A stretch of 64,000 nt of DNA, from assembly GCF_006345805.1 (NCBI RefSeq), contig NC_043008.1, positions 36,208,001 through 36,272,000 of the forward strand, in the 5' to 3' direction. Below the pieces are notes generated by a model that had not been told where the DNA came from, ran no database searches, and worked only from the letters and a program-made list of their open reading frames with translations. Made by a program: the position numbers and the translations under genes. This DNA comes from Octopus sinensis (lineage: Eukaryota). Positions 1 through 64,000 of the stretch are shown in pieces (positions within the stretch are counted from its first letter, which is position 1; each line of letters starts with the position of its first letter).

Positions 1-128
1 CATGACAGACAGTGTGGCGGGTTGAGGTGGGTGGGAAAGAGGAATGCAGCTTGGTTGTAAAAAATAATGTTGGAGATGAGAAGTAGGGGGAGAGAGGATA
101 GAAGCAGAGAGTAGTGGGAGGGCACAGG

Positions 129-281
129 CTAATGACAATGGTCATAGTGATAATCCCATTGTGATGACACCGACAGTGATGACGATGATGATGATGATGA
201 TGATGATGACGATGATGATGATGATGATGATGATAATGATGACAATGATGATGATGATGATGACGACGACGACAATGATGA

Positions 282-315
<34 letters not shown>

Positions 316-472
316 CGATGATGATGATCATGATGACAATGATGATGATGATGATGACGACGACGACAATGATGATGATGATGATGATGATGATGATGCC
401 GATAGTGGTGGTAGCAGTGTCGATGATAATGATGATGATGATGGGAATCATGGAGATAATATATTGCCAATA

Positions 473-520
<48 letters not shown>

Positions 521-870
521 AAGGTGGTGCCGATGATGACACTGACAACATGTCGGACAGTGACCCACAGCAACAATAACAATGGAGACAGAGAGCACTG
601 AAGATGACACTGCCGATGATAATGATGGTAATGACAATGGATGATGATGAAGATGGTGATGGTGATGATGAGGATGATGAGGATGTTGATGATGATGATG
701 GTGATGATGATGATGATGATGGTGATGGTGACGATGATGGTGATGGTGACAATGATATTGATGGTGCTGCTGATGATGTTGATAATGATGTGGGTGTTGC
801 TGATGTATTGATAACAACAATGATGGTGAGGAGGAGGAGGAGGAGGAGGAGGAGGAGGAGGAGGGGGGGG
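129..870. repeat. Compound trinucleotide low-complexity block (GAT)n/(GAC)n/(GCT)n/(GAG)n
   Basis: Directly visible. It generates poly-D/M/S/H ORFs in several frames. Confidence 0.95.
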
Positions 871-1705
871 TAAATAGTGACAACAGCGACAACGAAAGTA
901 AAGCATTACATTTATTCATTTGTTTTGCCAAGTAAATAAATACACACACACCCCTCCCCCATGTATATACACACATATATATATACATATGTATATACAT
1001 GTGTGTGTATGTGTGTGCATGTGTGTGTGTGCACATGCCTGTGTATGTATGTATGTGTATGTGTGTGTGTGTGTTGTGTGTGTGTGTGTGTGTGTGCACA
1101 TGCCTGTGTGTGTGTGTGTGTTTACATTTCTGTACACACTTTGTTTAGTCTATTTTGTTTATCAGACAGTCTGTCTGCCAGTCTGCCAGCCTGCCAGCCC
1201 GCCTGTCTGTCAGTCTGTCAGTCTGTCAGTCTACCTGTCTGGTGGTATTTTGTTGGTAGTGCCAAGAAAACATGTAGAAATCCTTAAATTCTCTTTGGCT
1301 TTGCATTGTCATGAAACCAATATTGGCATTTAAAGACTTGGGCTGGCAGCTTCCAACCCAACAGGTTTCTTATTACATTCTTCTTTACTCTCCTTATCTC
1401 CTCTCTTGTTCTTTTATATAATTCATCTGTGTTATCGTTCTTGTGGTTGTTGCTGTTGCTGTTGTAGTTGTTGATGCCATTGTTCTGATTTCTTTTTATA
1501 TTCATCTTTGGTTTTATTTTATGATTCTTTCGTTTATATTCTTGATTCTTTTATTCCTCATCCATTTTGCATTCCATTTTTCCTTCTCCATCTCTCTTTC
1601 TTTACTTTCATTTGTTAGATCTTGTTATTTCACATGCATACGTGGTGTTTTAAGCAAATTCATGTATGCATGTACACATAAGCTCACACCTATATGTATA
1701 TATAT

Positions 1706-1740
<35 letters not shown>

Positions 1741-1760
1741 GATATATATATATATTGTGT

Positions 1761-1791
<31 letters not shown>

Positions 1792-1809
1792 TGTGTGGTG
1801 TGTGTGTGT

Positions 1810-2395
1810 GGAGGTGTAATGGCCCAGTGGTTAGAGCAGCGGCGTCGCAGTTGTAGGATCGCGGTTTCAATCCCAGACCGGGCGTTGTGAGTGTTTATTG
1901 AGCGAAAACACCTAAAGCTTCACGAGGCTCCGGCAGGGAGTGGTGGTGATTCCTGCTGTACTTTTTTGCCACAACTTTCTCTCACTCTTTCTTCTGTTGG
2001 CCTGCTCGCTTAGCCAGCAGGGTGGCGTCATTTGAAGGCTAAAACAATATACAATGTATGCATATATGTGTGTGTGTGTGTGCGCATGTGTGTGGAGGTG
2101 CAATGGCCCAGTGGTTAGGGCAGTGGACTCGCAGTTGTAGGATCGCGGTTTCAATTCCCAGACCGGGCGTTGTGAGTGTTTATTGAGCGAAAACACCCTA
2201 AAGCTCCACGAGGCTCCAGCAGGGGGTGGTGGTGATCCCTGCTGTACTCTTTCACCACAACTTTCTCTCACTCTTTCTTCTGTTGGCCTGCTCACTTAGC
2301 CAGCAGGGTGGCATCATTTGAAGGCTAAAACAATGTGAAGCGCATTGTGACCAGTGATGTGTAGCAACATCTGATAGCCTGGTCGGTCACGGTGA
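1810..2395 (+). mobile_element. Two head-to-tail copies of a tRNA-derived SINE (1810-2048 truncated; 2094-2395 full)
   Basis: A-box TGGCCCAGTGG and B-box GGTTTCAAT(C/T)CC, with a shared body. A third copy lies at 17881-18180 on the - strand. Confidence 0.85.
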
Positions 2396-3016
2396 TATAT
2401 ATATCTAAACTTACTTGGAAATGGATGCGCAGTGTTCAATTAAATAAAAAATAGTAAATAATATATAGTATGTTGTCTAGGAGATATCTTATGGTAGAGG
2501 AATAGTATTTAACTGCTATTTCTAAATTTCGGTATGTGGTGAAGCAATTTGCTGAACCTTAATTATAATTATTCTTATAATTATAAAATTTTTGTATATG
2601 TATGTATATATATATACATATATATATATTGTTATATTTCGGAATGGTCATTTTGCCAGTTTAGCCAATAAAAACACACGCACTATATATTTGGTGTTAT
2701 TTTGCTTCAGTGTTATTATTTTTACATTAATCTTAATCTTATTTCGGCCAGAGTTCTTTCGTCACACTCCTGTGACAGCATCAGTGGTCCTTTGTTTTTC
2801 TTTCTTATTTGTGTCTCTCCTTACTAACCGTCAGCCATTTTGTATTTCTATTGTATGTCCTCATTGTGTCATGCTTATATCTCTATGTGCGTTTATGTTT
2901 ATTTAGTGTGTGTATGTGGGGGGATGCCTGTAATATTTGTATCTTCTGTTTATATGACGATAGAGGATCCTGAAAACATAATAAATACACAGATAAATAA
3001 ACTAATAGAAAAATAA

Positions 3017-3050
<34 letters not shown>

Positions 3051-3096
3051 GAAAATATATAATATATATATATATATATATAATATTATATATATA

Positions 3097-3146
<50 letters not shown>

Positions 3147-3816
3147 TTCATAAATTTATTAAAATTTTTTTCGATTCAATTTATTATTATTATTACTAGT
3201 ATTGTTGTTATACATACAAGCATATGTAATGATAATAATAAGTGGATGTAAACACATGAACAAAATAAGAATAAACAAAAACAACAAAAACAAAATACAA
3301 ATTACATGAACATATATAAACAGAAGATACAAATATTACAGGCATCCCCCCACATACACACACTAAATAAACATAAACGCACATAGAGATATAAGCATGC
3401 GCAAATGAAGACATACAATAGAAATACAAAGGAAATCGAATGAAAACAAACATGGTGGGTCATTAGCCCAAAACAAGAGGAAAATAGTGAATGCTGTGAG
3501 AAATATTTTTTTGAAACGAGAAAAGATAGAAGAAAGAGAAAAAACGTCTGCTCTTTTGAACGTCCTTGGAAGAAAAGAAAGATGGATGATGGTCATGTGT
3601 GAGCAACGAGAGAGAGATAGAGGGAAAAAGAGAAAGAACGGGAAGAGAGAGAGAGAGAGAGAGATAAAAACAGTGAAGGAGAAAGGGGGAGAAAAAGGGA
3701 ATTAGAGAAGGACAGAGGAAGAAAACAGTACAGAGAAGAGAGTCGCATCAAAAAGGTGAAGATAAACTTACTTGGAACTGGATGCGTGGCGTTCTATTAA
3801 ATAATAAATAGTAAAA

Positions 3817-3856
<40 letters not shown>

Positions 3857-4575
3857 GCATATATGGTACAGGATATCACCAATGGTTCAAACATCATGAA
3901 ATATGTAAACAAACAACAATATGTGTCTGTATGGAGAGCTTTTGTTATTTAGAAACCTTACTGTTTCTTTTTCTTTAAAATTCTTGTTTCTTTATCACAA
4001 TTAAAAAGCATTTCAGAATCGTTTACTTTTAAGGGGAAAAAACAAAACTGATGTAATTTCCTGACAGCCAAATTTGGTGCAGATTGGTTCAGCGGTTTAG
4101 CCATGCATAGAGGCAACACACACATACACACACGCACACACACACACACACACAGAGTAAGAATAAGAGTGAAACAACAAGAATGAAACTATTATACCAC
4201 AGAAAAAAATTGAAATGGTCGTATGGGGAGAGGTTACAGCTCACTATATGAATAAGGGCCAAAATTTGATCCCCCTACAACCTTCCCCAAGTAATGAAAA
4301 ACCTTCATGCCAAATTTGGTACAGATTGATCCAGCGGGTTGTGTGTGTCTCCGTGTTTTGATATTGCGTTATAGTTTTAAGTGAGAGTCACCATCATCCA
4401 AGCAGTGTTATTCATTTTCAGGTTTCTATGAAAGCATGTTCACCCAAGTGGAAATATTACCTTACTTGGAATCAGGAGATTCTACAATTATAGAAAATCC
4501 ACCTCAGCAAATTATGTCTCTTCCCTGGCAAAATGATCATTAAAACAGTGATAATGAATATATATATATACATAC

Positions 4576-4616
<41 letters not shown>

Positions 4617-5319
4617 GATGGTTTAAAAGGTTTGAAAATGCAATTTTAAAGATGTTTATTCACTTGACCAGTTTCACTATGTGTACACATATACACACAC
4701 CATCCTCCCAAATATAAAGCACATACAGACCCATATATACATGCCACAGTAAACCCTGGGACCAATAAAAAACAGCCCCCACACACAAACATATGTATAC
4801 ACACACACACACACACACACATTGAGACGTGCACAGAGATACACACACTCAGAACATTCTGACCTCTAAGACCAGTCCCAAAAACCACTGAGCCATGACA
4901 GACTAGCCCAGAAACAAAAAAATCCTTTTAATTCCACATTGCTCTTCCTCCCCCCCCCCAACCAACCTCCCACACTGTTCCTTAAATTTTTTTGTAAATT
5001 CTTAAATATATCTCCTTCTGTGTATATATATATATACTACCAAACAAACATGATTTTTTATTGAACTCCTAATACTTTTTGTTGAATACTTTCTTGTAAA
5101 CTGTTTTTTACATTTTCTTATTATCAAAGAATGTATATATGTATTTTTATACTTTTGTGACAACCAGTTCTTCAGTCAAGTGAATAAACATCTTTAAAAT
5201 TGCATTTTCAAACTTTCTTCCATATACATTTCCACTCATGCGGTATCTTACAATTTTATTTCGTTATGTATATATATATATATATATACATACACACATA
5301 CACACACACACTCACACAC

Positions 5320-5350
<31 letters not shown>

Positions 5351-5519
5351 CAGACACACACACACACAAACATATATATATATATATATATATATATAGG
5401 CATGGGCATAGCTGTGTGGTTAAGAAGTTTGGTTCCTAGCACCGTGATCTTTAGTTCAGTCCCACAATGGGACAACTCGGACAATTATCTTTCAGTTTAA
5501 CTCTGAGTCAACCAAATCC

Positions 5520-5900
5520 TTCTCTCTGCTAAAATTCAACATTGTGATCAGTGTAAATAAATCTCTTAGTAATACAATAACTTCATTTTCACACATAAAC
5601 ATTCAGATAGAAAATGACACAAGCATCATATTCATTGGCACCCATGACACAATACTTACATAGACACCAATTGTTCAGAGATAGGCAAAATATCAGTCGT
5701 GAAATCCCTACTTAGAAGAGCATTTAGATTCTCTTCCATGAAAGAAACACTTGATAATGATATTTATTGAATAGGCCAAACACTAATCAACAATAGGAAT
5801 TCAAAATAATAGACAAAACAAAATAATAGACAAAGCCATTATGCTACACAAATACACTGCAAAAAAACAACACATCAAAATACAAAACCTATTCACAAAA
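5520..5900 (+). mobile_element. Penelope-like element RT thumb remnant (degenerate)
   Basis: Translates to ...IGKISVVKSLLRRAFRFSS...IGQTLINN with stops, resembling the PLE C-terminal RT segment. Confidence 0.55.
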
Positions 5901-6594
5901 ATCTTCAAAGATGCAGATATAGTTGTATGGTAAGGAATTTGCTTCCCAACCACTTGGTTCCAGGTTCAGTCCCACTGTATGGCACCTTGCGGAAAATGGC
6001 TTCTATTACTGCCCTAGGTTGACCCAAGTATTGTGAGTAGATTTTGTTGACAGAAAGTAAAAGAAGGCTGTTGTATATATATATATATATATATATATGT
6101 AAGGGGAAAGTAAGAAGAAAAATAAGTGAAAATGCACATTGGAAATATATATATATATACATATAAAAGTAAATAAATGGTACAACGAAGTACCGATATT
6201 TACTGGAAAATAGCGATCGTAATAAATACGACGCTATTGTATAGCTTTACTGTGTATGTACTAGTAAAGACGTGTGTGTGTAACAAACATGAAAAAAATT
6301 TGTCTTACCTCTAGGAAGAACATCTGAAAAATGAAAAACCTAGAAACGGATAATGCAGTACTGGTTTCAGACTCTTCAAATACGTTTGCCAACGTAGATT
6401 TGATTAGTCTTCATCAGCTGCATGTACCTCGACAAAATTTCAAATGTTGCCACATCTATGCCAGTACACTCGTCTGAACGCCAAAACGTTAACAGAACAA
6501 GAACAGTGAAGAAGTTTCAATGAAAATAGTAATGCAATACGAAAGTATTGCTTTCCAGTAAAAGATAGCCCGTAAGGGTAAAATTATACATATA

Positions 6595-6742
6595 TCATCA
6601 TCATCATCATCATCATCGTTTAGCGTCCCTTTTCCATGCTAGCATGGGTTGGACGGTTCTACTGGGGTCTGTGAAGCCAGAAGGCTTCATCAGGCCCAGT
6701 CAAATCTGGCAGTGTTTCTACGGCTGGATGCCCTTCCTAACA
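6595..6742 (-). mobile_element. RTE-associated short element / RTE 3' end ending in (GAT)n
   Basis: Nearly identical to 30213-30355. Other family members lie at about 13755-13985, 22670-22865, 29300-29500, 29990-30190, 47490-47700, 47880-48195, 49000-49160, 51290-51485, 59395-59620, 60615-60860 and 62295-62470. Confidence 0.8.
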
Positions 6743-6754
6743 TGTATATATACG

Positions 6755-6812
<58 letters not shown>

Positions 6813-7822
6813 CCAGAGTAAACACATAAATGTGAAACAAGGTGGAAAAAAGAGTACTCAAATTCCAGGGGTAGAGTAATATGCTTTATTTAAAAGCAGC
6901 AGAAATTCAACAAAACCTGTAGACAGTATATATATATATAGTTTTATTGGCATGTAAATCTATGTGCAAGTGTGTGTTTGTGTGTGTATGTAAATATGAA
7001 TGTATGTGTGTGGGCGTGCCTGCCATGTTTGGCTAGAAATGGACCTTATGGAAGTACAATACTAATTGTCAAGTGTCTACAAATAATTACAGACACACAG
7101 GCAAGCACACACACATGCACACACACATACACACACACACACAATACTTTTTATCACGAAGAACCATCAAGTGTTATACATGCTTACATGCAGATACACA
7201 CATACACACACACACTGACACACACATACACATACACAAATACACTCTCAATCACATACTCACACACATACCAATATGTACATAAACACTTACATGTAAA
7301 AAACAAAAAAAAAAAAAACTATCTACATAAATTTCAACAAATGCTTTGTGCTTGACAACCCGTCACAAATCCATAACTGAAATCTCACAATAGCCATCGC
7401 TTGGTGTTCCTTAATGGGCACATAACTCTGTTTGCTTCAGTATGCTTGACTGATCAAAACACACGCGCACACTCTATATTCCTACTTCACAGCTGTCCAT
7501 GTCTTTTGATATATTACAGTAGGAAAGATGTATAGCTACACAAAAACAATTGCTCTACCTCATCAACCAGCTGATTTATTCAAGCATAGAAAATGAATGT
7601 AAAATAACAACTCCCTTCTATGTATCTCCCAGTTTGTTTCATGTATCCCATATAGGAATAAAACAGTTTCTATAGTTACAGTAAAGAAGGCCAATCTTGA
7701 GAGATTGTTGTACTAAATAAAAGTTACACTTTGTGTGAGAGAAATTTTTGCCTTATCCAAGAAGAAAAGACATGGTTCTTTCTTTGTCCTAGAGTCTACA
7801 AGAGCTTCTTTTGGATATATAG

Positions 7823-7860
<38 letters not shown>

Positions 7861-7998
7861 ACATACATACATGCATATATATGTATATATATATATATAT
7901 AATTTCAACAATTGAGGGCAAAATTAATTAATTATTAATCAATTTCACCAAGTGTTCAGTATGCAAAGGGACCATTCAAGGCGAATTCAAATTATTAC

Positions 7999-8293
7999 AT
8001 TATATAAAAGGGCTTAGTAAAATAAATTACTTTGCCGCATACTGAACTCATTAGAAATAGCAGCTAAAAAACTTTTTTAAGGCTATTTCTAATACTTAAA
8101 GAAAATCTCTCTCATATATAGTGTTTGCTTAATTCAACTCACAAACTTTTGTGAGTTGAATTAAGCAAACACTATATATGAGAGAGATTTTCTTTAAGTA
8201 TTAGAAATAGCCTTAAAAAGTTTTTTAGCTGCTATTTCTAATGAGTTCAGTATGCGGCAAAGTAATTTATTTTACTAAGCCCTTTTATATAAT
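7999..8293. repeat. Near-perfect ~295-bp palindrome (arms ~147 bp, 2-nt loop)
   Basis: Centre ...ttcaactcacaaa-ct-tttgtgagttgaa...; the arms match as reverse complements except for about one homopolymer indel. Confidence 0.95.
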
Positions 8294-8300
8294 ATATATA

Positions 8301-8341
<41 letters not shown>

Positions 8342-8419
8342 GCCTCATACACACATATAAGCACCCCTTACACACATACATATATGTACAAACACGGAAC
8401 ACACACACACACATGAAGG

Positions 8420-8645
8420 TGGTGAGCTGGCAGAAACGTTAGCACACCGGGTGAAATGCTGCTGGTATTTCATCTGCTGTTTCATTCTGAGTTCAAATTC
8501 CGCCGAGGTCGACTTTTCCTTTCATCCTTTCGGGGTCGATAAATTAAGTACCATTTATGCACTGGGGTCGATGTAATCGACTTAATCCCTTTGTCTGTCC
8601 TTGTTTGTCTCCTCCAAGTTTAGCCCCTTGTGGGCAATAAAGAAC
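8420..8645 (+). mobile_element. tRNA-derived SINE with central GAGGTCGACTTTGCCTTTCATCCTTTCGGGGTCGATAAA domain (Nin-domain-like)
   Basis: Recurrent family with copies at about 14215-14435 (-), 19000-19150, 20440-20620, 30860-31295 (-, split), 41945-42160, 43760-43930 and 57870-58035. The domain name is from memory. Confidence 0.75.
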
Positions 8646-9902
8646 ACACACACACACATCAACTTCATACACACACATCAACTTCATACACACACATCAA
8701 CTTCATACACACACATCCAACAGCTCCACATAAACATACCAACTGAAAACAGGGACATGCACACTACAACCGTTTTAAAAGCACATTGGACACATCTTAC
8801 ATAATATTACAAATGTTTTGCAGATGTTTGGTGTGCTTTTTCATCAGGTACATACAAATGTTTAATTGAAGATAGCCTGTTGGAATAGAGAATGTAAAAG
8901 AAAAAGGCCAGGTTAGCAGAAAGAAAGAAAAAAATTAGAAATGGAGATTGGAACCGGTAAAGAACCAATGGCATGCCCTACTCATTGATCACCTTAGTGA
9001 GACAGACAGGAGTGTGGTTTCATTTTTGAATTGTATAACACCTGTCATCTGATGAATATATTTGAAATACAAGACAGTATAACGGATTTTACATATGAAT
9101 ATTATGGATTATTGCAGAAGACTAACCAAGGAAGTATATATGGATTTAAAGACTCTCATCAAAAGCAGTAATTTTAAATTTTTAATTTATCTTTCAAACA
9201 AACACCATTTTATAATATTACTTCAAATTTATATAAAAAAAACAAAAAAACTACCATTCGATATGTTATACAAAATTCAAATTTTATATCTCTGAAGAGC
9301 AGAAGAGTTGTCTATAAATGCTTATCAATATAGGATTTCATTATAGGGACAACACTTCTGGGAAACGATTGTAAGATGCTTTAAATACTTCATTCAAAAC
9401 TTTTAAACTGTCATATACATTATATATTTATACTTATACATATTTACATATATTTTTATACAAATTTATATTTATTTATTTATATATTTTTATACAACAA
9501 TTATGTTTCACACTTGTATATCTTTCTGAGGAGTTTTCTGATATTGATTTCCTAATATTAATGATAATATATTATTAAAAAAAAATATATATGTATATAT
9601 ATATATGTATGTATGTATATATATATATGTATATAGATGTGCGTGTGCATGTGTGTGTGTGTGTGTGTGTTTGTATTCGCACCATTGTTGTGTTTACGTC
9701 CCCGTAAATTAGCCATTTGGCAGAACACTCTGATACAATAAGTGCTAGGCTTACAAAGAGTAAATCCTGGGGGTCGATTTCTTCGACTAGGGGCAGTTCT
9801 CCAGCATGTCTGCAGTCACATGACTGAAACAAGTAAAACAATAAAAAATTATGACATTTTAATCCTGAGCAATGCCTGGTATCTCTGCTAGTATATATAT
9901 AT

Positions 9903-9968
<66 letters not shown>

Positions 9969-10309
9969 AAGAGAGAGAGAGAGAGTGAGAGAGAGACCAA
10001 AGTGTATGTACACAGCTATATATATATAAAAAAATGCAAAATGGGACAAGAATGTAAAACATCCAGACAGTTTGGTGATACAAGAAAGAGACAACAAAAC
10101 ATCCAGATAGACGATACAAAGAAAACAAGGACAGGTCATTTGGAGTTTTCTTTCCTCAGTCGAGTTCCAGATTATCTTCGCAATTTCGGCTGGTTATACT
10201 CAAAATTGCTCCAATCTGGCCAGCCCAAGGAAAAACGAAGTTAAGAGCATTAGATTCCTTGGAAGAAAGCAGCGAATATATATATATATCATCATCATCA
10301 TCATCATCA

Positions 10310-10340
<31 letters not shown>

Positions 10341-10389
10341 GTACCCCACCCCCAGACACAGCAACTTGCTTCTGTTTAAGTATCAGAAT

Positions 10390-12400
10390 GATGTACAAAG
10401 CCTGACTTTCCATTCTAAGAGATCCTGTTCCATTATATGCAATGACAGTGATGTCCACTTTCTAGCTGAGGACTTCAATGATCATGTTGGGAAACATTAG
10501 TATTTGACCCACGGAATCACATAAAAGCACATGGAGGTCATTGCTGTGGCTTAGGATGTGAAGAAGGGGTTCTTGGATTGTTTATGATAGAAATTTAAGA
10601 AAATCAGACAGCTGGTTACCTGCTATTCCAGATGTGATGAGGGCAAGAGGAATTTTATTCTTGACCATAAAAAGAGTCTGGTCAATGATTATAAACATTA
10701 AGTCATTAGCAAAAATTTATAATAGGCATAGGAGTGGCTGTGGTAAGTTGCTTGCTTACAAAGCACATGGTTCCAAGTTCAGTCCCACTGCATGGCACCT
10801 TGGGCAAGTGTCCTCTACTATAGCCTTGAGCCTTGTGAGTGGATTTGGTAGATGGAAACTGAAAGAAGCCCATCGTATATATGTATATGTATGTTTGTGT
10901 GTATATGTTTGTATATCTGTCTTTGTCCTCCCAACATAGCTTGACAACCGATGCTGGTATGTTTAGCTCCTCGTAGCTTAGTGGTTCAGCAAAAGAGACC
11001 GATAGAATAAGTACTAGGCTTACAAAGAATAAATTATTCTGGGGTTGATTTTCTTGACTAAAGGTGGTGCTCCAGCATGGCCACAGTCAAATGACTGAAA
11101 CAAGTAAAAGAGTAAAAGAGAAAAGAGAGTAAATTAATGAGAATCAAGTTGAAAATAAGAAAGTTGAAAAACAAATAAGGAATAAAAGAGAAGTTGAAAT
11201 ATTCCTATGTGAGGTAAAGTTTTTATTCAGTATTGAGATACTTATATATATAGAGAAATTAGGAAGTTAAAAGTACAAGACAGAAACATAGGTGGATGCT
11301 TATAATGAATCATATACTCTGAATACTTTTGAATAATTCTGTAGTTGGAGCACTGTCAATCAATGCATGACAAGTAATGCTTTAGGCCACAAAGGCTAAA
11401 TGACAGACCTGACAGGCACAAAAAAAAAAAGGTTTTAGCTGGGTAAAATGTTAAGAAGTTAGATGGGGTAAAAGATGATAGATTTATGTTATCAGGTAAG
11501 AGGCTGTGAGTTAAATGTAAGCTAATGTTCTGTGTTGGAAGCGTGACAAGAATGTTGCATTCTTAATTGCAGTTCATTTTGTTTAGATTTATCAGGATGT
11601 CTTTGAGGGAAAAGTGTAACCAAAACAAAACTTTCCCTCAATAACAGGGGAAAGAAAGAGGTACGGATGTGTCACAATGAAACGATGTTTAATGAGAAAT
11701 ATGAAAGTGATAGCGAACAATTAATATGAGCAGTGCCAATGTAAGAGACACCTTGAGAGATTGCAAAGTATGAAGTAAACGGTGTCAGGAAAACAATTTG
11801 CAAGTCTATCAGGGATAGCTGTGAAGATACTAAGAATATATTAAAGGTATGCTTGTTACTTAGTTAATCAGATTATGCGAGAATGTGTTAGTCATCATGA
11901 CTGGTGTAGCAAAATCAATCTAAATTGCCAAGATAGACAAAGTACAGAGGCTGAAAGCTGCTGGAACGTGTAATGAAATTAGTTGGAAGCATTATAGGGA
12001 AGTTAATACAAAATAGAATTTATTTGATTAAGATACCATTTTGGTTTGTACCAATATGCTATATTTCTTATGTACTAATGGCAAAGAAGTTCTTGGTTAA
12101 GAATATACCACTCTATTTTGCATTTTACGACCTAAAGAAAGCCTTTGACTGGATTGCATATTCTGTAGTGTGAAAGGTGCTGGGAAAATTTTGGGATAAA
12201 CGAACGACTCCTGAGGGCAATTGAAGTTATGTACAAATGGTATACAAGCAACCCAATGGCTAACAGGGATTTCAATGATGACTGGGCCATACAGGGAAGT
12301 ATCCATTATTTTCCTGTTCTCAGCCCACTTTTATCTAATCTATGTCTTCAGACAGTAATGGTAGGTAGGCCCATTACTGGTTGTCCTTTATAATTTTATA
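10390..12400 (+). mobile_element. Highly degenerate RTE-clade LINE (APE and RT remnants) interrupted by a SINE
   Basis: DVHFLAEDFNDHVGK resembles the APE GDFNGHVG motif; FGFVP...KKFLVKNIPLYFAFYDLKKAFD resembles the RT FVDLEKAFD motif; many stops. Confidence 0.7.
10725..11125 (+). mobile_element. Abundant tRNA-derived SINE with CORE-like CCTTGGGCAAGTG motif and 3' ...CTGAAACAAGTAAAAGAG tail
   Basis: Full copies here, at 25915-26350 (+) and at about 15150-15640 (-). Many partial copies (about 5400, 5915, 9660, 13480, 19575, 20140, 20980, 25148, 26780, 31320, 33460, 39410, 59890, 60290, 61120, 61505). Confidence 0.85.
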
Positions 12401-12404
12401 GTGA

Positions 12405-12712
12405 AAATGCTTGGTTTAGTGGTTAAGGTATTCAGCTCCCAATTGTAAGGTTATAAGTTCAATTACTGGTGGTGTTTTGTGATCTTGAGCAAGACGCCTT
12501 ATTTCCCTTTGCTCCATTTTACTCAGCTGACAAAAATGAGTTGTACCTGTAATTTAAAGGGGCCAGCCTTGTCACATTTTGTTTGTGTCATGCTAAATCT
12601 CCCTGAGAACTACGTTAGGGTATGTATGCCTGTGGAGTACTCAGCCACAGGCTGTTCTATTGATCAGATCAATTGGAATCCCTATCATCGTAATCAACAG
12701 AGTGCCACTTAA
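12405..12712 (+). mobile_element. Third tRNA-derived SINE family (CCTTGAGCAAG core)
   Basis: Similar copies at 27205-27530 (-) and 36705-37030 (+); tRNA-like head with A and B boxes. Confidence 0.75.
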
Positions 12713-13480
12713 GAAATAACTTTAAATGCTGGGAACTTGACAGAATCGGGAGCATTGAACAAAATGTCTGGCAGCTTCTTTTTTCCACACTTTTCCTCTG
12801 AGTTCAAAACCTACCTTGATCAACTTTGCTTTTAACACCTTTTCAAGGTAAATAAATTAAAGTGTCAGCCCAACTAGGATGGTGGATGGATGGAATCATT
12901 CAAGTGTTAGACAAAATACCTGGCAAAATTTGTTCTACTTCTTTCTATTCTGATTGTCTTGGCAGATATGGCAAATTCACCTGTATCTAAGTAACAGACC
13001 GTTTTTTTTGTAAGTGGGAAATATTCAAAGAATGGTAACATAAACCATTTTGTATTCTTCATCCATAAAAATTCCATGACAAGTTCACAGCCTTTGTTAA
13101 GGTAGTCATTAGGAATTGTTCATTGAACTGGAGGTGTAGTGAAGAAAGGACTTGGTTCTTATGTGAAATTGTAGAAATGACCCTCAAAAACTGTTGAAGA
13201 ATTGTAGAACCCAGACCCATTGCCCACAGCGCTCATGGCCAACCTCCATCACTTTTGACATTCTGCATGGTACACAATTCATGTTGAACAATCTTCCATG
13301 CAGTCTGCTGCTATGGCTACCACCATGACCACCAAATCTATGACAACGATGATGAAGAGGATGAACACCACCACCACCACCACCATCATTGTTGTTATCC
13401 TCATCATCTTCATCATTATCATTATCATTGCTTAAACATCTTGCTTTCACTATATCTATGTGTGCGTTTGTTTATTTGTT

Positions 13481-13522
<42 letters not shown>

Positions 13523-14484
13523 TGTGTGTGTGTATGCATTTATGTCTGTGTTTGTTTTCCCAGGCTGCTTAACAACTGGTGTTGGTTTACTGACATCCCT
13601 GTAACTTATTGGTTTAGCAAAAGAGACCGATAAAATAAAAACCAGATCTTTAAAAATAAGTACAGGGGACAATTTGTTCAACCACAACAAAACCCTTGAG
13701 GGCTGTGTTCCAGTATGGCCAAAGACTAATGACAAAAGATAAAAGGTATATCATCCTCCTCCTCCTCATCATCATTGTTTAATGTCTGTCTTCCATGCTG
13801 GCACGGGTTGGACAGTTTGACAGGGGCTGGCAGGGCCGGAGGCTGCACCTGATCCATTTGTCTGTTTTGATATGCTTTCAACAGCTGGATACCCTTCCTA
13901 ATGCTAACCACTTAACAGGCTGTACTGGGTGCTTTTCATGTGGTACCAACATCAGTGCTTTTTATGTGGCACCAGCACCAACAGAGTCACCAAGTACTTC
14001 GCAAAAGAAAAAGAAAATAACTCTCAGTTGGGAGGTGGGAGGTAGAATTGATGGTGGATGGCTTTGTGCCAGTTGACAAGAGAGTAAAGGTATAGAGGGA
14101 CAGGAATAAGGGTCTTGCTGTAGAGTAGATACATGGATACCCCAGTTGGAAAAGAAAGGAGGGTGAGTTAGAGAGTAAGACGAATATCAAAGATACTATA
14201 CCTATTCCTATTTCTTTATTACCCACAAGGGACTAAACATAGAGGGGACAAACAAGGACAGACATGGGTATTAAGTCGATTACATCGACCCCACTGCGTA
14301 ACTGGTACTTAATTTATCGACCCTGAAAGGATGAAAGGTAAAGTCGACCTCGGCGGAATTTGAACTCACAACGTAACGGCAGACGAAATACCGCTAAGCA
14401 TTTCGCCCGACATGCTAACGTTTCTGCCAGCTCACTGCCTTTAGCCTGTACACTTCACCTGTGGAGGGAAATAAGAACTGAAAT

Positions 14485-15070
14485 TGCTTTTGTCTTGAAA
14501 AGGGCTTCATTTGCAGAATCTTGTTCATCACAACCACCTTCAGCTGGCCTCAGCTGACATGACTATCTTCCTAGTGGATTCCTTCAATTGTTTGGGTTTC
14601 AAGTCAATCTTTTGTCAGAAATAACACACTAATCTTACAGGGAAACTTACTAGCAACCATCTTCAATGGAGAATGAGGCTGCATGTCATCCTTTGACGAG
14701 AACTGCATCAGTTTTTTTTTTCTTTATTTTCAAAAGGTGAATAATGTCAATAGTGTCCTCCCTGAGTACTCTGAGTCCAGCTATAATGATCGTTTTTTTA
14801 CACTTGGATAGAAAGATGAGCATACCTTCCAGATCCACTGGTATTTCCCAGTCAAAGACTTGCTGTAAAATAGAAAATTGGTCACCCAGAATTACTTTTG
14901 CCTTAGGAGCCTTAAATTTCTAAAGAATTTGATATTTTTTGGTGGGGATGCTCATTGATTGTTCGACTTCACTCTCTGATGGTAATCCACTTAGTGATTT
15001 CGATCAGGAGGTTGTCGTGCTTCCTCTTGTATCAGTCCTTTCCTGAGGTGCTTCAGAGTGTAGAGTTACA
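14485..15070 (-). mobile_element. HERO-like RLE non-LTR retrotransposon 3' remnant
   Basis: Broken frames give YKRKHDNLL (RHD motif), DWEIPVDLEGMLIF, KKTIIIAGLRVLRED (~ELTVPWEE) and SAEAS*RWL (~AEKASRWLW). Confidence 0.65.
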
Positions 15071-15484
15071 AGTAGATAGGATTTATTTCTTCATTTACCT
15101 ATCTGTTTGAGTGTATGGTGTGTGTGTGTGTATTTATATATTCTTTTATCATTTTACTTGTTTCATTCATTTGACTGCGGCCATGCTGGAGCACTGCCTT
15201 TAGTCGAACAAATCAACCTCAGGACTTATTCTTTGTAAGCCTAGTACTTATTCTATTGGTCTCTCTTCGCTTGATGGCAGGGGTGGGGTGGGACACACAC
15301 ACTCACAACAGGCTTCTTTCAGCTTCTGCCCACCGAATCAACTCAAGAGGCTTTGGTCAGCCTGAGGATATAATAAAAGACACTTGCCCAAGGTGCCATG
15401 CAGTGGGACTGAATCTGGAACCATGTGGTTGGCAAGCAAGCTACTTACCACACAGCCACTCCTACACCTATATATATATATATG

Positions 15485-15556
<72 letters not shown>

Positions 15557-15939
15557 CGATGGGCTTCTTTTAGTTTCCATCTACCAAATCCACTCACAAG
15601 GCTTTGGTCAGCCTGAGGCTATAGTAGAAGACACTTGCCCAAGGTACTACACACGGTGCCATGGGTGTAGTACCTTGGGAAAAAAGCTTCTTACCACACA
15701 GCCACACACACACACAAGCATGCACTCAGACAAACAAACAAATTCACACACATAATCACTTATAAAGCCACCCTCACACACACAAGCATACACTCTTACA
15801 AGCACACAAATTCACACACGCCCATACTCATACAACCATACACATGCACGTACATACATCATACACACATGCATACACATAGTTTACTATGAAGCACACA
15901 CATATATATATATATAGATATATGTACATGTATGATTGT

Positions 15940-16310
15940 ATATTGCTCGGAAATGTTTTAACTACGGGAACATCTCTGTTCAATCACCGATCTTGTTTTC
16001 GTCGACAGTGTTCTCCCCTCAAAAATGGGGAAAGACAACAAACGGCTGCTGTCCAAAATACGATTCGAGATTTTACATGGAGATGCTTTGAGACTATTCC
16101 AAGAAGAATACTTCGCTCTCGATATAATCAGGGTTAGTATATGGGACAAAACAATATATTTATATGTAGAATGTTCTTCGATATTACCAAATTGCCTTTT
16201 GTTTTCCTCCTTCTTCTGACATCGATATGATTCATTCGGTTCGACTGCGAAAATCATTTCCTTGAAATTCCGTTGTTTCGCCGATATATTCGGTTCTACT
16301 TTATATATTG
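15940..16310 (+). promoter_or_regulatory. Probable AP5B1 promoter / 5'UTR / first-exon CpG-enriched patch
   Basis: CpG dinucleotides are clearly more frequent here than in flanking non-repeat DNA, and the patch surrounds the start codon. The TSS itself cannot be located. Confidence 0.5.
16025..16132 (+). CDS. AP5B1: AP5B1 coding exon 1 (MGKDNKRLLSKIRFEILHGDALRLFQEEYFALDIIR)
   Basis: ATG in good context (aaaaATGG), donor AGG|gttagt at phase 0, joins exon 2 in frame, and lies in a locally CpG-rich patch. Confidence 0.8.
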
Positions 16311-17850
16311 TTTAATTGTAGAGAAAGAGAAATCAAAGACGTTGGTAACTATATAATTATGAATGCTTCACAAGGAACCACTGTGGCACTTGTTGCCGTT
16401 TCCTATATACTTGTCTTATATTTATTATCTTTTGTTTATGTCTAAAATGTGGTCACAAAGTCAGGGACTTATAGTTTCTTTCTCTGCGCTGTAGAAATTA
16501 TTTTATTTATATTTACATATTTCTAACTGTGAGCATATAGCGCGATATCAGGGTAAAATTATACTCATTCAAATGGAAAATAATCTAAGGTTATAGTTTA
16601 TTAATAAAAAAAAATTATTCATGAATGACGAATTTCGAAAAATCTATTGCTTTTTAAATATTTTGTCGCATATTAATAAATCTGAAGATGATTGTCTCCT
16701 ATTCTTCCATTCCTGGGCGTTCAGTTTGTTCACTGTAATATTTTTCAAGTGGGTGGTATTTAATGATCATAGTACGAAATAACTTTATCGAAAGCAGTTG
16801 GGTGTTTACATGACGATAGTTACATTCTGAGGTTAAATCCTTAAAGAATCGATAGAAACAGGCCCCGGTTGTTGCGGTTGTTTACCCTAGGTCAGTCCTG
16901 AAGGAGCCAACAGACCAGCCTGTGATGATCGATGGTGTTCAGGCATATGACCATCACATCTTTTTTGTATATTCAGAAGTACATTGACATATATATGCTT
17001 CTGTTTTAAGACTGTAAGGAGTGGGCTATTAGGTTGCTGTTGTTTAACCCCAGGTCTGATCTGATTGAGCAAGACCTATGAGCAACGGGGTTTCGCCTAG
17101 ACGAATCCGACTCTCTTGGATATTGCGTGTATATGACTCCATCATCCAATGCGTTTTTCCATTCTCAAGACAGTAGATGTAATTCGAGAGAGATTTGGAA
17201 TACTTTTACCATCAGATCAAACAACGGCCTTGGAACTCTTCAACTTGCGGTACCTATTGAATACTGTGGTATGAACAATCGCTTGCACCCTTCTCTGGAA
17301 TTGAAGGGTTTTTGTGTCAAAGAAAGAAAGAAGTTGTTACTGTTGAAACAAATAAAATGTGTAAACCTACGTAGTTTTATACTCTTACATTCTGAGTTCA
17401 AATCCTCTTAAAATCGACCTCACCTTTCAATCCTTTGGAGTCAGCAAAATGAGTACCCGTCATTTAGTAGCCTACACACTCCCTCATCTCTTCAATATGT
17501 GACCTACTAACCCTGTAAGGGAAAATATAAGTAGGTTGTTCACTTCATTTGAAATAACAACCAAATTTTTCTCAGGTCCTTACATCTTAAAAAAACCAAA
17601 AGACACTCAGGATAACGTAGACATAGATAGAGACACTATGTTTGAATAAAAGACAAGTTGGTCACATCAAGAATGCCTTTAATCATAGATGTACTTGATG
17701 AGGGCTGAGCTATATTGATATGCTAAAATGGAGTGAATGCTATAAGTACTAAGTTGGCACCCCCCCCCCCAAAAAAAACTGGCAAAACATTTATTTGTAT
17801 GTGCATCCATATAACTATATATTGGTCCACGTAGTGAAATGAACATACCT

Positions 17851-17881
<31 letters not shown>

Positions 17882-18180
17882 CACCGTGATCACCATGACC
17901 GACCAGACTATCAGATGTTGCTACACATCGCTGGTCACATTGTTTTAGCCTTCAAATGACACCACCCCGCTGGCTAAGTGAGCAGGCCAACAGAAGAAAG
18001 ATTGAGAGAAAGTTGTGGTGAAAGAGTACAGCAGGGACCGCCACCAACCCCTGCTGGAGCCTTGTGGAGCTTTAGGTGTTTTCGCTCAATAAACACCCTC
18101 ACAACGCCCGGTCTGGGAATTGAAACCACGATCCTACGACTGCGAGTCCGCTGCCCTAACCACTGGGCCATTGCGCCTCC

Positions 18181-18234
<54 letters not shown>

Positions 18235-21200
18235 TTATGTATATGTATATAAGCACAAAATGCAAATGAGTCTGCATGACGTGTGTCTGAGATGCAAGTG
18301 GGTCTACAAGATGCAGATGAGTTTGCATAAGGTGTGCTCAATCTGCAACTAAATCTGCTGAACGCATGTGCTTTCACAGATGTAAAAATGTAGAAAGTGA
18401 ATGAGCCATAATGTTTGTGTTTTAGTATGTATACATATTTGAGTTTAGATTTCTATCTACGAATTGTTCTCTGGTGAAGACTGTGATGGTTTTGGAAAAT
18501 GAAATAGTTTATTGTTAAGTTCTTTACTATAAACTGCAGCGGCAAGAAATAATGAGTTGGTTGTGATGTCAATCTTCCAATTGTTTTTGATGTCAATTTA
18601 CAGGGCTCTCTATTAGATGAGGAGGCATAACCATTGAGTAGGTGACTACTCTGAATGATAGTATCTTGATGGATGATAGAAATCCATCTAACTAGGTAGT
18701 TATTAAAACTTCTTGGTCGGTTTGCTGATGATGACTTTTAGTGGGTTGAAAATCCTTCTTGGTTCAACTTCACTTTTCACTCTTCCCAGATTGATAAGAA
18801 AATTGCCAATGAAGTATTGAAGTCAATTTGTTTGATGATACATTTGCCTCAAAATTATGGCCCTGTACCTATGTTAGAAATCATCATCATCATCCCCACC
18901 ACCACTGCTGCTAAAATCACCACTGCCACTGATACCACCACCACCATCATTATGGTAGTAGATTAGCTGAATTGTTTGAGCAAAGGGCAAAAATACTAAG
19001 TGGTATTTCTTCTGGTTCTTTATGTTCTGTGTTCAAATCCTGCCAAGGCTAACTCTGCCTTTCATTCATTCAGGGTCAATAACATAAAGTACCAGTCAAG
19101 TATTGGAGTCAATATAATTAACTTTGCCCCTCCCCTCAAAATAATATCCTTGAGCCTCGGATTAGAAAGACTTCTTATTAGGGTAGTGGGTGGCAGAATC
19201 AACTGTGCATTGAACAAAATCTCTTGCAGTGTCTAGTTACATACATCATGTTTTCAGTTCAGATCTCACTAGAATCACCTTTGCTTTTCATCAATCTGAG
19301 GTCAATAAAATAAGCACTTATCATGTAATGGGGTCAATTAGATTACTCTCCTCCCCTTCCTCTGAAATTTAACAGGATTATAGAGTTTGAGAAGATAAAC
19401 AACCTGTCAGGATGTTCTATATTTGTTCAGTACATCCAGATAACCATTTTGATTTTGACATCAATTTGAGATTTGGGGAGCAATATAATCAATAACATAA
19501 CCAGAACCATTTTGTTAAGGATCCACAAACCTCTCTCTCCCCTCTCGCTCACTCTCTCTCTTTCTGCTTAGTGTAGCTGTATCGTGAGAAGTTTGCTTCT
19601 TGGCTACATAGGTCTGGGTTCAGTCTCACTACATGACACCTTAGGCAAGTGTTTTCTTTTATAGCCCTGGGCCAACCAAAACCTTGTTAGTTGATATGGT
19701 AGGTGGAAACTGAAAGCCTGTCATGTATATAATCAGCCAAAATTGCAAGGATGATCCGGTTCTTGACTGAGGATAGGAAGCTTCGAATAACCCATCCTTG
19801 TTTTTTTTGTATTGTTGATCTGGAAGTTTTGTTGCTCCTTTTTGTATCACTTAGTTGTCCGGATGTTTTGCTTTCTTGTCCCTTTTTGTATTTTATGTAT
19901 ATAGAAATATTTATATATATGTAATGTATGTATGTGTGTGTGTATATATATAAATATATTTATATACATAAAGATATATACAGTTGTCAATTGTGGAACA
20001 TGACTGTCTCTACATGAACCTGATGATTGTGTAACATACTAGTTTATTTCAATATTGTAAAAGTTGGAAAATTTGGAAATAATAAAACATGAAAATTAGA
20101 CTAAGCTAGAATTTCATTGATGAATATATAAAGATATCCATCTGTGTGTCTTTGTGTTTATGTTTGTTCCCCACCACCACTTGACAGCTGGTGTTGGTTT
20201 GTTTATGGCCCCATAACTTAGTGGTTTGGCAAAAGAAACTGGTAGAATAAGTATGAGGTTTTAAAAAAATAAAGTTTTGGGAGTGATTCATTTGACCAAA
20301 CCCTTCGAGGTGGTGCCCCAGCATGGCCATAGTTCAATGACTGAAATAAGTAAAAAATAATAAAACTTAGAAAGCAAAAATAGTCTTTATTGTTTATTAA
20401 TAATTTGTTTAAAAATAATATCTGCATAGTTTTGAGAAGTCTTTTCATATTCTTTACATTCTGAGTTCAAATTCTACCGAGGTTGACTTTGCCTTTCATC
20501 CTTTCGGGGTCGATAAATTAAGTATCAGTTGCATACTGGGATCGATGTAATCGACTACTCCCCCACCCCAAAAACAATTTCGGGCCTTGTGCCTAAAGTA
20601 GAAAAGATTCTTTTAAGCTACTTGTATCTGTAAGTGATGGACTTTGGAGTTATTTAGTGAACAACATCCACTCATGTCACTCACAAGCTTCCAAAGTACA
20701 CGATAATATATTGTAATCTGTTAGAATTTTCTCATGGGAAACTAGTTCATATGAATTAGATGACGCAGAACATTGATTAGAAGTTTGTCTTTAAATGGAA
20801 AACCTGTAAACATCACAATATTTTTGTAATGAATAAATTTAGTTGTGGCTAATATGGTCTCATTATTACTAATATGATCAAATAATGAAGATATAAGCAT
20901 GTGTATTAAACTCACATTGGCTTGATGAATACATCTACACACACATGTATGTTATATATATATAAATATGTTTTGTGGGTGTAGTACCTGTAGTTTGGGG
21001 TTCAGTTCCACTGTATGGTGCCTTGGACAAGTGTCTGCTGCTATAGCCCTTGGTCAACCAAAGCCTTGAGATTGGATTTGGTAGTTGAAAGAAACCTGAC
21101 TTGTGTATATGTTTATGTATATATATATGTGTGTGTGTGTGTTTGTGTTTCCTTGTCTTGACATCACATGTTAGTTGTAAATGATCGTCACTGTTATACA

Positions 21201-24200
21201 AGCAGTGTCATTCATTTCTAATATCCAGTGGAAGCATGTCTGGCCATGGTATCAAATTATGGTACAAGGCCAGTAATTTCAGGGAAAGGGTCTAGTTGAT
21301 CACATTGGCCCCGGTGTCCAACTGGTATTTGTGTTATTGACCCCAAAAGGATGAACGGCAAAGTCAACCTCGGTGGCATTTGAACTCCGAATGTAAGATC
21401 AGAAGTTCAGAAGAAATACTGCAAAGCATTTTTTCTGGTGTGGCAATGATTCTGCCAGCTGACTACCTTAAGGCTATAGGTAAATATTACCTTATATGGA
21501 AATATTACCTTATATGGAAACAGGTGAAGGTTGGTGACAGGGTAGGCATCTAGCTGTAGAAAATCTACTTCAATAAACCGGTCCATACATGGAAAAGTGA
21601 ACATTAAAATAATTATAATGATGCATGCCTGTATATATGCTTGTATGCATACATACAAGCTTGTTTGTCTGTTTCTTTTAATTATTTCACTCCTACCAAT
21701 AAAGAAGGAACTGGTTTATAGCAAAGAAACAAGGTTCCATTCTTGGAATTTAGATTGCAAAAAACAATGTCTTACATGTTGAATCTTGTATATTTTTATT
21801 GGTTTTGCTTACAAGATTTTATTTAAAAAGTGCCTGTTAGTTGGTCAATTTTTTTGCTTGAAAATTCTAGATTTTTGACCTGGTTATGTGAACATCTATT
21901 AAAATAGCCAAGTGTGCCAATAATTGCTGGTATAAATGACAATTTATAACCTGGGTAGAGAATCTGTTGGTGTTGAAGCAATTGTACATATACTCTTTCT
22001 CACTGATTTTGGAAGTAATGTTCATATCTGCAGTGCAGCTACCCTCTATGATTGTACATATATATATATATATGTATATAAAGCTGAAGTTGTCTGTGTA
22101 TGGCAGGTTTGGTAGCCTTCAACTAACACTATCTCCTCCGAGACCCTGTGGCGCAAGTTGACCAAAATTGAGAGTATGATAGAAGAAGGCTTGCTCTTCC
22201 TTCCTTAGAAGGAAAAATTCAAATTGGACCATGTTAACACCAAAAATTATTTACATCAAAAAGGTGCTTTTTTCTATGAAAATCCCTATTTTTTAGGATT
22301 TTTTGACTGCTGTGTTGCCATTTTTTGGTGTATTTCAACCAGAAAAATGTTCACTTAAAGAGAATAACAAGCTACATAATGCAAAATTTTTACTTTTAAA
22401 AAATTCCAATTCTAAAGGGTCGAAAAGAAAACAAGCCTGAGCAATGCTGGGATATACTGCTAGTATATATATATGTTTATGTATATGTGTGTGTGTGTGT
22501 GTGGAAAAGGTAGACCCAAGGAGACATGGGGAAATATGATCTTTAGTTTTTGTATCTCATGGAGTCAATGACAATTGACTGAGACTTCTGACCATTTGCT
22601 GTGCTTGAGAAGACAGGTCAAGCTAAGGGAAATCGTGTTCATGGCCATTGGTGCTGTTGCCTAAGAAGCACTCATACCAGTGATATGTAACAGGCACCCA
22701 GTACACTGTCTAGAGTGGTCGGCATTAGGAAGAGCATCCAGCTGTAGAAATCAAGCCAAAACAGACTTCGGAACCTGATGCAGCTCTCTGGCTGACCGGT
22801 TCCAGTCAAACCATCTAATCCCATGCCAACATGGAAAATGGACATTAAGTGACGATGATGATGAAGATATGTTTGTATATGTATAGATCTACATAAGTAC
22901 CTCATACATGGTGATTGTCAACTCATAAACAACTTATGACCATCACTGACTAATTATTTTAGCATTGTCTTTAACATCTAGGCTGTCAGCAATGCCTGTG
23001 CTGAAATTTAAAAGTCAGTAATAGCTTGCACAACACCACTAAGACTCACCTACAAAGCCAAGAAGTCCAGAAAGCCCTTTGGCTTCCTGATGAAGTAGGT
23101 GTTATTTTGGAGGCACACATGCATTATATATATATATATATCCCCCTAACACGAACCCACAACAAACACACTTACACCTGCACACACCCTACACACACTT
23201 TTACCCAGATATTAACACCATGACACACGCAAACATATGGTTCCACACATACACATAATTTGATACGGGTGCAAAACATCCAACACTATTCTTTGGAAAT
23301 GACTGTAAATATTGACTTCACACAAACACGTTGCTTCCCGATACAGGCACAAGGCCAGCAGAACTATAAATATTGAAAATTGTACCCACACACGCACACA
23401 TATATACACGCGCGCGCGCCCCAACATATATATATAAACACACACACACACGCGCACACATACATACATATAGCTCTTCCTGTCCTAAACGAACTTACTT
23501 TTCCAGCTCAAATTCAGTCAAGCGGAAAATACACTCCTTAACTAAAAAGCTATTCAAAATATCCACATGACGTCTACTGACCAGCCTGAACAATAAGAAT
23601 TTTCAACAACGCTATTTTCGAAAACTCCATACACCACCTACACCAACATTCATTCTAAACATTCACATGACCTCTCTACTATGACCACATCCACGTGACC
23701 TCTTTATTATGACCAATAAGAAATTTTAGGCGTGACACCAGCCAAATTTTAACATCTCTGGAGCCTATTTTCTTACCCCAACACCAACTTCCATTCAAAC
23801 ATTCATGTGACCCCTTTATAATGACCAATCAAAATTGTATTGACCATTGTCCACAAGAAATTTTAGGCGCGAAACCAAGCAAATCTTAAGCAACTCTGGA
23901 GCCTCTTTTTTCACATATAAGAGACAGCAAACCCAACATAAAGTCAGATAAGAGAAAAAAATCAATCAGAAAGGAACTCTATCTCACTCAAAATATCTTT
24001 TGATAAGCATAGCAAATGCGCAACCGGTAAACTCTTACTTTTTTTATTCTACACTGAAATCTGACATTGAACTTTTCCACCAAAAACTGTATATTACACG
24101 CTTTTACTAAATATCTTATTCTGAAACAGAACACTGTAAAAGACTCTTACTTTTTTTCTTATACACTGAAATCATTCACAAAAAATGAACATTGTATTCT

Positions 24201-24568
24201 AACCCAATTTTTCTCTTTTTTTGTTTAAAAAAGAACTTTCACCTAATTAAATACACTCTCCCTTACTTAAATTATTTTGTCAGCATTTTCTTCATTTCCT
24301 TTTTTTATATATCACAACTCGTGTTCCACATCTCCTTTTTTAAATATATATATATATATATATATATGAGTTCAGCAACAATTTAGATTCAAATGAATAT
24401 GGTACTTAATTTAGATGCACCAGAATTTTGTATGGTGTTACCCATAAAAATATGCGGGGTGATTATAATAAAAAAATAAGCAACAAGAATGAATCCGGTA
24501 ATTTATAAAATGTTGTAGTATGAAACAATTGTACTAAATTACCGGATTCATTCTTGTTGCTTATTTTT

Positions 24569-24607
<39 letters not shown>

Positions 24608-25085
24608 TATTTAAAAGCAGCAGAAATATAACAATATTTTTGACCTGGTTATGTAAACATCTATTGTTATATTTCTGCTGCTTTTAAATAACGCATATTA
24701 CTCTACCTCTGGTATTTGAGTACTCTTTTTTTCCACCTTGTTTCACATTTATGTACTTACTCCAGTGTATATATATATATGTACACACCTCCATACATGC
24801 ATATATGAATGCATACCAGCATGGCTGAGTGAGCAGTGTATCGGGCTGTGAGATTGCTAGTTTTAATATATTGTCACTTGTGCATTACATAACCTCTGTA
24901 GTTAAAAAATTTAAGTCTTAATTAGTCCAGTCCACATAGCTATGTGGACTGGACTAGGTATCACTGGTTAGAAACAACTCACTCCTTTCAACATTGGCAC
25001 TCACAAATACTAATGTTATTAGTATTATTAATGCAATTCTATAAAGCAGAATAGTGTGTCTCATCTGAAGTCCAATACTATAATG

Positions 25086-25122
<37 letters not shown>

Positions 25123-25850
25123 CAATAATAATAATGATAATTTAGGTGTAGGGGTGGCTGTATGGTAAGTAGCTTGCTTACGAATCACATGGTTCTGGGT
25201 TCAGTCCCACTGCGTGGCACCTTGGGCAGGTGTCTTCTACTATAGCCTCGGGCCGACCAAAACCTTGTGAGTGGATTTGGTAGACGGAAACTGAAAGAAG
25301 CCCATCGTATATATCTATATATATATATTATATATATATATATATATATAATATATATATATATATACACATTATTTAAAAGCAGCAGAAATATAACAAT
25401 ATTTTTGACCTGGTTATGTAAACATCTATTGTTATATTTCTGCTGCTTTTAAATAACGCATATTACTCTACCTCTGGTATTTGAGTACTCTTTTTTTCCA
25501 CCTTGTTTCACATTTATGTACTTACTCCAGTGTATATATATATATGTACACACCTCCATACATGCATATATGAATGCATACCAGCATGGCTGAGTGAGCA
25601 GTGTATCGGGCTGTGAGATTGCTAGTTTTAATATATTGTCACTTGTGCATTACATAACCTCTGTAGTTAAAAAATTTAAGTCTTAATTAGTCCAGTCCAC
25701 ATAGCTATGTGGACTGGACTAGGTATCACTGGTTAGAAACAACTCACTCCTTTCAACATTGGCACTCACAAATACTAATGTTATTAGTATTATTAATGCA
25801 ATTCTATAAAGCAGAATAGTGTGTCTCATCTGAAGTCCAATACTATAATG

Positions 25851-25884
<34 letters not shown>

Positions 25885-26075
25885 CAATAATAATAATGAT
25901 AATTTAGGTGTAGGGGTGGCTGTATGGTAAGTAGCTTGCTTACGAATCACATGGTTCTGGGTTCAGTCCCACTGCGTGGCACCTTGGGCAGGTGTCTTCT
26001 ACTATAGCCTCGGGCCGACCAAAACCTTGTGAGTGGATTTGGTAGACGGAAACTGAAAGAAGCCCATCGTATATA

Positions 26076-26132
<57 letters not shown>

Positions 26133-26920
26133 ATATGTTTGTGTGTCTGTGTTTGTCCCCACAACATCACTTGACAACCGATGCTGGTGTGTTTACGTCC
26201 CTGTAACTAAGCGGTTCGGCAAAAGAGTCTGATAGAATAAGTACTAGGCTTACAAAGCCTAACTCTAAGTCTTGGGGTCGATTTGCTCGACTAAAGGCGG
26301 TGCTCCAGCATGGTCACAGTCAAACGACTGAAACAAGTAAAAGAGTAAAGAGTAAAGGGTATAACAATCCTTCAAGGCACAAGGCTTGAAAATTGGGGCA
26401 GGGGGATAGTCAGTTACATCAACTTCAGCTGGTACTTATTATATCGACCCTGAAAGGTTGAAAGGCCAAAGTTCATGAAGAATTTAGCAAAGATTTTACC
26501 GGTTTACAAAATTATTGTCAGAGATGTTGATTAAAGCTTGTTTACATGTCTTTATGATCCCCAGATTTTAGTTTACTCATGTTTTCTTTTTTTTTAAATT
26601 TTAAATTCAATTTTTGTTTCTGTCTTAGATTTTATACGAAGATAATGTGGATGAAAAAGAGAAAATACAGTTGCTAACTTTACTTCAAGAATATGGAGGA
26701 CTTGGATTGGAATTATCCAGGTAAAACGTTTTTTTTTAGCTTAGAAAATTTTAGAATTATTCTTTTGTATATCAGTATTTAATCATTTGCTTCCCAGTCA
26801 CAGGGTTTCCAGTTCGGTCCCATTGTGTGGCACTTTGGACAAGTGTCTTCTACTACAGCTCCATGCTGACCAAAGCCTTTTGTGTGGATTTGGTAGACGG
26901 AAACTGAAAGAAGCCAATCA

Positions 26921-26956
<36 letters not shown>

Positions 26957-29900
26957 AGTGTGTGAGTGTATGAGTGAGTGAGTGTGCGTGTGTGTGTGTG
27001 TGTGAGTGTATGAGTGTGTGAGTGTGCGTGTGTGTGAGTGTATGAGTGTGTGTGTGTGTGAGTGTATGAGTGTGTGAGTGTGCGTGTGTGTGTGTTTGTG
27101 AGTATGAGTGTGTGTGTGTGTGTACATGTGCTTGTGTGTCCGTGTCCTTGTTTTAACAGTGCACAATAGTTGTAAAGAGGTGTCACTGTTAAAAAAAAAA
27201 AAGGAGCACTTCGTCGGTTACGACGACGAGGGTCCCAGCTGATACGATCAATGGAACAGCTTGCTCGTGAAATTAACGTGCAAGTGACTGAGCAATCCAC
27301 AGACACGTGTACCCCTTACGTAGTTCTCGGGGAGATTCAGCGTGACACAGAACATGACAAGGCTGGCCCTTTGAAATACAGGTACAACTCATTTTTGCCA
27401 GCTGAGTAGACTGGAGCAATGTGAAATAAAGTGTCTTGCTCAAGGACACAACATGTCACCAGGAACTGAACTCATGACCTTACAATCGTGAGCCGAATGC
27501 CCTAACCACTAAGCCACACGCCTTCACGGTATCACTGTTATACAAGCAGTGACATTATCTTTTGCGAAAATATGTCCAACCCATGAGAAAATATTATCTT
27601 GCATGGAAACAGGTGAGGCTTGGTGACTGAAAGAGCATCTAGCCATAGAAAATCAGCCTCAATAAGCCTTGTCTACTCAATGCTAGCATGAAAAGGTAGA
27701 ACTTAATAAACGATAATGAGGATTATCATTCGCCTGTGTTCAAGTTGGCAGCTTAAATTATCAAAGCAGCTTCTCTGTAGTGTTACGTAACATCATAAAA
27801 TTGAAATTTACACAGTTTGATATCAATCTCTCTTTCTCTCTCTCTCTCTCTTTCTGTCTTGTATTTCAGTGTGGATCAAATTATCACGTCTTTGGTGGAT
27901 ATCTGCAGTCAATATCTTAATCAAGTTCCGAAATCCAGTTTTCTTTCACAGCTTATCATAACAGCAACATCCTTAACGCTGCAGTTTAACCTGGTGGTAA
28001 GTATTATCTGTTTGTCGGCCCTTGTGCTTGATAAAAACTGTTTCTACTTCTTTACATTTTGAGTTCAAATCCTACCAGGGTCACCTTTACCTTTCGAGAC
28101 CCAATATAATAAAATACATTCATGTATTGGTGTTGATGTAATTGACTAATTTCCTTCCACTAAAATTGCTGACCTTGTGACACGGATGATGATGATGATT
28201 AATGACTATGATGATTGATGATGATGATGGTGATTGGTAGAATCATCTGTTGTTTTATGCAAGCACTGAGATCATTGATGAGGACACACAACTAACATAC
28301 TAATTATATTCTGACATGCAATTTTTCACCAAAAAGGACAACACCCAGCACTTTGGAAATAATATCCCAAAGCATTTGTTCTATCAATAATCTCTTTGTT
28401 GTTTGCATTCTTCCTTCATTCTTCCTTCCATCATATATATGCAACCAAGCCTTTCCATTTTTTGTTACTTTGCTTGATCAGTTTCCTAAATGTCTTGTTT
28501 GTTATATCAGAAATTACTGAAGCTTGGAAGCTCATACTTGTTTATCTATTACTAAATGAAATAGAAAAAGATGAAAAGAAAAAAAATTTAAGTAAAAATA
28601 TTCTTTCTCAAATTTTATTTTTAGAAAGTTAATATAAATTTTAGATTTCGTTTTTGGATTTGGTTTGCAAGATTCTTTATATGTGTTCGTGTGTTGAAGC
28701 ATATTCTATTGTGTCTGGGGAAAGTAATTTTCTTTTTGTGCCTTATTATGTAACACACTTTTCAATAGTTTTAACTAGTCAAAACTATTCAAAAGGTTGC
28801 AAGATGCAACGAAAATTTTAGGACAATAAAAATAAGAAAAACGTGGAAATTTTACTGGTATGTGTGTTACATAATAAGGTACAAAAAGAAAATGACTCTC
28901 CCCAGACACAATAGAATAAATTTTAGAGTTATCTCCCTTACATTTCGTAAACAACAACAAAAAATCATTAACTTAGCAGTTTTTTTCTCCTTGTCACGAA
29001 GGTAATTGACTGGGTTGGGGTGGGGCCAGTTGGCAGAAGGTCATTAAGTTGACTGTGGAGGCTGTAGAGGTTGCCTCAAAGTGGCTGTGAGTCAGAGGTA
29101 GCCAGCCCTGGAAGGAGTACTGCTAACTGGACACCTCTGGGTCACTGAGAAGGTGAGGATGTGTGGGTATCTGATGTTGAAAAACCTGAAACACCTAATG
29201 ACCTTAGGAAACATCACTGATGATGGTGTATGGTGTGTGGAAAAACTTTGTTAAGCATTTTAAGTGAGACCTTAGTCCTGGCTGATGTCAGTGTCAGGTC
29301 AATGGCACCCTTGCTGGTGGCACGTAAAAAACACCCACTCCACTCTCAGAGTGATTGGCATTAGGAAGAGCATCCAGCTATAGAAACCTTGCCAAATTAG
29401 ATCAGAACTTGGTGCAGCCCCCTGGCTTACTAGTTTTCAGTCAAACCATCCAACCCATGCCAGCATGGAAACCGGGTGTCAAATTATGATGATGATGATG
29501 TTCCTTTTTGTGCAAAAAGCATTCCTGGGTAATTCTTTCTCTCTCTAGCCGTTATATTTAAATCTGTATTTCTCAAACATTTTTGTCACATGCTCCACTT
29601 TGATTTTCCAAAAAAGACATCTACCCATCACCTTAAATGGACAAAATTACTATGTGGCATATATGATAGGTATAACACCTGTTTCTGCCCTCATTCATCA
29701 TCACTCTCTCTCTCTCCCCTCTTGCTTTTCCCTCTGGCAAGGTAACCAAGTGTCTCCTTTACAGCAGCACACCTGTTTCTGTCCTCTTTCTTGTTACCTC
29801 TCTCTCTCTCTGTCTTTGTCGGTCTGTCTGTGTGTTTGTCTCTCTCTCTCTCTGGCCAGATACCCGTGTACCTTGTCTATAGCAAGACACCTACCTCTAC

Positions 29901-30447
29901 CTCTCTGTCTCACTTTAGCCTTAGCTCATCTGATACAAGATGCCCTCTTCTAATGCCCCCTCTCCTTTCAATTTTCCTTTTCTTGCAAGTCACTTGGTGA
30001 CCCTGCCAGTACTGGTGCCATGTAAAAAGCATGCAGCCCACTCTGTAGGGCTGTTGGTATTAGGAAGGGCATCTGGTGATAGAATCCCTGCTAAAACAGA
30101 CGCAGTAGCCTGGTGTAGTCTGGTAGGCTACTGTCAAACTGTCCAACCCATGTCTGCATCGAAAGACAGACAATAAACGAGGATGATATATATATATATA
30201 TATATATATATATCATCATCATCATCATCATCGTTTAGCGTCCGTTTTCCATGCTAGCATGGGTTGGACGGTTCTACTGGGGTCTGTGAAGCCAGAAGGC
30301 TTCATCAGGCCCAGTCAAATCTGGCAGTGTTTCTACGGCTGGATGCCCTTCCTAACGCCAACCACTCCGTGAGTGTAGTGGGTGCTTTTTACGTGCCACC
30401 CGCACAGGTGCCAGACAGAGCTGGCAAACGGCCACGAACGGATGGTG

Positions 30448-30508
<61 letters not shown>

Positions 30509-31624
30509 ATATACATATGTGATGATGATGATGATGATTTAAAATGAGTTTTAACTAAAATTTTATTACAAGCTTTATTCCCTTGTTACATATTTACATT
30601 ATTCTGAAGTTAACGTATGCCCTTACCAAATATTGCCATGCCCCATCAAATAGAGTGTGTGCCCCTCCATGAGGAACACAATTTAGATATATATTGGATG
30701 AATTATAGGTTGTATAAAAAAAAACAAAATCAGTTATGGGAACAATGAATTGAAACAGAAACATGTTGATGTTTGCATTTCCATACCAACACAGCTTCAT
30801 TGAGATATTGGTGGTTATAATAATCATTTCATATTTTGGTACAAGGCAAGCAATTTTTGAGGAGTTGAGAAGTCAATGACATCGACCCCAGTACCCAACT
30901 AATACTTATATTATCAACTCTGAAAATGTGAAAGGCAAGGTTGCCTCCAGTGGAACTTGAACTTAGAGCATAGACAATCAAAAGAGGATAATGGTTCCTA
31001 TCCTTTCCAGATATATAAAAGCAGTATTGTTCAACAAGGAGCAGATATAAGTTTGTATACATCGCCTTCCATGCCAAACATTTCTCTTGGACGACCTCCA
31101 ACCTCTACTGAAAGTAGCTGCAACAGCAGCCCTTCATCAGGTATGACTGATGCTGATGTCCGTGCCATGAATGCTGCCAGGTATAACCTGCCATTGACCA
31201 GTCATATATTACCAAATACTTTACCATATTACCCATCACGCCATGTTATTGATGTTATTCGTCTGGTGTGCTAATGATTCTGCCAGCTTGCTGTGTTTTT
31301 GGTGTCTGTGATCTTGCATATTTTACCTTTTTCAGTCATTGCACTGTGACCATGCTGGGGCATCATCTTAAATGTTTTTATCAAACAAATCGATCCCAGT
31401 ACTTATTTTTTAAAGTTTGCTATTTATTTTATTAAACCGTTTTAGTTTCCATCTGCCAAATCCACCCGCAAGGCTTTCGTTAAGCTAAGGCTGTAGTAGA
31501 AGAGACATTTACCCAAGCACATCAAATGTTTCTTGTTTTTAGTTTCACCATAATATTTCTCATGAAACTTTGCAAAAACCTATCTATTTATTTATTTATT
31601 TTTGTTTGTTTTTTGTTTGTTTGT

Positions 31625-31659
<35 letters not shown>

Positions 31660-34059
31660 TCTATTCATTCTTCTTCAAAATTTCCATTTCCAGAAAAATG
31701 ACTTGCATATCTGTGATATGCTGATAGATTTATTGTTGCCTCTTGTGAAGAAAGTAGATGATACCAGTAATCTACAGCTTCGGGGTATAGCTTGTTGCTG
31801 TTTGGAAGAAATGGAGTGTTTTTGCCCTGTAAGTAATCCAAAGACAATTCCATATACTCTCTAGATGTTTTTTTTCTTTTTTAATTCTACTTCCAAATGT
31901 GTCTTCGATACAAATTAACATTACACCTGCAACCAACTGTACTCAATTTGTTTCCCTCCAATGTTTAGGGATCTTCTCCATTCATTATCCAATTATCACT
32001 ACCTTGTTTTATCATGCTCATTGCTTTTTGTATCCATGCTGGATGCTCTTCTAGTTGTTATTCATGCATTAAAACTAATGAAACTGCTGAGCTGTTGGCT
32101 GTAGTGTTTATGGAAGGCGTAAGCATAATATCAGCATTGCACAGGTGTTGCCGATTCAATGACATATGAAAATAAACACTCTGCACACATAAATACAACA
32201 TGCACACTCACACTCACATGTGTGTGCACATACATACAGGTCATAAACATCTTTTATTCTTTTTTTGTATATGTCTAATTATCTTGTTCTGCTGGAGACA
32301 AATTAGATCAGTTGCTGTGCTCTGAGACAATGATGCCTTTTTTTGACAAAACCTGCATCCACAGCTTCCCTCTTGTCTCCAGACAATCAGGCTGCCTTTT
32401 CTTTATTGATATATCATCACTTTTGAAGAATCTTGAGATTATATTTCCTTCTCATGAATTGCTACCAGCCAATTGCTCTACCTTCTCTGGAGGTAGTTTT
32501 ATATATATACGAGCAAAATGCGCCCCATCCAATAGACGTTGCTTAGTTGTCAAACATTTAAACCAAATTTTCTCAAAACAACTTGTCTGACCGTCCCATT
32601 GGCCTCCCCTTTGAGAAACACTGATTTAACCTAAATTTGAGACACCAAACAGGCCAGCTTTTTTTGCGCAAACTGCACGTGCATTTTTCTTGCGTACTTG
32701 CACGTACAAATGTACGTTCCCACGGCTTTATCGATCGGATTCTCACCTGGAATCGATTTTTGTAATTTTTTCAAGACTTATACATGCCCTGATACCGTTG
32801 GTATCTACATATCAAATTTGAGCGCAATTGGATGGAGGATGCCTGAGATCCTAGAAGACATACATACAGACAGACAGAATGGATTTTATATAATAGATAT
32901 ATATATATATACACACACATATATATGTATGTATAAAATAAATAAAAAATGAAATATGGAAAGCTTTTAACAATGCAGAAAGTTTTAGAAAAAAATAAAG
33001 TTGGAGAGTTGCTGTTGTTGCTAACCCAAATAAAAAGTCATTTAAAATCTACTAAATCCACTCACAAGGTTTGGGTTGGGTTGAATTGGTTTGAGGCTGT
33101 AGTAAAAGACACTCTACCCAAGGTATTGTACACTGGGACTGAACCCAAAACCATGTGGCTGGGAACCAAATTTCTTTGCCAAACACCAAAGGGTTAACTC
33201 ATTTATGACAAAAATTAACTCATTTAAAGCAAATCTGGTGAGATATTTAGAATGAGATTACCAAAAATTGTAGATTTATTTTGCTTTGTTTATATTTGTT
33301 TCCCAGGGACTTTTGAAGAAATATTTAACCCCCATCTTGAAAACAGCCCAGCTGGAGTCAACTTATATGTATCAAGACATTGTTTGCCTTCTGTCACGGA
33401 TAATTCACCACATCACAACAAAGTAACTATGGTTTATTGTTTTTTTATCTTTTATCTTTTACTTGTTTCAGTCGTTGGACTGGGGCACCACCTTGAAGGA
33501 TTTAGTTAGAACGAATCAATGCTAGTACTTATTCTTTAAAGTCTGGTACTTTAAAGTGAAGGGGAACATAAACAAACCAATGTCTATTGTCAAATGGTGG
33601 TGGGGGGGATGAACATGAAGACAAAGACTCACACACACATAGATACACACACACACACACACACACACAACAGGCTCCTTTCCGTTTCCATTTATCAAAT
33701 CTGCTCACAAGGCTATGGTTGGCCCAGGGTTATAGTAGAAAAGACTTTCCCAATGTGCCACGCAGTGGAACTGAACCCAAAACCAAAGCAAAAAAATGCT
33801 ATCATAATTTATTATTGTTGTTAATAAGGCAGTGGATTGTCAGAATCATTAGAAAGTTTGGCCAAAATACCTCTTGGTATTTCTTTTGGTTCTTCACATT
33901 CTGAGTTCAAAGCCTACCAAAAGCAGCTTTGCCTTACATCATCAGTCCAGGGTTGACATAAAAGTACTGAGGTTGATTTAATCGATAAATTCACTCAATC
34001 CAAAACTTCTGGCCTTGTGCCTGTGTTAAAAACAACAACAGCAACAACAGCTGCTGCCG

Positions 34060-34098
<39 letters not shown>

Positions 34099-36322
34099 GT
34101 AGTAGTAGTAGTAGTAGTAGTTGTTATTATTAAGGTGTCAAGTTGGCAGAATTGTTAGAACAGTAGAAAAAAAAAAATGCTAGGCAATATTCATTTTGGC
34201 TCTTTTCGTTTTGAGTTTAAATCTCACCAAAGATAACTTTGTCTTTCATTCTCTAGAAAGAAATGTCACCATCATCATCATCATCATCATCATTATTGTT
34301 ATCATTATTATTATTTTATACCCTTTGCTTTGTTTCAGACAAAATGTGTTCGAATCAAAGGAAACTAAACATTCAAGACACTCAACTGATGAGGTTGATT
34401 ATCCTTTCATTATTTCTTTTCTTAATTATTTTAATCAATTGCCTTTGTGTTGTCTTTTTTAAATTACTCTTTGGTGTGATGTTTATTGTTTAATATTTAA
34501 AATTTTGTTCTTGTTTAGAACCAGTTCTGATAAACCTCCGACACATTTTATCATTGAACGACTTTCAATGGAGTTTTTCAACTTGATTTTTCCCTTAACA
34601 TTGTTCTTAAATAAAACATATTCAAAATAAGAGCAAATTGTGCTGGAGTGGAGGCCTTAATCTGCTAATTGTGGTAGCCAAATTTCTCTTAAAATTGTGT
34701 GACAACAAGGGCTGAAGAGGCAGCAGGGTATTTTTACATGATTGTTTGAGCTGTAGTTCTAACAGCCAAATCTATCTTAATTAAAATGTATCTAAAATGA
34801 GCAAACTGATCCACATGATGTACTTAATCTTTTAACATTTAAAACATCTTTATCCAACCCAAGTATTTTACTTGTTTTATGTTCAAACTGACCATGTCCA
34901 GCCTTTCACATCTACCCTTCAATGTCATTCTAAAAATAAGAACCAGTCCAGTTCAGTCCAGTCCAGTCTAGTAGATTGGTGGAATCATTTGAGTGCTGGA
35001 CAATATGCCTTGCTGTGTTTGTTCCTGTTCTTTATCTTCTGATTTCTTGGGTGGTAGACTTAAATCTGGTGCCCTGTCTAACAACATCACTTAGTTCTTA
35101 GGTGTCTTAAACCAACTTCATTAAGTTGCTTGGTCTGTTTTGAAGGTAACTTCCTGCCATCTATAATAATAATAATAATAATAAAAGATAGTGCTCATGT
35201 GAACTGCTCATATCCTACGCAAAATACTTTCTATGTAATCTCAAGTTTTAAAACAAACATAATTTCCGTATGATTTTTTAGTCATTCACTAGTACAACAC
35301 TAAGTACAAAACCAAATATATGGCACCCTAGGCATAATACCAGCACAAACTTCCAACTTGTTGTCTCTTGAGGTCTCTGGGTGAGACTTGGAGCCAGCTT
35401 GTGCAAATGTAAAGCAAAAGTCAAACATAGAATAATAATAATAATAATAATAAAAATAATAATAATAATCGTTATAAATTTGAGTGGTGTTTCTCTGTCC
35501 ATAACGTTTTTATGTTCATTAACTCCTTCTAGACCGTTGGTGTAAGGACAACGAAACTCAAACCAGCAACTCCCTTAATCTCAGGGAATGTCCTAAGAGG
35601 GTCTATTTTTTAAGGGCTGCTTAATTGGGGCCCCACTGACTCCCCCCTATTTTTACTGCATTTTAAACTGAATACATGGCATTGCAGACCAAATTGGAGC
35701 AATGACAATGTATTTCATACAATGAACTTCCAGGGAGTATTGTAAGGAGGTTCAATTTCTAAAGGGCCACTTAAATGGGACCCCACTGACACTGCTATTT
35801 TTTCTGTATTTACCTCACTCCTATGCTTATTGATTAAACTATGATCAATATCACTACTTAGCACATTTGCAGAAACTAGAAACTAGCTGCGTGTTTATCA
35901 GCAAAGCTGGCAGAAAGTGGTCCAAGTATTGATACACTGATACGCTGTTACAGAGATGGAATTTACGTTACATGTTGAATGAATAACAAGTTAATGGGAC
36001 ATTGGGTTTAGGTATGAGTGCGAGTGAAGTATAAGTATTGAGTGTATGGGTATGGTGTGTGGATATATGTCAGGTAGGGAGTGTGGAATGGGGTATCGGA
36101 TAATTAATACCAGGAGATACATATACAATGAATGTGACTGAATCCATTACATTACACATGGGCAAAGGGCCACCAAGCAGCCCGATAGTGGGGCCGAAGG
36201 TCTCAAAAGTGCCCTCTGTAGGAGCCAACCTGATGCTGCCTGAAGAGCAGCTTCAAGGTTAGTAATAATAAAACAAAAAGACCAAAGTAATTTTGAAGTA
36301 CCTTCCTCTTTTTCTATAAAAA

Positions 36323-36405
<83 letters not shown>

Positions 36406-39400
36406 TGAGAAGAAGAAGAAGAAGAAGAAAAAGACCAATGCAGTTTAATTTATTTGAAATGAGCATCACATGAGTTAGCTTGTTTGTTACATTTCTATTG
36501 AAATACATTGCTTTTGTTTCAATTAATTTTGAAAATAATGAAGAATTAGGTAAAATAATTTCTACATTAATTAAGCTGCTGGTGTTTGGAACTTAAATTA
36601 ATTAGAAATTTTGGTACATCTGACCTCATTTATAACTGATTCATTCATCACTGATCCAGGGTAACATAGTACACCAGTTGTGATTTGTGTTATGCTTATG
36701 AGTGAAGGAGTGTGGCTTAGGGGTTAGGGATGTTTGGCTCATAATCGTAAGGTCATGAGTTCAATACCTGGCAGTGTATTGTGACCTTGAGCAAGACCCT
36801 TTATTTCATGTTGCTCCAGTCCACTCTGCTAACAAAAACGAGTTGTATCTGTCATTCAAAAGGGCCTAACCTTGTCACATTCCGTTTCATGCCGAATCTT
36901 CCGGAGAACTACGTTAAGAGTATGCATGTCTATGGGGTGATCAGCCACTTGCACATTTGATTTTATGAGTGGGCTGTTCCATTAATTGGATCAACTGGAA
37001 CAGTCATTGTCATAACCAATGGAATGCCAGCTATGCTTATCATGGGTTGGCAATCAGTCAAAGATTCTGCTTGGACTGCAAAAGCACACCTCAATGACCA
37101 TCCACACTGCTTCGTACAACTTGAGATCTTGGCATAAAACCTATTTTTCCTGCATGTGCTATTATGCATCTATCACTGATTCATTTAACATGGTTCAGTT
37201 TTTGGAACCAAACACCCTTGATAAATGAAGATAGATATATCTTAATTCAGATCACTTCAGAATAGGAACTGTTTCTTGGAGATTTAGGAGTGGTCTCAGT
37301 TGTGCTGCTGTTGAAAGATGTCAACCCTTTTGTTACTGTATTTATTTTGAGATGTTCTTTGTTTCTTTCAATTACTTTAAATGTAACAAAGAATTTAGTA
37401 AAATAACTTAGTTATCATTAAGCTTGTGTTAGGAGCATAAATTGTGTTTAAGGTTTGGTGGAAGATTTTAATTCAAAACTTATGAAAACAAGACATTTGT
37501 ACTCAGAGCTAGAGCTGGTTTCAGCCAGGTTGGTAACGAAAGGGTTAAATAGTAAATTTCTTGTTGCTTGAATTGCTCAGTGGAATCTCTTGTAAGTAAC
37601 CCCCAGAAATATTTCATCCTTTTCTAACCATAGTTTTCAATGTAACTCACCTAGTGTTTTGATAAATTCTGAAAATAATCAAAAATTTTGAGGGGTTTAG
37701 TAAAATAACTAATTTTTTTGTAATTTAAATGATGTTTAGAATCAAACTTAAGAAAAGCTTTTTATTTTATATCATAAAACATATACATTTTATTAAATAC
37801 CCTTTAATAGAGACTGTTTTGTACAATAAAATCAGTGGTATTTCTGGGTAGGTTGATATCAGAAGGGTTAAAATGTGTACTCCCCATTAGATAAACAGGA
37901 AATTTTTATGTAGTTACCAAATTTTCTTCATAGAGCTCTGTTTTGTATTTAAAATGGTAACAACATAAGGCAAAGGGAGAGCCTCTACATTTTCACTTCA
38001 CCAGCTCTCCTTCTCTCTCTGCCTGTCTGTCTCTCTTGCTCTCCCTCCACCTCTTTTTCTCACTCATGCAAATGTTAAATATCTTAACCCAGACATTGCT
38101 ATAACACAAGAGACAATATTTAAAAGACCCGCTTTCCAGTTTGGTTGTACTTTGGCACCCCTTGTCATCTCAGTAAACTGTAATGTTTAGGATTTTATTG
38201 ACTCTACTTAAATGTCTGTTTAATCCACTTTAATTACAAGAATCCCTTTGTTGCAAAAGTGTTGCATTTCTGAAAATCTTTCTGTAACATGTAGCTTCAT
38301 AACATGAAACCTATTTATCTCTGACCTCCTTGTAACATGGATGTCAAAGGGAGAAGAAAAAAAAATGTTTCATATTATGCACCGTCGTGTTTTAGAGAGA
38401 TTTTCATGAATGCAATATTTCTGTAATTTGTGAAAATACATGTAGTTAAATCAAAGAATTATTTGGAACAGTGAATCTTGAAGCATATGAAACTATAAAT
38501 AATGACCTGTAAATATTGGATTGAAAAACCATTTTGGATGGAAAGCCTTTGACTTTTTCTACCCCAAAAGTTTTTTCAACTCAATATATACATGCTGTTA
38601 TTCATAGTTTCATGTGCTTCAAGATTCTCTATTCCAAAAAAGAATTATTTCTAATTCTTTTGAAAGTTTATTAATTCTTAAGAGCTCAAATTATATTCTA
38701 CTTTATTGTATTCATAACACTTTTCTGGCATTAAAACATATTTTCTTTTCTTTCATATTTCAATGCAGCCTCCAAGTCCTGATGAACAATCGTTGTTGAA
38801 CATGGAGGTGAAGCAGTTTGTGTCTCTAGTCATGGATAACTACATCCCTTTCACCCCAGCATGTTTGTGGACATTAATAGACACCATTGTAACTATTGTG
38901 AAGTCTGACTGGGAAACTCCGCCCTCTGTAAGTTCACTCCTCCCTTTACACTGGTGGGGTTTGGGGTAGAGCTCATTATTTTCTCTCCATTTTATTGTTT
39001 ATTTATCAATCCATTACCATTCTTAGTGAACCATTATACTTTAATTTATTAACTCCAGAGATGTGTTATTTATTTAGATATGCTAATTATTCATATATAA
39101 TATTATACTTCTACTCAGTGATCCTCTCAGCTCTTCTATACTGAGGAGGTCTAATAAACACAAAACATACACCATACTTGCCAAATAGATTGAAATATTA
39201 GTTAATCAGTTTATGTTGTCTTTTCTTCACCAAATAAGTATTTCTTATTAATAATTAATTATGATAGAAGCAGTATTAATACCAGAAGACAACCTTTATC
39301 TTCCACTTAACACGGATGTTGTGTTTGAACACTGAATATTGCATTATTTATCTTGAGAGGATTTTTCATAAGGATTTGTGGTTCTGCTCATTGCATTAAA

Positions 39401-42400
39401 TGTTACCAAGTGGTGCAAGCTTGGCTGTGAGGTAATAAGTTTGCTTCTCAACCTCATGGTTTTGGTTTCTGTTCCACTGCATGGCACTTTGGACGAGTGT
39501 CTTTTACTATAGCCTTGGGCTGATAAAGGCTCTGTGAGTGGATTTGGTTGAGGGAAACTGAAAGAAGCTCCTTGTCTATATATATATATATATATATATC
39601 ACAAACCCTTTCATGTAGATGGCCCTGCTTAATCTGTTGAAAAAATGTTGGTAAAAACTCCGTAAGATGTACTCAGGGTAAGCTATGGACATATAAGTGG
39701 TGCAACAATATCAAAGGAAGGTTAACTAGGAAGATAGTTTTTGTGTGTGGCAGATGCACAGGGGCAATAAACACAGAAGATGTACAGAAAAAAGATTCCA
39801 TCATATGCCAGGGGGAAAAACTAGAAGTAGTTGACAGCTTCTGCTACATATTTGACCAAGTCTGTAGTTGGGGGTGGATGCTCAGAGCATAGCTGCTAGA
39901 ATAAGAATAGGCTGGGCAAAATTCAGAAAGCTCCTACCTCTGTTAGTAACAAAGGGCTGTTGTGCAGAGTGGAAGGTTGACTGTATGATGCATGTATGTG
40001 AACAGCCATGCTACATGGCAGTAAAACATGGGCCATGACTGCTGAGGACATGCATAGGCTTGAAAGAAATGAAGCTAGTATGATCCACTGGATGTGTACT
40101 GTCAGTGTGCATACATGACAGACTGTAAGCACCCTGAGAGAAAAGTTGGACATAAAAAGCTTCAGATATGGTATGCAAGAGAGACGACTGCACTGGTATG
40201 ATCATGTGTTGCATATGGATGAGGATAGCTGTGTGAAGAAGTGTCCCACTCTAACAGTTGAAGGAACCTGTGGAAGACATGGGATGAGGTGTTGAAGCAT
40301 GACCTTTGAATGTTGGGACTCACAGAGGCAATGACAAGAGACCAAGGGGCAAAGTTCAGGGAGCTACTATCTTTTTTGGTAACAAATGGCCTCTCCCACA
40401 TAGTGAAAGGCAGATTGACGCCTGTGTATGAACAGCTATGATGCATAGTAGTGAAACATGTTATAACTACAGAGGACCTGCAAAAGCTTGAGAGAAATGA
40501 AGCCAACATTCTCTGCTGGATGGGTAATGTAGCGAGGCATACACAACAAAGTGTAAGTGATTTGAGAGAAAAAGTGGGGATACAAGACATCAAATGTATT
40601 GTGAATGAGAAGAACCTGTGCTGGCAGGGTCATCTGATGTGTATTGATAAGAAGTGCAAAACTGTGATTGTGGAGGAAACATGTGGAAGGGGTAAACCCA
40701 GGAAGATGTCACACAAAGTGGTGAGAAAAGATCTTCAGATGTTAGGCCTTATTGAGGAGATGATGAGGGACTGAGATTTCTGGCTATTTGTTGTGCTTGA
40801 GAAGACACATCAAACTGAGTAAAACTGTGGCCATCCATACATACTAGCTATGTCTCCATTGCCTCTCTCTGTGGAGAGGTCTTTGTCTTGTGTGGTTGCA
40901 ACACCATGTAAAAAGCACTCATGCAGGTACACAGAGAAAACACTAATGCCAGCGTCACATACAGTGGCTCTTTACTCCTCGAGTTCAAATCTTGCTGAGA
41001 TCATTTTTGTTTACACCCTCTTGGGATTGATAAAATAAAGTACTGGCATTGTTTTATTTGATTAACTCCCTCCCACAAAATTCCAGGTATTGTGTCAATC
41101 CAATGGTTATGATTATTGTTGTGGATCGAAAAATGGGCCTTTGATTTTGCTTTTGTCATATTCCTGGCAGTTTATCATTATTTTCCTTTTTTGTTTTTAC
41201 TAGTATATAAAGAAAAAACTTTGCATGTTCTGACTGCTGAAGCCAACCTTAAACTATAAATGTAAACTTTATCTAAACTATAAACTGTCATGTCTATAAA
41301 CTTACTTTCTACTGTATTATTTGGCAAATATGTCCCATCATACTCTTCCTGCAGCTTTCCTTAATTGTAAATGAAATTTGTTGTGGTAAGTATGTTCAGA
41401 GGATTTTTTTCTGTCAACGGAACATGAAGATATTGTAAGTGAAAGGCATCAATCATTTCAAAAGTTCAACTGGTAAGAGAAAGACAAATTAAATTGAAAT
41501 AAGATTCATCTCCCTTCGACCAGCAATTATCTTCCCTGGATCTAAACCTACTCTGCTGCTCATTGAAGGATGTAAGGGTTTTTGTTATTTTGAGGAGAAA
41601 TATGTATATTTTTAGATTTGTGTTCATATGATGCAGGGATGCTTACATGTTTTGTTTATTTATTTTTCCAGATTTTTAAGTCTCTAGCTCTCCAGTACAT
41701 GTCAACATTTGATGCAAGTTTATTTTTGATGGTTGTCTATTTAAAGGTTTGTATGTTTCACTTAAAAAGCAAAAAAAAAACCCTTTCTGTCTTTCTCCCC
41801 CCCCCTCTCTCTCTCAAAAACAAAAGAAAACCTAAAATATAAATCTGGTATATATACTTAAAGCAGTATTAAAATAGCTATCTATGTATCATACTGAATG
41901 TATATACACTGTTGATGGCCAGTTACCACAGTATTTGTCTTCATGGTGAGCTGGCAGAATCGTTAGCACGCTGGGGCGAAATGCTTAGCGGGATTCTGTC
42001 TGCCGTTACGTTCTGTGTTCAAATTCCGCCGAGGTCGACTTTGCCTTTCATCCTTTCGGGGTCGATAAATTAAGTATCCAGTTACACACTGGGGTCGATC
42101 TAATCGACTTAATTCCTTTGTCCCCTCTATGTTTAGCCCTTTGTGGGCAATAAAGAAATAAGTATTTGTCTTAATATAACATCTTTTATGAACTTACTGT
42201 ATTAATATATATAAAAATATATAAATATATACAAAAAAAAAAATATATATATATATGTAGTTGAAATTTATAGAAAAACAAAAGACAAAGACAGGTGTTT
42301 GAACAAAAAGCAAATGTATTAGTTTGACGCTTGGGAAAATGAAAAAGTCTTTTGTGTTTCGAGCCCACACTCTTCAACAGAAAGAATTAAGAGAAAAGAA

Positions 42401-45400
42401 ACAGAGAGAGAATGAAGAAAAACTTGTAGATTTAGTTGTCAAACATGGTGAATATATGTAAATATATAGATAGTAATAACAATCAATAGATTTACTGTTT
42501 CCTTTTGTATTTATTTATTTTTTGCTGGAATAGACAAATCTCTATTTACCGATTTAAAAATATAAACAAAAAAAAAACTGATGGCCAAATGAATTAGGTA
42601 TTTGAATACTGGTTTATGGATCATAAGTTCAAATCTGATGCAGATATTTCAATGTTTTTTTTTGTTCTAGTTAGAATGCTATTTTACACTGCTTTAGTCC
42701 ACTTGTGCTGTTGGAAATAAGAACCTCAGGTTCATCTTGGAATGATGGAATGATTGTGTAAGAATAATGGAATGATCATGTAGGAATGACAGAATAATAA
42801 CAGGATTTTTTAGGAATGATGAAATGAGTATTCAAGAATGCTGGCGTGACTGTCTAGGAATGCTAGAGTTATTGTCTAGGAATGATGTAATAATTATCTG
42901 GGAATCACCAGATCATTTCAGAATGATGGACTGATAATCTAGAGATGATGAAACAGTCCAGGAACGATGGAATGACAGAATAAGCATTTAGGAACCACCA
43001 GATCATCTTTGAGTAATGGAATAATCATTCAGGAAACACCAAATCATCCAATGATAATGGAATGATCATCTAGGAATCACCAAACCTTGGAATAGAAGTG
43101 GTTTTTCTACCTTGGAATGATTTATTTTTCATCCTTTTAATATGGGAGAAGCAGCATCTCTTATAAGAACTCAAACTCAGAAAACATTTAGATTTACATT
43201 TCATTACATTAAATTCAGAAAATCCTGCTACAAACAATCATTGATCAACATTGATCAACCCCTGACTCACATCCATTGCTATTGTTATGGTTTATTCCAT
43301 TTTCCCAATTATGAAGTTAATGTATTACCTTTGCTAAGGCTTACCAAATACATCTGCTACTCTCCTTATTGCTGTCCTGGTATCATATTTCACAGGGTTC
43401 TGAATGAACCTACTCCAAACAGCCTGCTACCCTCAGGTCTGCTCTCTTGGCCTGCATTTTCCCTACAAAACATAAGCTACAGGAGTTCAAACTGAACATC
43501 ATTTGCAGCAACCTAACCAGTCAGGGTAGGCTTTCAAGTCTTATGGGTGCTGCCCTCCTTCTCAGGTTAATCTAAGAACTTCTAGAGAAACAAAATATTT
43601 TTTATAATACCAATTTGAAACAGTAGTAATTACTTGTATATTTTTAATATTTAATCAGCAGTCTCTCCCCCTCCTGCTCCTGCTCCTGCTCCTCCTGCTC
43701 CTCCTGCTCCTCCTGCTCCTCCTCCTCATCATCATCATCACCATGATGATGATGATGATGATGGCAGATCAAATTATGCCAAGGTTGACTTTGCCTTTTA
43801 TCCTTTTCGGGGGTCAATAAAATAAGTACCGGTTGAGCACTGGAAGGGAGTGGGAGGAGGAGCGATGTAATCAACTGCCCCACCCCCACCCATCCACCCA
43901 CTCAAATTTCAGGCCTTGTGCCTTTTGTAGAAAGAAATTAAATTATCTCTATACAATTCAAAAGGCAGATCAATAGTTTCTTTTCTTCTTATCACAAAAG
44001 ACCAAAGTAGATTTCGTTGGATGTACGTATAAATATTACACCATAATAATTACTCTCAGAAAATGCTCCAATTACATTGATTGAAGTTGTGTTATCTTCC
44101 AGTTCATTCATTCAAATTTTGTTTTCTATACTTGCTATTTCCTGGTTCATTCATATATTATTATTATTTTTTTCTTCCATGCTTGTATGAATGAGTTGCA
44201 CTATCTTTTTGTTAAAGCAATATGTGTTTTTGTAGCCGTATGTTTTCCCTACAACTAACCATTCAACCATGACATTGAGAGTGAAACCTGTTTAACACTT
44301 GTCAGGCAAACCAGATCAGAGTTAAATGCTTTTCTCAATGGACACGACACAATGCCTGTAGTAAGACTTGAACCATATGACCGTGTAAGACTGGTGCAAG
44401 CATGGCTGCATGAGTACAGCTTTAACTGTATGGGTGCTGGGATGGGTGTATGGGTGCAAGAATGGGTGTATGGGTGCAAGCATGGGTGTATGAGTGCTGG
44501 CATGGGTGTATGGGTGCAAGCATGGCTGCATGAGTACATCTTTAACTGTGTGGGTGCAGGCATGGGTGTATGGGTGCAAGCATGGGTGTATGGGTGCAGG
44601 CATGGGTGTATGGGTTCAAGCATGGGTGTATGGATGCAAGCATGGGTGTATGGGTGCAAGCATGGGTGTATGGGTGCTGGGATGGGTGTATGGGTGCAGG
44701 GAAGGGGGTATGGGTGCTGGGATGGGTGTATGGGTGCAAGCATGGGTGTATGGGTCTATGGGTGCAGGCATGGGTGTATGGGTACAGGCATGGGTGTATG
44801 GGTGCAAGCATGGGTGTATGGGTGCAGGCATGGGTGTATAGGTGCAAGCATGGGTGTATGGGTGCAGGCATGGGTGTATGGGTGCAAGCATGGGTGTATG
44901 GGTGCAAGCATGGGTGTATGGGTGCAAGCACGGGTGTATGGGTGCAAGCAAGGAGGTATGGGCGCAAGCATGGGGGTATAGGTGCAAGCATGGGTGCATG
45001 GGTGCAGGCATGGGGGTATGGGGGGAAGGCATGGGTGTACGGGTGCAGGCATGGGTGTATGAGTGCAAGCATGGGTGTATGGATGCAAGCATGGGGTATG
45101 GGTGCAAACATGGGGATATGGGTGCAGGCATGGGTGTATGGGTGCAGGCAGGGGGTATGGGGGTATAGGGGCAGGCACGGGTGTATGGGTACAGGCATGG
45201 GTGTATGAGTGCAAGTATGGGTGTATGGATGCAAGCATGGGGGTATGGATGCAAGCATGGGTGTATGGGTGCAGGCATGGGGTTATGGGGGCAGGCATGG
45301 GTGTATTGGTGCAAGCAAGGGTGTATGGGTGCAGGCATGGGTGTATGGGTGCAAGCATGGGTGTATGGGTGCAGGCATGGGTGTATGGGTGCAAGCAACG

Positions 45401-46140
45401 GTGTATGGGTGTATGGGTGCAGGCATGGGTGTATGGGTGCAAGCATGGGTGTATGAATGCAGGCATAGGTGTATGGGTGCAGGCATGGGTGTATGGGTGC
45501 TAGCATGGGTGTATGCGTGCAGACATGGGTGTATGGATGCAAGCATGCATGTATGGTCACAGAGTTAGCTTTACAGCCATGTGACTTCAGGTTCGACCAT
45601 GTTGCAGGAGGCACAATGAATCCATTTGTGTTACAAACATTGTCTAAAGAAAAAAAAAATGTTCCCTGATGACAAAGACACCTTTAATCAGATATTCACA
45701 TTCAAATCTGTCAGAACATTCTGAGAGTAAACAAATACATCATCATAATTTGAGGGTAGATTTAACTACTATTATTTTGGTTTTTACAAATCATTGAAAT
45801 AGACTTTCTTTAGATTGTAGCCTAGGCTGTTGTGCATGTGTAACTGCGAAATTCAATCAGCACAATTGAATTTGGTTAAATAGATTTTGGGTAAATGTCA
45901 CTTAAACCATTTCTCTTTCCAGATGGAATTTCCCCGCCAAATCTTGTTGAATTCAGAAGAGGTTCTTCTTCATAAACGTTTTGTTATGGCATCCTTGCAT
46001 CCTGCTCATAGTGTATTACATCGGCATCTGATGTTATCATGCTTGGCTGATTATATTGAATATAACGAGGTATGTTCCCTATATATATGTCTTCAGGTTG
46101 TCTATTTAATGAGTGCGCGCGCACACACACACACACACAC

Positions 46141-46171
<31 letters not shown>

Positions 46172-47732
46172 GTTCATGCAATTGAAAAAACCGCATTATT
46201 TATGGGATGACCCAATACTTACTCTTAGCAACAAAACGCTATATTTGGCATTTGTTTATCTAGAGAAAGCCTTCTATAGAATACCTCCTGTGTGATATGG
46301 TGGTCTCTGAGGAAGCTAGGGATAGACAAGTGGCTTGTGAAAGCTGTACAGGCCATGTAGAGATGTTGTCAGTAAGGTGAAAGTTAACTGTGAGTACAGT
46401 GAAGAATTTGGTGCACAGGTCAGCATTCATCAAGGCCCAGTCCTTTCATTATTGTCCTGCAGGACATAACAGAAGAATTCAAGACTGGAAGACCCAACAT
46501 ATTCTATATGTTGATGATCTTGCCCTCATAGCAAATTCTGTACCAGAGCTAGAAAAGTAAATTCCAGGTTTGGAAGCAAAACCCACAATCTAAAAGCCTT
46601 AAGATTAATAATAAAGACTAAGGTTTTAGTAAGCAAGAAAACAGACAGGACCCTACTTTCTTCAGGTAAATGGCCCTGCTTGATTTGTAGGAAAAGAGTT
46701 GGCAGGAATTCCATACGGTGTACCCAGTGCAAGCTATGGATACACAAGTGTAAGGTTATCAGAGAAAGTTGTTTTTGTATGTGGAGGATGCACAGGAGCC
46801 ATAAAAATTACAGATACTTGGGAAATTGATTTTGTCAAATACCCTGGAAGCTCTTTTAATGAAGTGGATAATTTCTGCTATGTAGGGGGCCAAATTAGTA
46901 CTGGAGGAGAAAGCATGGAGAGTGTAATAGCTAGAATAAGAATAGGATGATGATAATTCAGGGAGCTTTTACCTCTGTTGGCAACCAAGAGTTTCTCTCT
47001 AAGAGAAAGGAAGATTGCCTGATGCATGTATATGAACAGTAATGCTACATGGGAGTGAGACATGGGTCCTGAATGCAGAGGATATGTGAAGGTTTGTGAG
47101 GAATGCGGCTAGTATACTCCACTGGTTGTGCAATGTAAGTGTTCATGTTTGACAGAGTGCTAGTGTATTGAGAGAGAAAATAAGCATAAGAGGAATTAGA
47201 TGCAGAACGCAAGAGAGAAGACTGCACTGGTTTGGTCATGTGATGCAGATGGATGTTGACCTCTCCATAAAGAAGTGCTGATCACTCAATCTGGATGGAA
47301 CTCGTGGAAGAGGGAGACCCAGGAAGACATGGAACAAAGTACTGAAGGATGACCTCAAGATGCTGAATCTTGTTGAGGAGATGACAAGGGACTGAGATAC
47401 CTGGCACCTTGTACCTTGTTGCAGTCAAGAAATGTTATGGCTATTCCACTTGGTGAGGTGAAGAGGATTGGCCTGCAAGAGTCTTGTGAGGGTGCCATGT
47501 AAAAGTTGTCAGGCTGGTGCAATGTTAAAAGCACCCACATTCACCGTAAAGTGGTTGGCAGTAGGAGGGGGCACCCAGTTATAGACACCAAGCCAAATCA
47601 GACTGGAACATGGTGCAGCTTTTCTGCTTGCCAGTTCTGGTCAAACCATCCAACCCATACCAGCATGGAAAAGGGATGTTAAATGAAGATGATGATGATA
47701 TATGTATACAAGAGATAAAAACCAAGTGTTTA

Positions 47733-47793
<61 letters not shown>

Positions 47794-50700
47794 TCTGCTT
47801 CCCAGTCTCTCTATCACACTCTGACCTTTCATCATCTGACACAAGATCCCCTCTCAAAATTCCTTATCTTGCAAATTACTTGGTGACCCTGCTGGTACTG
47901 GTGCCATGTAATAAGCATCGAGTCTACACTGTAAAATGGTTCTCATTTGGCAGGGCATCCAGCTGTAAAAGCCATGCCAAAACTGACCTCACCTGTGCTA
48001 CTGCCTCGTAAAAAGTGTTCAGTTTACTTTGCAGAGTGGTTGGTGTTAGGAAGGGCATCCAGCTGTAAAAATCCTGCCAAAACTGAGACAACAGCCTGGG
48101 GTAGTCTTCTACCTGACTGGCTCCCATCAACCATCTTGCCCATGCATTCATGGAAGAAGGACGTTAAACAATGAGGATGATGATGATGATGATGATGATA
48201 TATATATAAAAGATAAAACAGAGTTCATGAAGACTGGTGGTGACCTGTGTCAACAAAAAGTAATGTTTGTTAGAAAAATCAACAGAAAAATAAAAAGGTA
48301 GAAAAGGTTGTTGTTTCAAACAGAGTCCATCTTTTGAGTTGATATGACAGAGGGGAAAAGGAAAGAATAGAATAGTTATATATCCTCTGAATTAGAATAG
48401 TTAGCTGCAACTGATATTGAACACAGAGCCATGCATGCATAGCAAGGAAGTAGTAAAAGAGGAGAAAGTTGGTGAGAGACAGAAGGAGAGAGAGAGAGAG
48501 AACTGTACTAGAAATTGGTCAGTACTCATTTTTAGTTTAGTAGATGAAGCAAAGTGAAATGATATACCTTGATCAATGAAACAACACATTGCCTGGCCAG
48601 GAATCAAACCCACAACCTTATAATCATCAGTTCAACACTCTAACCACTTAATCAAATGTAACAAAACTTACAGGTTTCTCCAGAATTTTTATTTCAATCA
48701 TGCAACAACGGACCTTGTTATTTATTTTTTTTTGTTTTTTATGATTACAGAGAGAACAATGCAAATATTCTGTGATGAATTCAGTTCCTGTCATAGCTTC
48801 AAAACAGATCGCAGACCTCAATCCAACAGCTTTTGATGATATTTCAATTCAACTAAAAAAAGTGCTTATACTTAATAAATGTCTTCCTCCTGCTTTAGAT
48901 TCTGGTAAGAAAACATATTTATTATTTATAATTTTAACTATATAAGTATATTAAGAGAAGAGTGGCACATAAAAAACACCATTTGGCAAATAAAAAGAAC
49001 CCACTATACTCTTAGAGTGGTTGGCGTTAGGAAGAGCATCCAGCTATAGAAACCTTACCAGATCAGATTGGAGCCTGGTGCAGCCTCCCAGCTTGCCAGT
49101 ACTCAGTCATAACGTCCAACCCATGCCAGCATAGGAAGCGGACATTAAATGATGATAATAATGCTGGTATTATATATACTTGTAAGTATATATAACATAT
49201 ATACTTACAAGTATATAGTGTTTTTGTTATGTATTTGTCTGAATATTTTTTTATCATACCTAATGCGCCTACTATGATAGGAATTGTTTCTGTTTTTAGG
49301 CTTCACATTCGAGTTCTCTCTATTTCCAGATCTTTGTATTTTGAAAATTTCTCCGATTCTTTTAGAGAAATATTGTCATCTTTTGGTATTGATACATTGA
49401 TCAGAAAAGCATTGTTTTCTTGCTGATCTCAGAACTATATCCAGCATATTGACCTTAATTTCTCTGTGTATTGGCATATCACAGAGTATGGTTGCTTTCT
49501 CATTTTCTGTGACCTTTTCTGGCGTGTGCCTATACCATCTTTTTCTATTGTTATTCCATAGAGTTGGCATAGCTTCTAGTGTATTATTATGATTGTTATT
49601 ATCATTACTTCCAGACAACAGCTTCCTACTGAACAACCTCCAGTCAATGAAAAAGTTAGCCCAATCCACAGATGATCCCCATGCTTGCGCCTACTATGAT
49701 AGGAATTGTTTCTGTTTTTAGATTCCACATTCGAGTTATCTCTATTTCCAGATCTTTGTATTTTGAATGTTTCTCTGTTTCTTTCAGAGAAACATTGTCA
49801 TCTGTTGGTATTGATACATTGATCAGAAAAGCATTGTTTTCTTGCTGGTCTCTGACAACTATATCTGGCCTATTAGCCTTAATTTCTCTATCTGTGTGTA
49901 TTGGCATATCCCAGAGTATGGTTACTTTCTCATTTTCTGTGACCTTTTCTGGCATGTGCCTATACCATCTTTTTCTATTGTTATTCCATAGAGTTGGCAT
50001 AGCTTCCAGTGTATTATTATTATTGTTATTATTACTTCCAGACAACAGCTTCCTACTGAACAACCTCCAGTCAATGAAAAAGTTAGCCCAATCCACAGAT
50101 GATCCCCATGCTGCTGTATCCTTGTACTGTGCCCTATTTCACTTTTACTGTCGACATCATACCTCTAAACTTGGAACTAATATTCAAAAGTAAGCCAGTT
50201 CTTTCCCAAATCACAACAGTCCACTGCAATAGAATCACTGGTGTATTCTGTTTAGTTTCACTACTGTGAAGCAGACAGAATGTGTGTGTGTATGTGTACA
50301 TGGATGTTTGTGTGTGTGGGTGTGCATGCATGTGTGTATGTGGACGCATGCGTGTATTTGTGTGTGCATGCATGTGTGTGTGCATGCATGTGTGTGTGCA
50401 TGCATGTGTGTATGTGTGTGTATGCATGCATGTATGTGTGGGTGCATGCCTATGTGTGTGCACGCATGCATGTGTGTGTGGGTGCATGTACGTGTGTGCG
50501 CATACATGCATGCATATGTGTGCAGGTGTGAATGCATGTGTGTGTGGGTGTGTGTGTGTATTGTGTGCGGGTGTGCATGCATGTGTATGTGCGGGGGTGT
50601 AGTATGTGTGTGGGTGTGTGTGTAGTGTGTGTATGTGTACATGTGTAAAAGCATGGTTCTTGGCACAGGCATGATTAAAAAGTTCAATTTGCAACCATGT

Positions 50701-52441
50701 GGTATTAGATTTGTTCCTTCTGTGTGCCAATGTGGACAAATGTCTTACTTTAGAACTGGGGTCAATGTCTCATGAGTGAAATTAGTAGACACTGTAGAAA
50801 CTGTAAAGAAGCCATCCATATATATTAAGCTATATCGGTCTAACTTGGTGGCCTTTCCCTTGGATAAACATCAATGATTTTGAGACTTTCATGCATGGTC
50901 TACTGCTAGTCTTCATCAGAAAAATCTTGTCCAAGGCTGCTCACACTTGTACATATGTATGGTTGGTCTAGTCTGATGGAGGTCCCTTATATGAGCTCCT
51001 GGATTTTATGGCTTTCAAGCTTTGCAAAAGACACATATTTCCCAGGTCAGTGAGAATCTGTCCAAATGTGATATTAGATTTAATGAGGCTGCTGATTTTC
51101 TTATGGAGATACACTTAATAGCAAAAGTGGATCGGTTAGTGCTGAGGACATAACGAGATCTTTTTACATTGTGGACTCCTCTCTTATGAAAACAGAAGCA
51201 GATTCCAAAGAAGAAAGAGACAAAATGGTTAGAGTGATTTATTTGTCTTGAAAATTACTTTAGAGACCTTCACTCATGCCAGAATTATGGAGAAAAGCAC
51301 CCAGTGCATCCTGCAAAGAAATTGGCATTAGGAAGGCAACCCAGCCACAGACACTATGCCAAAACAGACATTGGAACTCAGTGCCATCCTCTGCTTCATT
51401 GGATCCTGTCAAACCATCCAATCCATGCTTGCATGGAAGGCAAGTGTAAATGAAGACGACGACGATGATGATGATGATGATGATAATGGCACAATGTCAT
51501 AGATTTCAGGAAAAGTCAACTGAATTGGTATCAATGCATATCTGGTACTTTTTCTGTCAAATGTTGGAGGCATGGCAAAGGTTGATCTGATTACTACCTC
51601 ATGCAGATTGACCCATGTAGATTGAAATTTGGTCCTCGTTGTTCCTTGTGAATTATTAGAAGCAGTAGAGTATTGAACAAACTGCCTTACAGTTTATATT
51701 CTGGTCTTTTGCGTCCTGAGTTCAAATCCCACCAAGGTCAACTTTGCCTTTCATCCTCTTGGCTGCAGTTAAACAAAATACCAGTCGAAGACAGTGAATT
51801 TATGAAATTGTTAGAGAACCAAATGGATGAAATACTGTGGTATTTGTCCTGCTTTTTGGTTTCCAAGTTCAAATCCTGCTGTCTCATACAACCATTATTG
51901 GAAGCAATTTGGATGCCACTGATTACACACCTGTAGTTAACAATGGACAGCATTGGAGTGATGTATGATATTCAACAAACTCAACATATGATACCTGCTA
52001 TTGATAGTGATTTGTTGAGGGAAATTTAGTTGCTACTTTTAGCAGATAAAAGTCTATGTTGAAGCTTCCTCACCAGTTCCTGTGGTTACCATTTTGAAAA
52101 CAATAGTCAATTTATTGATCAGGGTTTGGCTGTTAGATTAAGCAGATCAAGTCACTGAGCAAATGATTTTGTTTACTTTTATTATACTATACTGTTTTTA
52201 TAAATGGAATATGTCAGGTTTAAAATGTGGGTCAATAAACACATAATGATTAATAGCTGATTAATGGATTGATTGATTGAGTGATTGATTGATTGATCTG
52301 TATATTTCTTTCAATAGCCTAATGCTGGAATTGGTGTGTTCAAATTCCAAATTTATTCCTTACACTCTGGACTTCCTCATGCAAGTTGAGAAAGATGTAC
52401 CTGATAGGTGAGTAGAACTTACAGTATGTCCATTTCATTCC

Positions 52442-52483
<42 letters not shown>

Positions 52484-53256
52484 ATATACATTGCTGTTAC
52501 CATCCACCGCTATCATCACCATTGTCAGGTGTCATCATCATCATCATTGTCACCAACACCACCACCATTATCAGCATCACTCCTTCCATATATTTCCACC
52601 ACTACCACCACCACCCATTATCATCACTACTATCATGTTAATGGCTATCATTAGCATCACCATCCTCATCATCATCATCATCATCATTGTCCCTACCACT
52701 GGCACCACTTCCACCACCACTTACCTCCAGTTATTACCTCTATCACCACCACCTCCACCACCACACTAATTATTATAATCACTATTGTGCTAATGACTGT
52801 CATCAATCATGATCATCATCGTGATCATCATCATCATCACCATTGTTACTTTATCATCACTTCCATTGCTGTTATCCTCCATCGTCATTGTTATCACAAA
52901 CCGACAAGGGAGCCTCTATATGGTCACTTAAACTGTTAGAAATAACAGCCAGTTCTCCTTCAAATCATACCCTACCATTCTGAGAGAGGAATCCCAAATG
53001 TGTTTCACCTGGTAAAATTGGATGGTTACAGCTATAGCCTTTGATTGACCTGGTACTAATCTTCATCATCACCACCACCACCATCACCATCATCATCATC
53101 ATCATCATTATCATCATCATCATCATCATCATATTGTTTTCATTCTTATTGTTATTATTATTATTATATACTCTGACTTTTCTGATGTCTCTTTTTGTTT
53201 TTCTGATTTTTCTTGTGTGGGACATATTTTTGTGTAATGAGAGCTTGATGGTGGTT

Positions 53257-53303
<47 letters not shown>

Positions 53304-53312
53304 GTTATTGTT

Positions 53313-53344
<32 letters not shown>

Positions 53345-55729
53345 CCATTTAAAGCAATCAGTCTGTTGGAAGAATCATTGTGTGTCAGACAAAATGTGTT
53401 GTAATATTTCTTCTAGCCCTATACTTGCTGAGTTCAAATTCTGCTGAGGTCAACTTTGCTTTCTGATCATTCTGGGGCAGATGAAGTAAAGTACCTGTCA
53501 AGTAGTTGGGTAGATTTAACTGACTAACCTCTCCCCAAATTTTTAGCCATTGGCCTATATTAGAAATCATTATCAAGTATCTATCTTCACAGTTTAAATC
53601 CCACCCAGTCAAATACTTGGTTGGAGGGCTGTAGTCAAACCAGTTACGTCCAGCCCACTAAATTTAAGGTTTTGGGCATTTATTAGGAACAATTATTAAT
53701 GAAACTCATTGTGTCTCCCAGTGAACAGTTTGTAAAAGGGAGATAATTATTTCTTCATAATATTTGGTAGGATTAGATGTTTGAGTAAGGAAAAAGATGC
53801 ATAGAATCATTGTCATTTAATGTCTATGTTCCATGCTGGCTAGGATTGGACAGTTTGACAGGATGTGTCTAAAGGCTGCATCAAGCTCCAATTCAATTCA
53901 ATTTTTATTGGCTCAAAAAGCAAAAGCAAGGCCATGTAGGAGGACAGGGAGTTATGTACAGGGAGGGTGGTCATACAAAGAGTTCAGGCCATTTCTGGTC
54001 AAGAGAGACTTTGAACCGAGCGGTTGTCGGCATCTTCACTATCTCGTCCGGCAGCTTATTCCACGGATCCGCAACCCGGACGGAGAAAGCCCCTTTCCTT
54101 CAATTGAGATGAAATCGTTGTAGATAGAGCTTTTCGGAGTGACCCCGCAGCCCACGTTCTGGAGCAGGAGGGAAAAACAGCTCTTTCGAGAGGTTACATT
54201 TTCCGCTTATGATGTTGTGAGCGAGAATGAGATCACCACAGCGCCGTCGTTTTTCGAGAGAATAAAGGTCGAGCGTCTTCAGCCTTTCTTCATAAGACAA
54301 ATGCTTGAGACTGCAATGTCTGCTTAGGTGTGGTTTTTAAGTCTGAATGCTCTTCCTTATGTGCATATTTAATTTTTTCATTTGTTTGTTTTCTCTAATT
54401 ACTATATATGCATTGCACTATCATAAGGTCTATCTGTTGCTAACACCGTGTTGTGGGCTTCTTTGGCTGTAGCTGATGAAACACTGAAGTGTGGCAGCTG
54501 TTTTATCTGCAGATATTACTGGATGGTTGCAAACAAGTGTTGTCATCATTTAACAGGTATCTGAAAGCCAACATTGAGAGCTTTGTAACCAGAACATTGT
54601 CTGGCACTCATTGTTTGCTACAAATTAACCAATGTTCTTCATGATAATTCAACTCTTGCTCCTTATACAAGAACAGTGATGTTTTCAGGAAGGACTTCAG
54701 GTGTCAAACAAAAATAAACTGGACAGATTGTTCCAGAGGATTTCACTTTGGGGGCTATGTACAACTTCAAAAAATCCCTGGTCTGGCAGTGCTGTAGGTA
54801 GACGCATTGCTGGTTTGGGATCAACTCTTCAAGCACAGCAATGCTGTCAGTTGGGCTTGTTTGAGACACATGTAGAACAATGAAACCATTCTGCACACAC
54901 TCTTAGTATCAGAGCATTGCTGATTTGGGAAGCTATGTCAAGCATATGCTGTCTTGTGTATGACAAATCTGGCTATCAATTGAATCCACCATGAGGATTG
55001 TACTGTTGTCTTCTTTTGGCTAGGAAGGGCAAGCAGTTCTCCTCTGTCTTATGGCTACTGTGAAAGAGGTTGCTCACAAGGTTGACTGGACTGGACTAGG
55101 GATAAGCACTTTCCTCTTTGGTCAGGCCTTCATCAACTTCAAATTTCATTTGGGGAGAAATATAAAGATGTAGTGCGCAGTTTTACCCATCAGTATATTT
55201 ACTGAAAGGTGGGTGAGAATGATGAATGAAAATGACCCAAGTAAATGGACCTACTCTTAACATGTAGCTGTAGGCCATGGAACACAACTGGTAGAGCACA
55301 CTTGCCCTTGGCATTAAGGTTAATCTGAGATTTCATGGGTTCCTTGATTGACTCCATATGGTTTTACTCCTGTTGAGATATTTCATCTAATTTCATTTCA
55401 TGTTTGATTTTTGCACCCGTTTTTTTTATGATTTGTCTCCCTAATGTTACTTACCTGTAATCCCCCGTGGTAATTAAGTGATTGTTGTTGTTGCTGTTGT
55501 TTCTAACATAGGCACAGAGCCTGAGACTTGGAGGAGGGTGAGTTAGTTGATAACATCAACCCCAATCTTTTGCTGGTACTTTATTTTTTTTTATCCAAGA
55601 AAGAAGAAAGGCAAAGTTGACCTCATCAGGATTTGAACTAAGATTGCAAAGAACCAAACATAGCATGACACATGGTCCAATACTCTAATGATTATGCCTG
55701 TCCACCTCCATAACAACAACAACAACAAC

Positions 55730-55771
<42 letters not shown>

Positions 55772-58716
55772 CATCATCATCATCATCATAATAGCCATTA
55801 TTATTATTGTTATTGTTATTTTTACATGGGTAATTGTGCATGGTTTTTCAGCCTCTACCCTCAACAGCTAAGGTGTAGAAATAATATAGGTAAGTGGTTA
55901 TAGTATTGGGGTTTCAATTCACAGGTTTTGGGTTTCAGTTTCCTGTAGGCATTTCATTATGCATTCACTGTACATTTAGTTCACCTTATTGTATGTCACC
56001 CCTGTTCACTGATGTCTCAAGAATGGTTAGAAGTAGATAAACTGAGGAATGCTTCTTGTAATAAAATGAGTTTTTGCTACTCAGGAAGAGATTTATCACT
56101 GACCCATTCAGAACAAGAGAAATAAAAATTTAGCACTGCATGTTTATAAAAATATGATTAACTGCTCTGTCACTTGTCTATCCATGACTGTCTCTCTATG
56201 GGTAAATAAATATCTCGTTCACTTAAAAGAAAATCACCTCTCTGCAAATTTGCGAATTTTGTATCTACCTTTGAAAGCTTACTCCATTTACCTTGGTTGT
56301 TTATAATTTCATCTGTAGATTTTATTTGGTTTATCCCTCATGAGTTGCCATCCTGTTGGAGATCCATTTAATTTTGGAGTTCACTTTCTCTCTCCTAGTC
56401 ACGTCCACTCACAATGTAAAACTCTATTCCAGAGGTTTTCAGCCTGGGGGATATGTACAACTTCCAGAAATTCCTGGCCTGGCAGTGCTACTCAAGAACA
56501 TTGCTGGTTTGATATAAACTCTACAGGTATGGAAGTGCTGTCAGCTGCTCTTATCTGAGATGTATGCGGAACAATGATACCATTCTGGCACACACTTTTG
56601 GCATTCAAGCATTGCTGATGTGGGAAGTTGTGTCAAAGAGCTGTTGTTATGTCTGAGAAAAAAAAAAGTAAACAAAACCTGGCCATCCCAACTGATAGCC
56701 ATTCCTTCCCTCAACAATGAATTCCAATTAATGTCTCTTCTCTGTTTCTCCTAAAAGGAGCAGAAACTGCTGGAAGCAGTTTCTACTCCTCCAATCTACT
56801 AAAGCGTTTGCCATAGTTTGAAATAATTTAGACATTCTAGTCTCTGGCCTGTTTTCTCAGTCTTGACAATGACAAAGAATAAAAAAAAAATGTAAGCACA
56901 TAGTATTTTGTTCACATATTTTAGACTGCAAAACTTCACTAACCAATATCTTACAATCACCAACCAGATTCTCATTCTGTATCAGCACCCTACGATTTCT
57001 TGCTCATCCATACCTTGGAAACTTGTCACTAACATCCAACAATCCTCAAAATTCCCCAAAACTCTGGACACTTTTTCTGTCACTTCTACGGCTATTACAA
57101 CGGTCTTTCTCCTTATTTACTAGAAATCTTTGTACCATTTTGTGCTTAGTCCCACTAAAATCTAACTTAGGTTTTTTTATTCTGTTACTTGTTCCTGTTA
57201 CTTGTTACTTGTTTGAAAGTTTGTTACTCATCTTTCCATTTCATTCTTATAACTCCAGCTCCATCTACCTTTATTTACTGGAAGAATTACAGAAGATGGT
57301 AACCTCTACAGATATGGTAACCATAACGGAAGATTTACTTTACAATTATTTGGATGTCCTGAAAATGACGGCTAATGATGAAAGAATTTCGCCTTTGGTA
57401 AGAAAGGGATTTTTTTTTGTTTAAACGAATCATTTTTAGACAGATGAGTCTTTTAGATTTGTTTTTTGGTTTCAGTCATCAGAGTTGAAATATCGGTCAT
57501 CATTATCAGTGTTGTCATCATCATCATTACGATCATCATCATCATTAGCAGCAGCAGCAGCACCACCACCACCACCACCACCACCACCACCACCACCACC
57601 ACCATTATCAGCATCACTCCTTCCATATATTTCCACCACTACCACCACCACCATTATCATCACTACTATCATGTTAATGGCTATCATTAGCATCACCATC
57701 CTCATCATCATCATCATTGTTCCTACCACTGGCACCACCTCCACCACCACTTACTCCAGTTATTACCTCTATCACCATCACCACCACCACCACTATCACC
57801 ACCACTATATATGTTATCAATAACAATAAATCTGTTTAGTTATCAGTTACAATATGCTGTACAATATAAGGCAGCGAACTGGCAGAAACGTTAGCACGCC
57901 GGGCAAAATGCTTAGTGGTATTTCGTCTGCCATTACATTCTGAGCTCAAATTCTGTAAGGCCGACTTTGCCTTTCATCCTTTCAGGGTCGATAAGTTAAG
58001 TAACAGTTGCGTACTTGGGTCGATCTAATCGACTGGTAAAAACTTCTTTGGAGGATTGGGATGCATGTGTTTAAGTGTAGTGTTTTGTTTGAAAACAAAA
58101 CACTACACTTAAAAACATGCATCCCAATCCTCCAAAGAAGTTTTTCCATGGACTAATATTGAACTATAAAACCATAAAGTCACTATAATGTATTGGTATA
58201 ATTATTTATTAATTTTTATATATATTTATTATTTTTTTGAAAAAAAACATTGTAAATTTCTTTTTTCTCCTTCCTCAATTTATAAAAAAATTTTTTCCCC
58301 TTCCAAATCTTGAAAATTTGCCTTGCAATGAAAGCCTGTTTGATTTCTTTTTTAATTTTTCTTACAATCATTTTTATTAAAATTTACTTTCAATTTAGCA
58401 TTCTGCCTTATTATTTTTTACCTCTCCTATCATTTCTCCATGTGCGGTTAACACAACCCCACCATTTACTGACTTATATATGTATATGTAATGTATATGT
58501 GTATATGTATATATGACATCTTTTCTTGTCTTTCCATTTCTCCTCTCTCTCTCTCTGTCACTCCTTTGTATTCCCTCTTTTACGGTACATCGCCAATCTC
58601 CACGGTTGCTGGCAACTGCTTCCCAACCGCTAATATAGATGTTGCAGGCCTTCGTGTCCCTTTTGCAAACATGTATATATGTATAAATATATATATATAT
58701 ATATTATATATATATA

Positions 58717-58781
<65 letters not shown>

Positions 58782-60457
58782 CTGATTTGTTCATTTCTCC
58801 TCTCGTTATATGATCGACCTTCGATCGCCATCTTGAAACCTGTTTCCTTTAATACACTTCCGCCTTCTCCAAAAATCCCTCTTCCGGACAACTTTTACTT
58901 AGAAGGCAACCCACAACATGTGCTCTCTCTCTCTCATTCATCTACCTCATCTACCAGCTATATAATCCCGTGCACAGATAAGTTTGAATGCCTATTTTCA
59001 CTCCTAGACTGATCATACATGTTTCTCTATCTATCTAACTATTTTATCTGATTTCTATCTATTTTGTCTGATTTGTTCATTTCTCCTCTCGTTATATGAT
59101 CGACCTTCGTGTATCGCGGTGCACCCGCCCTGCCCACCCCCACCCCCACCACCAATACCGGATATCTCTATTTTTGCTCCATCTATACCGGATGTCGCTT
59201 CTCCCACCACCATTATAGGTGTCTACTCTTCGAACCCCCCTCTTCAATACGCTATTTTACCATGCATTACCCCTCTCTTGATATCCTACGTTCTACTTGC
59301 CTACAACCTGTCATCATTTCTCTGAACCACCCCTACCCACTGGTGCTCCCCATTATTCCTGCCCCCCCCCACATAAAATGCACCATCCGAACGTGGCCGA
59401 TGCCAGACCCCTCTGGCACCTGTGCAGGTGGCACGTAAAAAGCACCCACTACACTCGCGGAGTGGTTGGCATTAGGAAGGGCATCCAGCTGTAGAAACAC
59501 TGCCAGACCAGACTGGAGCCTGGGGCAGTCCCTAGCTCCCCAGACCCCGGTCGAAACCGTCCAACCCGTGCTAGCGCGGAAAACGGACGTTAAACGATGA
59601 TGATGATGATGATGATGATATATATATATATAAATATGTGACCGCGTGTGTACCGTTGGCGATTTTTTTTCCTCTGTCTTTCCTTCTCTGGATCTTTCCT
59701 TCTCCTATGTTTCCAACGAAGAGCTCCGCTCGAAACGTTAAACCCTCCTTCTTTCCTTCTTTCCTGAGCGTCCAATAATACTATATTTGTTCCACGTCCT
59801 CGCGTTGTTGTGTTTTTTGTGCTTTCTTGTTTGGATTAACTATATATATATATATATATATATGTACATACACACACACACACATACATGACAGGTTTTC
59901 ACATAGTTTCTGTCTACCAAATTCATTCACAGGACATTGGTAGCAGAAGACACTTGCTCAATGTGCTGAGCTGTGGGACTGAAGCCCAAAACCACTTAAC
60001 CACATATAGCTGTAGCAATTTGAATTCATTAAAAACGTCTAACAATGCTTCCTCTACAATATGTAATATGATATTAATCAATAAAAAATATGTAACATTA
60101 TGATTTGATATTTGTATTGCAGGCAACCGTTCGTTTCCTGCACATCAGTGTGCTGCATTCGTTAGCGAATGACAAACTGTCGTGGTCGTTAGCAACGGCA
60201 GTTCTAGAAGTGTGCAGAAACATCCTCTTGCATCACAACACACAGACTATATTCACAGGTAAGGGTTTTGTCTTTTTGTTTTATCTTTTTTACCTTTCAC
60301 TTGTTGCAGTCGTTGCACTGTGACCATACTGGAGCACTGCCATGAATGGTTTAGTCAGATGCTTGGTGCCTTTTGTGTCGGTCCCTTTTGTTGAACTGCC
60401 GAGGTTATGGGGACACAAACAAACTAACACTGGTTGTCAAGTGGTGGTGTAGGGACA

Positions 60458-60498
<41 letters not shown>

Positions 60499-61938
60499 TA
60501 GCATCTTCACGTATTGGTAAAAAACACAGAAAAGAAGAACCATCACACTATTGTTTATTTAAACCTTGTATTAAAGATACCATCTGGACAAATCTGTAAT
60601 TGAATGCATTCCTCCTCCTCATCATCATTGTTTAACATCTGCTTTCCATGCTGGCATGGATTAGATGGTTTGATTGAGGACTGGTAAGCCAGGAAGTTGC
60701 ACCAGACCCCAATCTAATCCAGCAAGGTTTCTACAGCTGGATGCCCTTCCTAACGCCAACCACTCTGAGAGTGTAGTGGGTGCTTTTTACATGCCACCAG
60801 CATGAAGACTTGTCAGTCAGTGCTGGCATCAAGCACGCTCGAATACCACCATTATTACAAGATGTTTTGTTTTCTAGGGAGACTCTTTTATCAGGTTTAC
60901 ACTTAATGATTTTGGGATGTTGGACCATAGAAGCCTGAAGAATATATATATATATATATATATATATAGAAGCCTGAAGAATATATCTTACACTTCATTA
61001 TTTACTCAGATTAACTGAGTCAAAGGATGTGGTGGTGGTGGTGGGGCACTAAGTGGTGGATTGATCTGCTAGAAATAACAAATATATTTCTTTATCACCT
61101 TCAATATATCTGGATAGAATGGATGCTGGCTTAGCTGTGTGGTCAAGAAGTTTGTTTCATTACTCTGTGGTTTTAGGTTCAGTCCCACTGCATAGGGAGC
61201 TGGGCATATGTTTTCTACTTTAAGCTTTAAGTTGACCATAACATTACATATGAAATTTGGTAGATGGAAACTGTGTGGAAGGAAGCTCATTGGAGGGACA
61301 TCTGTTATAGGTTGGCAGGGTTAATCTGCTTTTAGCAGAGACTCCAATCTCATTGCAAGCAATCAGACCCAGCCACAAATCTTGGAGGCTTTGAAAAGAA
61401 TCATGGATGCTACCATTCCTTCTCTTATCAGGCCATTTATATATATGCCCCAGCATGGCCACAGCCTTAGGGCTGAAACATGTAAAAGAATAAAAGAAAA
61501 ATATACACTCTCTCTTTACTCTCTTTTACTTGTTTCAGTCATTTGACTGTGGCCATGCTGGAGCACCGCCTTTAGTCGAGCAAATCGACCCCCCAGGACT
61601 TATTCTTTGGAAGCCTAGTACTTATTCTATCGGTCTCTTTTGCCGAACTGCTAAGTGACGGAGACGTAAACACACCGGCATCGGTTGTCAAGCAATGCTA
61701 GTAGGACTGATTTTTACATAAATTCAATAAATAAAGCTTTTGAACCTAATTCTTGTGTTTACAAATCATGTCTTATTTTTAATCTTTATTTTTAATGTAA
61801 TGTTTTTTTTCTATTTTTCTTTCTTTTACAGAAATTGACAGTTTTTTACATCTTCTAATGACCAGTTCCAAAGATGTTGACATCATAGACAGAGCTACTT
61901 TCTACTATTCCTTATTGAATGGTGCTGCTGATACCAAG
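16025..61938 (+). CDS. AP5B1: AP-5 complex subunit beta-1, multi-exon gene, 3' end beyond the window (about 596 codons assembled)
   Basis: Exons chain with GT-AG sites. Phases are consistent throughout once a 3n+1 exon (tentatively 34339-34393) is placed after exon 5. Peptides match human AP5B1 as recalled: YFALDIIRILYEDNVDEKEKIQLLTLLQEY ~ DLGRDLLSDLRSEKLSEQTKVSLLALSMEY; QLRGIACCCLEEMECFCPGLL ~ PLQATACECLRELESCKPGLL; EEVLLHKRFVMASLHPA ~ DEALLLRRLTLAAQHPA; DVDIIDRATFYYSLL ~ DPDGRDHARLYYILL. Confidence 0.92.
17881..18180 (-). mobile_element. tRNA-derived SINE, same family as 2094-2395
   Basis: Reverse complement matches 2094-2395 along nearly its full length; flanked by (TA)/(CA) repeats. Confidence 0.85.
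22070..22463 (+). mobile_element. Non-autonomous Helitron
   Basis: 5' (TA)n-tataaagctgaagttgtctgtg; 3' cctgagcaatgctggg subterminal hairpin followed by CTAG|T. The same 3' terminus occurs alone at 9863-9891. Confidence 0.7.
24601..26130. repeat. Tandem duplication of a ~765-bp unit (about 24601-25366 and 25367-26130)
   Basis: The copies look identical apart from microsatellite length (one AAT unit); both junctions lie in (AT)n tracts. Confidence 0.95.
26629..26720 (+). CDS. AP5B1: AP5B1 exon 2 (ILYEDNVDEKEKIQLLTLLQEYGGLGLELS+AG)
   Basis: Acceptor tttttgtttctgtcttag, donor CAG|gtaaaa, 92 nt, phase 0 to 2. Confidence 0.9.
27870..27996 (+). CDS. AP5B1: AP5B1 exon 3 (VDQIITSLVDICSQYLNQVPKSSFLSQLIITATSLTLQFNLV)
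   Basis: (CT)n tract then tttcag acceptor, donor GTG|gtaagt, 127 nt, phase 2 to 0. Confidence 0.92.
30976..31254 (+). pseudogene. HDAC4: Class IIa histone deacetylase (HDAC4/5/7/9-type) N-terminal regulatory-region fragment inserted in a SINE
   Basis: Stop-free frame QSKEDNGSYPFQIYKSSIVQQGADISLYTSPSMPNISLGRPPTS...LPLTSHILPNTLPYYPS. The core matches the class IIa HDAC motif LYTSPSLPNITLG as recalled. No other HDAC exons were seen in the window. Confidence 0.75.
31694..31828 (+). CDS. AP5B1: AP5B1 exon 4 (KNDLHICDMLIDLLLPLVKKVDDTSNLQLRGIACCCLEEMECFCP)
   Basis: Acceptor tttccatttccag, donor CCT|gtaagt, 135 nt. Contains the conserved AC.CL.E.E..P motif. Confidence 0.95.
32508..32900 (-). mobile_element. 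Non-autonomous Helitron (second family)
   Basis: The reverse strand begins tctattatataaaatccattctgtctgtctg and ends ...gcattttgCTCG|T (degenerate CTAG). Confidence 0.6.
33307..33422 (+). CDS. AP5B1: AP5B1 exon 5 (GLLKKYLTPILKTAQLESTYMYQDIVCLLSRIIHHITT+AA)
   Basis: Acceptor ttgtttcccag, donor AA|gtaact, 116 nt. Continues the CP-GLL motif. Confidence 0.88.
34339..34393 (+). CDS. AP5B1: Tentative small AP5B1 exon 6 (A+QNVFESKETKHSRHSTDE)
   Basis: Acceptor ttgctttgtttcag and a weak donor GAG|gttgat. Its 55-nt (3n+1) length exactly reconciles phase 2 after exon 5 with phase 0 before 38769. It falls in a poorly conserved linker. Confidence 0.5.
35183..35430 (+). mobile_element. 5'-truncated R4/Dong-like RLE LINE 3' end inside an (AAT)n tract
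   Basis: KIVLM*TAHILRKILSM* resembles the terminal LLGTARILRKVL of R4/Dong ORFs. A 3'UTR follows, and (AAT)n flanks both sides. Confidence 0.75.
37325..37544. mobile_element. piggyBac-like MITE
   Basis: TIRs CCCTTT(T/C)GTTAC with flanking TCAA / TTAA. A second, more degenerate ...AGAAGGG|TTAA element ends near 37868. Confidence 0.7.
38769..38927 (+). CDS. AP5B1: AP5B1 exon (PPSPDEQSLLNMEVKQFVSLVMDNYIPFTPACLWTLIDTIVTIVKSDWETPPS)
   Basis: Acceptor tttcaatgcag, donor TCT|gtaagt, 159 nt. Similar to human SPEEARELRAAVIQLLDTSYLLTP...PPA. Confidence 0.9.
39600..40830 (+). mobile_element. Two tandem RTE-clade LINE 3' fragments (RT C-terminus; about 39600-40330 and 40330-40830)
   Basis: RIGWAKFRKLLPLL, ERNEA(S/N)(M/I)(I/L).W, RERRLHWY.H and ETCGRGKPRK motifs in broken frames. 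Confidence 0.85.
41672..41746 (+). CDS. AP5B1: AP5B1 exon (IFKSLALQYMSTFDASLFLMVVYLK)
   Basis: Acceptor tatttttccag, donor AAG|gtttgt, 75 nt. Similar to human LFKPQLVRLLGTAQLTLLHAMLALK. Confidence 0.88.
42740..43090. repeat. Degenerate GGAATGAT-rich minisatellite
   Basis: Repeated ggaatgat / aggaatcaccagatcat units. Confidence 0.7.
44400..45545. repeat. 20-bp minisatellite CATGGGTGTATGGGTGCA(A/G)G, about 55 units
   Basis: Directly visible 20-nt periodicity. The unit has no stop in any frame, which explains the many overlapping ORFs. Confidence 0.95.
45923..46069 (+). CDS. AP5B1: AP5B1 exon (MEFPRQILLNSEEVLLHKRFVMASLHPAHSVLHRHLMLSCLADYIEYNE)
   Basis: Acceptor ttctctttccag, donor GAG|gtatgt, 147 nt. 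Confidence 0.93.
46290..47420 (+). mobile_element. RTE-clade LINE remnant (RT)
   Basis: LYVDDLALIA, FCYVGGQISTGGESMESVIARIRIG and GRGRPRKTWNKV, with frameshifts. Confidence 0.85.
48751..48904 (+). CDS. AP5B1: AP5B1 exon (REQCKYSVMNSVPVIASKQIADLNPTAFDDISIQLKKVLILNKCLPPALDS+G)
   Basis: T-rich tract then attacag acceptor, donor G|gtaaga, 154 nt, phase 0 to 1. Confidence 0.9.
49205..50012 (-). mobile_element. Duplicated R4/Dong-like restriction-like endonuclease fragment
   Basis: HWKLCQLYGITIEKRWYRH (via a frameshift), ENEKVTILWDMPIHTDREIKANRPDIVV and EKHSKYKDLEIEI give the PD-(D/E)xK-type RPD...K..KY signature. Confidence 0.88.
49264..50112. repeat. Tandem duplication of a ~425-bp unit (49264-49685 and 49686-50112) including an AP5B1 acceptor and the first 71 nt of exon
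   Basis: By-eye alignment gives about 23 substitutions and 3 indels in the LINE/intron part and none in the last ~80 nt. Confidence 0.95.
50042..50189 (+). CDS. AP5B1: AP5B1 exon (NSFLLNNLQSMKKLAQSTDDPHAAVSLYCALFHFYCRHHTSKLGTNIQ)
   Basis: Acceptor ttacttccag, donor AA|gtaagc, 148 nt, phase 1 to 2, linking both neighbours in frame. Confidence 0.9.
50870..51250 (-). mobile_element. Penelope-like element 3' remnant with degenerate hammerhead-like motif
   Basis: LLQSLKAIKSR-type GIY-YIG tail followed by ttttCTGATGA...GAAAgtctcaaaatc. Confidence 0.45.
52318..52407 (+). CDS. AP5B1: AP5B1 exon (LMLELVCSNSKFIPYTLDFLMQVEKDVPD)
   Basis: Acceptor tttctttcaatag, donor AG|gtgagt, 90 nt. Similar to human LAQLYQARPMLAPHFVDLLDQV. 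Confidence 0.9.
53887..54330 (-). mobile_element. CR1-clade LINE 3' end
   Basis: LSYEERLKTLDLYSLEKRRRCGDLILAHNI...GLRGHSEKL...AFSVRVADPWNKLP, then AATAAA and an (ATTGA)n tail. Confidence 0.9.
54330..56700 (-). mobile_element. Old LINE-like remnants (two related segments, about 54660-54960 and 56400-56650)
   Basis: The two segments resemble each other and give CR1/L2-like broken peptides; the clade is uncertain. Confidence 0.4.
57259..57397 (+). CDS. AP5B1: AP5B1 exon (SIYLYLLEELQKMVTSTDMVTITEDLLYNYLDVLKMTANDERISPL)
   Basis: Acceptor ttcttataactccag, donor TTG|gtaaga, 139 nt, phase 2 to 0. Confidence 0.9.
58038..58145. repeat. 108-bp fold-back palindrome (53-bp arms, 2-nt loop, 1 mismatch)
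   Basis: aaaaacttctttggaggattgggatgcatg...gttttgttt-ga-aaacaaaac...catgcatcccaatcctccaaagaagttttt. Confidence 0.95.
59635..59845 (+). mobile_element. Penelope-like terminal repeat with mutated hammerhead core
   Basis: gttt-CCAACGA-a-gagc-tcc-gctc-GAAAC-GTT-aaac at 59709-59743. It ends in (TA)n; upstream 58160-59395 looks like associated degenerate element sequence. Confidence 0.55.
60123..60258 (+). CDS. AP5B1: AP5B1 exon (ATVRFLHISVLHSLANDKLSWSLATAVLEVCRNILLHHNTQTIFT+G)
   Basis: Acceptor tttgtattgcag, donor G|gtaagg, 136 nt. Similar to human ATLNFL...WDLQQGLLRVCRALL. Confidence 0.93.
61832..61938 (+). CDS. AP5B1: AP5B1 exon (EIDSFLHLLMTSSKDVDIIDRATFYYSLLNGAADTK), last one visible
   Basis: Acceptor ttttcttttacag, donor AAG|gtgaga, 107 nt. 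Contains the D..DRA.FYY.LL motif typical of beta-type adaptin trunks. Confidence 0.93.
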
Positions 61939-62063
61939 GTGAGAGTGGTGGTGGCGGTGGGGTGGAATTAGAGCTCCTTTTGTTGTTTTTTGAGGCTCAA
62001 ATTTTGAAGCTAATCCAGCTTTAAATGACATGAAACATTTTTCACTTAGGGTATGTTTTGCTT

Positions 62064-62248
62064 TTCATTGAGCTTGGAAATCCTGGTGGCATCTAATTCC
62101 ATATCCCTAATCTATGGGTGTCTACACTCTCTCCTTGTAGATTATATGGCCATTCAACAGGATTAGTAGGGGCCTATGTGTATATATGTGTGTTTTCATA
62201 TCTTAGGATTTAGAAATGGATGCCACCAGGATTACCAAATCCAATGAA
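62064..62248. mobile_element. MITE-like imperfect inverted repeat (~46-bp arms)
   Basis: ttcattgagcttggaaatcctggtggcatc versus the reverse complement of gatgccaccaggattaccaaatccaatgaa. Confidence 0.55.
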
Positions 62249-63609
62249 GTACTTGAATGGAAGTTGTAATGATTTTTAATTCTTCACTGACATGAAAAAA
62301 GCACCCAGTTCATGCTCTAAAATAGTTGGCGCTAAGAAGGGCATGCAACCATAAAGACCATATCAAAGCAGACATTGGAACTTCATGTAGTCCTTGGATC
62401 CACTGGATCTTGTCAAACTGTTGAATTCATGCCAACATGGAATAAGGGCTTTACATAATGATGATGGTGATAATGATGGTTTGCTGGAGTCTGAGTTATG
62501 AAAATATCTGAGACAGAGAGGTGTAAAATATTGGTAAAAATATTCTTGAACTCTCTCAGCAGAACTTGGGAATGACTCGACTTTTCAAGTATTGCAGTCG
62601 ATTCAAAAGTTTGGGGTGAGGGAAGATTATTCCCATAATTTGTAGGTTTGTCCTGTTTGAAGACCTCTCATGCTAAAAATGGTTTCTAATTTAGACCCGA
62701 AGCCAGCTCTTTTGAAGTTAGTCATAGCATTGAATTCAGTACTTGACAAGTAAGCCTCTGGAGGGGTTGAAAAACAAAGTTGATCTTGGTGTGGTTTAAA
62801 CTTAGAACATAAAATGCTGGAAGAAAAACTTCAAAGCATTTTTTCTTATGGGTAGGCTGAGAGTTGCTGAAGCGTGGAACAAACTGCCGGCATCGGTTGT
62901 TAGTTGTCGGAGCACTGCATCCTTCAAAACTTCCATGTTTCCTGAGATTCACCAACACTACACTTGATTTTCTCCCCTCCATACACATACAAGCATGTTC
63001 ACTTTCCAGACATTTCTACATTGCTGCATGTACTTTATATGCACTTTCTGACAAGTTGTGGTGCACCTGAGCACTGTATACAATAATTTCATTATTATTA
63101 TTATATTTTATTTTTATGCTGTAGGTCCTTGCCTTAATCCTGCCAGGTCCTTGCCTTAATTCTCTAGCATCGATACAGGCTATATCTGGCCCAAATATTC
63201 TTTATGTTTTTTGTTTAAACTAGTGGGATCCAGCCTCTCACACCAACTCTACCATGTCATTTTGAAAATAAACAATCACATCATCGTGTTTTCGAAGCTT
63301 CGAAATAATTCTCGATTTATTCAAAATGATACAAATACATTCTTCAGTATCTCAGGCGTGTCTTGTCAAGGGAGGTAACTCCTACTTGGAGTTTTCTCCC
63401 TTGGTTACTATGCATTTAATGTTACTAGCTATAATTTATTGATAGTGAATCAATATTTTTGTTATTGAATCGACAACAAAATAATGACCCTTTACAATTA
63501 ACACATAATTGTTATATTCATTGCAAACATACAAATAACAAATTTATTTTATTTAATCTTCTTTTAATTCAATAAATATTTTAACTTTGAAACTGAAAGA
63601 ATCCTATTT

Positions 63610-63642
<33 letters not shown>

Positions 63643-63695
63643 CAGAATGAGATAAAAAACCAAGGCTGTGAAGATTTTAGAACATTTATAAATAG

Positions 63696-63743
63696 GTCTT
63701 ACAGCTGTTTCCAGGATATTTATTATATCCTTTCATCAGAGAC
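63696..63743 (-). ncRNA. Minimal type I hammerhead ribozyme motif within a Penelope-like terminal repeat (about 63640-63960)
   Basis: Minus strand reads gtct CTGATGA a AGGATAT aataa ATATCCT g GAAA cagctg TA agac: 4-bp helix I, intact CUGAUGA/GAAA core, 7-bp helix II, palindromic helix III (ACAGCUGU) and a GUA cleavage triplet. Confidence 0.75.
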
Positions 63744-64000
63744 AGTGTGAGAAAATGGTTAAGCAATAGTTAATTTAGATAAGATATGAAATAGAGAGTG
63801 AAGTGGAGGAATGAAAATAGATGTGAGATATGCAGGGATATTGCATTTGTAGGTCCATTATTTAGGCAGAATGGTATACATATAAGATTCCAATACCTTG
63901 TGAGTAAAATCCAATAGTATCTAAAATTGGTCATTCCAAGTATAAAGTTTGTATATATATAGTTATGTGTGTATTTTTCTGTTTGTTCCTCACTGCTTGA

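What the first reader, a model, noticed from the sequence alone, without database searches (positions are those of the whole stretch)
30976..31254. HDAC4-like coding fragment inserted into the middle of a SINE inside AP5B1 intron 3
Seen: ~93 stop-free codons containing SLYTSPSMPNISLGRP and LPLTSHILPNTLPYYPS. The left flank (30860-30975) is one half of a minus-strand Nin-like SINE ending ...cttgaacttagagcatagac. The right flank (31255-31295, ttattcgtctggtgtgctaatgattctgccagc) is the continuation of the same SINE, with about 20-25 nt missing. No poly(A) or target-site duplication is visible. Established: LYTSPSLPNITLG is a conserved Ser-rich motif in the N-terminal regulatory half of class IIa HDACs. 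Inference: an internal piece of HDAC4 mRNA/cDNA (or genomic exon) was patched into a break in an older SINE, i.e. endonuclease-independent templated insertion rather than classical TPRT. The intact frame suggests it is young or constrained.
Basis: partly seen in the sequence, partly recalled or inferred. Interest (0 to 1): 0.85.

Follow-up and report, generated by a model that had tools for sequence, protein, structure and literature searches.

The report
Spliced HDAC4 cDNA patch inside SINE
A 279-base piece of spliced class IIa histone deacetylase (HDAC4-like) messenger RNA was copied back into DNA and pasted into a break in an old SINE inside an AP5B1 intron; this is a clean example of a known kind of repair scar and is most likely without function.

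Summary
Window 30975-31254 (+) holds an open, HDAC4-like coding stretch, split between the two halves of one minus-strand SINE.

- **Identity:** the stretch aligns over its whole length to the N-terminal regulatory half of proteins that carry a C-terminal Hist_deacetyl domain and are named histone deacetylase 4.
- **Spliced origin:** genomic contigs of related species show the same sequence as separate exons with canonical introns. In the window these exons abut with no intron, at 31109|31110, at 31245|31246, and probably at 30986|30987.
- **Insertion features:** there is no poly(A), no target-site duplication and no other HDAC piece in the window. About 25 nt of SINE is missing, and the insert is antisense to the SINE.

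This fits a class 2 templated sequence insertion: a reverse-transcribed mRNA patch joined into a double-strand break.

The host gene is AP5B1-like (Pfam AP5B1_middle, 66 bits). The intron number was not verified.

The open frame needs no selection: P=0.52 of staying open at 5% divergence.

It is a new member of a known kind, of modest interest.

The parts
30815..30975 (-). Tail-side part of an old tRNA-type SINE (consensus positions 1 to ~104 as written on the + strand); contains the B-box-like AAGTTCAAGTTCC on the minus strand
   Evidence: Matches other copies in the window (20616-20440, 21252-21386, 8583-8486, 14273-14366, 42110-42017, 58034-57964). Alignment A1. 76.5% identity to the consensus over positions 1-98. 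Orientation was read from the intact copy at 14180-14520 minus strand.
30976..30986 (+). Probable last ~11 nt of the HDAC exon upstream of exon A (…CAA TCA AAA GAG = QSKE); the left junction with the SINE lies within 30974-30979
   Evidence: The Babylonia HDAC4-like protein P0009 aligns HAKEEN with QSKEDN. In L004 the sequence directly upstream of exon A is a polypyrimidine tract plus AG, unlike the window. This part is inferred, not proven.
30987..31109 (+). HDAC exon A (41 codons, DNGSYPFQIYKSSIVQQGADISLYTSPSMPNISLGRPPTST)
   Evidence: The same exon in another species is L004 328-441, bounded by ttttcag| and |gtaagt, and encodes DGGSYPFLMYRSMGYPANDLYTSPSMPNISLGRPPSSS.
31110..31245 (+). HDAC exon B (136 nt, ESSCNSSPSSGMTDADVRAMNAARYNLPLTSHILPNTLPYYPSRH + G)
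   Evidence: 129/136 identical to L001 152-287, which is bounded by ttgcag| and |gtatgt.
31246..31254 (+). First 9 nt of HDAC exon C (TTATTGATG, completing V-I-D)
   Evidence: 9/9 identical to the start of the next exon in L001 (position 831, after a 543-nt GT...AG intron). VID/AID follows YYPS.. in many homologues.
31255..31295 (-). Head-side part of the same SINE (consensus ~130-165, with the A-box-like region GCTGGCAGAATCATTAGCAC on the minus strand)
   Evidence: 31262-31288 matches 21434-21460 (92.6%) and 31265-31288 matches 8448-8425.
31694..31829 (+). Context: next exon of the host gene (ccag|…|gtaagt; KNDLHICDMLIDLLLPLVKKVDDTSNLQLRGIACCCLEEMECFCP), 440 nt downstream of the insert and on the same strand
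   Evidence: Sequence. The exon on its own gives only a weak HEAT_EZ hit. Assignment to AP5B1 rests on the colinear downstream exons.
38769..38927 (+). Context: host-gene exon matching the start of Pfam AP5B1_middle (profile 4-45)
60096..61968 (+). Context: two host-gene exons (within 60096-60320 and 61801-61968) matching AP5B1_middle profile 294-329 and 329-366
   Evidence: Concatenated with the exons above they score 66.4 bits, E 3.9e-18, against a cut-off of 24.5.

Best explanation
This is a non-functional repair scar.

**Proposed sequence of events**
1. A germ-line double-strand break occurred in an old, already decayed SINE copy inside an intron of the AP5B1-like gene.
2. An internal ~279-nt piece of reverse-transcribed, fully spliced class IIa HDAC (HDAC4-like) mRNA was used as filler.
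3. End joining sealed the break, with loss of about 25 nt of the SINE.

The insert carries the tail of one exon, two complete exons and the first 9 nt of the next exon. It is antisense to the SINE and in the same sense as AP5B1.

**Shown**
- HDAC identity.
- Exon-exon joins without introns.
- A single SINE is split.
- Poly(A), TSD and any other HDAC sequence are absent.

**Inferred**
- That a break and end joining, rather than LINE endonuclease and target-primed reverse transcription, made the insertion.
- That it happened in place.
- That it has no function.
For: **HDAC identity**
- A full scan gave 24 hits at E<=1e-3.
- The long hits carry a C-terminal Hist_deacetyl domain, and one also carries HDAC4_Gln.
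- Sources name them histone deacetylase 4(-like).
- The insert aligns to their residues ~240-400, between the two domains.

**Spliced origin**
- In L001, exon B is bounded by cag| and |gtatgt, and exon C follows a 543-nt intron. In the window, B abuts 9/9 nt of C.
- In L004, exon A is bounded by cag| and |gtaagt. In the window, the 3' end of A abuts the 5' end of B exactly.

**Target**
- The flanks are colinear parts of one SINE that is contiguous in five other copies.

**Not target-primed reverse transcription**
- No poly(A) and no TSD.
- The 3' end of the insert is internal to the mRNA, far upstream of the catalytic-domain coding region.

**Not a resident gene**
- tblastn with 37 HDAC proteins finds nothing else in the 64 kb.

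**Insert younger than the SINE**
- The insert is 95% identical to an orthologue's exon.
- The SINE flank is 76% identical to its consensus and 67-71% to copies of its own subtype.

**Matches a described class**
- Class 2 templated sequence insertions have no TSD or poly(A), show microdeletion, and include donors that are cDNAs with several spliced exons (PMC5110952).
Against: - The parent gene of the same genome was not available. The exon structure is therefore borrowed from related species (L001-L006), whose identity is unknown.
- The exact left junction, any microhomology and any filler nucleotides cannot be read without the parent mRNA.
- The ~25-nt SINE deletion is inferred from a consensus and could be unrelated to the event.
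- The 5:2 excess of synonymous differences from L001 would also be expected if the insert itself were under purifying selection.
- No reads were available to exclude an assembly artefact.
Confidence: 0.75

Rival explanations
1. DNA-level copy. The fragment was copied or captured from an existing intron-free HDAC copy (a processed pseudogene or retrogene elsewhere in the genome), either as a DNA fragment or by templated repair synthesis. It was not copied directly from mRNA/cDNA.
For: The absence of introns only shows that RNA was involved at some earlier point. Class 2 insertions can also use DNA donors (PMC5110952).
Against: No such intron-free donor is known. The only relative of >=88% identity found in 5.8 billion protein clusters is the intron-containing locus. 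This rival needs one more event than direct cDNA capture.
Confidence: 0.1
2. Ordinary LINE-mediated processed pseudogene (target-primed reverse transcription), later trimmed by deletions at both ends.
For: The insert is intron-free and mRNA-derived. LINE/RT-like remnants occur in the window (ORFs at 40.0-40.8 and 46.2-47.3 kb), although Pfam did not confirm the four of these ORFs (40451-40774, 46381-46557, 46518-46826, 46684-46947) that were tested.
Against: - There is no poly(A), poly(A) signal or TSD.
- The insert ends 9 nt into an internal exon, where the parent sequence (L001) is not A-rich.
- Both flanks resume the same SINE with only ~25 nt missing. Two later deletions would therefore have had to stop almost exactly at the original insertion point.
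Confidence: 0.06
3. Chimeric retrocopy made by reverse-transcriptase template switching (SINE RNA to HDAC mRNA and back to SINE RNA) during SINE retrotransposition, or retrotransposition of a SINE that already carried the insert.
For: SINE sequence lies on both sides of the insert.
Against: - The HDAC sense strand is + and the SINE sense strand is - (for SINE polarity). Template switching gives same-sense chimeras.
- The insert separates the A-box-like region from the B-box-like region by 279 nt, which should disable Pol III transcription of the composite (inference).
- Only one composite copy is present in 64 kb that holds more than 10 copies of the SINE.
Confidence: 0.03
4. Functional sequence: the segment is used as an exon. 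It could be exonized into AP5B1, which is transcribed in the same direction, or expressed in some other way. This would explain the open frame and the excess of synonymous differences.
For: - The frame is open for 116 codons.
- Differences from L001 are 5 synonymous to 2 non-synonymous.
- There is an acceptor-like site tcctatcctttccag|A at 31010/31011 and donor-like sites at 31140, 31180 and 31265 on the host-gene strand. An exon 31011-31265 would be 255 nt and open in the HDAC frame, which would fit the intron phase inferred for the 31694 exon (read as starting on a codon; not verified).
Against: - The open frame is expected by chance for a young insert (P=0.52 at 5% divergence).
- The synonymous excess is explained if L001 is an orthologue of the parent.
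- The acceptor-like site is simply the coding sequence for SYPFQ.
- No protein containing this sequence joined to anything else was found, although this species' proteins seem to be absent from the databases.
Confidence: 0.04
5. Assembly or library artefact (a chimeric read with cDNA contamination).
For: None specific. A 99-100% identical 762-nt tandem duplication at 24800-26090 shows that the assembly may contain questionable spots.
Against: The insert replaces ~25 nt inside one repeat copy and has 7 differences from the nearest relative. Both are typical of a fixed genomic event. Both junctions lie in unique, non-repetitive context on the insert side.
Confidence: 0.02

Closest known systems
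Class 2 templated sequence insertions / TSIPs (Onozawa & Aplan; review PMC5110952, read)
   Same: - A short patch templated from a distant transcribed locus.
- Donors include cDNAs with several spliced exons.
- No TSD, no poly(A) tract or signal.
- A small deletion at the recipient site.
- Interpreted as repair of a double-strand break by end joining.
   Different: These were described in human cells and human germ line. Here the genome is a SINE- and microsatellite-rich invertebrate-type genome (species not identified), and the event is fixed in the assembly. Junction microhomology or filler could not be read.
Endonuclease-independent LINE-1 retrotransposition (Morrish et al. 2002, as summarised in PMC5110952)
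   Same: The insertion lacks a TSD and a poly(A) tract and is proposed to patch a pre-existing break.
   Different: The inserted sequence is a cellular mRNA fragment truncated at both ends, not a LINE. No evidence identifies the reverse transcriptase.
Classical processed pseudogene (LINE-mediated target-primed reverse transcription)
   Same: Intron-free copy of a spliced cellular mRNA at an unrelated locus.
   Different: There is no 3' end of the mRNA, no A-tail and no TSD. Only ~279 nt from the middle of a >3-kb coding region are present.
Capture of reverse-transcribed spliced mRNA at nuclease-induced breaks, and RNA-templated break repair (titles and abstracts seen: PMC12065846, PMC11390984; mouse-zygote CRISPR examples recalled from memory, not checked)
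   Same: Spliced transcript sequence ends up at a DNA break.
   Different: Those are experimental systems, several of which use transcripts of the broken locus itself. Here the donor is an unrelated gene and the event is evolutionary.

Membership tests
Class 2 templated sequence insertion (break-repair patch) | No target-site duplication | tested here: met
   The longest k-mer shared by the 55-nt junction windows that were compared (40 nt of SINE flank plus 15 nt of insert on each side) is 4 nt.
Class 2 templated sequence insertion (break-repair patch) | No poly(A) tract or poly(A) signal at the end of the insert | tested here: met
   The sequence at both junctions was read directly. The insert ends ...CGCCATGTTATTGATG|TTATTCG, with no A/T run and no AATAAA.
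Class 2 templated sequence insertion (break-repair patch) | Insert templated from a distant locus (here a spliced transcript) | tested here: met
   Exons that are separated by introns in L001 and L004 abut in the window. No other HDAC sequence is present in the 64 kb.
Class 2 templated sequence insertion (break-repair patch) | Microdeletion at the recipient site | tested here: met
   SINE consensus positions ~105-130 are absent between the flanks. This is inferred from a consensus, not from an empty allele.
Class 2 templated sequence insertion (break-repair patch) | Microhomology or non-templated nucleotides at the junctions | tested here: inconclusive
   At the right junction, 0-2 nt of overlap is possible. 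The left junction cannot be placed more precisely than 30974-30979 without the parent mRNA.
Class 2 templated sequence insertion (break-repair patch) | Donor locus remains intact in the same genome | not testable with these tools
   No collection holding this eukaryotic genome was available. The protein databases lack this species.
Classical processed pseudogene (target-primed reverse transcription) | 3' end of the mRNA with an A-tail, flanked by a TSD | tested here: not met
   The insert ends 9 nt into an internal exon.
Classical processed pseudogene (target-primed reverse transcription) | Lacks the introns of the parent | tested here: met
Class IIa histone deacetylase (as the source of the sequence) | Homology to the N-terminal regulatory region of proteins with a C-terminal Hist_deacetyl domain (and HDAC4_Gln) | tested here: met
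   For example, the insert aligns to P0010 residues 335-403, between HDAC4_Gln (65-152) and Hist_deacetyl (641-958).
Class IIa histone deacetylase (a functional gene at this locus) | Catalytic-domain exons and the other HDAC exons nearby on the same strand | tested here: not met
   tblastn with 37 proteins finds only 30954-31265.
AP5B1 (host gene) | Colinear exons matching the Pfam AP5B1 domains above the curated cut-off | tested here: met
   AP5B1_middle scores 66.4 bits against a cut-off of 24.5, E 3.9e-18, on four concatenated + strand exons. The single exons match profile positions 4-45, 294-329 and 329-366 in genomic order. The intron number (3) was not tested.
Template-switch chimeric retrocopy | All parts in the same sense orientation, with a common A-tail and TSD | tested here: not met
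   The SINE sense strand is minus and the HDAC sense strand is plus. There is no A-tail or TSD.
   No reference sequence of that domain was at hand. Rfam and ARAGORN gave no match to the SINE. Only the tRNA-type B-box-like motif GAGTTCAAATTCC and an AATAAA-bearing tail were seen.

The most novel reading that the evidence does not exclude
The HDAC4-derived patch has been recruited as a cassette exon of AP5B1. It lies in the sense orientation and has an acceptor-like site at 31010/31011. A 255-nt open reading to a donor-like site at 31265 would fit the intron phase inferred for the next AP5B1 exon (not verified). This would graft the Ser-rich LYTSPSMPNISLG regulatory motif of a class IIa HDAC into an adaptor-complex subunit. 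The 5:2 synonymous excess would then reflect real constraint.
Probability: 0.04. Interest if true: 0.6.

Novelty: new member of a known kind. Interest (0 to 1): 0.33.

Why it matters
- **Clarity of the example:** this is an unusually clean natural case of a break patched with reverse-transcribed, spliced cellular mRNA. It spans two proven exon-exon junctions and one probable one, the recipient sequence is reconstructable because it is a repeat, and none of the hallmarks of LINE-mediated insertion are present.
- **Taxonomic reach:** such class 2 templated insertions are documented mainly in human and mouse. Finding one fixed in an invertebrate-type genome shows that the process operates in that germ line too.
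- **Practical use:** it provides a simple present/absent phylogenetic marker.
- **Limits:** it does not open a new mechanism. Unless the fragment proves to be exonized, it has no functional consequence.

Tried and rejected
- **Real HDAC exon:** the polypyrimidine+AG at 31010 and CAG|GTATGA at 31140 first looked like a genuine exon. This was rejected because 'ttcctatcctttccag' encodes the conserved GSYPF(Q) of exon A (L004), and the GTATGA lies inside exon B of the intron-containing gene too.
- **Pfam on the fragment:** no family matched, so the motif region is not covered by a Pfam model.
- **Word-indexed protein search, first query:** it gave only one relative, P0001.
- **Word-indexed protein search, two AP5B1-exon queries:** both gave nothing, so this species' proteome is evidently not in that collection and the organism could not be named.
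- **PDB search with the AP5B1-like exon:** nothing.
- **Rfam (gathering and E-value modes) and ARAGORN:** no tRNA or SINE-family match for the flanks.
- **Literature search for the SRA run prefix of L001:** it returned an unrelated paper, so the species of L001-L006 stays unknown.
- **Pfam on LINE-like ORFs in the window:** no hits.
- **Template switching:** considered and rejected on strand orientation.
- **Later erosion of a full pseudogene:** considered and rejected because both flanks resume the same SINE almost seamlessly.

Full report
**1. What is in the sequence**

The window is AT-rich (GC 0.31-0.47) and full of microsatellites and SINE copies, as in an invertebrate-type eukaryote genome. 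No RNA family or tRNA is called.

Around the finding, a stop-free run of 116 codons spans 30924-31271 on the + strand. It contains SLYTSPSMPNISLGRP and LPLTSHILPNTLPYYPS. Read from 30976 as given, the translation is out of frame; the frame is the one in which 30978 starts a codon. The open frame alone means little here, because 49 runs of at least 111 codons occur in the window, mostly in repeats.

**2. The sequence is class IIa HDAC**

A full HMMER scan of 1.84 billion representative proteins with 30978-31253 gave 24 hits at E<=1e-3 and 7 at E<=1e-10.
- The long hits (P0002, P0009, P0010, P0017, P0021, P0022) all carry a C-terminal Hist_deacetyl domain, and P0010 also carries HDAC4_Gln.
- Their sources name them histone deacetylase 4 or 4-like, in Babylonia areolata, Bacillus rossius and Galendromus occidentalis.
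- The window fragment aligns from about KEDNGSYPF to SRHVID with residues ~240-400 of these proteins. That is the regulatory region between the Gln-rich domain and the catalytic domain.
- tblastn with all 37 retrieved proteins finds nothing else in the 64 kb, in particular no catalytic-domain exon. The fragment is therefore isolated and not part of a resident HDAC gene.

**3. It derives from spliced RNA**

The only close relative in the 5.8-billion-cluster collection is P0001, an ORF on short genomic contigs from three sequencing runs (L001-L003).

*Exons B and C (L001).*
- L001 shows a canonical exon, ttgtcttgcag|GGAAGTAGC...CGCCATG|gtatgtcac (L001 152-287).
- A 543-nt intron follows, and then the next exon, ttctttgaag|TTATTGATGGGGAATTTCC...
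- The joined reading frame continues as ...YYPSRH-VIDGEFPQNQ....
- Window 31110-31245 is 129/136 identical to that exon.
- It is followed directly by TTATTGATG (31246-31254), which matches the first 9 nt of the next exon 9/9.

*Exon A (L004).*
- A second set of contigs from a more distant species (L004-L006) carries the preceding exon, ttttcag|GATGGAGGC...TCATCATCT|gtaagt. It encodes DGGSYPF...LYTSPSMPNISLGRPPSSS.
- In the window the corresponding exon is 30987-31109. Its last base abuts the first base of exon B.

*Junctions.*
- Two exon-exon junctions (31109|31110 and 31245|31246) are present without introns.
- A third (30986|30987) is probable. The 11-12 nt upstream (CAA TCA AAA GAG, QSKE) resemble the coding sequence of homologues (HAKEEN in P0009) rather than an intron end.

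**4. The target is one old SINE**

- A SINE is present in more than 10 copies in the window. Five of them are contiguous over a 168-nt consensus (8583-8417, 14273-14440, 21294-21468, 42110-41946, 58034-57869).
- The focal copy matches consensus 1-98 at 30870-30967 (76.5%). It resumes at about consensus 130-135 at 31255-31262, with the well-conserved GGTGTGCTAATGATTCTGCCAGC following.
- About 25 nt of consensus is missing.
- Read on the minus strand, intact copies show an A-box-like region, a B-box-like GAGTTCAAATTCC and a tail with AATAAA. The SINE is therefore minus-strand and the HDAC insert is antisense to it.
- The insert separates the A-box-like and B-box-like regions. This makes later Pol III-driven retrotransposition of the composite unlikely (inference), so the event most likely happened in place.

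**5. Hallmarks of the insertion mechanism**

- There is no A- or T-run and no AATAAA at either end.
- The longest k-mer shared by the two flanks is 4 nt.
- The insert is truncated at both ends within the coding region.
- These features, together with the small recipient deletion and a donor consisting of several spliced exons, are the published description of class 2 templated sequence insertions. Those are interpreted as reverse-transcribed RNA patches joined into double-strand breaks (PMC5110952).
- Template switching during SINE retrotransposition is rejected on orientation.
- A conventional processed pseudogene later eroded at both ends is unlikely, because the flanks resume the same SINE almost seamlessly.

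**6. Age and constraint**

- Against L001 exon B there are 7 differences in 136 nt. Five are synonymous third-position changes and two are non-synonymous (G>E, S>C).
- The most economical reading is that L001 is the orthologue in a sister species, so most differences arose between functional genes, and that the insert is young.
- Constraint on the insert itself cannot be excluded without the same-genome parent.
- In a simulation with 5% random substitutions, the 92-codon frame stays open in 52% of cases. The intact frame is therefore not evidence of selection.
- The SINE flank is much more diverged (76% to the consensus, 67-71% to copies of its subtype). This is consistent with insertion into an already old element.

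**7. Host gene**

- On the + strand, exons at 38769-38927, within 60096-60320 and within 61801-61968 match Pfam AP5B1_middle at profile positions 4-45, 294-329 and 329-366, in genomic order.
- Concatenated with the exon at 31694-31829, they score 66.4 bits (cut-off 24.5, E 3.9e-18).
- The exon at 31694-31829 has a canonical acceptor and donor and lies 440 nt downstream of the insert.
- The insert therefore sits in an intron of an AP5B1-like gene, in the sense orientation.
- The intron number was not verified. Homologues of this AP5B1 could not be retrieved.

**8. Function**

The most likely function is none. The insert does contain an acceptor-like site (31010/31011) and donor-like sites on the host strand. 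An exon 31011-31265 would be 255 nt and open. Exonization is thus conceivable, but it is untested and a priori unlikely.

**9. Verdict**

This is a new example of a known kind of event and is of modest interest.

Noticed in passing
window 44427-45556: A 20-nt minisatellite (unit TGTATGGGTGCAGGCATGGG, about 55 copies, 82% matches). It causes the GC and GC-skew peak and a stack of long spurious ORFs on both strands.
   Followed up: partly
window 24800-25328 and 25565-26090: A tandem duplication with a period of 762-765 nt at 99-100% identity. It is either a very recent duplication or an assembly artefact. A third, diverged partial copy lies at 26787-27003.
   Followed up: partly
window 31318-31414: A second SINE-like module lies just right of the interrupted SINE (…CAGTCATTGCACTGTGACCATGCTGGGGCA…). 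It is also present at 20358-20261, 33447-33551, 61524-61608, 15151-15257 and other sites. In the copy at 20240-20650 it sits next to the same tail-side SINE part, so the two modules may form one composite element.
   Followed up: no
window 39.9-40.8 kb and 46.2-47.3 kb (+ strand); 49376-50096 (- strand): Degenerate ORFs share motifs (…SIRCTQCKLWIHK…, …ERRLHWFGHV…), and two adjacent (tandem) ORFs on the minus strand start MDWANFFIDWRLFSRKLLSGSN. They look like decayed retrotransposon coding remnants, but Pfam gave no hit.
   Followed up: partly
L004 442-455 versus window 31110-31121: The first 12 nt of the intron after exon A in L004 (GTAAGTGGCTGC) resemble the start of exon B (GAAAGTAGCTGC in the window, GGAAGTAGCAGC in L001). 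This is probably coincidence and was not pursued.
   Followed up: no
L001 1-55: The contig with the intron-containing HDAC exons starts with a repeat that matches window repeats (29442-29496, 13819-13766 and others) at about 80%. This suggests that the L001 species belongs to the same broad lineage as the window's organism.
   Followed up: no

What the first reader, a model, noticed from the sequence alone, without database searches (positions are those of the whole stretch)
49264..50112. Duplicated splice acceptor plus partial exon, identical only in the exonic part
Seen: copy A reproduces the acceptor (ttacttccag|, 49614/49615) and 71 nt of the exon 427 nt upstream of the real one. The LINE-derived part differs by about 23 substitutions and 3 indels over ~350 nt, decreasing toward the exon, whereas the last ~80 nt are identical. 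Use of the upstream acceptor reads ...DDPHACAYYDRNCFCF* (TAG 49719-49721), with no donor nearby. Inference: a decoy or poison acceptor kept identical by gene conversion or selection, or two divergent haplotypes concatenated by the assembler.
Basis: partly seen in the sequence, partly recalled or inferred. Interest (0 to 1): 0.7.

Follow-up and report, generated by a model that had tools for sequence, protein, structure and literature searches.

The report
Tandem duplication making a spare splice acceptor
A 425-base stretch covering the end of an intron and the first 71 bases of an exon of the octopus AP5B1 gene is present twice in a row in the Octopus sinensis assembly but once in two related octopuses, which leaves a spare splice acceptor in the intron and looks like an ordinary structural variant, not a maintained regulatory device.

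Summary
Unit A (49264-49685) and unit B (49686-50112) are head-to-tail copies. They differ by 23 substitutions and 3 indels.

The window is the Octopus sinensis assembly GCA_006345805.1, and the gene is AP-5 complex subunit beta-1. The annotated 899-aa proteins use the downstream acceptor (50042). O. vulgaris and O. bimaculoides each have a single copy with both flanks intact.

Copy A differs from copy B by 6.6%. That is more than the sinensis-vulgaris divergence (4.0-4.2%), equal to the bimaculoides distance (6.7-6.8%), and about five times octopus heterozygosity. The duplication is therefore not recent, and a join of two haplotypes is unlikely, though it cannot be excluded without reads.

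The exon piece is invariant in all four sequences. Only changes on the A lineage could break the identity, and about 2-3 are expected (P of none about 0.05-0.12). Neither conversion nor selection is needed to explain it.

Using acceptor A gives a TAG at 49719. No transcript evidence is available.

One 5-substitution plus indel cluster, shared by copy A and O. bimaculoides, remains unexplained.

The parts
49264..49685 (+). Unit A of the tandem duplication (422 nt): antisense retroelement tail, then pseudo-acceptor, then 71 nt of exon-derived sequence
49686..50112 (+). Unit B (427 nt): the same segment, ending in the first 71 nt of the exon that the annotation uses
   Evidence: tblastn of XP_029643618.1
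49680..49691 (+). Duplication junction CATGCT|TGCGCC (49685/49686), blunt, no microhomology, no N
49604..49685 (+). 82-nt tail of A identical to 50031-50112: 11 nt of intron (attacttccag) with the pseudo-acceptor at 49614/49615, plus 71 exon-derived nt
49264..49299 (+). 36-nt head of A identical to 49686-49721 (intronic, retroelement-derived); also invariant in O. vulgaris and O. bimaculoides
49719..49721 (+). TAG reached in frame if acceptor A is used (...DDPHACAYYDRNCFCF*)
50042..50187 (+). AP5B1 exon encoding aa 390-438, with the annotated acceptor at 50041/50042 and donor at 50187/50188
48751..48904 (+). Upstream AP5B1 exon (aa 339-389), with the donor that must choose between acceptors A and B
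45923..46069 (+). Preceding AP5B1 exon (aa 290-338)
49686..50014 (-). Retroelement ORF tail in copy B, open throughout (part of minus-strand ORF 49656-50096); 82-85% identical in DNA to five element copies from other samples
49219..49587 (-). The same retroelement tail in copy A, with a 6-nt deletion, a 2-nt frameshift and a W-to-stop change. It continues left of the duplication (IIVGA|LGMIKKYSDKYITKT), so the left breakpoint lies inside the element
49442..49466 (+). Cluster of 5 substitutions plus a TATC deletion where copy A matches O. bimaculoides, while copy B (49866-49895) matches O. vulgaris and the element consensus
48984..49160 (.). SINE copy in the same intron (eight other copies in the window), left of the duplication
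49173..49217 (.). Perfect 21-nt inverted repeat; a 0.75-1.06 kb block present in the other two species is missing just to its left (49166-49170)

Best explanation
This is a genuine head-to-tail tandem duplication of about 425 nt in the Octopus sinensis lineage. It spans the last ~350 nt of an AP5B1 intron, which is an antisense, 5'-truncated retroelement tail already present before the three species split, plus the acceptor and the first 71 nt of the next exon.

The event happened once, by a blunt end-joining or replication-type mechanism. It is not recent. The copies are about as diverged as O. sinensis is from O. vulgaris, or somewhat more.

The upstream copy is a decaying pseudo-acceptor inside the intron. 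It has no donor of its own, so under exon definition the spliceosome should pair the downstream acceptor (50042) with the donor at 50187, as the annotated proteins do. Any use of acceptor A gives a 573-nt exon with a stop at 49719, and nonsense-mediated decay should remove that transcript.

The exon-derived part is still identical for two reasons. Copy B's exon is under coding constraint: it is invariant across three species. Copy A's 82 nt were expected to collect only two or three changes.

Shown: the structure, the gene identity, single copies in two other species, the divergence figures and the stop codon. Inferred: that the duplication is real in the animal, the mechanism of origin, and the choice of acceptor and NMD.
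For: Structure: searches show abutting units in the same orientation. There are 23 substitutions with a transition/transversion ratio near 2 and only 3 indels. That looks like evolved divergence, not long-read error.

Gene: the spliced exons match 100% to the 899-aa AP-5 beta-1 of O. vulgaris and O. sinensis, with Pfam AP5B1_middle at 1e-52 and AP5B1_C at 9e-19. The window is 100% identical to GCA_006345805.1.

Other species: O. vulgaris (ONT-based assembly, no N in 70 kb) and O. bimaculoides each have one unit with both flanks contiguous.

Distances over the intron part: A-B 6.6%, B-vulgaris 4.2%, A-vulgaris 5.5%, and all distances to bimaculoides 6.7-6.8%. The locus-wide baseline is 4.0% for sinensis-vulgaris and 6.8% for sinensis-bimaculoides.

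Branch-specific changes are A 9, B 6, vulgaris 4, bimaculoides 10, and the A versus B rate difference is not significant.

The exon 71 nt are identical in all four sequences. The expected number of A-lineage events in 82 nt is 2.1-3.1, giving P(0) of 0.05-0.12.

The stop codon and the lack of a donor or poly(A) signal come. At least four downstream exons lie in the window. No truncated isoform appears among the proteins clustered with the annotated one.
Against: No reads could be examined, so the junction is supported by one assembly only, and that assembly is an unphased PacBio CLR build.

A second small tandem duplication in the window (24.56-26.12 kb) is also single-copy in O. vulgaris. This could mean either real turnover or a tendency of this assembly to duplicate.

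The A-B distance exceeds the sinensis-vulgaris distance although O. vulgaris lacks the duplication. This needs an extra assumption: loss in vulgaris, origin near the split with lineage sorting, or capture of two old alleles.

The 5-substitution plus indel cluster shared by copy A and O. bimaculoides does not fit a simple post-speciation duplication.

A-only substitutions are rich in transversions (3:6 against 15:5 on the other branches, p = 0.048).
Confidence: 0.62

Rival explanations
1. Assembly artefact (false duplication). The animal has one unit per chromosome, and the assembler or a gap-closer placed two versions of it (two haplotypes, or one poorly corrected contig end) one after the other.
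For: The duplication is seen only in GCA_006345805.1, a non-phased PacBio CLR assembly with 20,491 contigs (PMC10700109). Two other species have a single copy. The junction is blunt, as expected from two abutted contig ends. Another tandem duplication in the window is likewise absent from O. vulgaris, and its copies differ by 1.25%, close to heterozygosity. A-only substitutions have an odd transition/transversion spectrum. False duplications are common in such assemblies (PMC9516828).
Against: There is no gap between the copies and no N anywhere in the window, whereas gaps between copies are a stated hallmark of false duplications (PMC9516828). The copies differ by 6.6%. That is about five times the 1.22% heterozygosity reported for O. 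vulgaris, with P about 1e-7 for 19 or more differences at that rate, and it exceeds the 4.0% divergence between species. Alleles would have to be older than the species. The differences are mostly substitutions with few indels, unlike uncorrected CLR error. A 427-nt unit is far shorter than a long read, so reads span it.
Confidence: 0.25
2. Functional decoy or poison acceptor. The upstream acceptor is used in a regulated way to send part of the AP5B1 transcripts to NMD, and selection or repeated gene conversion keeps its acceptor and exon part identical to the real one.
For: The acceptors are identical over -11 to +71 and have equal pyrimidine content (12/17) in -20 to -4. The upstream one is transcribed first. 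Its use gives a stop well upstream of later junctions. Zero differences in 82 nt is nominally low (P = 0.003 under the crudest model; 0.05-0.12 with outgroups). A-B differences thin out toward the exon.
Against: The duplication is absent from O. vulgaris and O. bimaculoides, so it is not a conserved device. No site in the last 270 nt shows a derived state shared by A and B that would mark conversion; the only AB|VM site is 49414. Three A-only events (49577, 49591 and an ATC insertion at 49601-49603) lie within 40 nt of the acceptor, so any conversion tract would have to cover exactly the 82 nt. The identical 36-nt head is intronic and identical in all species, which shows that such runs occur without any exon function. 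The statistic is not robust to clustering of events. No isoform ending ...CAYYDRNCFCF is among the clustered proteins.
Confidence: 0.07
3. Old duplication with independent losses, or capture of two old alleles. Either the duplication predates the split from O. bimaculoides (or at least from O. vulgaris) and the other lineages went back to one chimeric copy by unequal recombination, or it arose by unequal crossing-over between two long-diverged alleles, so the copies were already different at birth.
For: The A-B distance (6.6%) equals the distance to O. bimaculoides (6.7-6.8%) and exceeds B-vulgaris (4.2%). Five substitutions and a TATC deletion are shared by A and bimaculoides, against B, vulgaris and the element consensus. 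Only one site groups A with B. The three leftmost A/B differences have vulgaris matching A, as expected from an A-left/B-right recombinant.
Against: All the support for grouping A with bimaculoides sits in one tract of 48 nt or less, which could be a single complex mutation or a short ectopic conversion. Without it, A, B and vulgaris are roughly equidistant (15, 14-15 and 18 differences). Two sites group A with vulgaris and B with bimaculoides. The model needs two independent losses, or a polymorphism surviving between two speciation events. No changes are seen on the branch leading to B plus vulgaris, which a clock would predict (about 4-5 expected).
Confidence: 0.2

Closest known systems
Tandem exon duplication (the route to mutually exclusive or repeated exons)
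   Same: A local head-to-tail duplication that copies an acceptor with its intron end and exon sequence inside a gene.
   Different: Only the first 71 of 146 exon nt are copied, and no donor. The copy cannot act as an alternative exon; it can only extend the exon upstream through 356 nt of intron and a stop codon.
Poison exons and alternative splice sites coupled to nonsense-mediated decay
   Same: Use of the extra site introduces an in-frame stop far upstream of later exon junctions.
   Different: Known regulatory poison cassettes are conserved across species and have transcript support. This one is absent from two related species, has no donor of its own and has no transcript evidence.
Heterotype false duplications in unphased assemblies (Ko et al. 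2022, PMC9516828)
   Same: Adjacent similar copies in a CLR-based haploid assembly, not seen in a sister species' assembly.
   Different: There is no gap between the copies. The divergence is five-fold above heterozygosity and above the between-species level. The unit is much shorter than a read.
Antisense retroelement sequence next to splice acceptors (exonisation-prone intronic repeats)
   Same: The intron end is an antisense retroelement fragment ending about 27 nt from the acceptor, with an (ATT)n-type pyrimidine-rich tract between them.
   Different: The element does not supply the acceptor of a new exon. The acceptor belongs to a conserved AP5B1 exon and was merely copied along with the element.

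Membership tests
Tandem segmental duplication | Two copies in the same orientation that abut directly | tested here: met
   Units 49264-49685 and 49686-50112, 92% identical, one blunt junction
Tandem segmental duplication | Single copy with both flanks intact at the orthologous site of related species | tested here: met
   O. vulgaris L010 ~36053-36478 and O. bimaculoides L009 ~16512-16938, each running ...CCTAA|TGCGCC...CCATGCT|GCTGTA...
Tandem segmental duplication | Individual reads spanning flank-A-junction-B-flank | not testable with these tools
   No read data. ORFs spanning the junction are not on record, and the junction 26-mer is absent from metagenome contigs
Poison exon / NMD-coupled alternative acceptor | Use gives a premature stop more than 50 nt upstream of a later exon junction | tested here: met
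   TAG at 49719-49721; downstream exons at 52.3, 57.3, 60.1 and 61.8 kb and beyond
Poison exon / NMD-coupled alternative acceptor | Transcripts that use the site | not testable with these tools
   No RNA data. The annotated proteins of O. sinensis and O. vulgaris use 50042, and no truncated isoform is in their cluster
Poison exon / NMD-coupled alternative acceptor | Conservation of the element across species | tested here: not met
   Absent from O. vulgaris and O. bimaculoides
Gene-conversion tract between paralogous copies | Run of identity longer than the local divergence predicts | tested here: inconclusive
   P = 0.003 to 0.12 depending on the model; 0.09-0.49 for a run of that length anywhere
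Gene-conversion tract between paralogous copies | Derived states shared by both copies, against outgroups, inside the tract | tested here: not met
   The only AB|VM site is 49414, 190 nt away; the tract itself is invariant in all four sequences
False (heterotype) assembly duplication | Assembly gap between the copies | tested here: not met
   No N in the 64-kb window; criterion from PMC9516828
False (heterotype) assembly duplication | Copies differ at about the level of heterozygosity | tested here: not met
   6.6% against 1.22% (O. vulgaris figure), P about 1e-7; also above the 4.0% sinensis-vulgaris divergence
False (heterotype) assembly duplication | Half read depth and single-copy k-mers over each copy | not testable with these tools
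   No reads available
AP-5 complex subunit beta-1 (host gene) | AP5B1 domains and collinear match to annotated orthologues | tested here: met
   AP5B1_middle 1.1e-52, AP5B1_C 8.8e-19; 100% over aa 290-438; 15 exon matches covering aa 1-604 in the window
Non-LTR retrotransposon (LINE) origin of the intronic part | Member of a repeated ORF family | tested here: met
   495 homologues, the closest 84-86% identical, also in corals and a tunicate; five DNA copies 82-85% identical
Non-LTR retrotransposon (LINE) origin of the intronic part | Linked reverse-transcriptase or endonuclease domain | tested here: inconclusive
   Only a zf-RVT match below threshold in one homologue (E = 8e-4, 20.4 bits against a cutoff of 27.5). 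No Pfam domain on the fragment itself

The most novel reading that the evidence does not exclude
The duplication is real and older than the sinensis-vulgaris split. Copy A preserves an ancient haplotype still seen in O. bimaculoides, and its intact acceptor plus exon start is kept because regulated use of the upstream site tunes AP5B1 output through NMD in O. sinensis. This would be a young, lineage-specific poison acceptor born from a partial-exon duplication.
Probability: 0.04. Interest if true: 0.5.

Novelty: new member of a known kind. Interest (0 to 1): 0.2.

Why it matters
If real, this is a clean natural case of a duplicated 3' splice site with an identical core. It could show which of two equal acceptors an octopus spliceosome prefers, and how much NMD load a gene tolerates. 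For annotation it is a hazard: the collection's gene table breaks the O. sinensis AP5B1 gene exactly here. If it is an artefact, it is one more flag on small tandem duplications in this widely used reference assembly. Either way it does not change what is known about AP-5 or about splicing regulation.

Tried and rejected
1. A word-indexed protein search with the 101-aa two-exon peptide found nothing, although identical annotated proteins exist. The exhaustive HMMER search found them.

2. Pfam on the retroelement ORF gave nothing, and only a sub-threshold zf-RVT match appeared on one homologue. I therefore call it a retroelement tail and do not assign it to a named LINE clade.

3. I first polarised the A/B differences with five non-orthologous element copies. 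That suggested copy A was three to five times more derived than B (15:5). The orthologous single copies of O. vulgaris and O. bimaculoides corrected this to 9:6, which is not significant. The first result came partly from copy B sitting closer to the element consensus at sites where the orthologues agree with A.

4. I looked for a local direct or inverted template that could have produced the 5-substitution cluster by template switching. None was found in the window or in 110 kb of other octopus sequence.

5. I looked for independent sightings of the junction. Exact look-ups of the two ORFs that span it and a scan of metagenome contigs for the junction 26-mer found nothing. This is uninformative, because those collections hold little octopus DNA.

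6. I considered an alternative terminal exon reached through acceptor A and rejected it as unsupported: there is no AATAAA or ATTAAA between 49200 and 50400 on the + strand.

7. I considered two independent insertions of related elements and rejected it. The units share the exon piece, the same truncation point and 44 differences from the other element copies.
Full report
**What is there**

The region is eukaryotic, with introns, SINEs and microsatellites. A pairwise alignment and a column-by-column count show two units that abut head to tail. Unit A is 49264-49685 (422 nt) and unit B is 49686-50112 (427 nt). The junction CATGCT|TGCGCC is blunt, and the window contains no N.

The units differ by 23 substitutions (15 transitions, 8 transversions) and three indels of 2, 6 and 3 nt. 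All differences lie between 49300 and 49603 in A coordinates. The last 82 nt of each unit (attacttccag plus 71 exon nt) are identical. No other copy of the unit exists in the window.

**The gene**

Weak but collinear Pfam hits first pointed to AP5B1. An exhaustive HMMER search with the three spliced exons (45923-46069, 48751-48904, 50042-50187) then found an 899-aa protein that is 100% identical over residues 290-438.

Its cluster holds AP-5 complex subunit beta-1 of Octopus vulgaris (CAI9731007.1), O. sinensis (XP_029643618.1) and O. bimaculoides. The O. sinensis protein has AP5B1_middle at 1e-52 and AP5B1_C at 9e-19.

tblastn places residues 1-604 on 15 exon segments between 16025 and 61962 on the + strand. 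Residues 390-438 fall on 50041-50187. A second, partial match of residues 390-415 falls on copy A. The annotated models therefore use the downstream acceptor.

AP-5 is the fifth adaptor complex, of late endosomes (PMC3191125).

**The intronic part**

On the minus strand, copy B carries an open reading frame through the whole unit (ORF 49656-50096). Its middle part belongs to a very large family of short ORFs: 495 hits, the closest 84-86% identical, with others in corals and a tunicate.

Copy A carries the same sequence with a 6-nt deletion, a 2-nt frameshift and a W-to-stop change. The reading frame continues to the left of 49264 (IIVGA|LGMIKKYSDKYITKT). The left breakpoint of the duplication therefore lies inside the element.

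Homology to other element copies ends about 27 nt upstream of the acceptor. The only hint of the element's class is a zf-RVT match below threshold in one homologue. "Retroelement tail, probably non-LTR" is as far as the evidence goes.

**Consequence of using acceptor A**

Joining 48904 to 49615 reads ...DDPHACAYYDRNCFCF* with TAG at 49719-49721. The only donor-like site before 50042 is a weak AGA|GTATGG at 49916, and there is no poly(A) hexamer.

The two acceptors are identical from -11 to +71 and have the same pyrimidine count in -20 to -4. Many exon junctions lie downstream. By the established 50-nt rule such a transcript would be an NMD substrate; this is inference.

**Related species: the decisive evidence**

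The collection returned three loci:
- The O. sinensis locus is 100% identical to the window, so the window is GCA_006345805.1, CM016870.1.
- The O. vulgaris locus is L010, 70 kb with no N, from an ONT-based assembly.
- The O. bimaculoides locus is L009.

In both other species, units A and B map to the same single place. A four-way alignment shows one unit with both flanks contiguous. The retroelement insertion is shared by all three species. The duplication is found only in the O. sinensis assembly.

**How old is the duplication?**

Substitution distances over the intron part:

| Pair | Distance |
|---|---|
| A-B | 23/348 = 6.6% |
| A-vulgaris | 5.5% |
| B-vulgaris | 4.2% |
| A, B or vulgaris to bimaculoides | 6.7-6.8% |

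The locus-wide baseline from collinear BLAST blocks is 4.0% for sinensis-vulgaris (37 kb) and 6.8% for sinensis-bimaculoides (16 kb).

Branch-specific changes are A 9, B 6, vulgaris 4 and bimaculoides 10. Only one site groups A with B, two group A with vulgaris, and five group A with bimaculoides. The A versus B rate difference is not significant.

So the copies are at least as diverged as the two sister species. If the five clustered sites are counted as one event, A, B and vulgaris are roughly equidistant. That places the duplication near the sinensis-vulgaris split.

**Is the exon identity more than chance?**

The 71 exon nt are identical in all four sequences. Copy B, the real exon, contributes no change, and only the A lineage could break the identity. 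From the A-only events in the 348 intronic nt, 2.1-3.1 events are expected in 82 nt, which gives P(0) of 0.05-0.12.

The cruder test without outgroups gives 0.003 if the differences are independent and 0.03 if they are clustered. For a run of that length anywhere in the unit it gives 0.09-0.49.

No derived state shared by both copies marks a conversion tract. Three A-only events lie within 40 nt upstream of the identical stretch. The 36-nt identical head is plain intron and is also invariant in all species.

The fall in A-B differences toward the exon is real. It is not mirrored on the vulgaris and bimaculoides branches, which have 7 of their 14 changes in the 85 nt next to the acceptor. The gradient hints that some homogenisation may have occurred, but it is not a demonstration.

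**Artefact or real?**

Published hallmarks of false duplications are half read depth, gaps between the copies, discordant linked reads and one-copy k-mers (PMC9516828). Only the gap criterion can be tested here, and it is not met.

A haplotype join would need alleles that differ by 6.6%. That compares with 1.22% heterozygosity reported for O. vulgaris and 4.0% between species. P is about 1e-7 at the heterozygosity rate. The differences are mainly substitutions, unlike CLR error.

Some points favour an artefact:
- The duplication is seen in one unphased CLR assembly only.
- A second small tandem duplication in the window (24562-25362 / 25326-26122, 98.75% identical) is also single-copy in O. 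vulgaris.
- A-only substitutions are rich in transversions (p = 0.048).

I put a real duplication at about 0.6-0.7 and an artefact at about 0.25.

**What remains unexplained**

Between 49442 and 49466, copy A shares five substitutions and a TATC deletion with O. bimaculoides. Copy B and O. vulgaris carry the state found in all five outgroup element copies. The tract is at most 48 nt long, and no local template exists for it.

Three explanations remain, and the data at hand cannot separate them:
- an old duplication with later copy loss;
- capture of two old alleles by unequal crossing-over;
- parallel short ectopic conversions.

**Verdict**

The finding is best read as a lineage-specific partial-exon tandem duplication that left a pseudo-acceptor in an AP5B1 intron. 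There is no evidence that the pseudo-acceptor is maintained or used. This is an ordinary kind of structural change, and it is of modest interest.

Noticed in passing
window 24562-26122: A second tandem duplication: unit about 764 nt, copies 98.75% identical, bounded by (TA)n runs and containing a SINE-like repeat. Both copies map to one place in O. vulgaris (L010 9623-10398).
   Followed up: partly
window 1785-2334: A third local tandem pair (1785-2048 / 2068-2334, 92.5% identical). It lies outside the fetched orthologous loci, so it could not be compared.
   Followed up: no
window 49166-49170; L010 34899-35959; L009 15682-16445: O. vulgaris and O. bimaculoides share a 0.75-1.06 kb block here, an interspersed repeat with copies at window 10719-11126 and 25889-26351. 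It is missing in O. sinensis, about 95 nt left of the duplication. The sinensis haplotype therefore has two structural changes close together.
   Followed up: partly
L006 34647 / 35018 (= window 49671 / 50042): The collection's gene table cuts O. sinensis AP5B1 into pieces exactly here. One piece ends inside copy A's exon-derived part and the next starts at the real acceptor. The O. vulgaris gene is one piece. This probably shows that the duplicate confuses protein-to-genome mapping.
   Followed up: no
whole window against L010 and L009: Substitution divergence is 4.0% (sinensis-vulgaris) and 6.8% (sinensis-bimaculoides), a ratio of 1.7. The published split times are 2.5 and 34 million years (PMC10700109). 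Either only the slowest-evolving intron parts still align with O. bimaculoides, or the dates and rates do not fit each other.
   Followed up: no
window 44390-45556: A long GC-richer minisatellite (about 120-nt period family, 80-85% between repeats). It gives long spurious ORFs on both strands.
   Followed up: no
window 49173-49217: A perfect 21-nt inverted repeat (TATATACTTGTAAGTATATAT / 3 nt / its complement). It is present in O. vulgaris too but not in O. bimaculoides.
   Followed up: partly
window 49300-49591 (A-only substitutions): The nine substitutions private to copy A are 3 transitions and 6 transversions, against 15:5 on the other three branches (Fisher p = 0.048).
   Followed up: partly
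tool behaviour: The word-indexed protein search returned no candidate for a 101-aa query that is 100% identical to proteins present in the collection. Negative results from that tool on short eukaryotic queries are not informative.
   Followed up: yes
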